A stretch of DNA of 63,984 bases, the filler included, from Sluysia triapertura (lineage: Eukaryota), in assembly GCA_046118255.1 (NCBI GenBank). It is 4 parts of 4 records of this genome, joined end to end, with 100 filler letters (N's around TTAATTAATTAA, not from the genome) between each part and the next. Parts side by side here need not be neighbours in the genome. Positions count along the whole stretch, not along the records: positions 1 to 21,512 come from JBJNIA010253968.1; 3 more parts are not named here. The stretch is one strand, 5' to 3'. Both the position numbers and the translations under genes were made by a program. The notes under the pieces are model-generated. The model was not told the origin of the DNA and ran no database searches. It worked only from the letters and a program-made list of their open reading frames with translations. Each line of letters opens with the position of its first letter. Position 1 is the first letter of the stretch. Positions 1 to 63,984 of the stretch are shown in pieces.

Positions 1-135
1 CCCATTTGTTTCCATTGCTTTTTATAACTATTATCCAAATAATTGGATATCGCATGTTTTGATCTGTTTAACTTTTTCGCAATACTTGCATTGCTTCCGC
101 TTTTTGAGTTAAAAAATGCAATATTGGATGCTTGG
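1..135 (-). mobile_element. Tc1/Tc3-like transposase N-terminal HTH remnant (in ABCB1 intron)
   Basis: Minus strand reads SGSNASIAKKLNRSKHAISNYLDNSY, resembling the Tc3-type paired-like HTH (IARKLNRSxxxIxxYL). Confidence 0.5.
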
Positions 136-1015
136 AAAAAAATTGAAATAAAAAGTGTAAATACATTGATATATCAATGACAAAAAGGTGTACAGGTATT
201 GAAAACTCAGGAACATCAATAAAATACTCATTTTTTAACAATACTTCTAATCATTAATTAGGATTTGCACTTAAAAACATTTGTATGAAGTCTTAACAAA
301 TTCTTTCCGAATTCCAAAAAATCAAGTAATAAAACGATACACTTTTTCATCAAAATAACAATGTATTTTTCATCTGATAACTATTAAAATCTTCATACAT
401 TAGTGCGGATATGTCCTTGGACCATTCTTATTTAACAGTATAGGTTATAAAATTTGAAATTCGTTTTTGTAGCTTATGACAGAACTGTTTATATCCGAAT
501 TTATCGAAATAATTTTATCAAATAACGTATCACATTTTGTGTTGTTTATTCTCGCTTTACAAAAATTTATTACGAGAAGTAATAAATGATAACATTGTTT
601 AACATTTCCATGTTGATTTCTTACTGTATTAAAGTTACACTTTTTAAACTATTCATTTTAATTATGCATGGAATTTTAATATTAATTTTCTATTCTTGAA
701 TAGGAATTGTTTTGTATTTTTTGATACATTGTTTTAAAAGTATATGAAAGTAATGTGTTGTGGATTACATTTTGTATTTTAGGTAGAAAATGCAAGAATA
801 CAATTGGTGTCCAGTTGTATCTACTTTCATACACTTTGTATATTTCGTATATTTTCACACACTTACTACAAATGCTGAATTATTAATATTTTTTGAAATC
901 AATAATTTCAATTCCACTAATTTATTTATTTTATAATTTTTGAAAATTTATCACAAGTCTCATTTAAATATTAAATAAAAATACAATTATATTATGATAT
1001 CAATTTTCAACTAAC

Positions 1016-1249
1016 TTGACCTTCACAAACATCATAAAACCGTTGTAGTAGTTGTATAATCGACGATTTACCACAACCACTTGCGCCAACCAATGCGACT
1101 GTTTGACCCGGTTCAATAACCAAATCAAAATCATTCAATATCACAGAGTCAGGTCGAGATGGATAGGAAAATTTGACATTTTTCATTTCGATTGTCCCTT
1201 GCACTTGGCTCCTAATTCCTCCTTCATTCATTTTATCAATTTCAGGGAT
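1016..1249 (-). CDS. ABCB1: ABCB1/P-glycoprotein exon: start of NBD1 with Walker A
   Basis: IPEID...IEMKNVKFSYPSRPD...ALVGASGCGKSSIIQLLQRFYD; AG acceptor at 1250-1251, GT donor at 1014-1015. The gene presumably continues past the window start. Confidence 0.95.
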
Positions 1250-1337
1250 CTATGTAAACATTAATTATAGTTTCGTAATTATTAATAAGCAAATAATTAA
1301 TAATAATCAATAATCATAATCATAATAGATAACTAAC

Positions 1338-1451
1338 TCTTTCAGTTATTTCAAAGATCGTCGCAGCTGCATACCTAGACTTCATAATATTACCTAATAA
1401 TGGAACAGCTTGTCCAAATCCCATTGAACCCATTAAACAACTAAAAAATAC
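1338..1451 (-). CDS. ABCB1: ABCB1 exon (TM6)
   Basis: VFFSCLMGSMGFGQAVPLLGNIMKSRYAAATIFEITER; GT-AG boundaries, in frame with neighbours. Confidence 0.92.
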
Positions 1452-1950
1452 CTAAAAATATAAATTATGTATGAATTATGAATTTTAGTAATGTATAAAA
1501 ACAGAGCAATGTGATTTATTAATATATTGATTTTATAATGTAGTTACATTTTTTGTCGAAAAAAGCACTTATCACCAATACTGAAAAGCTATCAATATTT
1601 GTTTTTAAATGTGTATAACCGTTTATATTGCCATAAAAATCAATAAAATCAATAGCAGTGATCTGAAACATAAGTTGCACAAATTTAAAACTAAATTTAG
1701 TAAAAGAATAATAGCTATTTTTTCTCTATTTACTTACAAAATAATTTCCAAGCAACATATATGGTAGAAGTAATAAATTGTGAAATTTTTAGACAAAATT
1801 GTTATTTTTACTTCGACTTGTGTGGAGTCAAGAAAAGAATATACGCTTATAAGGGTATTCATTGTTATAAAAATTAATTGTGTTACGTCATGAAATAATG
1901 TGTACTAAGTTACAAAACTCGGATTAAAATAATAGCAAAAACACACTTAC

Positions 1951-2122
1951 AATTAACATTTTACCTGTTGTTAAACCTTCTTCTCTAATTAGTTTACTTC
2001 CGTACCAAAATCCGAGCGCATATGATAAAAAAAGAATACCTTGAAATATACCCATCATCAATCCCATTATGCTGCCTTTTTTAACTCCAGCTAGTGCAGC
2101 TTCATTTAAATTATTACCATAC
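1951..2122 (-). CDS. ABCB1: ABCB1 exon (TM5)
   Basis: YGNNLNEAALAGVKKG...LSYALGFWYGSKLIREEGLTTGKMLI; gtaagt donor. Confidence 0.93.
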
Positions 2123-3133
2123 CTATGATGAAATTTAATATCTTTTAATATATTAAAAATTTAATAAATTTTTGGAGGAAAATTATTTTCCCAATACCTA
2201 CTTAAAATAATTAATAATATATTAGTTTTTTATTGGGTCAGAAATTACGAATAAAATAAATTTTATTTCTAGCTCCATCTATTTTCATATGTGGTTTTCA
2301 GTTCTATGACTAGATTATCTTCTTATGGTTATTATATCTAACAATAAATAATAAATAATTCAATAATTCGTAATATACAATGTGTAATATAATATTCATT
2401 AATCTTTAAATCTTTGTTGAATAAAATTTCTTGTGAATTTATTGCTTTATTAATTAATTGTTAAGTAGAAAGAGAGAATCCCAAAAGAAGATAAAACAAA
2501 ATAGAATAAAATAAAATAAAGTGAGACAAAATAATATTTGTTCATATAACGATCAAAGTCAAAGTCGAGTATCGTCGCAAATAAAATAAAAAACTTACTT
2601 GCGTTTCCATTCCCAGTCATCGGAACGAGTATCCAAACTCAGACTTCTAGATTGAATAAGCGAACATTAATTGAATATTAAAACAATAACAAGTTTAGGT
2701 TGTTGCTGACTAACAATAATTTATATAAGTGAAGATATTTAGAGTATTATTGAGGACAAAAGTGTGTATTTACTAAAGTTGAGAATCTATTATAGAATCT
2801 ATTATAGATATTGAGGAATAGTAACTTGTTACAGAATTTGTATTGAAAGTCTAATTGTTTAATTTATTACAAATGCATATTAATTTATTGACACAAAAAG
2901 TATCCAGAGCCATTTGGAGTTTTGTAAAGAATAATAATTAAATATAAATAATTTTTATTAAGCTTGAATTTCTTAAATTCAACAAATGCATTTATTCTCA
3001 CAACAAATGGACGGATTGTACATTTTAGATAATGAAAGTAAATTTAATAGAAATGTAAAAACAGAAATGACATTTTCAAAAACAAAGACTGATTACAAAA
3101 ACACACACTCCAAAAAATAAATTCTACTAAAAC

Positions 3134-3258
3134 CTTTCTGCTTCATATTGTTCACCTCGGAAAGCAACTACAGTTCGAATAGATCCTAACACTTCTTCTG
3201 CTATCGCTCCTGCTTTTCCATATGACTGTAATTCAAATTGGTTCAATTTAGCCATCAT
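3134..3258 (-). CDS. ABCB1: ABCB1 exon (intracellular loop 2)
   Basis: MMAKLNQFELQSYGKAGAIAEEVLGSIRTVVAFRGEQYEAER, the ABCB AEEVLxxIRTVxAF motif. Confidence 0.95.
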
Positions 3259-3540
3259 CTACAAATATTTAACTATTTAATTAATTACTTATCATAAGAT
3301 CAAATTTATACATTAAAATTATAAATTTACATTAAGTATTTATGAATAATAATAAGCCTTTAATCAAACACAAATGTTTAATTAATACAAATCAATGCCG
3401 AGATAGTGTTTTTAAAAAAGATAATATACATTGTTTTTTAAGGACAAGTGATGCAAAGGCAAAAAACCTTAAAGCCACATTAAATAAAATTAAAATTACT
3501 TTAATGTAAGTAAATTTATAATTATCTTAATAAAAATAAT

Positions 3541-3595
<55 letters not shown>

Positions 3596-4319
3596 GACAA
3601 AACGAAATATTGTCAAAAACGATTATACTTAGTACTTTATATTGATTTTACAAAATCTAATCAACGTTTAGCTAAGTTCCATAAAATCTGATTTGAAAAT
3701 CATTTCAAATTCATTCTGCTTTTATTTATTGATCATTTGTTTATTATTTTATTTTTTGATTATTTATTTTTAGTAGTCATAAGAAACGAAAATATCTGAG
3801 GAATAAATATTCAAAATTCTGCAAATGAATTAAAATTGGCAATAGAAATATGTTAGAATGAATTCTATGCCTAAATGTTTGTTTCTCAGATGTTGTAAAG
3901 AACTAAATATATCGATATAATGGATTTGTGAATGCCAATTTGATTATTGCATTTTGCGATATTTCTTAATTTTATCATTCCATAACTTTATAAAACTTGA
4001 AGTTAATATGGTTGTTCAACCTATCTATTTAAAATATTTGTTTATCATATTAAACAATAAACATTTACACATTCCCGCAAATACTTATACAATCTATGCT
4101 GCACATCAAAATAAACTTTAATATGTAATATTTTATAAATAAAAAAATTTATAACAATAAAATTTCTATATTAACTACCATAAATCTCCTTAACCTTCCA
4201 CCTTAATTTTTTTCATTTCCCTTATAATTCTTACAATAGTCTTAACTTTTTTCTATTCCCTGCTCTCTTTTATAACGAGTTTTATTTACTACAAGTACTA
4301 CTATAAGTACTACAAGCTC

Positions 4320-5900
4320 AATTACCGCATCTGGCATTAATTCACGATGAAGACGAATAAATATTCTAAATAACGACTCAAACAAAACTTTAATAGAAAA
4401 TGTTTACAAATCAGAACCAGAAGAAATAAGAAAATACTTCTCACAACTTCAAACTCATTGTAGTTGTTTATCTTATAATGTTAAAACATCATGCGATTTA
4501 CTGATGAATTTGTTACTTACCTACTAACGATCGCTTAATGATATAGAAATTCTGAAATTGGAGAAACAGCAAAGCGAGTTTGTGATAAATGTTCAGTGGT
4601 TTTAGAAGAAGTAGACTACCAAAGATGCTTAATAAAAAAATGAAGAGTCAACTACTAAAAAGAACGATGTTAATATAGCGAAAGATGACTTAATAACGAA
4701 ATCAAAATCAAAAGATGATATTGTAGAAAATCTTCGTAACTCTGATCTTAAACAAGTGATATGTTTAAGATCAAGATATAAAACTCAAATTCAACATATA
4801 AAACTGGAATTGTCTTTACAGAATCATTGTGAAAAAGTGATCATTTTACTAAAAATTGCAAGAACAACGAAGAAGTCGAAAAAGACTCCATTTAATATAA
4901 CCAAAACTTAAGTACAATAAACGATCTTGATAAACGCCTAGGTCTTGAAGATGGTATTCGATAATTTGAAACTATAGCTGAAAGTGTAAAATTTACTTTT
5001 CCTAAGTACAAAAGTCTGTAAGTGATATAGTGCTTGTGTTTGTAAAAAGCCTCGAGTCCAACAACCTACTATAATAGATAAAAGTTCTTAATTTGCGTTA
5101 ATTTAAAGCTTATTTGTGTTGTAAGATTTTTATAAAATTATGTTTTTTGTTTTAATAATTGTGCTTTAAAGCACTAATAAAATTTAAAATTTTTAAAAAT
5201 CTGAAATATTGATTAATTAATCTATTGCAAAGTAAATCATATTATGGACGCAGATAATTTCCATGCCATATCACTTTTAGAACCGGTTGTTGTAACCAGA
5301 AATTCAGTTAATTTTGTGATTTAGACCTTTATTTGCATGATGATGAATATTGTAGAAACGTTCTGTGTTCTGCAGATATTAGTTTCGCAGTTACGATCAA
5401 GCTTGTAAATAGGTTGAGTGTGGACGATAAGTGCAGTGTGGACGATAAGTGCAGTGTGGACGATAAGTGCAGTGTGGACGATAAGTGCGGTGTGGACGAT
5501 AAGTGCAGTGTGGACGATAAGTGTTATTAACTAAAAAGGTTCTAAAAAAAGGTCTCGGCAAAGAGACGAGACAAACATATGTCGATGATTTAGCTGTTGA
5601 ATATGCATGTTATGATACTTCAGATAAACTAAACGAAAAAAACGAAGCTTTGCTGCTCAAAATAAAGACTGAAACTGCTATTTCTGAAAATTATGAATCA
5701 ATTAATAAAGTAAAAACGACGAATATCATTAAAGTGTTATTACAAGTACCACAAGGTCTTATATTATGTTTTTTGGTCCCTTAGTTACATTTTTTGAAAA
5801 GCACTTTTATTTTAAAGATTACGTACTGTAAGACCAATTAAATGAGGATCAAGATCACGGTGTCTATTACAGTCACATCTTTCATTCATGATCCTAATAA
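4320..5900 (+). mobile_element. Degenerate LTR-retrotransposon (gypsy-like) gag-pol remnant in ABCB1 intron
   Basis: Broken coding-like tract. ORF 5521-5784 contains QTYVDDLAV (RT YxDD motif). Boundaries approximate. Confidence 0.4.
5417..5524 (+). repeat. 18-bp minisatellite x6 (AGTGTGGACGATAAGTGC)
   Basis: Six near-identical head-to-tail copies read directly. Confidence 0.95.
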
Positions 5901-6855
5901 TAGTGTTATTCATGTGTTTTTTATGCTTTTGATTGAATCTAAATGTAAGCAGTGGAAATGAAAATTTGACAAACTTGTGTAATATCAAATGCAACCATGT
6001 GTTCATTTGTTATTTAATTTTAATTTGTTGTTTAATTTTAAATTTTAATATAAACAGTGAACACATCAATTTAAATGTATTCTTATTTTTATTAATTACA
6101 ACATGTATTAATAAACACCCTCCAAAATAATTAATTTCGTTAGTTTCAATATCATTAATATTACAAAAATCTAATTGTATTACGTGAAATTGAGCATTAA
6201 ATTCAAATTATAACTTAATACATTCCTTCGTAACATGCTTCTAAATCTTTTTAACTATTTATTATTTACATATATAATAAACTTCTTGGTCATCAAAAGA
6301 CTTGACTTTGAACAAAACAAAATAATTCAAAAGTGAATATATCATTTAATGATTTGATAATACCATTCATATCAAATTGTATACAGATTATTTCAATTAA
6401 TTTAGTGGTTATTAGATACATAGCACTACAATAATTTATAAAAAAGTGAAAAATAAAACAATAAAATTAATAATAATGAAAACAATAACAAAATTATTTA
6501 ATATTAATGTTTAAAATCGATTAAAATAGTTAAGCTTGAATGAGAAGTAAAAGTTATTTAAGGTATGAAAGTAAAGTAAATAAATGTGAAGATAAAATGA
6601 TGAGTGATTGGATATGAAGTAACATATTATTGTAAATGTATTATTATTTTTGAAATGATGAATTATGTGTTTTATATGTATTGTATGTATTTCATCAACA
6701 ATCGCCTACTTAATTGTGGTAGACAGTAACTATGGTAACTGGAAACAATATGTACTATATACACATACTTGGTTAGTTTTCTAAAACAATGTTTAACCAT
6801 AATGAATGTTTTGCAATAATTTAATTTGTTACTCAACGATTTTTTATTGTTATAA

Positions 6856-6921
<66 letters not shown>

Positions 6922-7006
6922 GCAACTACTCTAAATAAATGTCTTAGTGAAAATTGATTTATTTTTGAAAAATTAATTTAGTAGAAGGTAATTTGTCATC
7001 ACTAAC

Positions 7007-7178
7007 CTTTGTCATCACTGCAGTTACTATCATTATTAAAGGTGAAGCTGCTAGAATTACTAACGATAATTTCCAATTCTTCAGAAATGCTATAATCAAA
7101 CCACATGTACCTACAACGATCCACTGTACCATTTGTCCCATTTTACTACCGATTCCTACTTCAATTGTGTTGATATCA
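7007..7178 (-). CDS. ABCB1: ABCB1 exon (TM3-TM4)
   Basis: DINTIEVGIGSKMGQMVQW...KNWKLSLVILAASPLIMIVTAVMTK; GT-AG boundaries. Confidence 0.94.
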
Positions 7179-8757
7179 CTTAAGTTAAAGTTAAGTTAAT
7201 AACAATAATTATTATGATAATAAAAAGTTTATCACATGTAACTTTAGAATAGCCATTTTTTTAAAACATTATCGAATACAATCTTTCATTTTATAATTTA
7301 CCTTATTTATGAATAATCAGTTATCGCGTGTATTTGATTAAATAACTCAAGATAATATACCCTTATAAGCCTAAATATGAAGTTTTTTATTTTAATTTTA
7401 TTGAAAATTAATTACTTATCCCAGTATTGTAAAGGTCATTATTTGCAACATTTTCGGACCATTTTATATTCACGAATTCTACAATGAACGGTAGATGTCA
7501 ATAGTAACTCTTTTCTGCAAACATAATTTATTACAAAATTAATTATATATTGAAATATATTTTCTGCGTTATTACACCTACTTGAACAGAAAAGGGTCCT
7601 TAGTCAAAACGAAATAGTAATTATAAGATATTAAATATTCGGGAATTATGACCGATTTGATAGAACAATATGCTAAAGCTGAATGAATTTCGAATGAATT
7701 GAAATTAAGCCGAGTGGATTTTATCGAGAATGGATGTAGCTTGAAAACCTTTGATAGTCTTTTGATGAAGGATTTATGAAAACTTAAATTTAAATGTTAT
7801 TTTGCGGTAACATCTAAATAGAAAATCAATTTTATAATTTGTATTGAAATCACATTTTAAGCAATATTTGTTTAATAAATTATGACAAAATATTTTATAA
7901 AAATCAATCTGGTTTACGAGAACGACTAAAGTTTATTTCAATCTGAATACCAATTAATTGAACTTGGTGAGAATTTATTTAAATTCCTATAACGAAATTT
8001 TGATCCATCTTTGACTAATAACGTCGTTTCAAAATTTAATTTAATAATTAAATGTAAAATTGCGCAAAATTTTATCTTGTAGTTCAAAATTGGAATGATC
8101 TATTCGTAAAATGTAAATAATACGATAAATAATAATAAATAATAATCAATAATAAATATGATTATATGCGTACGACTTAAGGCACGATCATACTATCTTT
8201 TTATTTTCTAAGTCATTAATATAGGATTTATCTTGATGTAAGACTGTTGTAACTAATTAATGATCAATTTTCGACTAACTAGATATAGATGAGTGAAACT
8301 TGCGCTAAAAACTGAACCTTCACAACAATTTACATCACAACATTCTATTCATTTTGTTTTGTTCTTTGCACTTTGGAATAACATCAAATTTCTTTCTATT
8401 AATAGAGTGTGATACTAATTTTATTACATAGTAACATTTTTGATTTGAGTTAATGAACCTCTGACAGTGCGCTGAATCTTTGACAGGACCTTTACAAGCC
8501 AAAAAATATACTGTAATATGTTATCACTATACTCAATGAATTATTCTCATGAATTTCTAAATCATTATTATTATTATTATTAAATATTTCCGATGAAATC
8601 CGAATTGGTAGCAGCTGTAAAACAAAGTCATTTCTTAGTGATTGAATTGAAATAATGGAATTGCCACGTTGGTGATAATGTAATGATGCACTTTTAATTA
8701 AATGATAGTGTAATGATAAAAATTTTTACGATTATACATTTCAAATAAGATTTATTA

Positions 8758-8809
<52 letters not shown>

Positions 8810-9117
8810 CATTAACACTTTTACATTAGTAAGGTTATCCCACATATCTTATCTTAAAGAATTACATTGCATTAATTAAAAATTATACGATGAATATATT
8901 TTAAAATTGAATGATTTTGGGATGTAATAGATTTGATATAAACTGATATTTGACATGTATCGAAAGATCTGAAGAATGTAAGGTGTGATAAGTTGTAAGA
9001 ATTGTAATATTTTGATGAATGCTTTTATCGTAAGTGTTTGGAAATACTGTACAACAGATCCTTAGTATTTTAAAATTTATATATTTGTGACTCTTTTCGA
9101 CAGATTAATAAACTTAC

Positions 9118-9289
9118 TCAACCAATTTGTTATTAAGAGCACCGCTTCTCTGTGAATCAAACCAACCAATATTCTGTCTTAAAATAGCTTTGAATAAGTT
9201 CATGCGCATTTTGGCAACTTGACGACGAGATGTAATACCAAGAAAAGACTCGGATATGTATGATGTAACAAACATACCAAGAGCAACAA
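9118..9289 (-). CDS. ABCB1: ABCB1 exon (TM2/intracellular loop 1)
   Basis: RRQVAKMRMNLFKAILRQNIGWFDSQRSGALNNKLV, matching ABCB ILRQxIGWFD; gtaagt donor. Confidence 0.94.
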
Positions 9290-10424
9290 CTTAATTATAT
9301 TTATTGATTTAAAACATAATTTACAATATAATATAATATACAATGTAAAGTCACAGTATGATTTTAAATTAATGTGAAACAATTATTGAAAAAGAAAATT
9401 AATTTTTTGTAATTTTTTCTTCCTCTACAAAAATAAATGTAAAGATATTAAGTAAAGTTGCTGAGTTCACTTTCGAAAGTTTGTGCGAATTTTGTTAATT
9501 ATCTTTATCACCGATTTTTAGATTTCTGATATTGTAATTTTTCTTTTCTTTTATTCTCATTGAAAATTGATTACAAACACTTTCTAAAATTCAAAGAACT
9601 GCAACATACCCTTACTCTAGATTGTATGTGATCTGTGCTTGACAAAGTGTCACTATAAATGGAGCAAAAACAATTAAAAACTGAAAATTCTTAAATTTTA
9701 ACCAGTAAGTAATGTTCTATTGTAATTTTACTTTTAATAATGATATATCCATTTATTATAATCATAGGTTGATTTAAAACTATTTTGAAACAAAAGCCGA
9801 AAATAATTATTGGACAATGCATTTATTAAAAAAAATCAGTAATCAAAAATAAACACAGTTTTCAACTAAACTGTCACATTTCCGACGAAAATACGAAATG
9901 TTACGAATTTTACCACGATTATTTATGTTTTTTAAAGGTAAGAAAAGTTTCAAAAGGTAGAAATAGTATTAAATATCCTACATAAGCAGAAAATCCTATA
10001 AATAATTATGGGAAGAATAAAACCAGTAAGAAGTAGCTACAGTTGTGAGAAACATTTGAAATTTAATATTTTAATTGGTGAAATTTGGTAGCAAAAGTTA
10101 TATTTCAAAGTGTTTATCTCTAATTTAGGGAAATTTTTAAAACTCATTTTAAATTTTAATTAGTTAAAACAAATTGAAGGTTAAATTAGTTAAATCACCT
10201 TATAACTAAATTTTATGCAAATTTTTCATAATTTTGTGGCAAACAAAAGATTCTTATTAACAAATACAATGGAGTTATGGAATATTTTAATGAAATATTC
10301 AAAATTTAAAGTGATTTATATATTTCTTTTGCCAAAAATTACTTTAAATTTGACATTTTTTCTTAATGTTAAAACTTAAATCGCCAATGTTGCACAAATG
10401 AAATGTTACGCGACTATCGCTTAA

Positions 10425-10996
10425 CCGCTGGAGTTGCATTAATTCAATCTATAACATGTTTGTTAACAACGTATCTGTATTGATGGTCTTACGAGTTTTA
10501 TCTTGTCAATTGAAACAGCTATTTTCTTATGCACACTCTGTTTCTTTGTACACATTTATGTATGAGTTTACATAGGCGATATATTTTTCCGTTGAATTTT
10601 TCCTAATTAATTAAAAAATAGTTATAAAATATTTAAAAATAATGTGGATGTGCCATGATGAAGAAATCTATGCACATGATTTATCTTGCAATGAAGAACA
10701 GCGTGATTTAGAAAATTCTGAAGACGAAGATTTTAGTGACATTCCCGAAGATAGTAATGATGCTGAAATTATACCCATCACAAAACAACGTAAAACTGAT
10801 CAACCTTTCGATACATCTACTGACTCAGAATCGGACATAAATGATGTTGAAAACGATTGGTCTCAAAATGACAATGAACCATGTCTTAAACAATTTTTGG
10901 GAAATACCGGAGTTAGTTCAAATTTTGAATTAAAAAATGCAAATAAATGCCGGTGGTTTATATATATCTGCGATTAAAATAATAGGCTGTCAAACT
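10425..10996 (+). mobile_element. Internally deleted piggyBac element (PGBD4-like acidic N-terminus)
   Basis: ORF 10642-10977 is acidic and ends WSQNDNEPCLKQFLGNTGV, like piggyBac N-termini. TTAA flanks both sides; TIRs are weak. Confidence 0.55.
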
Positions 10997-12894
10997 GTTA
11001 ACTTTTACTTAGGTCAGAAAAGTTTAATTTATTTAAGTTTTATGACAAAATATAGAGAATTGTGTTACATTATACATTGGATTCGTTTTTTCAGGTTCTG
11101 GAATTAATGATGTACGAATAAACTATTGGTTTTCCGAATACCTTCAGGGAAATTTATTCAGATGCCAGACAAGTGACTAAAACAAATATACAAATACTTT
11201 GTTTACGTATTACTAAACGTCATAATAAAGAAAAATGAATATAACTTATAAAATTTAAGTTTTAAAATAAATTATAGGACAGAAAAAGTAAGACGAACTA
11301 GCAAACCATCTGGCAACTTCTTCCATTTTTTTCATTATGTTGTATTGATCAGGCAATTGAAATCCTGGATTAGTAGTTCTAAATAAATACATTATTATTA
11401 AGCTTTATCTTAGATTTTTATATAATTGTACTAAGTAGAATATTTTGCTTATAAATAATGTAATATTATTAAAAAATAATACCATATTATCATGTTTTGC
11501 TCTGATTTGGACATTATAAATGTTTATTATTTAAAATTATTTTGAATATCGCTGGAAATATATAATGACTAACAATATACTCGATTAAGATTGTAGTTTA
11601 ACATATTAAAGATTAAACAAAAAATTAATTCAGTTAACAATACGAATTTTGAATTAATTAGAGCTTTCACTTTAACTTATGAACAGAATGAGAATGAAAT
11701 TGTAATTGTACTAAATCTAGAAAAATTAATGAATGAATCTTAACGAAAATCAGAAAATAAATGTAACTATTATTTATTGAAATTCACTCTACTAATAATT
11801 AATCTAATAATATGATCACTAAATTCATTAAATATATAATATAATATACAAAAATATAATATAATATGATAAAGTTCTATTCGGGACAATATTTTGGAAC
11901 TTCGTTTTGACATAGAAATTGAATTAGTTGTTTAGTTTAACATATTTATATAAAAACAGTGAAAAATCGAACATATGAAATAATTTCCAAGTAATCTTGA
12001 ATATTAAATTTAAAATTTATTACCGAGTAAATATAAACTTAATTAATGTAAATTTTTTGCAAAAAATATTGTAACAATGTCAAAAATTTGAATAATTAAA
12101 TAATAATTTGATTTACATAACTAAAAAATATTACTTTACAGAATAAAGCCTTTAAATACATTTTGTCCAAATTAAAAATAAGTGATGCTATAAAACTATA
12201 CCTAGAACGGAAGTTAGTGCATTTAGTTTCTTCTAGAATACCATTAACTCAACATATTCCAAATTCTATGAAAATTTGGAGATACCTAACGTAGATGACT
12301 ATTTCATATACCTATTAATTAAAAAAGTAAATGTAAATATTACAAAACATTGCTGAATTTCGAAACCTAAGAAATTCGTTTTCATTTATATGTATTAATA
12401 GCAAAGTTTAATATTTTTAAAATGACGTTCGAAAGCTTCTATTTTAATTAAATAATTACTAAATAATATCCCTATTGCTCGATTTACGCGGTAGATATGT
12501 TCCAAAGAAAACCAACAAAAAATACGCATTATTTATTTTATACATTGTTTTTTTCAACTTCTTTAAAAAATTAGAACTTCTTATTATGTCAAAACACAAA
12601 CATACGAAATAATACAAAATATAAAAACATTAATTACGACGATATTTGTTATTTTAAATTGTGATGTTTGACCTATTATTTACTTTTCCATTAAAAATGT
12701 TTGAAAACCCAGTGGAATGTTTATGTTAGTACGGCACAAATTGTAGGAGACGTAATTATATTATTGAATTTTATTATTAAAATTACAAGATTAATATTAA
12801 CAGATACATGTCAGTAAGTAACCAATAATAAAATTATCGGTAAAATTGTACATAAAAATTTGTATGTAAGAATATAAATCAAAATAATTATTAC

Positions 12895-13103
12895 TGAATT
12901 TGTTTTATCATTTCATTTAAAGACATGGTTGGTAAAAGACTGTAATTTTTGATTAAATCTTTGTAATAATTCTCAAATCCAGTTAAACTATCAGTACTTT
13001 CTCCAAATACTAAAAATAATGCAGGCCATGCAATTCCTGTACCAACTGCTGCAAGTATTGCAAATAATATCATAACTTTGTCACAAGATGTACTTAAAGA
13101 AAA
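12895..13103 (-). CDS. ABCB1: ABCB1 exon (TM1)
   Basis: FSLSTSCDKVMILFAILAAVGTGIAWPALFLVFGESTDSL, the ABCB N-terminal DKxxM...GxxxP...VFG pattern. Confidence 0.92.
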
Positions 13104-13137
13104 CTAAAAATATTAATTATACAAATAAAACTGTAAC

Positions 13138-13262
13138 TAAGCTCCCAATACCAACTGGTACTATTTTCTCTTCTTTATCACTTATTTTATTTTTTCTATT
13201 TTTAATTTCATAATCACTTATTTTACCATTTTCTAAATTGTTATTAGAAACACATTCATCAC
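13138..13262 (-). CDS. ABCB1: ABCB1 N-terminal exon (start-codon exon not identified)
   Basis: DECVSNNLENGK...KEEKIVPVGIGSL, joined in frame to the TM1 exon by a 34-nt GT-AG intron (13104-13137). Confidence 0.75.
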
Positions 13263-14196
13263 CTTAAGAAAAAAAGCTGTGAATAAATATTCATATTACA
13301 TTCATATGTTGGATTATCTTGACAATATGATCTATGAATATCACCTTATTTGGATTAAATATTCAAAAAATAAAACTACTTTTATTTTCAGGAGGTACTT
13401 GATTCGAACTCATAGCAATATCTATTACTTAATTATTATTATAAGTAATAGTATATTAAATATTAAATAATAATTAATAATATTAAATATTAGTATAAAA
13501 TATTAGGATGAATAATAATTTATTAAATTAATATTTTGAAGGTAAAATTATTTATCATTATTGATGATTTTAAATGAAAATAATTAATTTCATTATAAAT
13601 ATGATTTACTAATATTAAAATTTTTGCAAAAATCGTATCACGATAAGTTTCAAAAGAAAGAGGGTATAGAATTCATTATAGTAACATAAACAAACAATTT
13701 ATTTTATGTTTAACGCCTAACTTTTTTATTATAATTCAAAATCTTCTAAAGCATTTATGATATGTATATTTCTTGAGAATGTTTACAATATATTTTCCGT
13801 GGAAAATTTATTTAAAATTCATTTTATATCTACTGTGTCTAAATGAAATTTTACATAGATAAAATGAATGCAGTTCGTCTTTAACTATAACAAACACTGA
13901 ATTAATTAATAAAGAACCTGCATTTTATGCTCTTCATTTAAACTTATCTTACTTAGTTACTGTTGGAGTCGTCAGAAGATAATGTGATAAAGATAAAGAT
14001 AAAATTAATAGTATCACAGCTTGAAGGTAAAGGGATCAACATTTTCTAAAGTTTTACAAAAAATTTATGAGTACATTAATTAATTAATTTGATTAAAATT
14101 GTTTGAAAATCATTTTTGATCAAAAATTTTCCATGTGATATTTGTGCAAGAGAGTGTATCAGATAAAATAAAATACAATTATAAAAATTATGAATG

Positions 14197-15070
14197 TGCT
14201 GTGGTTTTTATTAAAATTTATGCCGAAACCTACGGCAAAATAGAAAATCGAGCAGGGTTCGGTTGCAGTAAGCGTCTTACGTCGCAAAGAAGGCACCTCT
14301 GCAAGAAATAAGTTAAAGGAAATACAATAAATTAAATTTATGCTTCTACAACTAGAGGTTCTAATAAATTCACGAACAACTAACAAAACTATTTATTAAT
14401 GAATTAAAATTTTATACAATTTAAGTTATAATACAAAATAAAGGTAACAGAATAGAAAGAAAAGTAAAATTTATTATTAAAACTTTTAAAAGTCTTTAAT
14501 AATTAATAATTATTAGATTAGAGTGGACTTTACTCCTCAATATATCGGGCAATCTTAGAAATAAATTAAACTAAAGATAATCTTAAGTGGATTTTATGAT
14601 ATTTGCTTTCTTAGATAAAACAAATATCAATCTTAATAAAAACAAATTACTTGTTGCATGGAATAAAAACAGTCCGAGCAGAACATTCCTGATGTGTCTT
14701 GATAGTTTGAATCCACGTAGAAAGAATAATGAATTATATCCGTTTGATAGAAACTGTCTCTGTCGCAAAGATTTAAAAAATGCTGTTGATAATACTGCAA
14801 CTTATTTTACAAAATGGCGATTTTCATGGTATTGATGCTAGTTTATATACTAGTCATTATCCAATGAAAATCAACGGAATGTTCTAGAACATTCTAGAAG
14901 CTTCTATGCTATTTATAGAAGCTAGTTTAATTTTTGGAAAATAAATGTTCTTTAATTAATGTTAATTGATTTAATTAATTTTTTATGATTTTTTCGTGAT
15001 TTTAAATAATCTTAAGGAGCTATTATTTCGTCTTAGAATTATTTTGTAGGGTTGTGATGGTAACCTAACA
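14197..15070 (-). mobile_element. Solo-LTR-like element, copy A (HSE-CCAAT-TATA promoter)
   Basis: Minus strand begins TGTTAGGTTACCATC and ends AATAAAAACCACAGCA; homologous to copies B, C and D. Confidence 0.7.
14842..14905 (-). promoter_or_regulatory. Six-unit heat-shock element plus CCAAT and TATA boxes, oriented toward ABCB1
   Basis: 14876-14905 reads gGAAt gTTCt aGAAc aTTCt aGAAg cTTCt; CCAAT at 14861; TATATAAA on the minus strand at 14842-14849. Confidence 0.75.
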
Positions 15071-15143
15071 GTTCCATAGATATTTTAACTTTGTAATTCA
15101 AATAATAATATGAATAACGATATTAAATGATTCGTTATGATCT

Positions 15144-16019
15144 TGTTAAGTTGCCATCGCAACCCACGAAAATTGTGTAAAATATCATTATAAACATTTT
15201 AAAAATGTTTTAAAGCTTCGAAATAACTAAAAAATATTGATTTGTCAAAAAAAGAAATTTATTTTCCAAAAAAATAAAATTTCGAAAAGAAAATAAGCTT
15301 CTAAAAACAGAATAGAAGCTTCTAGAATGTTCTAAAACATTCCATCGATTTCAATTGGCTGTTGACTAGTATATAAAATAGCACCAGTTCAATTTACAAC
15401 ACAATTTTTAAGTATATTTTTTAAGTATATTTTTACAATTCATTATTCAATACGCTGTTTAACCGACGCCATCTTAGTTTTTTGATTTATAATTAATTTA
15501 ATCAAATCTACTCAGCCATCGAGGATATTAATTTGGTTTTCGGTATGATTTATTATTATAGGAGAATTTCAATCTCTACGATTGGAATCGTAAAATATAC
15601 GTAATAACATTTTTATAAATCCCGATCTAATGAGAGTAATTTTTTAACTTAAACTATTATAATAAATCAAATATCATTTCGTTTTTGATTGTAAAATCAT
15701 TTATTCTATCTATTTTATCATTTTATTCTGTTTTTACCCGTTTTACATTAATTTATTAATATATTTATATTCTTTTGAATCTTTATTTAATAAACGAATT
15801 TAATACATCGAGTTTTTGTAAATCGGTTAGAATGATAATATAAATAAAATCCTCTAGTTTAGTCAGCAAACTTCATTTTAAGTTGTTATACAAATTCTTA
15901 TATTAAGATTAACTTAGTGTTAATTGCAGAAACGCCATCTTTACGACATAAGATGTTTACTGTAACCTGATCCTGCTCAATTTTTTGCAGTATGTTAAGA
16001 GTTAAGAAAAACCACAGCA
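15144..16019 (+). mobile_element. Solo-LTR-like element, copy B (head-to-head with A)
   Basis: TGTTAAGTTGCCATC...AAAACCACAGCA; HSE 15314-15343 (one core mismatch), ATTGG 15354, TATATAAA 15370. Confidence 0.7.
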
Positions 16020-16935
16020 GTTTTTTGAACAAGACTAATTCTTAAGATATACCTCTCAAATAAAAGTCAATTTACGCGAATGTTTATAGTTCATGCTAAT
16101 ATAGACATGCATTATATTTAATATTTTAAAGGTTTCTTAAAGTTCTGTAATGTCGAATCTATGATTATTATCATTATTCTCAAAATTCACAGAGAGAGAA
16201 TATATTAAATATAAATGTAAGATTAATGTGTTGGAGTCTGCTCTATTAATTTGAATTAGGAATGGCAATCTAAGAACCCCTAAGAATAAACACTTTTGCA
16301 TTTGTTGTGATGGTTTATATTCTATAATTTATGGTATTCTAATTCAATATTTTTAATGATAAAAGATTTCACAGATTTTAATCTTGGTCATTTTTGTAAT
16401 GCCAATATAAATGTTGTGAGTTCAACTCTACAATCTAACACAAAATACAAATGATGAACCCTACAATCAAAAGGCAACAGTCAAAACATATTGTGATGGT
16501 TCAATTATTAACCACGAATATATTATATCACCTACACAATAACTTCACCTAAACACATTGTAAAGTATAACACATATAGTATTATGCAATATCACGTCAA
16601 TCCCTAAACTCCTTTATCAATTATTAACTTTCGAAATAGTAAAGTTATAAGATTTTTTAAATAATTTTAAACTATTTCTATCATCTAATAACATGATTAA
16701 ATTGTAATTTTGATAAAACTTTATAACCTACAATTGTCATTATTATTAACTTTATCACCAGTGACGCTGGTAATCCGACTAAAGCCCAAAGGTTATCGAG
16801 ACCCTACGTTAAAATTCTTGTCTTCATTAAAGAGTCTTATTTTTTATTGTATGTAGAATTAAAATGGTCTTTCAAAAGACTTGCCACTTTGCTTATCAAT
16901 AATTTAAAAGGAATAAGCTTAAAAAATTATCATAC

Positions 16936-17694
16936 TTTTAGGTTATCATCATGACCCTTTAAAATCGCATAAAATGCTTTAAAGTGATTTATAAATGTCT
17001 AAAAACACTTTTAAAATAATTATTTTCCAAAAAGAAAATAACATTTCGAAAAAAGAAAATTCGCTTCTAAAAATAGAGTAGAATCTTCGAGAATATTCTA
17101 GAACATTCCATCGATTAGTATCTAAACTAGCATCAGTTTAATGAAAATCGCCATTTTACAAATATAATTTGGCAATAGTCAGCATCATTTTTAAAGTGCA
17201 ATTAGTAATCAGCTCCATTTTGAATTTAGTCATTATTTTAGCATACTGTTAGATCGGCTTCTAACAGATCTAATTCATAACAAAAAACATCACAATAAGA
17301 TCTTATTTTCCAAGGTGATTTTTTTATTTTGTTTTAAGGTTATTTTCATTTTTCATAAGTCAAAATCATAAACTATACTTAAAATCAAATTTAATTCTAA
17401 TATTGTAAGAACCCCGATATATTGAAGGGAGACTTTCCAAGTAAATTTTAAAAGAAAATAGATTAAATATTCCAAGAGGATTTTAATCTTAAAATAATAT
17501 TCAAAGTTTTGTTTTTTGTTATTTCCATTGTATAAAATCATTAAGTTAGGAATGTACTAAACATATTTTTTAAGTGAAAATAGTTAACTTATCAAGTTGC
17601 AGAAACACGAACTACAAGCCGTAAGACGTTTTCTGTAACCGGACCCTGCTCATTTTTATTTTGCCATAGGTATAGCTTTAAGAAAACCACATCA
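16936..17694 (+). mobile_element. Solo-LTR-like element, copy C
   Basis: TTTTAGGTTATCATC...AAAACCACATCA; perfect six-unit HSE at 17080-17109; 3' block shared with A and B. Confidence 0.68.
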
Positions 17695-20166
17695 CTGCCT
17701 ACGATCCTAAACTTTCGAATCACGGCTAATTCGTAGGATTTTTACAAATATGATATGAAGGAGGTCGAACACGATTGGAAATTGTTCTGAGTCTAATGTT
17801 GCTTTTCGTTAGCTTAAGAATTGAATAAAAATCTTAAGGTTTATCTAAGGTCGATGAGATACGAGTATGAGTTAATTAAATTAATGATCTTCTTATATTA
17901 GTACCGTTCTGAGGCGATATTAATTGAACTTAGACCGTATGGTATAATATGATTTGCTTTCCGCTTAATAGCCATATTAGTTTAAAATATCTGAATTTAC
18001 TTAGGTTCTATTTAAAAAGAACCTAATCTTGGGATTGCCCAACTGTGGATCTGGAGATGAGTGAAAACATATAAAACCATAAAATAAGGAAAAAACTGAT
18101 ACAAGTAATGGATTGAACATTAAAAACATTGTTGAAATAAGAATCATGAAAGAGGACACATTTATAATAATCTCAACAGCAAAGAAAGCCTTAATATTTA
18201 GCAAAGCCAAATTTTAATTAATTTTTAATCATGAAATGTTGAATTTTTAATACTTAGTGATGCAAATATGATGGATAGAAGATGAGGTGATTGCTATGGA
18301 AGAGGAGAATCTGTAAGTGAGTTCGAAATGTTTGTAAAATAGTTCGTTTGAGAATAAGAACCTTAAAACATTTTTCATTAGAAAATTGGATGTGAAAAAT
18401 AAAAAATTAATTAAAAAATAGTGTAAATTAAAATAAAATTCATTATTTTTATGTATGTTAACAGTATTGCTGATTGTTATTTTAATGCGAAAAGTGATTT
18501 AAGTAAAAATATATTGAGTAGAGTAAAAGAAAATGATGTTTGATAATAAATCAGATTTCTATGTTTTTGCCTAATAAAGTTTGACAGGCCATACCATGTA
18601 GTTGTCAAAGTTGTTATTGTCGGTCTGATTCTCAAAGAGGTGAGGATGATTTGTGTGAGAGAGTGTTTGGTTGTGAGATTATGAATTGATTGGATGATTA
18701 GAAAGTATAAAATAAAGATTTCAAAATTTTTACAACACAATAATACAATAACACAACAACAACGATGTCAACAATGATGATAGAAGATCCATGCATAGGG
18801 TAAAATTTGTAAGTTTGGTTTATTTATTTATTATTTCATTAAAATAACATAAATAACTAATTTTATTTTAATTTGGATAATTTTAATATTATATTATTTT
18901 CAGTTAATTTTTGAGATGTTTTTAAGTTAAGTTGATAGGAACTCCCTGCACAATTTATTTTTAAAGTAATTTGAATTATCCATTTGATTTTCAGCTAATT
19001 GTAAGATAATTTAGTGGGAGACATTCTACCCAATTTATTTTTTTTAATATTTTTAATCACCATTATTAGTTTAAACTTTCTAGATATTCATATTTTTAGT
19101 GGTTGTTGCGTCACTCCTGGTTGTTTTGTTTAAATTAGATTGTAGTGTTTTGACTTTATTATAAACATTATTGTTATTGTTGTCATTTTAGTGATTCTTA
19201 GCATTTAGTAAAGATTTTCATTGACAATAAATTGTATTACGAATTTTTGTTTAATAGTACATTATTGACTTAGTTTTGATCTTGATTGTCAAGAACTTAA
19301 ATTTGGAGATGATAGTTATTAATATTATAAAAAAGATTATTGCAAAAATATATTTGATATACTGACTATTTAAATTATTAAGGTTCCTTTAAGCTAACCA
19401 AGTTAATATTGAGTCATAATAGCCAGTAATTTTAAATACGCAACAATTGTGTGAACGTATACTATTATTATAATACAACTGCCATGTTCGGAATATTAAG
19501 CTCAAATATAATTGATAAAGTTTATAAGAACAAATGAGCAAAACGTTCTCGAATATGAGAATGTGATTAAAATACCAAATTTGATAAAATTTAATAAAAG
19601 AAATAGAACCTTGATTGTAATTAACAATCACCCGAAATATTTTATAATGTAACACCGAAGCATTTATTATATTTATTCAGTAAATAAAGGTGCTGACTGC
19701 AGAAAGAAGTTATGCTCTAAAATACCATCAAACACTAAATCTTAAGTTTTGTTATAAATCATTATCTCTATTCTGTGTTTAGAATTTTATAAGACAATTT
19801 AATTATTTTCATATTATCTATAATAAAACTACGATGCCTGAGAATAGAATATTGCAAGTGGGAAGTAACCACGAATTTTTATTAAGATTAAGAACTATTG
19901 GTATTTTTAGATGCTGAATTTGTTCAAGTGAAACACAAGAAACTAGGATAAGCCAGTATAGTGATAATAAATTACGAAGGACAAGAAGTGTTTGTCACTA
20001 AAACTACACCCCGAAATTATGTGACAGATTACAATACTAAAATTACTAATTTTACTGAAACAGATTTGATTAATCAAATAGATGAACGACTTCCTCTGAA
20101 TCATCTAAATCTATGTTCGGACTGCGAGAAAAATCCTTATAATTAGGTTTTATGTATTGTATTTAT

Positions 20167-20402
20167 TGCAATGGTTTTCTTAAATCTAAACCTGTGGAAA
20201 AATAGAAATTTGAGTAGGGCCCGGCTATAGCAAACTTTCTTATATCGTGTAGAATGTTTTAGTACATTCTAGAAATTTCTTTTCTATTTTTAGTAAGGAA
20301 TTTTCTTTTTTAGAAAATAAGATTTCTTTTTAAGAAATAGGCTTAAATTAATATCTTCAGATGTTTTTGTTGTTTTACTTAATTTTTAATAACAACCTAG
20401 CA
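20167..20402 (-). mobile_element. Internally deleted copy D of the same LTR-like family
   Basis: Both termini retained (minus strand TGCTAGGTT...AAAACCATTGCA), eroded HSE near 20250-20280, possible TTAT 4-bp TSD. Confidence 0.6.
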
Positions 20403-21512
20403 TTATTAATGATAATCAAATATTAATCGATTAATCACATGTGTTAAATACTTTGATTTTTTAGATATTACATGTAAATATATAGTCTCTAATTATTATC
20501 TTGATATTTTGAGGAAATGGCTTGGAAAGATCTTTCTAAAACAAACGCATACACTATCACCATATTACCGTAGCTTTCCGCATTGAAACGGTATTTTTCC
20601 TATATTAAGTTACTATTTTATTTTTAGATTTCATGCTACTTTATATTTAAATTTAAATATCAAAAATATTGTTATTCTAATATATTAATTATTAACATTG
20701 ATCATTAACATATTATATTAATATTGTAAATAAAATAATTTATGTCAATTTATGTAAATAGCTGAAAATATTTTAATATTTATGTCAATTTTTATAAATA
20801 GTTAAAAATATTTTAATTTAAAGTAAAATAATTTATGTAAATATTCAAAAAACATTGTAAATATTTTAATTATAAAAATCTTTATGTAAAAAAACAATAA
20901 AAATAATCTATTGTAAATATTTTAATTACATCAATTATAATCAATTATTATTTTATTATAAATCAAATAAACATTTAAAGCATTATTACATAAACGGATA
21001 TTTACGAATTATAAATCCTTATTCAACGGATATTTATTTGATATTTACGAATTTTATATATCATTAATCCTTATTCAACGGATATTTATTTTAAAAATTT
21101 TATGTTTATTGAAACAATTAGACCAGACATTTAAAATATTATCAGAGAGTATATAAAGGTATGGATATTTTAAGAACAACACAATGTTTTTTAGAAAGCT
21201 TACGAATTGAATTTTTAGAAGTTATAACGATATTCCTTGGAAATAATAACAATTAATAGACGTTTCAATTTGGCACAGAGTTACTTAACGATTATTTGGA
21301 CAACACGATTTCTGATTGATTTTTTGAAATATTTGGACGTTTCTACAATTTGATTTTTTCCAATTTGGTCATACCATAGTTAACACGAAGTTTGACGATT
21401 TTTTGGTTTCTCAATTTGGTTGTACAATTCGATTCCCACAATTTCGGATATTTTCGATTTGGTCAAAAGATTACGTAAGCTCTTAATTATAAGTTATTAG
21501 ACCCGATTAGTC

Positions 21513-21612
21513 NNNNNNNNNNNNNNNNNNNNNNNNNNNNNNNNNNNNNNNNNNNNTTAATTAATTAANNNNNNNNNNNNNNNNNNNNNNNNNNNNNNNN
21601 NNNNNNNNNNNN
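21513..21612. other. Assembly gap/spacer (N44-TTAATTAATTAA-N44)
   Basis: Seen directly; all-frame stop linker. Confidence 0.97.
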
Positions 21613-21839
21613 AATATTTGCTTTCTTGTTTCAATATAATTTTACACATTCATATTTGTTTATAGCTTTTGTTTATTGATTATGATTTTGCATGTAGTGT
21701 TTAACTGAAAGTTATGTATTAACACTTTATTTTTATTTTAGTTTTTTTTTGTTAATTTTGTTTTTTCTGATATTTGTAAAAACTTTAAAGAAATATCAAA
21801 GTTCCTTGTGCTTGATCACGAATTAACCAATCATTAGAA

Positions 21840-22817
21840 TTGCTAAAAATAGCTTTGTGTTTTGTATTAATCGAAGTTATTTTTCTTTTTATGAAACGAT
21901 TCATAATAAAAACAAAGATTCAAAGGTTACATAATAATTCAAAATTTTTTAAATTACATTCAGAATTAACTTGGTTAACGAAGAGCAATTGTATCGTGAA
22001 CCTAATTTCGAACATGCTTGACAAAGAAAATGAGTTTCATTTTGAAAAACGAGAAACTTCAGCAACTTTGGCATTGAACCACTACGTGATTAATCTAACA
22101 GCACATAAGTATAGATCAATAAATGATCGTTATGTAACGTCTCTATCGGATTACGAAGAGACTTCCAACAGATTGTTCAATATGTTTTCGTGTCGAGCAC
22201 ATGGAATCCGTACCTTGACAGATGTGAATGAAAATGAGCGCATTTCAAAGTTTGATGAACACCAGCTTATGGTTCGTCCAGAATTGGCCCACGCTTTTAA
22301 AATGTCCGAACTTTTACTAAAAAACGAATTTAAACAATTGTTTGATCAGTATGTGTATAGATTGCGTTATCAAGATGTGTCTAATCGTAATAAAGTAGCA
22401 CTGATGTCATTTCATATAGCTCACGAAATTGAACAGACCAATTTTTACCCAATGAGTCGAGTGTTAGAATTACCTGGAAAAAAATTTAGTAAAACTGAAT
22501 TTTGTGAAATGGAACGAAACATAGTAAAAGCTTTAGATTTTAATTTATATCCATCATTACCTATTAATTATTTATGCACTCTTATTTTAATGGAAACTGC
22601 GATGTTTGATGTTTTCAAATTCAGTTTTGAATATATGAATGAGGATCGTTATTTTTCTTTTCAATTTTTCATTAACGAAATTAATTTAAAATATTTTAAT
22701 CCTCACGTAGACCTTAAGTCTGATTTCACTAATATTAAAATTCTAATTGTTGAATTTAAATCTCTAAAAAATTTTCTTAAATTAAATATTAATATATACC
22801 GGCCATTACAATCGTGA
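21840..22817 (+). CDS. Divergent intronless cyclin-box protein (plausible ATG start near 22014, MLDKEN)
   Basis: VALMSFHIAHEIEQ...FSKTEFCEMERNIVKALDFNLYPSLPINYL matches cyclin-N helices 3-5; KEN motif near the likely start. Confidence 0.7.
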   Translation: MLKIALCFVLIEVIFLFMKRFIIKTKIQRLHNNSKFFKLHSELTWLTKSNCIVNLISNMLDKENEFHFEKRETSATLALNHYVINLTAHKYRSINDRYVTSLSDYEETSNRLFNMFSCRAHGIRTLTDVNENERISKFDEHQLMVRPELAHAFKMSELLLKNEFKQLFDQYVYRLRYQDVSNRNKVALMSFHIAHEIEQTNFYPMSRVLELPGKKFSKTEFCEMERNIVKALDFNLYPSLPINYLCTLILMETAMFDVFKFSFEYMNEDRYFSFQFFINEINLKYFNPHVDLKSDFTNIKILIVEFKSLKNFLKLNINIYRPLQS

Positions 22818-22915
22818 TGCCATACTTTTATCAGGGTTTCAATAAGTTCCGTTGGTTTGTGGGTAGAAACTCTCCTTTTGACAATCTCCCACAAATTTTC
22901 TATGGGATTCATGTC
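22812..22915 (-). mobile_element. Tc1/mariner transposase fragment
   Basis: DMNPIENLWEIVKRRV, the (SP)DLNPIENLW catalytic-E motif. Confidence 0.8.
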
Positions 22916-23096
22916 TGTTTTTCCTGTTTTAGTCTAATAATTTGGCCACCACTGTAGATGCAATGGAAGATGTTGAAGAATCCATCGAAATATTCAAATT
23001 TATTTAATTTTTCGTTGTGATATCGGTGTTTTTACAATTTCGAACTAAGAACTTCTAGAAGATTGGCAGAAGTTCAAGATTAACGAATAATTAGGG

Positions 23097-23649
23097 CAAA
23101 GTTGCGCAAACTAGAGTTTGAGACTCCGGATGAGGGCGCTAAAAAATTTAAAATTGTTCGATTTTACAAACAAAGTTTTGTGTTTTCTTTGAATATTTTT
23201 TGTTGTTTTTTTTACCAGTTCAAGTAATTCCATCATGTAATTCCATAATTTACGTTCTTGATGTGGAACAATCATCAAGAATAGAATTTCAAAACAAAAA
23301 TACTTACAAATTAATAAAGCAATTATACATGTGCACTATTTGGTATTCTGCTATTTTTTAGCTGTTAATTAAAAATAACATTAGTAGACTGCTATCACAA
23401 TCCCGAAATAGCAGCTATTAAATAACAGCGACGTGTTGAAAAAATATTAATATTTCACAGAAGTGAAACATATTAACAGATATAATATTGCATTTTTGAT
23501 ATAAATTAAAATTTAATTTATAAGAAACAGAAAAATACATTTTTGTTATTAAAAAGGTGTTTATATTATTTATGAAGTTGTTTTATGATTGGAGGTGCCA
23601 AAAAAATATGTTGAAATGGGTCGCAACGTAAAAAGTTTGCGCAAGCCTG
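23097..23649. mobile_element. Non-autonomous hAT (Buster/Charlie-type) element
   Basis: TIRs CAAAGTTGCGCAAACT / AGTTTGCGCAAGCCTG; perfect 8-bp TSD AATTAGGG (23089-23096 and 23650-23657) with central TA. Confidence 0.88.
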
Positions 23650-24166
23650 AATTAGGGTGTATTCAGTTACTAGATAAGCCAATTCAGACAATTCGTGTGA
23701 GGTACGACCCTAATCTTGAAGTTACTATTGTTAAAACAGTTCAAAATGAAGCAAAATATTCGTAAATAGTTGTTACATCTTTTACATAATTATACTTTCA
23801 TTTTCGATTCACTGGGAATAATGAGTATTGCAGCAATGTTTGCTCAGGATGTATCATATCACATCAATAATAACGGGAAATTGCAGAAAATATAAACATT
23901 AATAAACATCAAAAAATAAACATTAAAATGGATATTTCATATAATATTATGTTACATTTTCCAAGGGTCGAAGCATTAATCGCAAGTTGAACTTGTCATA
24001 TTGATTATGTTAAAAGTGTCCCATGGAAGAGGTGTTTGGGGGAGCTGGTTTAGTCGCATGCGCGGTTCTTTATAGATTGATTAAATTGGGATTTGGTGTT
24101 AATTAATGGGATTTAGACGATGTTTATTGTATTTGGTAAGTTGACAATTAATTTGTTTGCATCGTA

Positions 24167-24217
24167 AATCCATTCGAAGTCATTGTAATATAAATTATTA
24201 ATACCAATGTACACAAA
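24167..24217 (-). pseudogene. Polinton pPolB motif A remnant
   Basis: FVYIGINNLYYNDFEWI resembles YLDxNNLYG...FEW with an internal deletion; collinear with the upstream PolB fragment. Confidence 0.45.
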
Positions 24218-25390
24218 CTATTATTATCAGATCTTACACAAAGTTTCCAAAAAAACTAAACACATCAAGAATAGTTAAAACCAGTTACTCATCATCTTGT
24301 GATTTAACTGTTGATACTTAACTTAAGCCAGATTTAAATGATTTTCATTTGTTGCTTTTCCTAAATTCTTCAAAAATGTCAACCAATAAATATGTTATTG
24401 TGTATGGATTTAGTTTGTGTGTATCTATTGTGCAATGGCTTATTGGATACATCGTTAGTGGGTATAGTGTTATTGGGTTATAAATTCGTTTAGGATCGTG
24501 TTTACTTTATGTGAAATGTTAAAGGATCGAATGTATTTTATCGTAAGATAGAGATGGTGGTCGAATGTTAAGAATGAAAATCACAGTCGAGCATCATAAG
24601 GATATTGGAAAATTAACTCAATTACAGTTACGAGGGTTGAAATTAAGTAAAACTGGAATGAAATGTAGTTTGTTTGCATTAATAGTTTCACGTATTTTAA
24701 TTGAAATGTTATCCAAGTGAGGTTTATTTCAATCTGAATACCGAATAATTTTTATTGAAGATTATTTTCTTTTATTACTTTGGAATTCATCCTTTTTCGC
24801 GCTAAACAAAAATATAACAAAATGGGTTGGTATCACTCTACATTCACTTCTAGCATTAAATTGTCGCTGTGTCTATCGGATCTCCATTATTTCGAGTTGT
24901 ATTGATTTCAAAAATAACAGGTCAGCTCCAATCTCTTTCTGTCTATGCTGTCATCGAGAATATAAAGCTCTATCTTTTTACTAATTTGTTGATACAACCT
25001 TTTGTAAAATGTGCTAACTTCTATTAATCCTTTAAACAATTTCAGATACTTTTGAAGTTCCATTTGGCTGTAACACTTCGCGAACAATATTTGATGTACT
25101 TACTTCAACACAAAAAGTTAAGATATTCTGCAATTCTAATTTTCATTTAATTAATATTTCAATTAATATTTCGATATTATTTTTCAGGGATTTCATTAAA
25201 TACAGTTAACTTTTAATAGATTTTAAACACAAAGTCTTTATTATGGCACTCATTAAAAAGTTTTGCGAATATGGTATAATGTATCGTGATGTACATTGAA
25301 AATTTTGTTATTTGTGCTGTGGGTAAATGTTTTTCTGAAAAGTGATTCTGTAATAAAATCGGTGGTAATGAGTTGAACCACCACAGGAGT

Positions 25391-25654
25391 GTCTCATTTT
25401 AAATATACCATCATGTAATCGAATAAATTATCACAATTAATTCTTGCCACATTTAATATCTTATTATAATCGTTATCAGTTAGATCATTATTCTATTTTG
25501 TACTACTCAGAGTAGTCATCATGTGATAGGGAAAAATACTTTTTGATTTTGCTATACTATTTGAAAATACATTACTAGTTAATGATAGTGCAGACATCGT
25601 GCTCGTTAAATTTGCTAAAATACTTGGTGAAAATGGAAAACTATCTATAAATTT
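25391..25654 (-). pseudogene. Polinton/Maverick protein-primed DNA polymerase B fragment
   Basis: KFIDSFPFSPSILANL...KSIFPY...DLTDNDY...CDNLFDYMMVYLK*D resembles FIDSFRFMxSSL...KGxFPY...ISDEDY...CKTLGDYHDLYLKxD; two stops. Confidence 0.72.
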
Positions 25655-25748
25655 ATTTGAAAAAGTTTGTTAATTATTTAGTTAATTATTATGTAAATAA
25701 GGCTTGAAGTTTTTGCTGAAATTTTTGAAATTTTGCAGCTTTTAATCA

Positions 25749-26690
25749 TTTAGCAAATTTAATGTCTAATCTCACATTTCCTTGTTGTGATAATTGTTTT
25801 TATCGATATTTATCATATTTCATTGTTTATATTTTTATAAAATATATTAAATTTCTAATAATTGATTATACATAAAATTTAACGACTGCATATTATCAAA
25901 ATTCACTGCCTAATTGATTCGACATTACAATATGCAAAACTTCATGCATCTTTTCAATCATACCATTAATTTTATGTGTAGTTTGAAATGTAACCAAAAC
26001 AAATTTCGATAATCCAAGTTGACCTTTTGGTGTACTATATATTACAAGTTTTGATTGACGAATTGGGTAAATTAAATTTGAATATTCTAGACCTAAATAA
26101 TGTCCAACTATGACTCATAGCTCAAATTTAGCTCGTCTTACGTATATTTTTGCATCTGAAAAAACAACTTTATAACTATCAGTCCCTGAATCGGATACAA
26201 AGCAAAAGTTTGATTTATTTCTTTTCAATTTCAAGTAAGCATTTACACCTAGAATCACGTATTTTTGTTGATTGAAAACATTTAACAATAATGAAACACA
26301 TTTCAAATTTTTTGATTTTTCAATCCGTTGCATTCTATTTCTTTTATTTGAATCGTACTTGATGTTATAACTTCAGTATCACAACCATAATTTAGAATAT
26401 TTTCGAATACTACTTTGTGTGCATAATGACAATCCCCACCTTCAATTTGAGTACTACTAAATGAAAAAATAATATCTTTCCATAATGCAAAAACAGGTTA
26501 TCTTTATCTTCTTTACCATCTGATTTTGTAACTGTCAAATGAACAAATAATAATGTATTTTAAATTCTGCATCTCCGTAATTATTATTTATTGAATTGGT
26601 AGGATAAATCTCTTCAAAAGTTGTACTTAATATAACAACTCCAGAAGGAAGACGATCAAAAATACAAAACTCAGTATTTTCACAAGTCAT
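25749..26690 (-). pseudogene. Polinton/adintovirus major capsid protein (F54H12.2/PY-like), frameshifted
   Basis: Collinear motifs: CENTEFCIFDRLP..FEEIYP, YAHKVVFENILNYG, FNQQKYVILGVNAYLKLKRNKSNFCF..DAKIYVRR, YPIR, GNVRLDIKFAK. Confidence 0.82.
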
Positions 26691-27899
26691 TATGATTGCG
26701 GTCACTTTCTGTAGTTTAGTGAAGAATCAAAAAAAATAATTAATTATACTTAAATAAAACATGTTTTGATAATTTTGCATTTGTTAAATGCAGATCCCAC
26801 TTTTTTCAATCTATATTTTATCTCTTTTTTGCATTTCGTTCATCTCGTTGTTCTTGTGGTAATGGTTTTCTGGTTTGAGGATTTTTTAGGTAATGGCTTT
26901 CGTATTACTGATATTGTCATAGTGCTACAGATTTCACATTTTTAAAATAATTTGTTACTAATGGTGTTGATACATATGAACTTAATGAATTTCTTGGAGA
27001 GCGAAAATTATCACTATCTATATTGTCTTCACTGTTCTCAACTACTCTCAACTTTTTAGTGATGGTAGTCTTAAAGATATATACGGAATTAAACGGGAAT
27101 GCGTTTCGTAATTGAGCCAACAAGTTGATTTATTTTTATAATTTTTTGATTATGTACTTTTAATATTTTAAGAATTTCCTACATCTGTGGTACGATAACT
27201 TTTATGATTATATGTAATCATATTAATAAAAGTATTTATATAGTTTTCATTCGTGTCATCCTAATATGAGCATCACCCTAAATTCTTATTTCGTTAAAGG
27301 TATTGCTTTATTACTATGCGTAATTATTTTTGGCGTTCTAGTATTACTTGACAGTAAAATTTAATTCGTGCAAGTATCGAAGCGCTGATGATTTTACGAG
27401 GCTAAAACAAAACCCATGCCAAAATAAAATAATAAAGCAAAAAAATTATTTGTTTTTTCTGTCAATAATATCAATCTTCTGCAACAATTATAAACCATCC
27501 AATCAATGTTTTCTATATCTAGAAATAAATTGAAATTAAAATTAACCCAAAATAACCAATCAATAATCTTTTACTTTGCACACATACTGCTTTGGCTTGT
27601 TTTAATTAAATTTTAAGTAACTAATATCATTAACAACGTGACCTTTGTAATTAATATTTGCTAATATGACATAAGAAATGACGAAATGATTTCCATTGTA
27701 CTTATTTATATCCTCATAAATTTTTCATTAGCAGAGAAATGACTAAATGACAATGACATATGACATATGACAATAAAATGACAAGTTTTCTGTCTATGCA
27801 AAAATTTGTGTATACAATTGAGGCGCGTTTTTTCTTGTATCATTTTTGTATTCAGTGTTTCATATCCAAGTTGATAAAATAATACCACTTTTAACAAAC

Positions 27900-28230
27900 C
27901 GTGTACCAAAGTTAGGCAGCTTACGAAAATTGGTTGTAGCGCAAAATGCGACTAGCATAACAAAAAAGATTGGCCTCCACTGGAAAAAGAAAATTTTCGT
28001 CGGATTATGAATGATGAAACACCAATATACGAAAAACCTAGAATGAAATGTACATTTTACAAGAAGATATAATTTACAAGTTCATCTGAATTTGATGGTA
28101 AAGAAGATATAACCAATTAGAAATCTCTAATCCAATCTATAATGAAATATCGCGGACGTTTCGCTCAGCATTTATTGCGAATGTCATTCATAATTTACAA
28201 AATTTATTTTAGGGTCAGCGAATAATTAAT
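27900..28230 (+). mobile_element. Tc1-like transposase remnant
   Basis: KDWPPLEKENFRRIMNDET resembles KDWTxEDWxxVIFSDES; degenerate. Confidence 0.4.
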
Positions 28231-29835
28231 TTTCATCATTTAAAATTAACATCTTTAACATTCTTTATTATTACAAACTTCAATTAATCTTCAGTACTTT
28301 ATCTTCTCTTTATCAGCAAGAAATATTGGAAGTTAAAAGATTGTCCATGTAATAATGTAGAATGTGATGTGTAATGCACTTGGATAACATTTTCTGGTGT
28401 CACAGACCTAACAGAACATCGGCAATTTATATTAAATTTAGTGAGAATGGAACCCTTACGAACTTTATATTTGAACCTATTATGCTTACTGTAGTGGCCA
28501 ACACTCACAACCTAGAACTTTCTAAAACATAATATCCAATATCCATAATTTAAATTTCAATAAAACATAAATTCTAAAGAAATCACACTTCTTACTATCG
28601 AACTACATCAACTCAATCATCATAAACAACACTCAACATTTATAATATCAACAATTCGATTAATACCCTTAACCATCTACCTCACAACATACTCTGATAA
28701 TCAATCCCGAATAATCCACAGCATTCACTCAAAAGCTACGTCATCAAACAGACTATAACTATAATACATAATACACAAATCATAAATACAAAAACATCAC
28801 TTAATAACATTAACAATTACCTCAGACATAAATAACTTTTGCATGAAAACTCTCAATCAACTACACTAAACCAAACCCACTTCATTTACACATATTCATC
28901 ATCAACACTTACTCGCAACAACATTATAAATACGTCAAGATTTATTTTGTAATCGTCGTTTGAATTTAAAATAACTTCAACCTTTCAATAAGCATCTCAA
29001 ATCATCATATTCAAGGCATAAATCTTTAATAAATTTTAATAAGTTATCCTAACATTCTTCGTTTCAATTACAACTCAAATCATTTCTGTTACCTTTAAAA
29101 ATAAACAACTAAGCTTTAAACAATTCATTATCTTAATATGAAACAACAACGATAACAACGGTATACCTCGTTGCCGTTGTTCCTTCACAGCACGTTATCA
29201 GTTTTATTTCCTTTTATTTATATGTAAGAACAGTAAAGAATAGAAAGAAAAGGTCGTGTGGTTTGTTAAAGGAAAGATTCATGTGATTTTTATTTAATGA
29301 CAATAATAATAATAATGTTATTGTTATTATTATTATTATTGCTATGATTTACTCAACCTATTTTAATAATTTTAATTTATTTTCGTCAAAACAGTTGCTG
29401 CCGTCATCAGTACTGATAACGCTGTTTAAAAATGTCATTCGAGTGACAGTACTGATGATAGTTGATAATCTATAATTAATTTTATAAATGAATTTTATTC
29501 ATTACCCAATCAGAGTACACATTACTGACAATACTCACAAATACTCTGATTGGGCAGACTAAAAATAGCATAAGAGATTTTTCAATAATCAGATACAATA
29601 TTATTATTCAGTGAACAATAAAAGTTATACTGAGACAAAAAAATTAAAATTTTTTCGAAATTAATTCATAAATGCTACAAAAACCATCGTTAGATGATTT
29701 TAGCTTTGCTTTGGCCGAGCACTCTGATCTGTTATCTGTCAACCACTTCCATTCAATTTATTTAAAATTACGGAAAAGGCAATTAAAAGGACATAATTCT
29801 GTACAAATTCATGAAAATTTACTATAATGCAGGAG

Positions 29836-30483
29836 CGAATTGAAAAGACTCGTCAGAAAAGGAATTCCTAATACTCATAGACCAAAAATCATTTCCATGT
29901 TTAATAAAATCAAATTACATTTATCTTTTCATCAGTCTAATGATGAATTTATCAGTACTCTCAGTGATGGATGTACATATCTGAACCTTAATGTCGTCAG
30001 TATGATAATTAATTATGGGTTAATTTTGCCTCTTTTGACAAATATAATTATTTCTGCAAAATTTGGAGAAGTTCATTTTCTATTAATTGCAATAATAACT
30101 ACGTTAAATAACAAACATAAACTTATTGACTCTGATTTTCAAGCTAACGTTGTCCAAGTAGAAATGCACGTTAATAAGAAATTTTTAACGCAAGATTTGT
30201 CAACAGATCACAATGTACTTGTCCTATCAATTTGATGTTGAAAAATTTTAATTATCTTCAAACTACAGTTCGTTACACTCATCAGTCAACTGCAATAGCG
30301 TCTACGGCAATAAGAAAAGGAGTATTCTTTCTTAGATCAATTTCCGTCAAGGAATTATTCAATCAATTCGAAAACTTTCTTACCAAACCGATTACCAAAC
30401 AGAATCAGACTATGAACCGTTTCATTAGTGCCAGAACGATATTATCAAAGATACACTTAGTAATAAAGATTCTACTCATGTAA
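29836..30483 (+). pseudogene. Degenerate TBC-domain (Rab-GAP) gene
   Basis: SELKRLVRKGIPNTHRPKI is the TBC box-A motif; later DFQANVVQVEMHV and KGVFFLR loosely echo TBC C-terminal motifs. The coding sequence is split over two frames and no catalytic motifs are evident. Confidence 0.55.
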
Positions 30484-30592
30484 TAATAGCCAATTACAAC
30501 GAGGATATGGAAGGTAACTTTGTGAGTGTTAATTTTATGTCTATTAATTTTTAATTTAGTTTACAAATGTCTTAATTGGGTCGCTGAATTTT

Positions 30593-31195
30593 GTGGAAAA
30601 CTGGGGCCGAACAAATTTTTATTATGAACAATTAGATCTTGAGTTTACCATGGATTATAATTTAATAAAACTTTGTGTTTATGATTGCAAGATGTTATTT
30701 CTTTATTTATTAGATAAAATATCATATATATTCTCCGTAAAAATGAATAAATATGAATTTATTGATAAACTAAAAATCAAATTAGTTAATTTAATAAATA
30801 GATATATTAAGATGGAAAACTCATATAAAATTTATGAGACGAAGAATCATAAGCATGTTAAATATCATAACGAAACATTGTTAAATCCTAATTCAATTCT
30901 ATATATAGGTCAAACTATTCTTTGTAAGAATGAAGTAATTTACGACGTAATAGACCATCTTTTAAAGTTCAATCGCAACAATCCTAAAAAGACTTATACT
31001 AAGTCCTTATGTGAAAGAAAACTTATTAAACTAGCTTTCAAATTAAAATTACATAATTATAAACGCCCTAAACACACTAAAACTCCAAATTGGTATCCGG
31101 AGCACCCATCAACTCCAAATATAATATTTCATTACCATACCGAATTGTATTATAATAGTACAATTAAAAAATGTATATATTATTGTAGTATTTAA
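30593..31195 (+). CDS. Hypothetical protein (orphan ORF, ~180-200 aa)
   Basis: Long stop-free frame in very AT-rich DNA; no recognisable motif. Confidence 0.35.
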   Translation: MENWGRTNFYYEQLDLEFTMDYNLIKLCVYDCKMLFLYLLDKISYIFSVKMNKYEFIDKLKIKLVNLINRYIKMENSYKIYETKNHKHVKYHNETLLNPNSILYIGQTILCKNEVIYDVIDHLLKFNRNNPKKTYTKSLCERKLIKLAFKLKLHNYKRPKHTKTPNWYPEHPSTPNIIFHYHTELYYNSTIKKCIYYCSI

Positions 31196-33399
31196 AAGCT
31201 ATTTAATATTAAATAAAATTACATGTGAGGGTGGTCAAATTGATTATAATGCATGCTCTTGAAAGACATTTTAATGCGATTCAGTTTGCAGGAACTTTAT
31301 ATTATATTAATTCTATTAGCCAAGAAAAATAGCCACGAATTGAGATAGTTTTCTTTGACTAAGCCCAAATAGTTCTTACTAATTATGTAAGTTGATTCAC
31401 GTCTTCTTTTATCAAAGAGTCATGAAATAATTGTTGAAAATGATATTTATTTTCCTTTGTTTATTTTAGTCTTTTTAATTGTAATGTATAATTTCTTGCC
31501 TTTAGTAGAAATACCCATAAATAATTTTTAAGTTTAAATGTATACTAACGTATAATGTGATATCATTTAATTGCAAACAATTCGACATTATAAGATACTT
31601 TAAAGGATTCGCCAATTCATGAAAATATTTTAATTTTTATATATGAAGATTTAGGATTTGGATTCAATATTGAATACTTTTGGCTCTTCGAAAGTGCAGT
31701 TTAACAATTTATTTATATTAGTTTCTTTAATTGACACTGTTTAGATCGATTTAGTTAATTATTAATACTTATGTAATCTAAATTGTTTTAAATTGTTTTA
31801 TTGTTTTTAAATGTACAATTTTAATCTTATTCGCACATGAACGTTCATAATTAATTAGAACTTTAAAAAAAAGAAATACATACAATAAGTACTTTAAACT
31901 TTATTTCCTATATTTTCTTAGTACAATTTAGGCAAATTATTAATAATTAAATTAAAAATATTTAGATGAATTAACAAATAATATATTAGATTTAATAATG
32001 GCAAACCAAAAAGACCTCACATTACAATGTTTCAATTATTAAAATGGAATAAATATTAAGAATTAATTTGAATTTTGATTTATCAAATAATTTTAATACT
32101 TATCTGTGACATATTCATAATTATTGAATGATTTATTTAAAATTAAAGTTTACTTACCGAACTGTAAAAATTACATTTTGTTGAATGATAAATATCTTTA
32201 AACATGTTGGGTGCAACTTTAAATTTTAAATATTAAATTTTAACACTTAAAATTGATAAAGAATAATTACTAATCCTCTCTATTCACATAATTTTTACTT
32301 ATTGTAATTAATGGATTCTGTTATGTTTAAGTTATGTTGAACAGTACAACTTGGATAAGTTAAGTGGTTTTTATCGAATTGCTATGAATATGAGCTATGT
32401 GCATAATGACATGAGCATATATTATCAAGTGATTGTCAAGACACTTTATGTTTATGGTATTATCATCAGGACGCTTTAGTTCTGAATTAAACATATATGT
32501 TAAAGTTTTGTGACATGAAATCTTATTAATTTTTAAAACGATTCTTGCTAAAGTGATATCATTATTAGAGGTGGTTATATTTACTCATTAATCTAGTATC
32601 GTATTTATTATTAAGTCTAATAATGATGCCTTTGTGGTGTCCCACTCATATACGTTGTTTTTGTCACCACATACAATTACAGATTTACACAAAATTCACC
32701 TACTAGCATTTTTTACGTTTCGTAAACTCATCTCATATCACACCAACCATAAAACTTAAAATAAAATTAACATTTAAACTACCAATATATATCTTGTTAA
32801 TTTCACAGTTAGTTCTGTGGATATCGCCTTTTTTATTCCGCCTCAACAACACCTACATAATTCTCTCACTCATTCTCTTTTTCTATTTTACGTATGTTCT
32901 ATATTTAAAAAGCCTACGAATTCCTACTTGCAACCATTTTTTGACCTGACAAAAGTAGGAACCAAAATTAATGAACTTTTTAATTTTTATTTTCAAATGG
33001 TATGTCTTGAGACCACATTTATTGAATTTTAGTAGACGAGTAAAGTCACATAACGCTTTGAAAGCGTAGCTTGATTCACGTTACTTTGATTATGAGTATC
33101 TAAGTAGTTTTAGCTCCTACATTGTTAAAGCTTATTACAAGTCGTCAATATAAATAATCTGAACTGTAATACGTTTTCTTTTTTTGTTGAAAGTATTATA
33201 TTTAAACTTTAAACTTTATTGAATGAGAATATTAATGTGACTATTTTTATTTTCATAATTTTATTATTATTTTATTTTGTTATTATTTTATTTTAATAAG
33301 GTAAATGAAAATTTAATCATTAAAAAATACTAAAATTATTTCGTGACCTCCAAAAAAATTTAATGCGTAGAATTTGAATAAATTTGAAAATTAAGCTAT

Positions 33400-34420
33400 G
33401 TTAAAAGATGCTATCGAGAATGTTTATTCCTTGTGCAGACTTCTTCAGTTATTTGATTGAATCATACATCATTCTTATGATCATTGTCAGCATAAAATGT
33501 GGAAGCATGTTGCTTCACGTCAGATTTTAAATTTAAAGGATCCAATTTACTGCTACTACTACCATCAAAGAGATTGCTAAAAGTTCCAAATCTTCTGGAT
33601 CTTGAGATGATGTTTTATTATATAACCAGAGATGGTATCAGAATTGATGGTCAATTTAAAATGTATGCGTCAGTTTAAATCGTAACGATAATCCAAATCG
33701 TGTTTCCTGTATGAATCGATATACGTACATACTTTACGATCATACTGGTTTCGTTTTGACGAGAGTCGGTTATGTGCACAATTATGATATTGAGAAAAAG
33801 GTAAGGAAGATAAAAATTTTGATATTAAAGTTTTAAAAGTGAATTCAAAAGACAATGTAATTTATGTTTATGCGAAGAAAGAAGTGATCATAGATTACAT
33901 TAGAACGATCAGCTGGTTACAAGAAAATTCTATCGATTCCACAAGGCATGATACAAGATTTTCCGAGATGTAAAATCTTTGGTTATCTTTTATGTTTGCA
34001 ACATCATACTATGTTTTCAATTTACGTAAAGTTCCTGTGTCTTGCTAATTTTTTGATAAAGAGTTCTAATAAAACTTTAATAAACCTAGTTAATATAATT
34101 TTAATAGATGTTTATGACAATTTCTTGAGTTCTAATAATTGTAGAGACCTTAAGTCCATTGTGAATTTGAATATGAATTTTAAATTTTTTAATAACTTAA
34201 TTATATCTCGGCCATTACAACCTTTACTGTTATTTTTTACTTTACTTCTCAATTTGTTTAATATTATTTTATTTAGATCATCTTTTGGTATTAGACCAAG
34301 ATCAAAATCGATTGTTAAACAACAGCGAATTCCATTTGTTTGAAATCTAGCATTCAGTAAGATATTGAAACAATAAAGGTCAAATTCATTTACTTCAAGA
34401 AAACTAAGCAATATGCATTT
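33400..34420 (-). mobile_element. Degenerate gypsy-like pol (aspartic protease and RT remnants)
   Basis: NGIRCCLTID..LGLIP...KGCNGRDI (retropepsin-like), followed by FKLTIN..PEDL..LFDG..SKLD (RT-like); many frameshifts. Confidence 0.55.
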
Positions 34421-36568
34421 AACCTAGCTGTTGTAATTGATATCTGCATTTGGTTAAGAAATTTTTTATATTTACTGCCTCGCTATTTGACGGTTCGAAA
34501 CTATGAAAAGACTTTTGATGCCAAAACTTTGATTTACTTAAACTTTAATCATAAAGAATCATCAGAAAAGGATAATTCATGCAAATTAACAACTGTTGGA
34601 TAGCCTATTATCTATTGAATTTTTCTAAGACCTTTTAGCATATGCATGTGTTTCAAGCATTGAATAACACAGCCATTAAAATACTTTTCCACAAAAATCA
34701 GCTAAAGTATTTAATAAGGTGGACTGATAAGAAGAAGTACACATAATAATCAACATCATGCTGATTCGAGTGAAAGTAAAAATGAAAGCAAGTTCCTACA
34801 TGATAATTAAAGATATGATTTGGTGGATCGAGCCGATCTTTAGATAATAAGACTTGCCTAATGCAGTTTTACGTACTGATATACTTGAATTTAATTTTAA
34901 GACATCAATAACATTATTAAACTTTAATAAAGATGGGTTTATTTAAATATTATTAATTATATTCAAATGTGATTCAAAATCTAAATGCCTTTGCTTAATT
35001 TGATTTATTTTAAGTAAGTTAAGTACTTATTAAATTTATTATATTAATATTACTATTATTATTTTAATAGTATCATTATCATATTAATATTATTAGCATA
35101 ACAGTAATACCTCATTACTACTTTTGTTATTATACAAAATTATCATTATTTTTTAATTTTTTTCATTAAGCATGACAAATTTTATACCTTGACATTATTT
35201 TCATACTATTTAACGATACACTTTTAAATCTGACTGATTCATTAGTTTCAAATTTAGATTTAAGCAGTCGACCTTAAATTTAGTAACACAATGCTCATTT
35301 TAGTTAGATATTATACTTTAATCTATCCATTAAAAATAATTACATTATAAAATTAGGTTGGTATGTAAACATAGTAGAGGATGAATAATGATTCTACTCG
35401 TTGCATATATTTAAATGCATAAAAATAATCAGAAATAAAACAAATTTATGAAAAATAGCAATGATTAAACTATACACAAAAGCTACGTTTTCAAAAGACA
35501 TATTTTGAATATTTAACAATAAACCCAAATAAAATGGTTTATAGGCAACAATCTGGTCTTAAATAAAAAAGCAGCACAAAATGTTTAAAATAAAAATTAC
35601 ATTGTAAGATAGAAATTAAACAAAGAAATTAATTATAAAGAAAATAAAATAATTGTTTGGTGTAATATAAATTGAATTAATTTTCTATTTCATTTATTAC
35701 TATATTTAATTTAAATAAAATCAAAAAGGGTTTAAATAACATAATAAACTAAAATAAAAGAAAAAAATATAATGAAGTGTTATTTAAATTTCTAAAATCT
35801 TTCATGTAAAATATATTATTCCTTTAAAAAACAAATTTAATTTGAAAATTGGAGTAGAACAAAAAGCAGCAAAACAATGTTTAAAATAAGCTCGGATAGT
35901 TCTGTGATTGAAAGAGTTCGGATATTTGAATACTTTTTAATATATTTTTTCAATTTTTTAATTTAATAATTAAGAACATTACCTCGAAGATAATTTAAAC
36001 ATTTATATAAAATTAAGCACTTAGCTAAATAAATTATGATTTTTAATTTTTAATTATAAATTAAAAAATATATTTATAAATATCTTTTTAAATTAACTAT
36101 ATAAATGATAAATATTTTAATAAAATAATATTTATAAAATAATAATATTTATAACTGAATACATTTAGATAGTAAAATCAATATATTTATTTTATAAACC
36201 CATTAATATTAATTGGTTTGCATTTTTATTTGCATTTCTTTTAAATTTTATAAATAAAGATCAAAATTTAATTATATATATAAACAGTAATATATTGTTA
36301 TTAAAATTTATCTACGCTGATAATGCATTATTAATATAAATTATTGTATTAATTTATTTAAATTCAATAATACACATCAAAATTGATGCGAGAAACATAT
36401 TTTAATTATAGCAAAACAACAAATGAACATAATTTTGTGATTTGATATTACTTATTTAATTGTAGTTTCTTTAATAGTAGTTTCATTATTTATTATAGAA
36501 AGATCAAATAACACTTAGAATAAAGTTTTATATACCACTGTAATCACAAGTAGGATCAAATTACTTTA

Positions 36569-37084
36569 CTACCACCGTCTGCAATTTAAAATGTTACATA
36601 TTAAAAAATTCACCTTGAATTGAAAATATCGAGTTATGGAGGTAGGTTTTGTATACCTTTTTATGGAGGGCTGTGTAAGTTTAATATGTATAAAATTTGG
36701 ATGTTTTGAAGTTGTGGCAAGCTTTATGAGTTTAGATTGATTTAAAAGAGAATAGGGTTGACGCTGTTTGCACGTTTGAATAAGCCAATTACTTATAAGG
36801 TAGTCAACGAAGAATTGCTTGTGTATTAAGATATTGAGATGCATATCTTTATTGGAATTTAAAATGTTAAAGAATCCTACTTCGTTTAAGTCAAATGCAG
36901 TATTAATATCGATAGTTAATTCAACATTTGAATTTTCGACCTTAGCTTGGTCATCGTGGGAATTAATTATATAAATATTATGCTTAGTTTGAGGAAAGCC
37001 TTTGTTAAACTTTTGTTCGTCATTTAAGTTAATACTTTTTTGATTTATGTTATTGTCAGAATAGATTAAATTTAGGATTGCCAC
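36569..37084 (-). CDS. Hypothetical protein (171-aa ORF downstream of the Ras-like ORF)
   Basis: Long open frame only; no motif recognised. Confidence 0.3.
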   Translation of the reverse strand: MAILNLIYSDNNINQKSINLNDEQKFNKGFPQTKHNIYIINSHDDQAKVENSNVELTIDINTAFDLNEVGFFNILNSNKDMHLNILIHKQFFVDYLISNWLIQTCKQRQPYSLLNQSKLIKLATTSKHPNFIHIKLTQPSIKRYTKPTSITRYFQFKVNFLICNILNCRRW

Positions 37085-37152
37085 ATTTGTTTTATAAAAT
37101 GAATATAAATTATAACAATAAGAAGGTTTATAACATACATTTATTAATATTT

Positions 37153-38040
37153 TTAAGTTATATATGTAAAAAAATGATCCATTGGAATTGTACTCGACTG
37201 TATTTCGTTCGCCACTGATCCGAGCATGTTGAATTTTAACTTAATAATACAATAATAAATAATGTAATATATAATATAATTAGAATAAGTAGTAATATTG
37301 TTGAATGCAAATCTATTACTTGATAGGTAAATTGTTTCTCCATAATTGCTCACCAGACTGTCGTTTCTAGTGTACGACAGTATTAGAAGATCGAATTGGA
37401 CATTGTTTGGTCTCTGCTTTACACTAATCACGTAATTCGTATTCTGCTTTGCGTTAATGACATCGTTAATATTCTGCTTTACGTAAGTGACAACATTTGT
37501 GCCGTGTTCTATACTAATTACATTGTTCGCGTTCTGCTTTACACTAATTACATCATGCGCACTCTGCTTTACATTAATTACATTATTTGTACACTGCTTT
37601 ACACTAATTACATCGCCTACACCCTGCTTAACACTAATTACATCATACGTACTTTGCTTTACACTAATTACATTATTGGTACTCTGCTTTATACTAATGA
37701 CATCCAAATATAAAAACGATTCTCGATCTAAAACTGAAAACGCTAAAATAAATGCATCGTCTACATCGCTTGTATCATCAATAAACCTTAAAATAAATGG
37801 AGTTGTTTTTTGAATCCACAGTCTTAACATCGCTGGAAAAGCATAAGTATCAGAACTATCAATAAACTGTACAGTAATTGATTGACCATTTACTTCGATA
37901 ACTTTATTGAAAGTATGCTTAAATGTTGGAGTATACTTTTCCACAAAAATATGTTGTGAAAATTGACGAACAATGCTTGCTTTACTGACTGGCCCACAAC
38001 CTAAGATATTAATCATTTGAGATTCATTTGTTGGATACAT
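37153..38040 (-). CDS. RASD/Rhes/Di-Ras-like small GTPase N-terminal half with degenerate G1/G3, fused to a 10-aa tandem repeat
   Basis: ILGCGPVSKASIVRQF..FVEKYTPTF..IDSSDTYAFPAMLRL..DAFILAFSVLDRESF; FPAMxRL is typical of RASD/Di-Ras. The 5' end lies 28 nt from a gap. Confidence 0.72.
   Translation of the reverse strand: MYPTNESQMINILGCGPVSKASIVRQFSQHIFVEKYTPTFKHTFNKVIEVNGQSITVQFIDSSDTYAFPAMLRLWIQKTTPFILRFIDDTSDVDDAFILAFSVLDRESFLYLDVISIKQSTNNVISVKQSTYDVISVKQGVGDVISVKQCTNNVINVKQSAHDVISVKQNANNVISIEHGTNVVTYVKQNINDVINAKQNTNYVISVKQRPNNVQFDLLILSYTRNDSLVSNYGETIYLSSNRFAFNNITTYSNYIIYYIIYYCIIKLKFNMLGSVANEIQSSTIPMDHFFTYIT
37405..37703 (-). repeat. 30-bp tandem repeat x10 encoding VISVKQxxN(N/D)
   Basis: Plus-strand core CTGCTTTACACTAATTACA recurs every 30 bp. 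Confidence 0.93.
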
Positions 38041-38068
38041 TGAAAAATATTCGATCCAAATTCAAAAT

Positions 38069-38168
38069 NNNNNNNNNNNNNNNNNNNNNNNNNNNNNNNN
38101 NNNNNNNNNNNNTTAATTAATTAANNNNNNNNNNNNNNNNNNNNNNNNNNNNNNNNNNNNNNNNNNNN
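38069..38168. other. Assembly gap/spacer
   Basis: N44-TTAATTAATTAA-N44. Confidence 0.97.

Positions 38169-38241
<73 letters not shown>
38169..38241. repeat. (AAT)n microsatellite
   Basis: Read directly; similar tracts near 3545-3595, 6857-6921, 8753-8812 and 49289-49346. Confidence 0.95.
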
Positions 38242-38764
38242 TTTTCACTTTGATATTAATTGCATACGGGATTAATTTAATTGAATTATTAATTTCGTAC
38301 ATTATTTTATTTGAAAAATTTTTAGCTTTAGAAAACTTTCTATCGGTTGAAGACCGTTTAAACTATAAAATATTAAAATTTTAACTAAAACATGTTCAAC
38401 TACATAAACTAGAACTTTTGTATTAGTTATGAGGCAACAAAATTTTCATCATTTTTTAACCGAATAAGCCAATTATATTGTAACAGTCAAGAGTAAACCT
38501 TCCGATATAGCAACTACTAACACGGTTACACCAATTGTAATAAGCTGTATATATTTTTTTAAACTGCTCAATTTCTTGAACAAAATATTTTATTGTATAA
38601 GAATAATTAGTGTTTAATAAAACGAATATTCAAACACAAAAATCGTTAATTCGTTGTGTAAAACCGATTTATTTTTATAATTTTTTTCGAATATGTGCCA
38701 TAATTAATTAGACAAATAATATCGCGTGAATGTAGAGTTGTAATAAAGTATTAAATTAACTTTA

Positions 38765-39156
38765 TTCACTTCAATTTTCTTCTGCAACCCATGAAGTTCC
38801 CATTCTTTTCACCAATCGTTAAAAGACGCCATAGTTACTACAACTAAAATAACAACCATAATTGCAGCACTTTCGATCCAACTAGCTTCATGTTGATCAA
38901 CATTATTTGTGAGACATTTTGGATAAAACGATGATACTTGTAATGCTTCCCGCATCAATATGAAAGTTGATTTTGGAGAGTGGCGAGAAGGAATAATATT
39001 ATTTCCACATGCAGCTGTACGTGCTCCAATTTTTTCTGGTCCTATTCAAATTTTTCCGAAATTTGAATTTAAAATTTCAATAACATCTGTGCCACGTAAT
39101 TGTAATAAAACTTGTAACTCGTTAGGTCTTAACTTAGAATGTAAATTCTTAGCCAT
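38765..39156 (-). pseudogene. ATP2B: Plasma-membrane Ca2+-ATPase (PMCA/ATP2B) N-terminal pseudogene fragment
   Basis: ELQVLLQLRG..GNNIIP..TFILMREALQ..SFYP..EASWIESAAIMVVILVVVTMASFNDW* then GLQKKIE, resembling PMCA WIEGAAIL..VTAFNDWSKEKQFRGLQ; stops, a frameshift and deletions. Confidence 0.82.
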
Positions 39157-42100
39157 GTAATTAAGTTGCAAATCAACCACTACTATTGTTGGTATGATCA
39201 ATAAATTGATAATTATTAATTATTATATTTTTGTAGATAATTATTTAAAGCATTGGCTTCACTATGCACCAAAAATTTACTAAATTCTACCTCAGATTTA
39301 TTTCATAGTCAAATTGGATGAGTAAAAGTGCACATTGATATAATAAATTCAATAAAATTAAAATACAAATTTCACAGCAACTTTACAAACTGTCACTTAA
39401 AAGAATTAAATTCATTGAACATTAAAAATTTATTAATCTCGAAAATATTTAAATATATTTTACTTATTCCATAATTTCATGATTACATTTAATTAAAAAT
39501 GTTTTAATTATATTTTTTACTTTATCCTTTCAAGACTCAAAAGACGTATAAAATTCTACATTGAAATTATAATTGAACGTACCACTTCACTATTCTGGTA
39601 TACTTAATTGTTCATATGAATTAAGTAATTTCTAATAATGAATAATTTCCATGATTTATTTTTAAAAATATTGCCAAAACAAAATTTCAAGTTTCTATAC
39701 TTTCTTTTATTTAAATCGGCTAAATAATTAACCCGATTTTGAGCCGATGTAATTGTTCATTTAATTGAAGTTTTAAAGCTCCGTCTTGATTTTCACAAAG
39801 AGTATCGCAGTTCAAATAATTTATCATCAGGATCATTGTCATATGGATTTGTTTCCTGCTAATGTTACATTTGTGACGATTTCTGATACTTAGTTTTAAT
39901 AATTGCGTGTCTTTTGCTTAAATTATGGAAGTAGTGTAATTTCTGAGTATTGTTAAGGTTTACAATATAAAGTACTAATGTGAAAATAATTAACACGAAT
40001 TATTAAATGTACATACGAATCACAATAATAGTTAGAATAATAGTAGTGACAATAAAAGTAATAATAACAATAACGATAAGAACAATAATAAGGTAAGATT
40101 TAAGCAAATATAATATTGCTAGAACTATACTTGTGTTTTATATGTATTGTATAGTGGTTTAATATGTAGTTTATTTAATAACTTGTTTATGTATGTGTCA
40201 ATTTGTGTTGATGTTTGCTTGTGATTATTATCATAATATGATCTTTAGTTCACTACAATAATTTTTTGCACAGATGCTGGGTAATTTTAAATTTTCAGTT
40301 GTAGTATTAAAAAATTTTTGTAAACAATATTGTAACTATATTTGAATAATTATAACATAAATTTTTTCTATATAAATTTTGCATAAATAACTGTATAGTG
40401 TACATGATAATATTATTAGTATTATCGAAACAATTTTTATCGGAATATATAAATTGTAATGGTATTATCGTAATAACGTAAATCAATTAAGTTTTACTGA
40501 AATAATTTATTCAATTAAATTTTATTAGTGCAATAATTTATAACTTATGTCATAAATTTTATTATTGGAAAAACTGGTATACAAATACGAAAAGAAATAT
40601 ACAAAAAAACGCAACGGAAAGACTTAATACCAGTAAAATCGTTCGTTAGCATTAGTGGACAGAAATTTTCGAAGACATATTCTCGGTGATTCTGGCATTA
40701 TTGTAAGGTAAAAATATATTAAAATTACCCAGCTTCGTTATCTTAAATTTTTTGTTTAAATAAAATAAAATAAAACTGAATATAGATTACTAAATTATTT
40801 ACTTAAATTTTGGTCTAATTATTAAATTATTGTTTTATGAATCGTTTCAATCATTATCTGCATTATTTAACGGAACTAAAATAAAGTTTTGATTAATTTA
40901 TTTGTTTTAATTTAATGTAAAGAAAAATGTCAAAAATGGATTGATGATTAGAATCGATATAAATTAAGGTTTCGTGCGAAATAAAATAAAGTTATAAAAT
41001 ATACTTATCACAAAATAAAATAGTCTTTATGAAACAAGATACAGTGTTGAAAATAAAGTGAAATTTTTTAAACAATAAAAGATACATTCTCCATTAGGCA
41101 TTTCCATCTCGAACAACTGAGACGAGTGTAAGACTCGCGATATTAAAGAAAATATTTTATAAATCGATTAAGAGTACATAATTATTAACATTCTTTAGAA
41201 ACACAGGAAGTAAAACTTTGAATAAATTAAGTAAATTGATATTAAATAATTAGTGCATATTCAACTAAAAGAACTCAACGTAGAACATTTCAGCATAGTA
41301 TTATAAACTACATACAAATAAACCTTCTTAATTTATAATGTGTCAAATTTTCTATATTTCTTAAACATAGTCTGTATTTGATATCCACTCTTGATTTAAG
41401 ATATAAAAACAGTCTGAATAATCAATCTCGTATTTCTAGTAACTAAAAAAATCATATTTTACAATGTTTAACGAAGTATATTATCTTTTATAATCTCAAC
41501 TTTTAATTTTGTGTGGTATTCTTTTATGTATTAGTATAAGAGTGCTTTATTTCACTTCTCTGCAAAAGAATTTAAAAAAGGGTTCGCCTATAGTAAGTGG
41601 CTAATAACCTTATGGTAGGCACCTCGTAGGATTTCTTTATTTATCAAGAACCAAACAACAAACGATTCCGAGGGAATTATTTCTTTAAAAAGCTTCATAA
41701 ATATTCTTATTCTATTATTTTATTTTTATTCTATTATTTGCTAGCTTAATGCATTGAGGTCTTTACAAAATTATTGCAAAATAATACTTATTTTATTGGT
41801 GATCTTGTATCTACCTCTATTGTTATAATACTCCAATGTTCATAAAATTTAGTGGATAACCAAATACCCTTAAGTAGGCTATGTTAACACTATTCTTTTC
41901 AATTTCTTCTTACTTTATAAAAATTTATATTATTGTGATTTAATCGTTTTAGAGATGACTTTTATAATCACTTAAAACTTGAAAATAAAATAACGTAATA
42001 AACCTAGAAATTATATTACCAAAATATAATGAACTACTAAGATAAATTATATAATAAATACATAAAAACAATGTGATTTTAATATATTAAACTTTGCTTG

Positions 42101-42499
42101 AGTCATTTTAAAATTTTAATGAATATTTTTATAGGAGCCTTAAGCTGTTTATGAAAATGTTTTTAAAAAGATATTAATCAAGTAATTTTGAGGGATGCCT
42201 AAGAATTTTTTAATTATAATTTAGTAGTACATTTCACTTTTAATTTTCTATCTTAAATTTCTTTGTTTTTAATATGCTGATGACTTCAATTATAATTTTA
42301 TTTATAACATTATTTACCATTTTTGATTTATATCCTAAGTCATGTATTTTTAATAAATTAAAAGCCGGTTTAAGGCCTGGAAAACAACTTCCTCGAAATT
42401 TAAGAGGCAAGTTGGTTTAAATAACAAAATATCACACCAAAGATAAATTATAACAAAGATTAATCATGTTAAAAGAGCTACAACATTGTTCGTTCAAGC

Positions 42500-43450
42500 C
42501 AGATGTGTGTAATTTCAAATTAAGCATATAAGTATTATAAGAGACTCTTTCATAATTACCAAACAGTCTTGATAACAATGTTGTAATGATTCGAAATTTT
42601 CTGACCATTCAGAAATGTTTTTACCATAAAATAAAATCTGATTAACATTGGTTTAAACCGCAGTTCACCATTTTAAACAAATAAGATTGCTTGAAATAAT
42701 TTAAATCATCAGTAAAAATTGTTTGAATTATTTTCAGTCATAAAATAGACTCACAAGTAATCAAAACGTTTCTTGCGGTTTTCGTAACCTGGTACGGTTT
42801 CTAACGTTGTTAAGTAATTTTAAACATTGAAATATTTTCTGCTATCTGATAAACATCTTCAGATTTAATAAAGGCGCCTATACTATTTGATACTGCAGCA
42901 CAACTATTAGATTTAATTTGCCTTTTTGCAATTGAAGTGTAAATAATTTACTGATACTATCTTGTGTTGATTGTTCGATTTTTTCAATATTCATTTAGCA
43001 AGACGTATTGCACTTTCAGCATAATTTCTTCTTGCTTCACGCATGCAATTTCTATTAACAAAGGAGGTAAAACTTGAAAAGCAATAGTTCGATTAAGTCC
43101 ATCAATTCTAACCTGTAATTTAATTACTTCATTTGTAACTACAATATCTGAATTTCTGTTGGCCTTTACCATTTCAAATTTCGATGTTAGTGTGTTCATG
43201 TTTCAAATATTTTGCACAGTATTTACTTAGAGATAATAGTAGATTTTGTCCTGCAATGTTCACCCAAACCCAATTGATCAATTTACCTCTTAACTCTTTG
43301 CCATTACATCCAACCACTTTGAACGCCGCCAAGTGATTCATAAAATCATAAACAATATATAGTACCTTATAATCGTGATCAAGCACTACGCATATATCAC
43401 TGTACAATTTACAAGTAAATATATATTCAGAAATTTATTTGAGAAATCAT
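42500..43450 (-). mobile_element. Degenerate gypsy-like pol (protease and RNase H remnants)
   Basis: VVGCNGKEL is protease-like; AAVSNSIGA and KFRIIT..LSRLFG are RNase H-like. Confidence 0.5.
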
Positions 43451-45924
43451 TTATTTTAGTATCGGTTTTATTGAAAATATAAATCATCAAGAGAAAATCA
43501 AAGTTTTTAAGTTTGCTATTTTACTTTTAATTAGTAGCTTTGCAATTCCCAAATTTAAACTGTGTACATTATTACTTTGATATGAATTTATTAAATATTC
43601 TCTAGGTTTTATGACATTTATTTGAGCATCAAATGCAGTATTTTGATAATTTGGTAATTTCGATTTATGCACTATAGGATGCCAAATAATAGGAGTCTTG
43701 ATTGGAAACATTGAATAAATCATGCATGGTAAATTTGTTGGAGCGATTGGTAAATGTTACTGACTCAATTGAAGTTTTTTGAGAGCACATATCTTGAATA
43801 ATAATTTCCTATTGACCATAAATTTAGCAACTTAAGCCGCACTTTTTGAATCACTAACTCATACTATTCAGGGAGGTTTGAAATTAGTTATCGAATACAA
43901 ATACTTTGTCATCGTTATTCATTACTGGTTCATTTTCGAAATTAATACTAAGAGGTGTAGGATACAACCCGAAACTTCCAAATGATTTATTTCAAAAATA
44001 ATGCAAGAATAAACGTTCTGTATAAATGATACTTTGTCTAACTAAAAATTTGACAAATTTAATAGCAACAATATTGATTAATTAATTGATTTTTTAATGC
44101 TTAAATTTTTATTGTATTTGTTACATAGTTTTTTAAAGATAAATAGTCGAACGATAGGAATTTTTGTAGAGATAATATCAAATTAAAGATAATGACAAGA
44201 GCTTTCATTTACAACGTACGATTTGGTTAGACATCCAATCAATTGTTGTGTAATTTGAGAGCAGACTAAGAGTATTAATGGTTAATTATGTTAGTTGTCT
44301 CAAATGACAGATTGTGTCTGATTTATTAGGTAGCAACTGTATTAATGTAGTTATTTGATTCAGATTGTAGTAATGATAATAATGGTGAGTAATGAGAATA
44401 ATACGAGACTAATAAATAATTAAAATTAAATAGTAACAATAATATCTGATAAAATAATAGTAACAAGATAAAATGCATAAATTCTTGTACTTTTATATTA
44501 CATAATCTTTCTTTTTTTAAAATACAAAAATACTTCTTACATTAAAATTTTTTGTTAAATTTAATAAAATTCTTTTCTTTTCTTAATTTCTTATGATTTA
44601 TTTTCTTGTACACTTATTTTAAAAAGAATTGATTAAAATAAATTCTTATTGAATTAAAAATAGCTTTAATGTGTGTTTAATATTTTTCAATTATATAAAA
44701 GGTTGAGTGTTAAAAGGTTGTGAAATTTGAATGTTTTGGCTTAATATGGCAATAGATATTTGATTACTTAAAATATAATTGTGGTTCTATTGCTATGGGA
44801 TAATGAATAAAATGTTTTGAATGAATTTTAAATGAACATTGACGTTTTTGAATAAACGTATAGTTTGGATATTGAAAGATTGTAAGTTTAAAATGTTTTG
44901 AAGTATAAAAATAGTTTTAATGAATCTAAAAAATGTAAAATATGAAAACGTTTTTAGTGAATTATGAAAAGGTAATAATGTAGAATGTTAATGGATGTAG
45001 TGATTTAATGAAATGATTGTTTAAATTTTAAGCGAGAGGTTGGCCGCCACACTTATCAAAAATGTATTTATCAGTATTCAAAAAATTTTACTTAGGTAAC
45101 AAATAGCGACTGACGGCTTTATTTAGTAACAAAAGAAGTAATATAAATTCTATTTGATCAATTAATGGTACCTTTCAATATTCAATTGTAACTTATTTAT
45201 TTTTTATGTAAAACACGTCCTGGTTGAAAATTTAAATATTCTACCGAATTAGTCCCATTATTTTTAAAAGGTTCATAACAAAAGCAAATTTTATTTTCAT
45301 AAATTAAATAAAATTCTTCATTTGGGTAAATAAAAAAAGTAGTTAAATTTACTAATTTATTTGCTTTAACTGGAAATGAAAATGAATATGAACATCGTAT
45401 ATTTTACCATAGTCTTTGTTCGACAGTTTTTACGTATGTCATATTTACTATCATAGGAATAAGTGAAATGATAAATAACTATATGCACTTAACATACATA
45501 CAAGAATTAAAAAAGCAGAAATCAGTAAATCGAGCAGCAACAATAATGCAGTAATAACAAATATAGAGAATCATGAAGTAGAATGAACAAAATAACAGAA
45601 AATAGCATAATGAAAACAATAATGCAATAATAACAATGTTAACTATAATTTAAATAAAGTTAAATTGTAAGATAAGTTGTAAAATTGTGCATAATTGTTA
45701 AAGTGAGAAGCATTATAAAGATTCTTTCTGTGCTTTATATGTTTGCTAATTTGATGTTTCGTGTTATATTGCGTTGAGGTTTGATCAGGATTTTATTTAT
45801 AAAAAATGTTTTAGATTGTGTTGTTTGCCTACGATTGTGTTTATGATTAGAGTGTTTTTATTTTGAAGCTCATCTTAGTAATCTTACACAAAACAAATTT
45901 ACGATTTATAATGAAATATTTTTA

Positions 45925-46105
45925 ATGAAGATAATCATCCGGCTTATCCACCAGGCGCGATGCTGGAGGATCGAAGCTTGATATAGGATTAATGAAAATT
46001 CACGGAAGTTCAGAATTTATGCCGAGGATTAAATGTTGAAATGTGTTGAAATCGATTGACGCTATATTGTAGGTAACTCAGAATACGTATGGAAATTTGG
46101 AATAA
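45925..46105 (+). mobile_element. Possible pogo/Tigger transposase remnant
   Basis: DNHPAYPP resembles DNAPxHPP; otherwise highly degenerate. Confidence 0.3.
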
Positions 46106-49100
46106 TAGATCGTAAATCTTTCATTTATTATCTTTTTTAAACTCGGATATAAAATTCTACTTTGGCGTGTGTGAAAATCGGCGTTTTTAAAACGCTTATA
46201 TATATGCAAGTATTTTATTGATAAAAACTTAACTTATACTTACAAAAAGACTCTGACGGTCAGTTCACCTAATTAGATATGATTTAAATCTGATTTAAAA
46301 CTAATTTAAATCTGATATGATTTAAAAGACGTTCTAATTAGGATTTTAATAATCTCAACGTAGCGATAAAGTTTACTTACGGCGAATCAATGTAAATTAT
46401 AAGATGTTCCAAAGAATTCGTATAAAATCTATGAACAAATATAAACAAAACAATTAAAGTGTACGAACTTAAAATAACTAAATTGTGAGTAAAGACAATA
46501 TTATATAAATAAACGATTTTGATTCATTCTCAATGTAAGTTAGCCAATTGTTTCAATATTTTAAATGTTAAGTCAGCCTGTTACGGTATGACAATTATTT
46601 GTAGATTGTAGAAGTTGAATCAGCCAGTTACGGTCTGATTTACTTATTAAAATTTTCATTTATATCCAACAATTAAATTATAATATACCAAAAATGTATT
46701 ATCTACAAAATTATTTAATCTAGTAATCTACAATAAATGAATAATAAAAAGAAATCGAATATAATATTGATAAGGATTTTAACACCTTAAGAGTAAGTCT
46801 TTGGTGTGAGAAATCAATGTATTTTAAAAAGAAGTTAACCTAGAGAGTTACGGTCTAGGACAAATAATAAGATTTTAAGTGTATTTTAATAATATCCTAT
46901 CACTTACGATTAGGAATTTTAAAACTTATTTAAAAACTTTATCTGCTGTCGAGACAATCGCAAATAGTCGAGAGAAATTGTGTGTTGTCATGTGAATTTT
47001 ATAAATCCAAAAATTTCACTATATGCAAACAAGAATTTTTTGATTTAAATATTTTTAATTAAATATTTCTTCTCTTATGGTAAATTTATTAATTTGTATT
47101 AAAATCGAATATTTTATTTTTCAATTTATTAAAATTTTGTTAAATTTAAATTTTAACTTTTAATATTTATATTATTTAATGTAATACAAATACAGATTTT
47201 TAACATTTATTTATCATAGTGGTAAATAACTTCAATAATAATAAAATAACATCAATAGTAATAACTTCAACAATGCATTTTTATTTTCTAGACAGAATAA
47301 GTTTTAACGAAATTATCACCAGAGATTAAGAGTTCATTTCAACACATTCAAATATTTATGCCTTTTAATTTTTAATATATATAGCCAAAGTTTAAGATCA
47401 AATATATATAAATATATATGTATAGAATTAAATTCGTTACTAGAATATTAAATCAGAGAGAAGATGCTATACAATGAAAATTGAATAATTATTGTCTATG
47501 AATTATTAAGAACAAAAATATTATACCACAATATTTCAGAATTAAAGAAAAAGTACATAAAACTATTTATATTACTTTATGGATGATTTCCATTATTATT
47601 TTGTGGATAATTTACTATTTGGTCATTCAGTGTTATTGTTTTGAGACTAATTTTATTACAATTTCGTGAACAATTAAGAAAACCATTTTCACATAACATT
47701 TGGAGTCATTTGGAGTACAGTAATTCAAATTCCAAATTAATATTCTTTATAATAAAAAATGTTTCATTAAGCATAGCCTTAAATATTTATCTTTTCTCGT
47801 AAAGAAGAAAATTGAAATAATATAATTTAGTAATTTTTTGTTTATATATTAAAAATGAAATAAAATTACACTTTCATCTTTGTCAAACAAAGCCTGAGTT
47901 AAAAAACACGATAATTCATAATTATAAAGTTTATAGTTCTATTAAACATTTTAGAGTCAATGGAAAAATTTTATAAAGTTTCTGAATAAGGTAATGCTGT
48001 GAAATATGCAAAAGTAAGTAAAGATTGCCAAACATTAAACTTTTAATAAAGTTTTATTAAATAATCTGTAATATTTTAATTAGAATAAGGTATATTTGTA
48101 AATAGTTTATGTTTTTTACAAATTTATTAATTAGAAAAATAATGTATATTTGCAAATATTATTTAAAATATACCAATTAGAAAATAATATTTTAATTTAA
48201 TTGTAATTATTTTTATCTAATAAATCAATTTTGAAAGATAAATATTTGGACATTTTATTTATCATAAAAATCATTTTATTTCTGATAATGTCAAATAAAT
48301 TATTTATCATAAAAAATCATTTCATGTTAAAGGCAAATTTTAGAAACAAATTATTTAAAAACAATTATCTTTTTGACGGAAAAATAAAAGCGATTTAATT
48401 GATATAAAACAAACTTCTAAAACGAGAACTTCATACAATAATAGATCACAACAGTAAAATACAGAAATAAAATTTAGTTATCTTAATTTGTTTTCGAAGA
48501 ACGCTATTTCTCGAAATCAGGAATCTCTCTACGATGTACGCCGAGACATTTGGAAAATTTAAACAAACGATCTTATACTTGGAAATTGATTTAATTTATG
48601 ATCTCCTAATTGGAATTTGTAATAGGTTTGTCTACAATATTATTTTTATTTTCATTTAATTATTTTTAATTATTTTTTATTTTTAAATTATTTTTACATT
48701 TTCATGCCCAAGAATTTCTCCTGAGTTAAACTATATTTCTAAAATCTGTTTATTGTGTTTAAATACCTAATTTTGTATTTTTGTATTTATTTTCTAAATT
48801 TATTTTTATTGTGACATAAGGAAGATTTATAATATTAAAATAGCCATTTTGTTAAAGACAGTTTTCGTGCAGTTTAGGTTTAGTGTTAAGCATACCTCTA
48901 CATTCGTAGCAAAAGAAGAATTCATTCATTTGAAATACTTTACGTGCATAGGAATATCCTCTTATAAAGAAAAAGTCTTGAAGCAACGTCTTCCACGTAT
49001 TTAAATCGTTGACTTCAAGCGAACCTGTTAATCAAATTTATATTTGCTAGAGTATAAGTTGTTAGGAAACATAATAAATCTCAGCAATTATATTAAATAT

Positions 49101-49116
49101 ATTCTTACATTATTAC

Positions 49117-49152
<36 letters not shown>

Positions 49153-49289
49153 TATTATTATTATTATTATTTGTTGCATTTCCTTTAAAAGTGCAATAAT
49201 ATGATAATCGTTATTTGTCACTTATCTTCGGATACATTGTTTTCGGATTTTTCGCATAGTATGGTGATGGTTGGTATTTTAATTTTCGA

Positions 49290-49347
<58 letters not shown>

Positions 49348-49446
49348 GTAACTGCGCATAATTACTTTATAACTTTCGGAATGAATATCAATACTTTATT
49401 ATTCTAAGTTTTACCATTTATGATGTAAATATTACTTTTAATTTAG

Positions 49447-49673
49447 ACTGTAAATTTGTACCAAGGTGTGTTATGGTAGACATGGAGCCTTCAATACTTA
49501 ATTGCATATTGTGTTGTTCTCATAAAGAATTTTTTAATCCAGATTGGGTCATAAGTGGATGCCATGGATCTGGTAGTAATTGGGCTAAAGGTCATTTAAC
49601 CGATGGGGTTGAATTAGTTGACAGTACTCTTGATTTATTGAGAAAAATAACTGAAAATTGTGAAACTCTTGTT
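49447..49673 (+). CDS. TUBB: Divergent beta-tubulin exon
   Basis: KFVPRCVMVDMEPS...GSGSNWAKGHLTDGVELVDSTLDLLRKITENCETL; AG and gtaagt boundaries. Confidence 0.88.
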
Positions 49674-50222
49674 GTAAGTTTACTTCACGGATTGTCTTGA
49701 TTGAAAACAGCAATTATTAAAATTTTACAACCTCTAAAATCTCATAATTTTTAAAATTAAAGTTTTAATCTAATCTGCAAAATAGGTTTAGTTCTTCAAC
49801 GCATCAAGAATATTGTGCAGAGCTTAAATAACAGCCATTAATAAAATACCAATGTTTTCTTCCTAATTCCTGACAATGTAATTTTAAAATACATGTTAGG
49901 AAGGAAAACAATTCTATTTTTAAATCGTATTTTACAAAGTGAATCTTCTAAACCATATTGAAAAATCGATATATATTAAATGAGACCCTCATTTTCAAGT
50001 TAGTTAAAATCCTATAGGTACGTTTTTCGTAATAATATAAAACATATACCGTAGGTGGACCCATAATATTAATAAAATCATTTTTGCTACAAAAACAAAG
50101 CATTTGTATCTGTGTAATTATTGATACTTTCTAATATATGAGTATATGTTTTGTTTGAAAATGTGTTTTATTTTTCAAAATAAAATTTTTTTTCAACTCA
50201 AAAATTATAATTTTATATTTAA

Positions 50223-51029
50223 CCCTTAAGCTACCACGGCAAAAAGTCACAACTTTTACCAAGCTTTGTCAAATTTGACCAACATTCAAATTTCATAAAG
50301 TAGTACAAGATAATTAAAATATACGAATCACTTTTATTCATTCGACACCGAATCTGGCATTGATTGGCATAGGTTACATAATATTTGTTCGCAGAATGAA
50401 ATTTTGCACATGTGGAACATTTTAAACTAACTTTTGGCATTTTTTTCTTTACCTTATAACCATTTGCTTCGCCATTAACTGCTAACCATAAATCGCTTAT
50501 ATTATGCTTGGAATCATGGTTAGAACCCGTCATAATAAGAATCCCAAGAACGCGTTGACTTGGATATAATATAGTGTCTCCGCTCTTATGTCGGTTAGTG
50601 TAATAAACAATATTTTCAACCATAGACTCGTTCATAAATTTGCCAAATGATTCAATACTTGACTCACATTTCCTTTTCCTGTATTTCCTGCTGTTTCTTT
50701 CATGACGTTTGTCTATATCTTCTGTCTGTCGATGGATGTGATTCGTACTGCTTGCCTGGTTTCGCTATTACCAGATCGCTTCCTTCATTTTGTTCTTCTT
50801 GTTCTTCTTTACCAGTGTCTCCGTGTAAATTCATATCATTTTCGATTATGTGGAATAAAGTAGATGCGTTTATATTTTTTGAATAAAATAACTGATTTTG
50901 ATGCATAAGGTTTAAAGTGAAAGGAAAGATCATGTAAAAGAATTACTTTTATCTAGCTCAATAAAATGAATTTGAGACTAATTCTAATTTCTTGGTCATT
51001 TTTGACTAAACTTAGTAACTGAAAGGCTA
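50223..51029 (-). mobile_element. Internally deleted piggyBac in the tubulin intron
   Basis: IVYYTN..LGILIMTGSNHD..ISDLW and a C-terminal CSTC; TTAA-CCCTT..GTCAAATTTGACC at one end and GGTCATTTTTGAC..GAAAGG..TTAA at the other. Confidence 0.75.
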
Positions 51030-51162
51030 TTAATGTAAAACCAGTACTTTTATTTATAAAAATTTATTTTTGGTACATTTTTCTGGAAAAAATTAATCCT
51101 TGAGAATTTCAATTAAATTAATCTATTCTTTATTTCAATATTTAGTATTTAAATTCATTTAG

Positions 51163-51291
51163 GGTTTTCAAATGATTCATTCACTTGGAGGAGGTACAGG
51201 ATCTGGATTAGGTTGCTTGCTTACTAATAGAATAAAAGAAAACTTCTCTGATAAAATTATGTGTAATTTTTCAATTTTTCCGTCGTCTAAG
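51163..51291 (+). CDS. TUBB: Divergent beta-tubulin exon with tubulin signature
   Basis: [43 protein letters not shown]; phase-0 splice from the previous exon. Confidence 0.9.
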
Positions 51292-51459
51292 GTTATTTAT
51301 TATTAATAACCTTATTTTTTAATTTGAGGCAAAACAATAAGAGCTAAATCTTTGAGTTACATAGATGCTAAAATATGTTACTTTTCAAAAACTTTGATAT
51401 TCCAAAAAACTTTTTCAGGCTATAACTTTTGTTGTGTTCTCTAATTTCTCAAACCAACA

Positions 51460-51560
51460 ATTATAGAAATTATATTATGAGTTCGCCTGTAATTTGTGAT
51501 TTATATCTCTACGGAAGACACAGTTACAGAATGTAGTCAAATAGCTATGAAAAGAATCCC
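51460..51560 (+). repeat. Dispersed repeat with an inverted copy at ~55165-55262
   Basis: GTTCGCCTGTAATTTGTG..TTATATC..TACGGAAGACACA.TTACAG is shared by both copies. Confidence 0.8.
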
Positions 51561-52967
51561 TAATAATTACGATAAATTTTTTAACTATAATCTTTTACAA
51601 CTGACCAGGGTCTTTAACTTAATGTTATTATTCGCGATACTTATATAATTTTATTAACAAACTTTTATATAATTATTCTCTATATAACGTGCGACTCATT
51701 ATTTAAAAAATCGTAACGTGGAACGATAAAAGTTCTCAATAAAAATTATACGAAACAAGAGTTTATTCAACTTAATCCTATTAATCTTATAACAGAGATT
51801 TTCTATTATTCAGATGACTCTTTCCAATTTTATTTTCAACTTTATTTTAAATTTCTCTAACTGTAATTAACTCATTTAAATATTCGATAACTATTTCTTA
51901 CTTTATACTCACATTTAAAATCAATATATCTAATTCAAATTCTAGATAAACAAATATGAACAAAGATTTATTCAACGGTAATAAAATATAAAATGTAATG
52001 TTACAGATGATCAAATAAAAATATAATGATATAGTCAGATAAACATTACGGAGTTAATCCTTAATTAAATTTACAATTTTAGTTAAATAAATTAATCCAG
52101 GCGAATACTTGGAATTGAAAATAATTAATATTTTGAGTGTATATTAATGCTAATTATCAAAGCGAATTCCTTATAAATTACCAACTTACGATGTCATAAT
52201 TTGAAAATGGAAATTCCAAATTGTCTTTTAGATGTCTCGTAATATAAATAAGATCCCACTGGATACGGTATTCCAAATCAAGAATTTCTAACAATTATAG
52301 TGTTCCCAGAAGAGTTGTAAACGAATTATATTAAAATTGGATTCTTCTCAAGGAATAATAATTAAACTATTTCAAAAATTCGAATCTCTTAAACTTGTTG
52401 AATTATAATCACTCAAATTTTGAATCACTCTGTTTGATGGATGTCCTGTTGTCAAAATGTTACTATTTTATATACTGACGTTGCTTATGAGATAATTAAA
52501 TAATTTATTTGCTTGTCATTGTAATTTTTTATTTTATACTCATCATAAAATAGTAATAAATAATAAAATAATAAATCCATAAACTATATTTATTTTTTTT
52601 AATTTTCTTTTTAAGAATTTTACAATTTAAAATACAAAAATTATTAAAATATTAAACATAGTTAAATTCTAAATATTAAAATTATTAAATATTAAAAATT
52701 AAATATTAAAATATGAAAAATTACGTCTTTACTTATTTTATTTACATCCACTTATAAATTTAAAATTTGTACCATTACTCTTTGCACTTTGAAATTATGG
52801 ATTTTAATCAAATTATTTTATTTTTAAATGAATTGTGTAGTAGTATATCGGATATTCATTTATTTTCAGAAACACTAAACAATCATTACGTTAAATATTA
52901 GAAGTAAAACAATATAATACTTTTGTACTTTAATATATACCCTTTATTTCTGTTAGACTTCGTAAAA

Positions 52968-53025
52968 TGGACTGACCGGGGATCGAACCCGGGACCATCG
53001 CTGCGCAGTTCGAATGCTCTACCAC
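52968..53025 (-). tRNA. Partial tRNA-like sequence (pseudo-tRNA or tRNA-SINE head), 5' end lost in the gap
   Basis: GTGGTAGAGC (A box/D arm) and CCGGGTTCGATCCCCGG (B box/T arm); the anticodon stem pairs poorly, so the isotype is unassigned. Confidence 0.65.
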
Positions 53026-53125
53026 NNNNNNNNNNNNNNNNNNNNNNNNNNNNNNNNNNNNNNNNNNNNTTAATTAATTAANNNNNNNNNNNNNNNNNNN
53101 NNNNNNNNNNNNNNNNNNNNNNNNN
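53026..53125. other. Assembly gap/spacer
   Basis: N44-TTAATTAATTAA-N44. Confidence 0.97.
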
Positions 53126-53875
53126 TAAAAAATATTTTTTTGATCAAAATTACTTGTTACATAACAATTAGTGTTAATTATAACCATTTTCATTGTTTCC
53201 CCAAAAAAAATACTACGCATTTCATCCCGGACTTGTAGATTAAGAAAATTCTCCCGCACTCAAACGGTTAATTATATTTTTAATTCAATTGATCATATTT
53301 TATAGAAAATTATTAAAGTATTCCTTATAGTTTTTAGAAACATAAATTTGCGTTTTAAATGTAAATTAATTTTATCGTTTATTTTTAGGTGTTCTATAAT
53401 AAGATTCACATCAGACATTGGATCCAACATAAAAATAACATTGGCTTAATAATCATGTTTTATTAAATTAAGTTAAGAAGATGAATATAAATTGATTTTT
53501 TGTGAAAATTATGTATATTGAATGATTTTAACAATTTTTACATTGTTGGCCCACCACACGTTGGTTAAGTTTATTAAGTGACCATTGCCAAGCTCTTAAA
53601 ATTACTTGTTTTAAATGTAAAAACATAAAGCATTTTTCTAAATTTTATAAATTAAAATCCACAAATTTTCTAAACTTAGATTTGTATTTAATGTACGCAA
53701 GAAAAGCAAAAATCACAATTAATAATGAGATTTTAAATAGTATTATAAATACTGGTATCATAGTAAATATTATGTCTGTATATATTTTTCCTGAAATTTG
53801 ATGGAAATCGTTGAGTTTGAAGTTAATACATAAAACACATTATAAAATGATCAGTTTCTAATATATCCTCTTGTA

Positions 53876-54600
53876 CTAGTTACACATTCAGTCTCGAATT
53901 TCTTTTTCTGTCGAATTATTCTACCTATCTATGATTCTTTTTGGCAGCCTTATTAACCATTGGACTGATAGTAACAAATTCTCTAGTTGTAAAAGTAGTA
54001 GATTGAATACAAAAGTTGCGAATTCGTGATAAAATTCATCTTGAAAATAATGGCAATTTATACCAACGATATTGTGTTGACGATTGACAAATTCTACTGG
54101 AAGTACCAGAACTTTTATTGAAGAAAATAGAACTGAATTGGCACAACGAAGAATGAAGATTACAATCACATTTTTACAAACAAACGGCTTATTAATAGTA
54201 GCTTTTTGCTAAGGTAAAACCATTACAACAGTTTCAAAATCTTGACCAAAAGTATTATGTTCGCAATAAACCACTTTTATTAGCACCAGAACTAGTAGCA
54301 TGACTATTGCACCACCGATAGATCTATTTTTGTACATGATGATAGCAAAGTCATTTTGAGACGGTTATAATCACTTGTATTAAATTCAAAATCTGGCCCA
54401 TCTCCAGAAGTCGGTGGTGAATAATTAATACCATCTTTTTCAGTATCAATCATTTCATGCAACGTAATTAGGGCACTGATTAATAACTATATCGAGCTTT
54501 GGAAGTAATTCATCGCTTCTAATCACTGTATTAGTTTCTGATTCATTAATATCGTAAACAATAGTATCTTTCTTTAATATAGCGTATAGTGTCGCTTTAA
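53876..54600 (-). mobile_element. Helitron PIF1-type helicase remnant
   Basis: YDINE..ELLPKLD, DGP (eroded Walker A), FGQDF and MVNKA occur in the expected order; possible CTAG 3' end at 53876. Confidence 0.5.
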
Positions 54601-56106
54601 TTTTATGTTAAGATTAGAATAATTATTTGAAGGCGTTTATAAAATAGAGATTTTATGAAATTATTAATATAATTAAAGGATCGTTAGATTTACTTATAAC
54701 TATTATGATTAATTGATGACACTTAAGATGCTTAAGTAAATACTCGTGAACTTAGGTCCATATTAATTTTGAAGAACATGATATTCTTTTGCACCTTTCT
54801 GACCTTAAAGATAATATAAAACGTGGAAAAAGTTGATTACATTATACTTAATAATACTGTTAAACTTTAGTAAACATTTACCTTTTATAAAATCTTTAAA
54901 GAATATTATAGGTTTACAAAATTCCTTAAAAACAATTATCAATAAAAACAATCATTATTTATCAGTATCAAAAAATTAATTATTTAACAAAAAATACAGA
55001 ATGAAATTTCATTACTTTTTCATTATAAAAAATATTTGAGCAAAAATGCCAGATAATAATGAATAAATTGTGTGACTTCATGATGTTCCGGGCTAAACAG
55101 GCGAAAGCACCACATAACTGGTTCTGGGTGGATCCTGGACGTTACTTCTCTTAACATGATCAACTTTTCCTAGTAATTCGACTATATCCTGTAATTGTGT
55201 CTTCCGTATGATATAAACCACAAATTACAGGCGAACCCGTAAAATATTTTTATAATTGTTGGTAATTGTTTACAGAAAAAACACACTTCAAATGAATAAA
55301 ACTACAATATTTACTTCTAATATATTAATTTTATTTCATTTTTTTTGGTAATTTTAGGTATGTAAATATTTTAGAAATTTCAAAAAATATTTTGCATGTT
55401 TTCATTTGACGTTTACCATGAACAGTTTATTTTTGCATTAGTTGCTTATTATTATTATATTATTATTAATATATTGTTTATATTATTATATTACTTTCAT
55501 TACTATTACTATTATTACTCTTATCATATTACTATTATTATATAATCATTATTATTATTAACATTTATTAATATTATTATTACTACTTTGTTATTACTAT
55601 TACTAGTACTACTACTATTATTTATTTATTTATTATTATTATTATTATTATTGTTAGATTTGTTTTTGTTATTAATATATTTTTTATACTATTATACTAC
55701 TTTCATTATTATATTTGTCAGAAAAATAAAATTGTCAGAATATGAAAATTCGACGGGAACTGACGGTTTGAAGTTTCATGACTCGAATCAAGTTAAATGT
55801 ACCTTCGAAATTTCACCAAATACAAAGCATGCCTTTTTTCAATTCTGTAAGAAATCTCGTATTTTCATTTTATCATATAATTCCAATTTTCAATCTATTT
55901 TATTGAAATTTTAAAAATTCAATTAAAATAAAAAACAATTAAAGCATAGAACAAAAACATATAACACCATTTTTAAAATGGTCTAATATTATAGGTTGAA
56001 TATTTTTTGCTAAAGGTATATTACAAAAAGGTACATTACTTATGGGAAAACCTAATATTTTATTTATACCTTAATGTAGTACAGTATAAGAGCAAAAAAA
56101 TCAAAC

Positions 56107-56313
56107 AGCTAGTAAATTAGAATGAGCTTTACTCCAGCTTAAAGCTGTAACACCTGATTCTAATTCAATTAATCTTTCAGGATAATCGATATTTTTAAGA
56201 GACCAACAACAAACAATTCCACGTTTTTGTTGACTATAATCAAATTCACCATATCCAGCTGATATAATGTCCGTATTCTGTTTATTCCAAGCCAAGCACG
56301 ATACATTTCGGCC
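56107..56313 (-). CDS. WDR78: WDR78/DNAI4 axonemal dynein intermediate chain exon
   Basis: GRNVSCLAWNKQNTDIISAGYGEFDYSQQKRGIVCCWSLKNIDYPER...GVTALSWS..HSNLLA. Confidence 0.9.
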
Positions 56314-58584
56314 CTAAATGATATAATTTTTATTAGTAACTCGTAAAATTTTAGTAGTAAAACAATCATATCATTAAAGTTTAATACAACCCAAACAAAA
56401 TAGACATTTAATGATAGTCTGGACTAATATATAGAACTAAAATGATAAATGATTAGTCTTGCAGTGGCAAAATATTGCGAAATTTTTTATTTTGTGATAA
56501 ATATTCTAAATTATTGTAAAATTTTGAAATTTTATAACACACTCATTTATAATATAATAACTAATTTAAACTATATTAAATATTTTAATATCTTTATTAA
56601 AACTCGTGTACTGAATATTTTAAAATTATTTTATATATAATATCATTGTTTAGGTAATTATAATTATAAATCAGCACCGAAGAAAAAACAGATATTAAAA
56701 TTTATTGATTGAGCTACGAATAAGAAAGAAAATGAAATTATCAAAATTATACACGAGGAATTTTTCAGTAAAGAAAGCACATCCAAAAAACAAGTAAAGG
56801 TGTTATAGACAACTCATACAAACTCAAGATTAAATTGGCAAAATTAACGCTATAGATTATTAAAAGATGACAATGTAAATTGTTCTCTATTTCCATTTAT
56901 TGGCATCTTAACACTTTAAATGAAATACTGAAAAATCTAGAAAAGTTATTCACATAACTATTGCTGGAAAATAAAGACTATTTTTGGTTTACAAATCCAT
57001 CTTGCAGCTGTTTCCTTAGATAAAAAACATTTATCTATCTATTCGAGGGATTCATTGTCAAAAACGCCAGAAATACAATAAAAGTATAATAATCTGGAGC
57101 ATAAAGTTACTAAATGGTTTCAACATCCTAAAACTAAGGCTAACGTCGTAATAATAATTTGTAAATAATAATAATCTATAATGACAATTTTAATAAGAAA
57201 AATAATAATAAATTGTAAATATAATAATTATAATAAAAAAATATAACAATAAATTTTTCTTATAATTTTAATAATATAATAAATATAATAATTTTAATTA
57301 GGCTTTATAGTCCAGATTGTTTGCCAATTTGTACTCAATTAGTAAAAAGGAGTGCGCATGCACTGATTGATTAAATGAGCCCGTATTAGCTGGCCAATAA
57401 AAGTAGAGAATACACGCATACTCATTTGGTAAAAAATATAAAAAACGCTATAATGTGCAATGACAAAACAAGTGATCTTTTAAATAATCTTTACAAGTTT
57501 TGCTTTTCTGCACAATTTTAAAATGTTTGGAATTAAAAAATGAAAGTTAATAGATATTTACCGAGAACCAATTTGTACTCATTTATTCGTTCCTAATGAT
57601 TCTATGAACAACTCTCAATTGATATTTGAATAATAACATAAATAATTCGTTTTATTAATTTAAGTTGACAATAAATACCATAAGTGTTTATACAATCTAA
57701 AAACAAATATAAACATATCATCCATGATGTTAATTATTTAACTTTTAATAATGCTTTATGTTGCAATAAATCTTATTTTAATATTTCATGTATGCAAAAT
57801 TTGACATTTATATTAAGAAATTTAAGTATTCAAATTCAAAATCGAGATTAATTAGTAAGTACTACCTAAGTTATAAAATAATTAAATTATAAATAACTAA
57901 ATACCCTAATTAAACCTCCATTTATATTTTATTAAAAATCTAATAAATTATTTGAATGTAACTAATTAAATTATAGTACAAGATAACCATCTAAATCCGA
58001 AAACAATTATAAAAGATTATCTGAACTTAAATAATTAACTTTTATTTAAAATTATCAACTTATCAACAATTATGTGTAATTCATTTCACGAAATATCATT
58101 ATTATCATTATTTTTAGTATTTTAATTTCTTAATTCACCAGAATTTTCTTGTCATTGAGGGTTAAAATTCTAGGTTTTTTAAGCTTAAAATGTTAAAAAC
58201 GCAAATCTATCTTTTTCAGCAGAAAAAAGTATAACTAATTCAAATAAAGAAGTAATTGAAACATTAAATATTAAATAATTAATAAACCATTTTAACTAAT
58301 ACAACTAGTATATTTATGACACTTACATAAATGTCGAATAAAATTTTAAATGCATTTGGCATATCTACAGAAATAAATAAATAAATTATATATATAATGC
58401 ATAATGTATAATGTATAATGCATAAAATCACTCAGTAAAATATTTTAAATTATTGTAAGTAAACAGGAGTAGATAAAGTTTAATGTGCAAAAAATTTTAT
58501 TCTATTTAAAAAAGAAAACCATTATTATAAAATAAATAATAAAATAGAAGATCTTAATCCGTCAAAATATTAGTCAAATTAATA

Positions 58585-59003
58585 AGGGTTTTCGATCTAC
58601 TAAATAATTATTGCAACAATCTGTCTACTGTACTTGTAGAAACTTGAATACCAAATATGGATGGAACCAAAGCACATATCTTGTAATGTCGTCACATAAT
58701 CTTGAACCACAAGAGTCAATAATGATTATTCGATCCTTAAACATACTTTGTTGCGCATGTCACCGCCTCTTTTTTGTTGAAAATATCACAGCCATTTTCA
58801 GTTACCTTTTCAGAACAGTGTTTATTGTTTGATATTTTTTCATGTAGTGCCTTGACAATAATTCATTGCCTTCATCATTAGACACAAGGATGTCTGCTCA
58901 CCTCTCCATTGTTTGCTAAAATGTCTCTGCCAATTATGTTTTGCCTCGTTTCTTTTGAATTAGGCGATTGATTGCAATAATAATTTAATAGATCGAAAAC
59001 CCT
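58585..59003. mobile_element. Non-autonomous Tc1/mariner-like element with ~40-bp TIRs
   Basis: AGGGTTTTCGATCTACTAAATAATTATTGCAA is inverted at the right end (TTGCAATAATAATTTAATAGATCGAAAACCCT); TA-rich flanks. Confidence 0.8.
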
Positions 59004-61413
59004 ATAAAATGTAATTTAAACGTAATAGTATAAAACGTAATTAAAAAAAGATATTTTAAAATTTATTAAAAAATATAAATTAACTTTCATTTTCATTTTC
59101 ATTTTGTGCATTTGATGTAGCACCATACAAACTTACAGTACCAGTTTCATCGAGCTAAGTATAACTTAATATTTACTAATTTATAGATCTTTGAATATTT
59201 AAATTTCTCAATATATGCATACGGTAATGAATTATATAATTTTAAAAGCTCATTATGTACCACTGGAAGCTAATATTGACATTATATCCTTTTGAATAAA
59301 CTGAAAATGTGCATGTGTTTTTATAATTATGAAATTTTAAGTATTTTAGACAATAGGTTAGTATTAAGATAAATTCTAAATCAAGATATATAAATGTGAA
59401 ATAGTTAACGACATTGCAGTAAACATAAATATTACCTTTAAGAAATAACTTTATATCCCGACGAATTTTAAAACTAGCTAGTTCTGGTGTGAGTTACTCA
59501 ATTGTAGAATGCGACATTTTTGTGAAATTGTTAGAATATCAATAGGTAGCACTTTATCTGCCTCTTAATTTTGATCGTCACCTTGATAAATTGTGCCCCA
59601 CCATTAGTACCAAATGCTACTCGCGTGTGGTGTCACTAACAATTAGCAACCTCTAATTGTAATATATTTTGTTGTTATATTATGTACAATTACTTTTTTA
59701 ATTCCCTTATATAATATTTATAGCTGATATTTTGCTACAATTTAACTTAATATGTAACAAATTTATTTGTTTAATTAGTTAATTTTTATATTGCTGAAAT
59801 TATTTCTTAAAAGTAATTTTTTCTTTAACGCAATGGGTCCACCTACAAGACACGTTTTACGTTTATCTACGATGGCCTTGTAGGATTTAAACACGTAATG
59901 CAATTAAACGTGAGGGTTACTATCCACAAATAATAAATATTAAATTGAGGCTAATAAATATTTATTAATACAAATGAAACATTTCAAAAACATATTTACA
60001 CAAAATCAACGTATAAATAAGTTTATATATTTTGAAGTTAAATTTATTTTAGCTTTTTAATAGAGAATGATTTTAAGATATAGGTTAATCCACAGACTCT
60101 CAATATTTTAATATCCGCACTATAATATACTTTCTAAATTGATTTTAATGCTAGATTTGAACTACCGAAAAGAAAATACTGACAAATTAAGTCAAATATA
60201 GAATCTTCCTTTAAAGAAGATATAAAAAACTTATCTAATTAAAACTTACTACTTATCATGGAAACTTGATACAAATGGATTAGATTCTTCTGACGTCCTT
60301 TACCGAAATTATTCCAAAATAGAAACCAACAAGGTTTTTGCATTAAAGATTTTTAAAAACTGAATCTATGTTGTGTGAAGTTTATTTTTCTGCTGATGTT
60401 AATTTCTCATAAAATTCAAAAATTACTATTAAAATTTACGTGAAAAAATCACTTAATAAAACTTACATGAAATAAATTTATTGTATAAAATATTAATAAA
60501 ATAATACTTTATTTAATGAAACTTGCATAAAATATTTATTAGTTTAGTGTTAATAAAATAGTTATTAATTTGTTAATTTCATTACGCAAAATAGCTATTA
60601 AATCTTTTAATAACTATAGATGTTGCTTTTCAATTGATGTACAGTCCTCATAATATTATGGCTAATTTCTTCTATTTATTAATTATTTTACACTCCAATA
60701 TTATTTTGGCTATCAGATATACATTCACGTGTTTAGTTTTGTTATTTGCTTGTTTCTATTTTCTCATTTCTCATCATTCTCTTTCCTCTCTGGTGCTACC
60801 ATTTTACTAGTGATTTCTTTGACTTGACAATTAAGTTCAAATTTGTCTCTTGAATTCCACTTATTTATTTATTTATTTTGGAATTTTGACATCTTAAGAT
60901 GTCTTATTTTACTAAAGTGATTTGTAGAGTTATTTTTAGTTATTTGATAAATTTAAGATGTTATTTTCTTATGTATTGTTTATTTTTAGACTAATGAGAT
61001 TTTCTTAATTTACTTTTTTGAAATTTTAATTTACATATTCATATTTTCAAAATTTCTAAATTATGAAACGCAATCAAAAATTTTATAAAAAAACAATTTA
61101 CATGCGAAGATCAAAGTCTATTGGCATCTTCAATTTACCACAAATGCAATTGTTTAAGAATAGTGTAAGGTGCAAAAAAGTTCCGAAAAACCTTTTCAAA
61201 TTAAATGACAGAAAGCGGAACCGATTAATTTAGTGCATTAAAAGAGAGGTGTAATAACGAAATTGTTCTGATAAATTTAATATAAGTAAAAGTACACTGA
61301 ATAATGTTTAAATCAAATGGCACAATCACACAAGTTCTCTCAGTTCTATCTTTTACTAAGAATTTGGGCTAATAACGAAGTTACTTAATTATAGTGTATT
61401 AAAATATAATTAC

Positions 61414-61601
61414 TTTAACAATCGAAATAGAAAATCTCCATAAAGTTTCGATAAATGCTTTGTCGGACTTATTGACATCATAACTGGCATTCTCATCTTT
61501 TACATTTTTAGTGGAAGATTTTTCTCCATTATCTTGATATTCAACAATAAGTTCATTTATTGTATTATCAACTTCGAATGTTTTTAATTTCTTCATGAAA
61601 T
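61414..61601 (-). CDS. WDR78: WDR78/DNAI4 upstream exon
   Basis: ...AFIETLWRFSISIVK|gtaatt splices in phase 0 to GRNVSCLAW, giving the WDR78 LWxFxxxxxKGxNV motif; 5.1-kb intron. Confidence 0.78.
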
Positions 61602-63011
61602 CTAAATAGAATAATAAATGCACTATTAATTTTATATTAGAATATTTATAAATTCAAAACTTTTAAGTAAAACAAGACTTTGTCATATTCTTTAGGGGAT
61701 TTTATGAATTTAATCTTATTCTTACATTATATCTTTTGTTATTATTTTTATAAAACTAGAAATTGATTTGTTTAAAATGTTTCAATGATATCAATAGTGT
61801 AATAAATTATAAAATTTGTAATCAAAATAAAAATAATTTTAATAATAATACGAAGAACTGCAATATTTAAAAGTAACAAAATAACACAAAAGGATGTAAA
61901 CTTAAGAAAACATAAAAACGAAAATAGAATAAGAATAGAATAATTATCCAGAAGAAAAGCTATAGGTGAACTAGGTTAAAGTTGCTTTTTTCAACTATTA
62001 TTTAACTGAGTATAGTAAACTGAGACGCTAAGACTATGATATTTGTAAAAACTTTGCATTTGCATCTCTAATGACAAAGACAAGTTTTTTGATACCATTT
62101 CGGTATGAATTTACAATTTTATTTGATAAATTTCGAAACTTCATTTTTTTCAAATTTTTTTAATAATAATTAATAATTAATAATTAATAATTGAGTAAAA
62201 ATTTTTCCTATAATTAATAAACATTCATTACATTTAAAATGAAATACTTTATAAATTTTCATTGCAATTTTTTGGATAAAGCAATACTAATAGGACAAAG
62301 TTATTTTGTTAAGCATTTAGTTTATTTTAGACAAATTATCATTTAAATTGCATTTAAATTCAATCTTGAAATTTGAATAATTAATTAACGAGGTTTATTT
62401 TTTACTCAAAAATTTAAATAAAACATTTATACATTGTCTTTTGATTATATATTATCTGTAATGTGTTTAGTAACAAATCAACATATACGTCTAGAACAAA
62501 GTCAGGTGAATAAAATATTAAAATTATTATTTATTAAATTAATTCGATTAATATCATAAGATACCAATATAAATTAAATAAAATTATAATTAGTAAAGTA
62601 TTATTAATGTTTCTAAATATCTAAGCAACATAATAAATGTATATTGTAGACAAATACGTATTTACTAAGCATGTAAAATGTGTGTAAATCATTTAATTAT
62701 GTAATTTAATTAAGTTTTGTTGGTCGTCCAAAATTATTAGCATTCTCAGTAGTACTTTCTTAATCACCTTTGAATTCACAAACTCATTACTTTATTACAT
62801 CATTTCCGTATGTTTCATGAAAATCATCAAATATTTCTGTAACGTCTTTCAAATTAATGATTTATAACACTTTTAAATTAATCTGAAAATGTTATTAAGT
62901 TATACTCATCCAATAATTGATTTAAAGCATTTAAATTGTGAACCATTCAAACTTCAACCATCCAAAGAAATTTTAGAAATACTTTTACAGAAGATCCAAA
63001 ATATATTTTAA

Positions 63012-63281
63012 CCCTTGTGCGACTAATAAAATAGAAAAAAACTTATTTTAATTTATTAACTTATGATTGGATAATAGAAACAATTTTTTTCATAAAATAA
63101 TTTCTTATAAACAAAAAACATGAGACAAGTGTGTGTGTGTGTGTGTGTGTGTCGTGATAATTATTTTTGATCAACATGAGAAGCCGGCGAACCTAACGGG
63201 GTAGTTATTATATCTGAATAGCGACAGCACATGAAAATATCGGGCTAGCCCGTGAACGTATCGAGATAGTCGAGGAAGGGG
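63012..63281. mobile_element. piggyBac-type MITE
   Basis: TTAA on both sides; TIRs CCCTTGTGCGACTA / TAGTCGAGGAAGGGG; internal palindrome CGGGCTAGCCCG and a (GT)n tract. Confidence 0.8.
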
Positions 63282-63984
63282 TTAAAAGTAGCTATTTATT
63301 GTATAAATATCAGAACTGTTTCTAATCAACTATTTGCTGCAATCTGTCCAACTACAAAAATGTATCTTAAGAATTACTGTATGCTGTGTGATTGGATAGA
63401 AGTAGTTTATTCGTATATCAGTAAAGCTGAAACAAATCATTTCTCGAATAATGAGTTTAACAGGAAAAAGATATCCATCAATTTCAAAAGAGTTTAATAA
63501 AACTCAGTTACCTGGTCCATTCTGTAGTACCCGTGCTAGTAAGCGTTACAAAAGAAGTATAAAAAACCTAGTAAATGAATAAATTGAATGTTTAAGTTAA
63601 GCTACTGACCTCAAAATTTTTTTCTGATCATTTTAGTGAATTTTTTGTTTGTTTAACGTTTATAAATCATTTGTATAAAATGTATAAAATCAACAATTTT
63701 ATTAACACGATTTATTTGTTTATATTCATTTTTTGATTAAAATGGTAAATCACTCTCCCTTCAATCCTGATTATATAATTTCGCATTTAAGTTCATATTG
63801 TGATAAAATTTTAATGTAAATTTAATTTTAATGTAAAATTCAATTGGCCATAGGAATTGAAATAAATTCTTACCATGTTCGATTTACTGCTCTTAAGGTT
63901 GAAATAAATCTTAGGCACTTTTATAAACACTTTTATATAAAAGTGCCTAAAAGGCACTTTTATATATATAAACATTTTATATAT

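What the first reader, a model, noticed from the sequence alone, without database searches (positions are those of the whole stretch)
14197..20402. Cluster of LTR-like elements carrying heat-shock promoters directly upstream of P-glycoprotein
Seen: four related elements with TG...CA-type ends (A 14197-15070 minus, B 15144-16019, C 16936-17694, D 20167-20402) lie within ~7 kb of the ABCB1 5' end; I found no other copy in the window. A and C each have six perfect alternating nGAAn units, and A and B continue with CCAAT and TATATAAA, an hsp70-like layout. The A and C arrays differ at three positions, all non-core, while the flanks are visibly diverged, which suggests selection on HSF binding. Copy A points toward ABCB1, ~0.9 kb from its first identified exon. 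Known: HSF trimers bind nGAAn arrays; TE-borne HSEs (Caenorhabditis Helitrons, plant ONSEN LTRs) can rewire stress responses; mammalian MDR1 responds to HSF1. Inference: a TE-derived heat/stress enhancer or promoter for a xenobiotic efflux pump.
Basis: partly seen in the sequence, partly recalled or inferred. Interest (0 to 1): 0.85.

Follow-up and report, generated by a model that had tools for sequence, protein, structure and literature searches.

The report
Heat-shock-promoter solo LTRs near ABCB gene
The four elements upstream of the P-glycoprotein-like gene are real, but they are ordinary decayed solo LTRs of a retrotransposon family with thousands of copies; its own promoter is heat-shock-like, and nothing shows that this gene has recruited them.

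Summary
Four related ~875-bp TG...CA elements lie upstream of a full-length ABCB (P-gp-like) gene. A and C carry six perfect nGAAn units; B has 5 of 6 and D a remnant. A and B also have an inverted CCAAT box and TATATAAA.

The elements belong to a very abundant family: about 4,300-4,800 first-look candidates in a 619-Mb genome, copies 70-92% identical. Ten of 27 full-length copies have perfect 4-bp target-site duplications against 0 of 27 in a shifted control, so they are solo LTRs. The HSE-CCAAT-TATA module is a family-wide feature. The genome holds 1,587 perfect six-unit arrays, against 0 for a reversed-pattern control.

Across 52 copies, HSE cores carry fewer lineage-shared differences than expected (observed/expected 0.44) and fewer than the spacers. 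Private substitutions, my proxy for change after insertion, hit cores at the background rate (0.95, CI 0.58-1.46). I read this as selection on the element's own promoter while it was active, then neutral decay.

Intact arrays are common: 14 of 29 A-like copies keep six or more units. The upstream region is a mosaic of repeats. No RNA run was found for this stretch, so heat induction and LTR-initiated ABCB transcripts are untested. HSE-bearing TEs are already known (ONSEN, Macrostomum LTR-RTs, Caenorhabditis Helitrons).

The parts
14197..15070 (-). Copy A: full-length solo LTR of the A-like subfamily, no intact TSD. Its promoter points toward the ABCB gene.
   Evidence: 77-85% identical to the full-length copies fetched, up to 92% to partial matches
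14877..14904 (-). Copy A HSE array: six perfect alternating nGAAn units
   Evidence: 0 mismatches; 0 matches in 100 shuffles
14842..14865 (-). Copy A core promoter: inverted CCAAT (ATTGG, 14861-14865) and TATATAAA (14842-14849) on the minus strand
   Evidence: read directly; this is the best-conserved 31-column stretch of the A-like alignment
15144..16019 (+). Copy B: full-length solo LTR of the older B-like subfamily. HSE at 15315-15342 with 5 of 6 units intact, ATTGG at 15354-15358, TATATAAA at 15370-15377. It points away from ABCB.
16936..17694 (+). Copy C: solo LTR of the C-like subfamily, with a ~100-bp deletion near position 600 and loss of CCAAT and TATA. Six perfect HSE units at 17081-17108.
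20167..20402 (-). Copy D: internally deleted solo LTR (5' ~195 nt joined to the last ~65 nt). Degenerate HSE at 20252-20279. Perfect 4-bp TSD TTAT at 20163-20166 and 20403-20406.
1007..13413 (-). 5' part of a full-length ABCB (P-gp/BSEP-type) transporter gene. Putative ATG at 13413. TMD1 exons include 12891-13073, 9114-9275, 6959-7141 and 1924-2067; NBD1 Walker-A exon at 1007-1231. The gene runs off the left edge of the window.
   Evidence: ABC_membrane, ABC_tran; E 1e-38 to 3e-44 against ABCB1, ABCB4, ABCB11 and Pgp-1
13990..14196 (.). Unrelated abundant ~200-bp repeat that abuts the 3' end of copy A
   Evidence: 1,503 first-look candidates, 80-86% identity
18179..19447 (.). Unrelated, very abundant ~1.27-kb repeat between C and D
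   Evidence: 13,117 first-look candidates, 80-90% identity

Best explanation
A, B, C and D are four independently inserted, old solo LTRs of one abundant LTR-retrotransposon family, from at least three subfamilies. They sit in a repeat-rich intergenic region upstream of a full-length ABCB transporter gene. The family's U3 region carries an hsp70-like promoter: 6-8 contiguous nGAAn units about 10 bp upstream of an inverted CCAAT box and about 26 bp upstream of a TATA box. The likely mechanism, which is inferred, is that HSF trimers bind this array under heat or proteotoxic stress and drive transcription of the element. Lineages that kept or extended the array were the ones that went on amplifying. 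After insertion and LTR-LTR recombination the copies decay neutrally. Intact arrays in A and C are what a sample of this family looks like, not a signature of recruitment by ABCB.
For: Abundance: 4,262, 4,346 and 4,761 first-look candidates for queries B, A and C. The genome has 1,587 perfect six-unit arrays against 0 for the reversed pattern, and most of those listed carry the family's spacer letters.

LTR nature: TG...CA ends. Ten of 27 full-length copies have a perfect 4-bp TSD against 0 of 27 in a shifted control, and D has the TSD TTAT.

Family-wide module: alignments. The CCAAT-TATA stretch is the best-conserved part of the LTR, and the HSE window ranks 67th of 804.

Selection pattern: non-majority differences in HSE cores are 36 observed against 82.5 expected (P 7e-9). 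Cores have fewer than spacers (Fisher P 0.003). Private substitutions in cores are 20 observed against 21.1 expected.

Array size varies by 10-bp unit gain (8 units in 5 copies) and by loss. Fourteen of 29 A-like copies and 4 of 18 B-like copies keep six or more units.

An HSF DNA-binding domain is encoded in the genome. The flanking sequence is a mosaic of other repeats. Precedents for HSE-driven TEs are in PMC12801592 and PMC6927752.
Against: No full-length element (LTR pair with gag-pol, PBS and PPT) was found among 58 loci. The superfamily is therefore unassigned and 'solo LTR' rests on the termini and TSDs.

Heat inducibility and HSF binding are inferred from sequence only. A, B and C lack intact TSDs.

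The singleton test has limited power. It excludes a reduction below about 0.58 for the average copy, and it says nothing about individual copies such as A.

Four copies in 6.2 kb is far denser than the genome average of about one per 130-145 kb, so some regional or target preference exists and is unexplained.
Confidence: 0.8

Rival explanations
1. Exaptation. Copy A acts as a heat- or stress-inducible alternative promoter or enhancer for the ABCB pump, possibly helped by the arrays in B and C, and is maintained by host selection. A has an intact array, CCAAT and TATA, and is oriented toward the gene.
For: A has six perfect units plus an intact CCAAT and TATA, and points at the gene. Its TATA is about 1.43 kb from the putative ATG. 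Three arrays with four or more contiguous units lie within 3.7 kb upstream of the putative ATG. Helitron-borne HSEs confer heat induction on some nearby genes in Caenorhabditis (PMC6927752).
Against: Intact arrays are common in the family (14 of 29 A-like copies), so A's state needs no selection. Post-insertion decay in HSE cores is at the background rate across the family. B and C point away from the gene, and C has lost its core promoter. An LTR-initiated transcript would carry about 1.4 kb of AT-rich leader unless it were spliced. [quoted passage not shown] No RNA data could be found to test this.
Confidence: 0.1
2. The ~875-bp unit is not an LTR of a gag-pol retrotransposon. It would instead be a self-contained non-autonomous mobile unit, or an element that captured a host hsp70 promoter, mobilised in trans.
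For: None of about 35 sampled 5' or 3' ends abuts a shared PPT- or PBS-like internal sequence. The only shared 3' continuation, seen in four copies, has just 16 genomic candidates.
Against: TG...CA ends with 4-bp TSDs are the integrase signature. A high ratio of solo to intact copies is normal for old families. An RT_RNaseH_2 pol fragment lies 1.1 kb upstream of an LTR fragment in the same orientation in L028, though this is weak evidence.
Confidence: 0.07
3. The TTCTAGAA-type array is not an HSF site in this organism. It would bind another factor, or be a structural palindrome conserved for reverse transcription or integration.
For: No binding data exist for this organism.
Against: The array matches the canonical HSE definition six to eight times over. 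It sits at the classical position upstream of CCAAT and TATA. Conservation falls on the GAA/TTC triplets rather than on the spacers. HSF is encoded in the genome.
Confidence: 0.03

Closest known systems
HSE-containing Ty3/Mdg4 LTR retrotransposons of the flatworm Macrostomum lignano (PMC12801592)
   Same: Animal LTR retrotransposons with canonical HSEs upstream of the TATA box and TSS inside the LTR. In that study heat induction exceeded 250-fold, and HSE mutation abolished the heat response.
   Different: Those families have 4-20 copies and 1-4 HSE motifs. This family has thousands of mostly solo, old copies with 6-8 contiguous units plus a CCAAT box. Its superfamily is unassigned and its induction is untested.
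ONSEN (ATCOPIA78) of Arabidopsis and other Brassicaceae
   Same: An LTR-borne HSE bound by heat-shock factor drives the element's own transcription. New insertions can make neighbouring genes heat-responsive. This is from my own knowledge and as cited in PMC12801592.
   Different: ONSEN is a plant Ty1/Copia element, low in copy number and recently active. The family here is in an animal-like genome, high in copy number and old, with 4-bp TSDs.
Helitron-borne HSEs in Caenorhabditis (PMC6927752)
   Same: A TE family spreads many HSEs through the genome and so could rewire the heat-shock regulon.
   Different: Helitrons are rolling-circle DNA transposons, not LTR elements. HSF-1 dependence was shown experimentally there and has not been shown here.
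Canonical hsp70 promoters (HSE, CCAAT, TATA)
   Same: Same order and spacing of motifs: a multi-unit HSE within about 60 bp upstream of TATA, with an inverted CCAAT box between them.
   Different: Here the module sits inside a mobile LTR. Sequence homology to the host's own hsp70 promoters was not tested.

Membership tests
LTR retrotransposon (solo LTR) | 5'-TG...CA-3' termini on a discrete unit | tested here: met
   The ends TGTTAGG... and ...CCACAGCA recur in about 27 full-length copies.
LTR retrotransposon (solo LTR) | Short target-site duplication flanking the unit | tested here: met
   A perfect 4-bp TSD occurs in 10 of 27 copies, against 0 of 27 in a shifted control. Copy D has TTAT on both sides. 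A, B and C have none intact.
LTR retrotransposon (solo LTR) | Paired LTRs flanking gag-pol, with a PBS and PPT, in at least some copies | tested here: inconclusive
   No such copy was found among 58 loci. A shared 3' continuation in four copies is a low-copy neighbouring repeat. One RT_RNaseH_2 fragment lies near an LTR fragment in L028.
Canonical heat shock element | At least three contiguous inverted nGAAn units | tested here: met
   A and C have six perfect units. B has four contiguous units (5 of 6 positions intact) and D has three. Relatives have up to eight.
Canonical heat shock element | HSF binding and heat-induced transcription | not testable with these tools
   No RNA run was found for this stretch. 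An HSF DNA-binding domain is encoded in the genome.
hsp70-like promoter layout | HSE proximal to a CCAAT box and a TATA box in the same orientation | tested here: met
   Met in A and B and in most family copies. Not met in C or D, which have lost CCAAT and TATA.
Exapted TE-derived stress enhancer or promoter of a host gene | Constraint on the motif after insertion, beyond the rest of the copy | tested here: not met
   Family-wide, private substitutions in HSE cores are 20 observed against 21.1 expected (ratio 0.95, CI 0.58-1.46). This could not be tested for copy A alone, because no orthologous loci are available.
Exapted TE-derived stress enhancer or promoter of a host gene | TE-initiated or TE-dependent stress-induced transcript of the host gene | not testable with these tools
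   No RNA data.
ABCB full transporter (P-glycoprotein type) | TMD (ABC_membrane) followed by an NBD (ABC_tran), with best matches to full-length ABCB proteins | tested here: met
   Pfam hits exon by exon. The NBD1 exon matches residues ~386-452 of ABCB1, and also ABCB11, ABCB4 and Pgp-1, at E 1e-38 to 3e-44. One-to-one orthology to ABCB1 was not tested.

The most novel reading that the evidence does not exclude
The family has scattered more than 1,500 perfect six-unit HSF arrays across this genome. Some copies, including A 1.4 kb upstream of the ABCB start, would then work as heat-inducible promoters or enhancers, so that the xenobiotic efflux pump and many other genes are wired into the heat-shock regulon by an LTR family. 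That scale is well beyond the HSE-bearing LTR families of Macrostomum, the only other animal case I read, which have 4-20 copies each.
Probability: 0.12. Interest if true: 0.6.

Novelty: new member of a known kind. Interest (0 to 1): 0.3.

Why it matters
The ABCB-specific claim does not stand on present evidence, so the locus itself is ordinary: a stack of TEs upstream of a gene. What may be worth following is the family. It is a high-copy animal LTR whose promoter is a textbook 6-8-unit HSE with CCAAT and TATA. Lineage-level conservation falls on the GAA/TTC triplets, and there is evidence of unit gain. It would add an independent, much larger case to the few known HSE-driven retrotransposons (ONSEN, Macrostomum). 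It would also give a natural experiment on how thousands of strong HSF sites affect a heat-shock regulon and HSF titration. All of this depends on expression and binding data that are not available for this organism.

Tried and rejected
- RNA evidence: no RNA run holds the stretch. The single run is DNA contigs, probably the source sample. It served only to check the A-B and B-C junctions. Its summed depths peak at the HSE-promoter bins, but they are not copy numbers.
- Internal region of the element: four copies (L004, L007, L017, L025) share more than 1 kb beyond the LTR's 3' end. That sequence has only 16 genomic candidates and no ORF of 60 aa or more. I rejected it as the general internal region.
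- Inversion by recombination between A and B, as an explanation for their missing TSDs: the flanking tetranucleotides (AATG/GTTC and ATCT/GTTT) do not show the expected exchange. Rejected.
- A inserted into the repeat at 13990-14196: the 73-bp A/B spacer is unique in the genome, so the repeat does not continue on the other side. Not supported.
C-like copies, long contigs that might hold full-length elements (C33265, C133066), and host hsp70 promoters could not be fetched. The comparison with hsp70 promoters was therefore not done.
Conservation was measured by per-column frequencies and pairwise identity only.
- The organism was not identified; run and organism names are coded.
Full report
**Setting.** The piece is contig C253968 of a 619-Mb, highly fragmented genome (263,945 contigs) with about 25% G+C. 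On the minus strand lies the 5' part of a full-length ABCB transporter. Its exon-sized ORFs hit ABC_membrane in the correct order, followed by ABC_tran. The Walker-A exon at 1007-1231 matches residues ~386-452 of ABCB1, and also ABCB11, ABCB4 and C. elegans Pgp-1, at E 1e-38 to 3e-44. The N-terminal coding pieces lie at 13413 downwards; the putative ATG at 13413 was read by eye. 'P-glycoprotein-like ABCB' is justified. 'ABCB1' as an ortholog is not tested.

**Observation.**
- A (14197-15070, minus), B (15144-16019, plus), C (16936-17694, plus) and D (20167-20402, minus) are homologous.
- They are about 79-81% identical pairwise over aligned columns and only 63-70% over the full length.
- D is an internally deleted copy with a perfect TTAT target-site duplication.
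- The six-unit pattern is perfect in A and C. B has one mismatch and D has two. None of 100 shuffles of the window gave a match.
- The A and C arrays differ at three positions, all in spacers.
- A and B continue with ATTGG (inverted CCAAT) and TATATAAA. C has lost both.
- A's promoter points at the ABCB gene.
- A Logan contig at single-copy depth bridges the head-to-head A/B junction, and another bridges B to C.

So the description is accurate.

**What the elements are.** Each of A, B and C, used as a query against the whole genome, gives about 4,300-4,800 first-look candidates. The scored matches are 70-92% identical. A, B and C each retrieve a different set of closest relatives, so they represent three subfamilies. 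Among 27 copies with both ends, 10 have a perfect 4-bp target-site duplication next to the TG...CA termini. A shifted control gives 0 of 27. That is the signature of integrase-mediated insertion of a discrete unit, which means solo LTRs.

None of the sampled ends abuts a shared PBS- or PPT-like internal sequence. A >1-kb continuation shared by four copies is a low-copy neighbouring repeat with 16 candidates. The only hint of a coding partner is an RT_RNaseH_2 fragment 1.1 kb upstream of an LTR fragment in L028. The superfamily therefore stays unassigned. By my own knowledge of these families, a 4-bp TSD is typical of many Ty3/mdg4 elements.

**The heat-shock module belongs to the family.** Alignments of 20 B-like and 30 A-like copies show the same block in nearly all of them: HSE array, about 10 bp, ATTGG, about 12 bp, TATATAAA. 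In the A-like subfamily the CCAAT-TATA stretch is the best-conserved 31-column window of the whole LTR. The HSE window ranks 67th of 804. Array length varies in 10-bp steps. Five A-like copies have eight perfect units, nine have six, and the others have lost units by deletion or substitution. Genome-wide there are 1,587 perfect six-unit arrays, against 0 for the pattern read backwards. Most of the listed arrays carry the family's characteristic spacers. The genome encodes an HSF DNA-binding domain.

**Is there selection on HSF binding, and at what level?** I did not build a consensus sequence. I scored each alignment column by its majority frequency and stratified by A/T versus G/C, because G/C columns decay about twice as fast here.

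| Measure, A-like and B-like sets pooled | Observed | Expected from the rest of the LTR | Ratio |
|---|---|---|---|
| Non-majority cells in the 18 HSE core columns | 36 | 82.5 | 0.44 (CI 0.31-0.60, P 7e-9) |
| Private (singleton) substitutions in the same columns | 20 | 21.1 | 0.95 (CI 0.58-1.46) |

- Cores have fewer non-majority cells than the interleaved spacers: 4.6% against 8.75%, Fisher P 0.003.
- Singletons are my proxy for mutations after insertion. They do not differ between cores and spacers (P 0.62).
- The excess conservation therefore lies in differences shared between lineages. I read that as purifying selection on the promoter of the replicating element, followed by neutral decay of inserted copies.
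- A and C belong to different subfamilies, so their 'cores identical, spacers different' pattern is this lineage-level signal.
- Intact arrays are unremarkable: 14 of 29 A-like and 4 of 18 B-like copies keep six or more units.

**Context of the cluster.** The ABCB upstream region is a mosaic of repeats. A ~200-bp repeat with 1,503 candidates abuts A. A ~1.27-kb repeat with 13,117 candidates lies between C and D. Part of the B-C interval is moderately repeated. Four copies in 6.2 kb far exceed the genome average of about one per 130-145 kb. Co-location is a habit of the family, though. Five of 58 loci fetched elsewhere (L007, L016, L018, L023, L043) hold additional independent copies within about 1.5 kb. 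This suggests a regional or target preference, not something specific to ABCB.

**Mechanism.**
- Shown: the motifs, their order, their family-wide conservation, the TSDs and the copy numbers.
- Inferred: HSF trimers bind the array under stress and drive transcription from about 30 bp downstream of the TATA box, giving the element a burst of expression. This has been demonstrated for ONSEN and for Macrostomum LTR-RTs (PMC12801592), and for Helitron HSEs in Caenorhabditis (PMC6927752).
- Open: whether A still fires and reaches ABCB. That would require a 1.4-kb AT-rich leader or splicing, and no RNA run holding this stretch could be found.

**Verdict.** The elements are LTRs with heat-shock promoters, and HSF-site selection is real but acts at the level of the element. 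Recruitment by the ABCB gene is unsupported, and its decisive test cannot be run with these tools. The kind is known, so this is a new and unusually abundant member. Interest is modest.

Noticed in passing
L007, L016, L018, L023, L043 (e.g. L043:652-1500 abutting L043:1501-2321); window 14197-17694: Copies of the HSE-LTR family tend to lie next to one another. Five of 58 loci fetched elsewhere hold extra independent copies within about 1.5 kb, sometimes directly abutting or inverted. That is several times what a density of about one per 130-145 kb predicts. It may reflect a target preference, for example for the open chromatin of resident copies, or TE-rich islands.
   Followed up: partly
A-like copies L045, L047, L048, L049, L052, L056, L062, L064 (alignment): A 10-bp insertion relative to copy A (a duplicated two-unit block, TAGAACATTC or a close variant) lengthens the HSE array at this point. 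Five of these copies (L047, L048, L049, L052, L064) have eight perfect contiguous units. Downstream of the TATA box, a 'GCCATTTG(T/C)AATA' motif is tandemly repeated one to four times in different copies.
   Followed up: partly
window 18179-19447: A ~1.27-kb interspersed repeat with about 13,000 first-look candidates in the genome (80-90% identity). It is about three times more abundant than the LTR family and was not classified.
   Followed up: no
window 13990-14196: A ~200-bp repeat with about 1,500 first-look candidates ends at or within a few bases of the 3' boundary of LTR A. It does not resume on the far side of A.
   Followed up: partly
L044:98-787 (minus strand): An open frame with a strong Thioredoxin_12 hit (E 1.6e-34) lies about 700 bp from an A-like LTR. 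By my recollection this domain belongs to UGGT-type ER quality-control glucosyltransferases, which I did not check here. A single case, with no inference drawn.
   Followed up: no
L069:793-1404; L028:94-423: Fragments of other retroelements lie beside family copies: an RVT_1 reverse transcriptase that looks non-LTR-like by motif in L069, and an LTR-type RT/RNase H junction in L028. The L028 fragment has the same orientation as an LTR fragment 1.1 kb downstream.
   Followed up: partly
window 5333-5561: A tandem repeat of 18-21 nt gives repetitive ORFs on both strands (SVDDKC and TYRPHC repeats) inside an ABCB intron.
   Followed up: no
window 10642-10977 (plus strand): A 111-aa acidic ORF lies inside an ABCB intron on the opposite strand, possibly a TE-derived or nested gene fragment. 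Not examined.
   Followed up: no

Follow-up and report, generated by a model that had tools for sequence, protein, structure and literature searches.

The window, by which we mean the whole 64-kb stretch of DNA that was analyzed, has a GC content of 25% and is made up of contigs with N44-TTAATTAATTAA-N44 linkers between them. On the contig occupying positions 21613-38068, the broken genes of a major capsid protein (MCP), a protein-primed polymerase (pPolB) and a TBP-like protein share the minus strand within 3.5 kb of host-like DNA, with a GC content of 0.24-0.26 in the individual pieces, the same as that of the contig. The DNA of the window is eukaryotic, AT-rich and intron-bearing, and it includes ABC-transporter exons dispersed across 1010-9290 and a beta-tubulin exon at about 49440-49675. 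The contig harboring the relic also carries a Ras-family ORF, to which Rap1 was nearest and Di-Ras next, a plus-strand cyclin-like ORF that belongs to the host and not to the element (21816-22817; Cyclin_N, E 4.7e-4, under the curated cut-off) and, as further context, a minus-strand scrap of a Tc1/mariner-like transposase (22832-22981; DDE_3, E 0.0023). Intron size and transposon content suggest that the host is probably an animal.

The capsid pseudogene

The initial annotation had proposed a frameshifted capsid gene bearing N- to C-terminal motifs, and tblastn comparisons with relatives indeed mapped residues 1 to ~384 at 26690-25734, in four colinear pieces lying in three frames and separated by three frame changes. 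The first piece (26553-26690) retains the start codon and covers residues 1-46, exhibiting 41-56% identity to the best-scoring relatives and 31.9 bits with the A2 profile. The second (26497-26559), in another frame, covers residues ~56-76 and is weak when taken alone (21-26 bits and colinear, reported by tblastn for some relatives only; 1.6 bits with the profile), and the third (26372-26488) covers residues ~89-128 with up to 63% identity and 33.6 bits. The fourth piece (25734-26366), spanning residues ~133-384, reached 101.5 bits versus at most 5.2 in 5 shuffles, with an hhalign probability of 99.9 (E 2.6e-33); it contains 7 stops and several internal deletions, and the final ~20 residues are gone. 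Altogether the pieces sum to 317 codons, in comparison with ~405 in the relatives.

Using the frame 26690-25740 with X in place of the stops, we matched 3 proteins of 405-407 aa (E 9.4e-32 to 6.1e-27, among 190 candidates), and a profile built from these 3 retrieved 199 proteins at E <=1e-20; among the 120 matches listed of these 199, none bears an informative name. Since the relatives were found by means of the relic itself, the database E-values serve as the independent measure. All 120 listed relatives matched the MCP locus by tblastn, with one weak match elsewhere in the window, and the best score of 131 bits compares with 23.5 after reversal of the window and with no more than 28.1 across 20 block shuffles. 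Profile searches throughout the 64-kb window revealed no second MCP, pPolB or TBP-like locus above background.

A structure model computed from 3 sequences was poor (pLDDT 53.5), and an intact relative (P0002) was modelled on 113 sequences with a pLDDT of 92. This latter model matched PBCV-1 Vp54 (E 4.2e-16) as well as iridovirus and other double jelly-roll (DJR) capsids in the PDB; in the viral library, an uncharacterised protein of a Cotesia bracovirus ranked first (E 1.5e-26, 26% identity), ahead of capsid proteins of adomaviruses, MELD viruses and giant viruses. A double jelly-roll fold is thus predicted for the MCP family from the model of an intact relative. The first Atlas match of the MCP search was also a double jelly-roll cluster, of low recognition value. 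At the level of profiles, the Pfam jelly-roll model was matched neither by the relic frames nor by most MCP relatives, PF21738 was matched at E <=0.01 by only 2 of 113 relatives, the PDB sequence search with the relic and two MCP profiles returned nothing meaningful, and the phage collection held no MCP match.

We also asked whether the stops might reflect an alternative genetic code, and rejected this, given that TAA and TGA are both present and face different residues in the relatives, and that frameshifts occur too. In a tree of 62 rows, made from the longest single-frame piece of the relic and 61 relatives out of the 113 aligned, the relic falls among the ~405-aa relatives on a branch of length 1.87, in contrast to a median end branch of 0.38, and such a long branch fits decay. 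The preserved start codon, the open first piece and the 50-60% identity of some pieces are what a capsid gene domesticated by the host and still in its service might retain, but the three frame changes, the 7 stops of the main piece, the internal deletions and the reduction to 317 of ~405 codons render this hardly credible, and domestication at the protein level is refuted. The relic yields no functional viral protein today.

The polymerase pseudogene and its insertion

The pPolB pseudogene starts ~70 bp past the truncated end of the MCP with its middle part (25391-25663, minus strand, 2 stops), which scored 83.1 bits versus at most 7.4 in 5 shuffles. With 1.84 billion proteins searched, the piece at about 25663-25391 matched 8 at E <=0.001 (E 3.8e-9), of which 7 carry DNA_pol_B_2 (PF03175) and five also Endonuclease_7; P0125, a repeat protein among the 8, was excluded from the profiles. 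The polymerase fragment recognized at 25654-25391 in the initial annotation is well borne out by these matches. The piece corresponds to the middle of pPolB, from residue ~305 of the 819-aa P0123 onwards, with several hundred N-terminal residues missing, and the proximity of the MCP end to the pPolB middle implies a large deletion between them.

The polymerase match ends at 25391 and picks up at the adjacent motif at 24392, a break and resumption of the alignment that delimit an insertion of ~1 kb (998 bp, 24393-25390). No clear TSD or terminal repeat was found at its junctions. Inside the insertion, at about 24914-25099 on the minus strand, lies a putative HSP90-like fragment, the match being of moderate significance as judged from sequence searches (Pfam E 0.0015, 1 of 150 ORFs scanned; PDB E 1.2e-4). 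By eye, this match appeared to reach into the adjacent frames, in which a search returned no further HSP90 match.

On the other side of the insertion, the distal part of pPolB (24167-24392, minus strand) comprises a continuation at 24392-24348 and then eroded pieces as far as the first palm motif near 24220-24188. The continuation was the top match in the window for its pPolB sub-profile (8.9 bits), and in a further comparison it scored 24.2, where 20 shuffles gave no more than 23.5 and a different site in the window gave 24.1. The chain of pieces past 24347 scored 39.6, a value that none of 200 shuffles and none of 103 genomic tiles attained; the test was devised after the pieces had been seen, and is therefore supportive and not decisive. 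The fragment formerly singled out at 24217-24167 was not above chance by itself (4.2 bits), and it holds as a part of the colinear chain running from 24392.

Direct matches to Polinton capsid or DNA_pol_B_2 profiles, on which the initial annotation had made its reading depend, were found neither for DNA_pol_B_2 nor for the jelly-roll model in any relic frame, whereas the intact relatives carry those features. The Polinton assignment hence follows from strong matches to intact relatives and not from direct Pfam matches.

Relatives with genomic context and the TBP-like remnant

With the MCP alignment as query, a scan of contigs from bacterial and archaeal genomes produced 51 candidate stretches, 2 of which encode relatives (L001 and L002). 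Judged by its sequence, L001 (JANOGQ010000345.1), a 12.7-kb contig filed in a bacterial MAG, is a near-complete Polinton with open reading frames. Its predicted genes comprise pPolB, an A32-type ATPase, a pX-like gene, an integrase with rve and chromodomain, a penton-position gene, a small ORF, the MCP, an adenovirus-type protease, a 150-aa TBP-like gene and an exonuclease-like ORF, where the penton label was given by position and the exonuclease label by eye, neither having a Pfam match. All the listed genes lie between imperfect inverted repeats, located at about 3-90 and 11222-11326; the contig begins within the left one. The L001 MCP is 47% identical to P0002, and its pPolB has no PF03175 match. 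L001 and the relic share the MCP family, the pPolB type and the TBP-like family, whereas L001 belongs to another MCP subgroup, two strongly supported branches lying between both MCPs in a quick tree in which the relic has a long branch and an unsure placement. They also differ in gene order, since in L001 the TBP-like gene follows the MCP and the protease, with pPolB inverted at the far end, and in the relic the order is TBP-like gene, MCP, pPolB.

The comparison of the 37 ORFs of L001 and L002 with the window gave as notable matches the MCPs, pPolB (weak) and the TBP-like ORF at 27664-27551. With a profile of 10 TBP-like proteins, the latter was delimited at 27667-27548 (minus strand) as a 5' remnant of about 40 codons with 2 stops, scoring 31.1 bits versus at most 9.1 in 20 shuffled windows; the frameshift-aware score was 46.5 versus at most 31.1 in 20 shuffles, and hhalign gave a probability of 97.3 (E 2.8e-11). 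The piece aligns to the divergent first part of the family, from residue 1-3, with 8 of 10 members at E <=0.2, and the gene is not detectable at the relic beyond its first ~40 codons. The L001-type family carries Pfam TBP, and its 10 members all share the phenylalanines F21, F41, F101 and F117. These four may correspond to the DNA-inserting phenylalanines of TBP, and their invariance is expected if the DNA-binding saddle has been kept. The TBP-like match came by way of the L001 gene content and not from a relic-based search.

This same region had been read in the initial annotation as a weak chromodomain-like trace at 27545-27595, possibly the tail of an integrase. Neither part of that reading survived: none of the three frames matched Pfam Chromo, a chromodomain profile built on a pair of related integrases gave no match either, BLASTP detected no resemblance to the integrase of L001, and the bases match the TBP-like family. 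By sequence comparison, 27667-27548 is accordingly assigned as the start of a viral-type TBP-like gene and not as a chromodomain. It is very improbable that this piece stems from a decayed TBP pseudogene of the host or arose by chance. Its length of only 40 codons, the undetected rest of the gene and the occurrence of another host-gene scrap in the region would speak for such an origin, but the piece aligns to the start of the L001-type family, and it matched neither Pfam TBP nor, at E up to 10, any of the solved cellular TBPs (0 matches). Between the TBP-like piece and the MCP, the stretch of ~860 bp at 26691-27547 has no informative Pfam match; a candidate for the small pre-MCP gene of L001 and L002 near 27239-27084 scored 4.3 bits, versus up to 5.3 in 20 shuffles, and is not above chance.

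Further core genes were sought in 23900-29000 with L001/L002 profiles for the integrase, chromodomain, penton-position gene, pre-MCP gene, ATPase, pX-like gene, protease, exonuclease-like gene and 128-aa ORF, and nothing was found, the best score being 4.3 bits, in profiles of one or two sequences run on an eroded and deleted copy. The window likewise gave no trace of an integrase, a negative that, for so decayed a copy searched with a profile of two sequences, is also compatible with a parent that possessed the gene. Polinton ends are defined by terminal inverted repeats (TIRs) with AG/AGT end motifs and a 6-bp TSD, and neither a repeat pair flanking the relic nor a TSD was found. A 38-nt inverted pair with 76% identity (24071-24108 / 26778-26815) was rejected as a TIR: this AT-rich DNA has 172 pairs of that kind, and the one in question is absent at blastn E 1e-3 and leaves out the TBP-like piece. 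Intact Mavericks have full open core ORFs within TIRs plus a TSD, and the locus, with its stops, frameshifts, deletions and lost genes, is not an intact element.

Origin of the locus and comparison with known systems

Taking these observations together, we consider it highly probable that 24167-27667 is a single, internally deleted and long-dead Polinton/Maverick copy in a eukaryote chromosome. The endogenous, capsid-encoding Polinton relic suggested at the outset is upheld by the MCP and pPolB matches and by the same-family MCP of the near-complete L001. Counting against this reading are the lack of most of the defining Polinton features, a gene order unlike that of L001, the separation of the relic MCP from that of L001 in the tree and the lack of any direct Polinton-related Pfam match. 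The order TBP-like gene, MCP, pPolB might alternatively be non-parental, the locus being a rearranged heap or Polinton-derived remnants of two or more insertions. Apart from the order itself, this would be in line with the unassigned 860 bp between the TBP-like piece and the MCP, the junction of the MCP with the middle of pPolB and the uptake of foreign DNA in the form of the HSP90-like insert. We regard such a compound origin as improbable, since a single strand holds all the pieces within 3.5 kb, with none elsewhere in the 64 kb, the three genes co-occur in L001 and one large deletion can explain the MCP-pPolB junction. Somewhat less probable still is a parent that was an integrase-less, Polinton-like (MELD) virus, which entered the genome by accident instead of transposing; the relic has no integrase trace and its nearest MCP relatives come from sequence sets without genomic context, but an rve+Chromo integrase stands beside the capsid module in 2 of 2 loci with context (L001 and L002).

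For a single Polinton copy, the gene set of the parent, including rve integrase, ATPase, protease and penton, is inferred from L001 and from established Polinton biology. Such a parent would have integrated via its rve integrase, replicated by its protein-primed PolB and formed a capsid of double jelly-roll MCP and penton with the help of a packaging ATPase and a protease, while its putative short TBP-like protein may have bound AT-rich viral promoters and thereby recruited the host transcription machinery. After insertion, the copy would have decayed through stops, frameshifts and short deletions; a large deletion would have joined the MCP tail to the pPolB middle, ~1 kb of DNA with HSP90-like sequence would have been inserted into pPolB, and the remaining genes and the element ends would have been lost.

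The relic itself is ordinary genomic debris, degraded Mavericks being common. Its one unusual trait is the TBP-like gene, common to an intact relative, and a TBP-bearing Polinton group is the only lead of note from this locus. Given that L001 and the relic both carry the gene and fall into separate MCP subgroups, we tentatively propose, at a probability slightly short of even, that a little-described Polinton group with a capsid protein of ~405-420 aa and well over 100 unnamed relatives regularly carries its own short TBP-like factor, the relic providing the link to an animal host. Some giant viruses encode a TBP of their own; if the proposal is true, small integrating DNA viruses would similarly steer host transcription through their own TBP. 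The presence of the gene in two Polinton MCP subgroups makes transcriptional self-control of these elements a testable question. For an MCP subgroup represented here otherwise only by proteins without a name and by mis-binned contigs, the relic supplies a connection to the genome of a eukaryote host.

In the available text on Polintons, the rve integrase is described as integrating the element, pPolB as replicating it, and MCP and penton as forming the capsid together with an ATPase and a protease (PMC4028283, PMC8502044). As far as the accessible part of Krupovic et al. 2014 (PMC4028283) extends, the relic resembles Polintons/Mavericks in its predicted DJR major capsid gene and pPolB, to which L001 adds the rve integrase, packaging ATPase, protease and penton-position gene; the relic differs in retaining only MCP, pPolB and TBP-like pieces without ends, and the core genes listed in that part do not include a TBP-like gene.

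The L001 order of integrase, penton-position gene, small ORF, MCP and protease resembles the Beta labels in Fig. S2 of the portion available for Beta adintoviruses/group 1 Polintons (Starrett et al. 2021, PMC8502044), a comparison that is based on a machine-read layout of the Beta panel. The L001 pPolB without a PF03175 match is also as expected of a divergent Beta PolB, whereas the closest pPolB relatives of the relic do match PF03175 and its MCP relatives are short (~405 aa). The pPolB motif type with an Endonuclease_7 domain would presumably be Beta-like, a likeness that implies no class assignment. Membership in Beta/group 1 is defined by PolB and hexon clustering with the Terrapene reference and by an OTU domain.

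Among vertebrate Mavericks, 96% of 3,511 loci are degraded, and TIRs are commonly not discernible in degraded copies, according to the available part of Barreat and Katzourakis 2021 (PMC8097293). Stops, frameshifts, a large insertion and missing TIRs give the relic the same appearance, in a host that differs in being very AT-rich, and the likeness is one by description. In a survey of 7,103 assemblies, the accessible text reports 781,111 dsDNA viral regions, many of Polinton type in invertebrates (10.1101/2025.04.19.649669).

With regard to the TBP-like gene, a term search of the available text of PMC11161782 and PMC11131425 gave no mention of TATA, and listings from a literature collection that covers subscription journals thinly held no paper presenting TBP as a Polinton trait, the legend entries of Starrett et al. 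being the only mention. In those entries, namely the Fig. 5 legend of PMC8502044 and legends of bioRxiv 10.1101/697771, a TBP-like gene is labelled, and the section of PMC8502044 concerned draws, in its accessible part, mostly on non-animal datasets. For MELD viruses, these legends set an earlier precedent, by label, for a TBP-like gene in an element with an adintovirus-like PolB; the labelled gene may or may not belong to the L001-type family, and TBP-bearing Polintons may have been described before.

Window make-up and base composition

The gaps between contigs (window 21513-21612, 38069-38168 and 53026-53125), written N44-TTAATTAATTAA-N44, are artificial linker, and the side-by-side order of the four contigs may not be the real one. 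Across the whole window, the CpG observed/expected ratio was 1.03, and this absence of CpG depletion suggests that there is little DNA methylation in the host.

Host-gene and host-gene-like sequences

The contigs other than that of the Polinton/Maverick relic were found to harbor exons of an ABC transporter (1010-9290, minus strand), separated by stretches of 2-5 kb, strongly divergent beta-tubulin exons (49362-49700 and about 51160-51290, plus), a WD40/CDC20-like exon (56104-56313, minus) and a TROVE-domain exon (63406-63579, plus). On the relic's contig, we observed a Ras-family ORF (37153-38061, minus), most similar to Rap1 and then to Di-Ras, which has a degenerate P-loop and is interrupted in frame by about 10 copies of a 30-bp repeat (37412-37704), as well as one long open frame of 333 codons (21816-22817, plus) with a weak Cyclin_N match. 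The start of another ORF (29828-30235, plus) resembled a TBC (Rab-GAP) domain by eye, a likeness that was not supported by the Pfam scan. The insertion splitting the relic's protein-primed PolB pseudogene also holds an HSP90-like fragment (24914-25099, minus), possibly a scrap from a copy of a host gene.

Mobile-element traces and Polinton relatives

The beta-tubulin intron, of approximately 1.5 kb, contains an ORF (50231-50764, minus) of piggyBac-like appearance by eye, for which the Pfam scan gave no supporting match; the region 10615-10977 looked similar and likewise had no Pfam match. A Tc3 transposase HTH scrap lies at 3-173 (minus), and related inverted repeats of 88-129 nt, located at 14811-14939/15280-15408 and 17021-17108/20252-20339, probably represent MITE-like elements.

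Positions 1-11330 of L001 (JANOGQ010000345.1), whose major capsid protein belongs to the relic's family, comprise a Polinton that is nearly complete and has both open reading frames and imperfect inverted repeats. Its TBP-like gene spans 10246-10698, and its exonuclease-like ORF lies at 10736-11215. This contig is deposited under a Lysobacterales MAG; with a GC content of 33%, it is probably mis-binned DNA of a eukaryote or virus. L002, a second contig encoding a capsid relative, is a fragment similar to L001, deposited under a Planktothrix MAG, and bears two penton-like ORFs.
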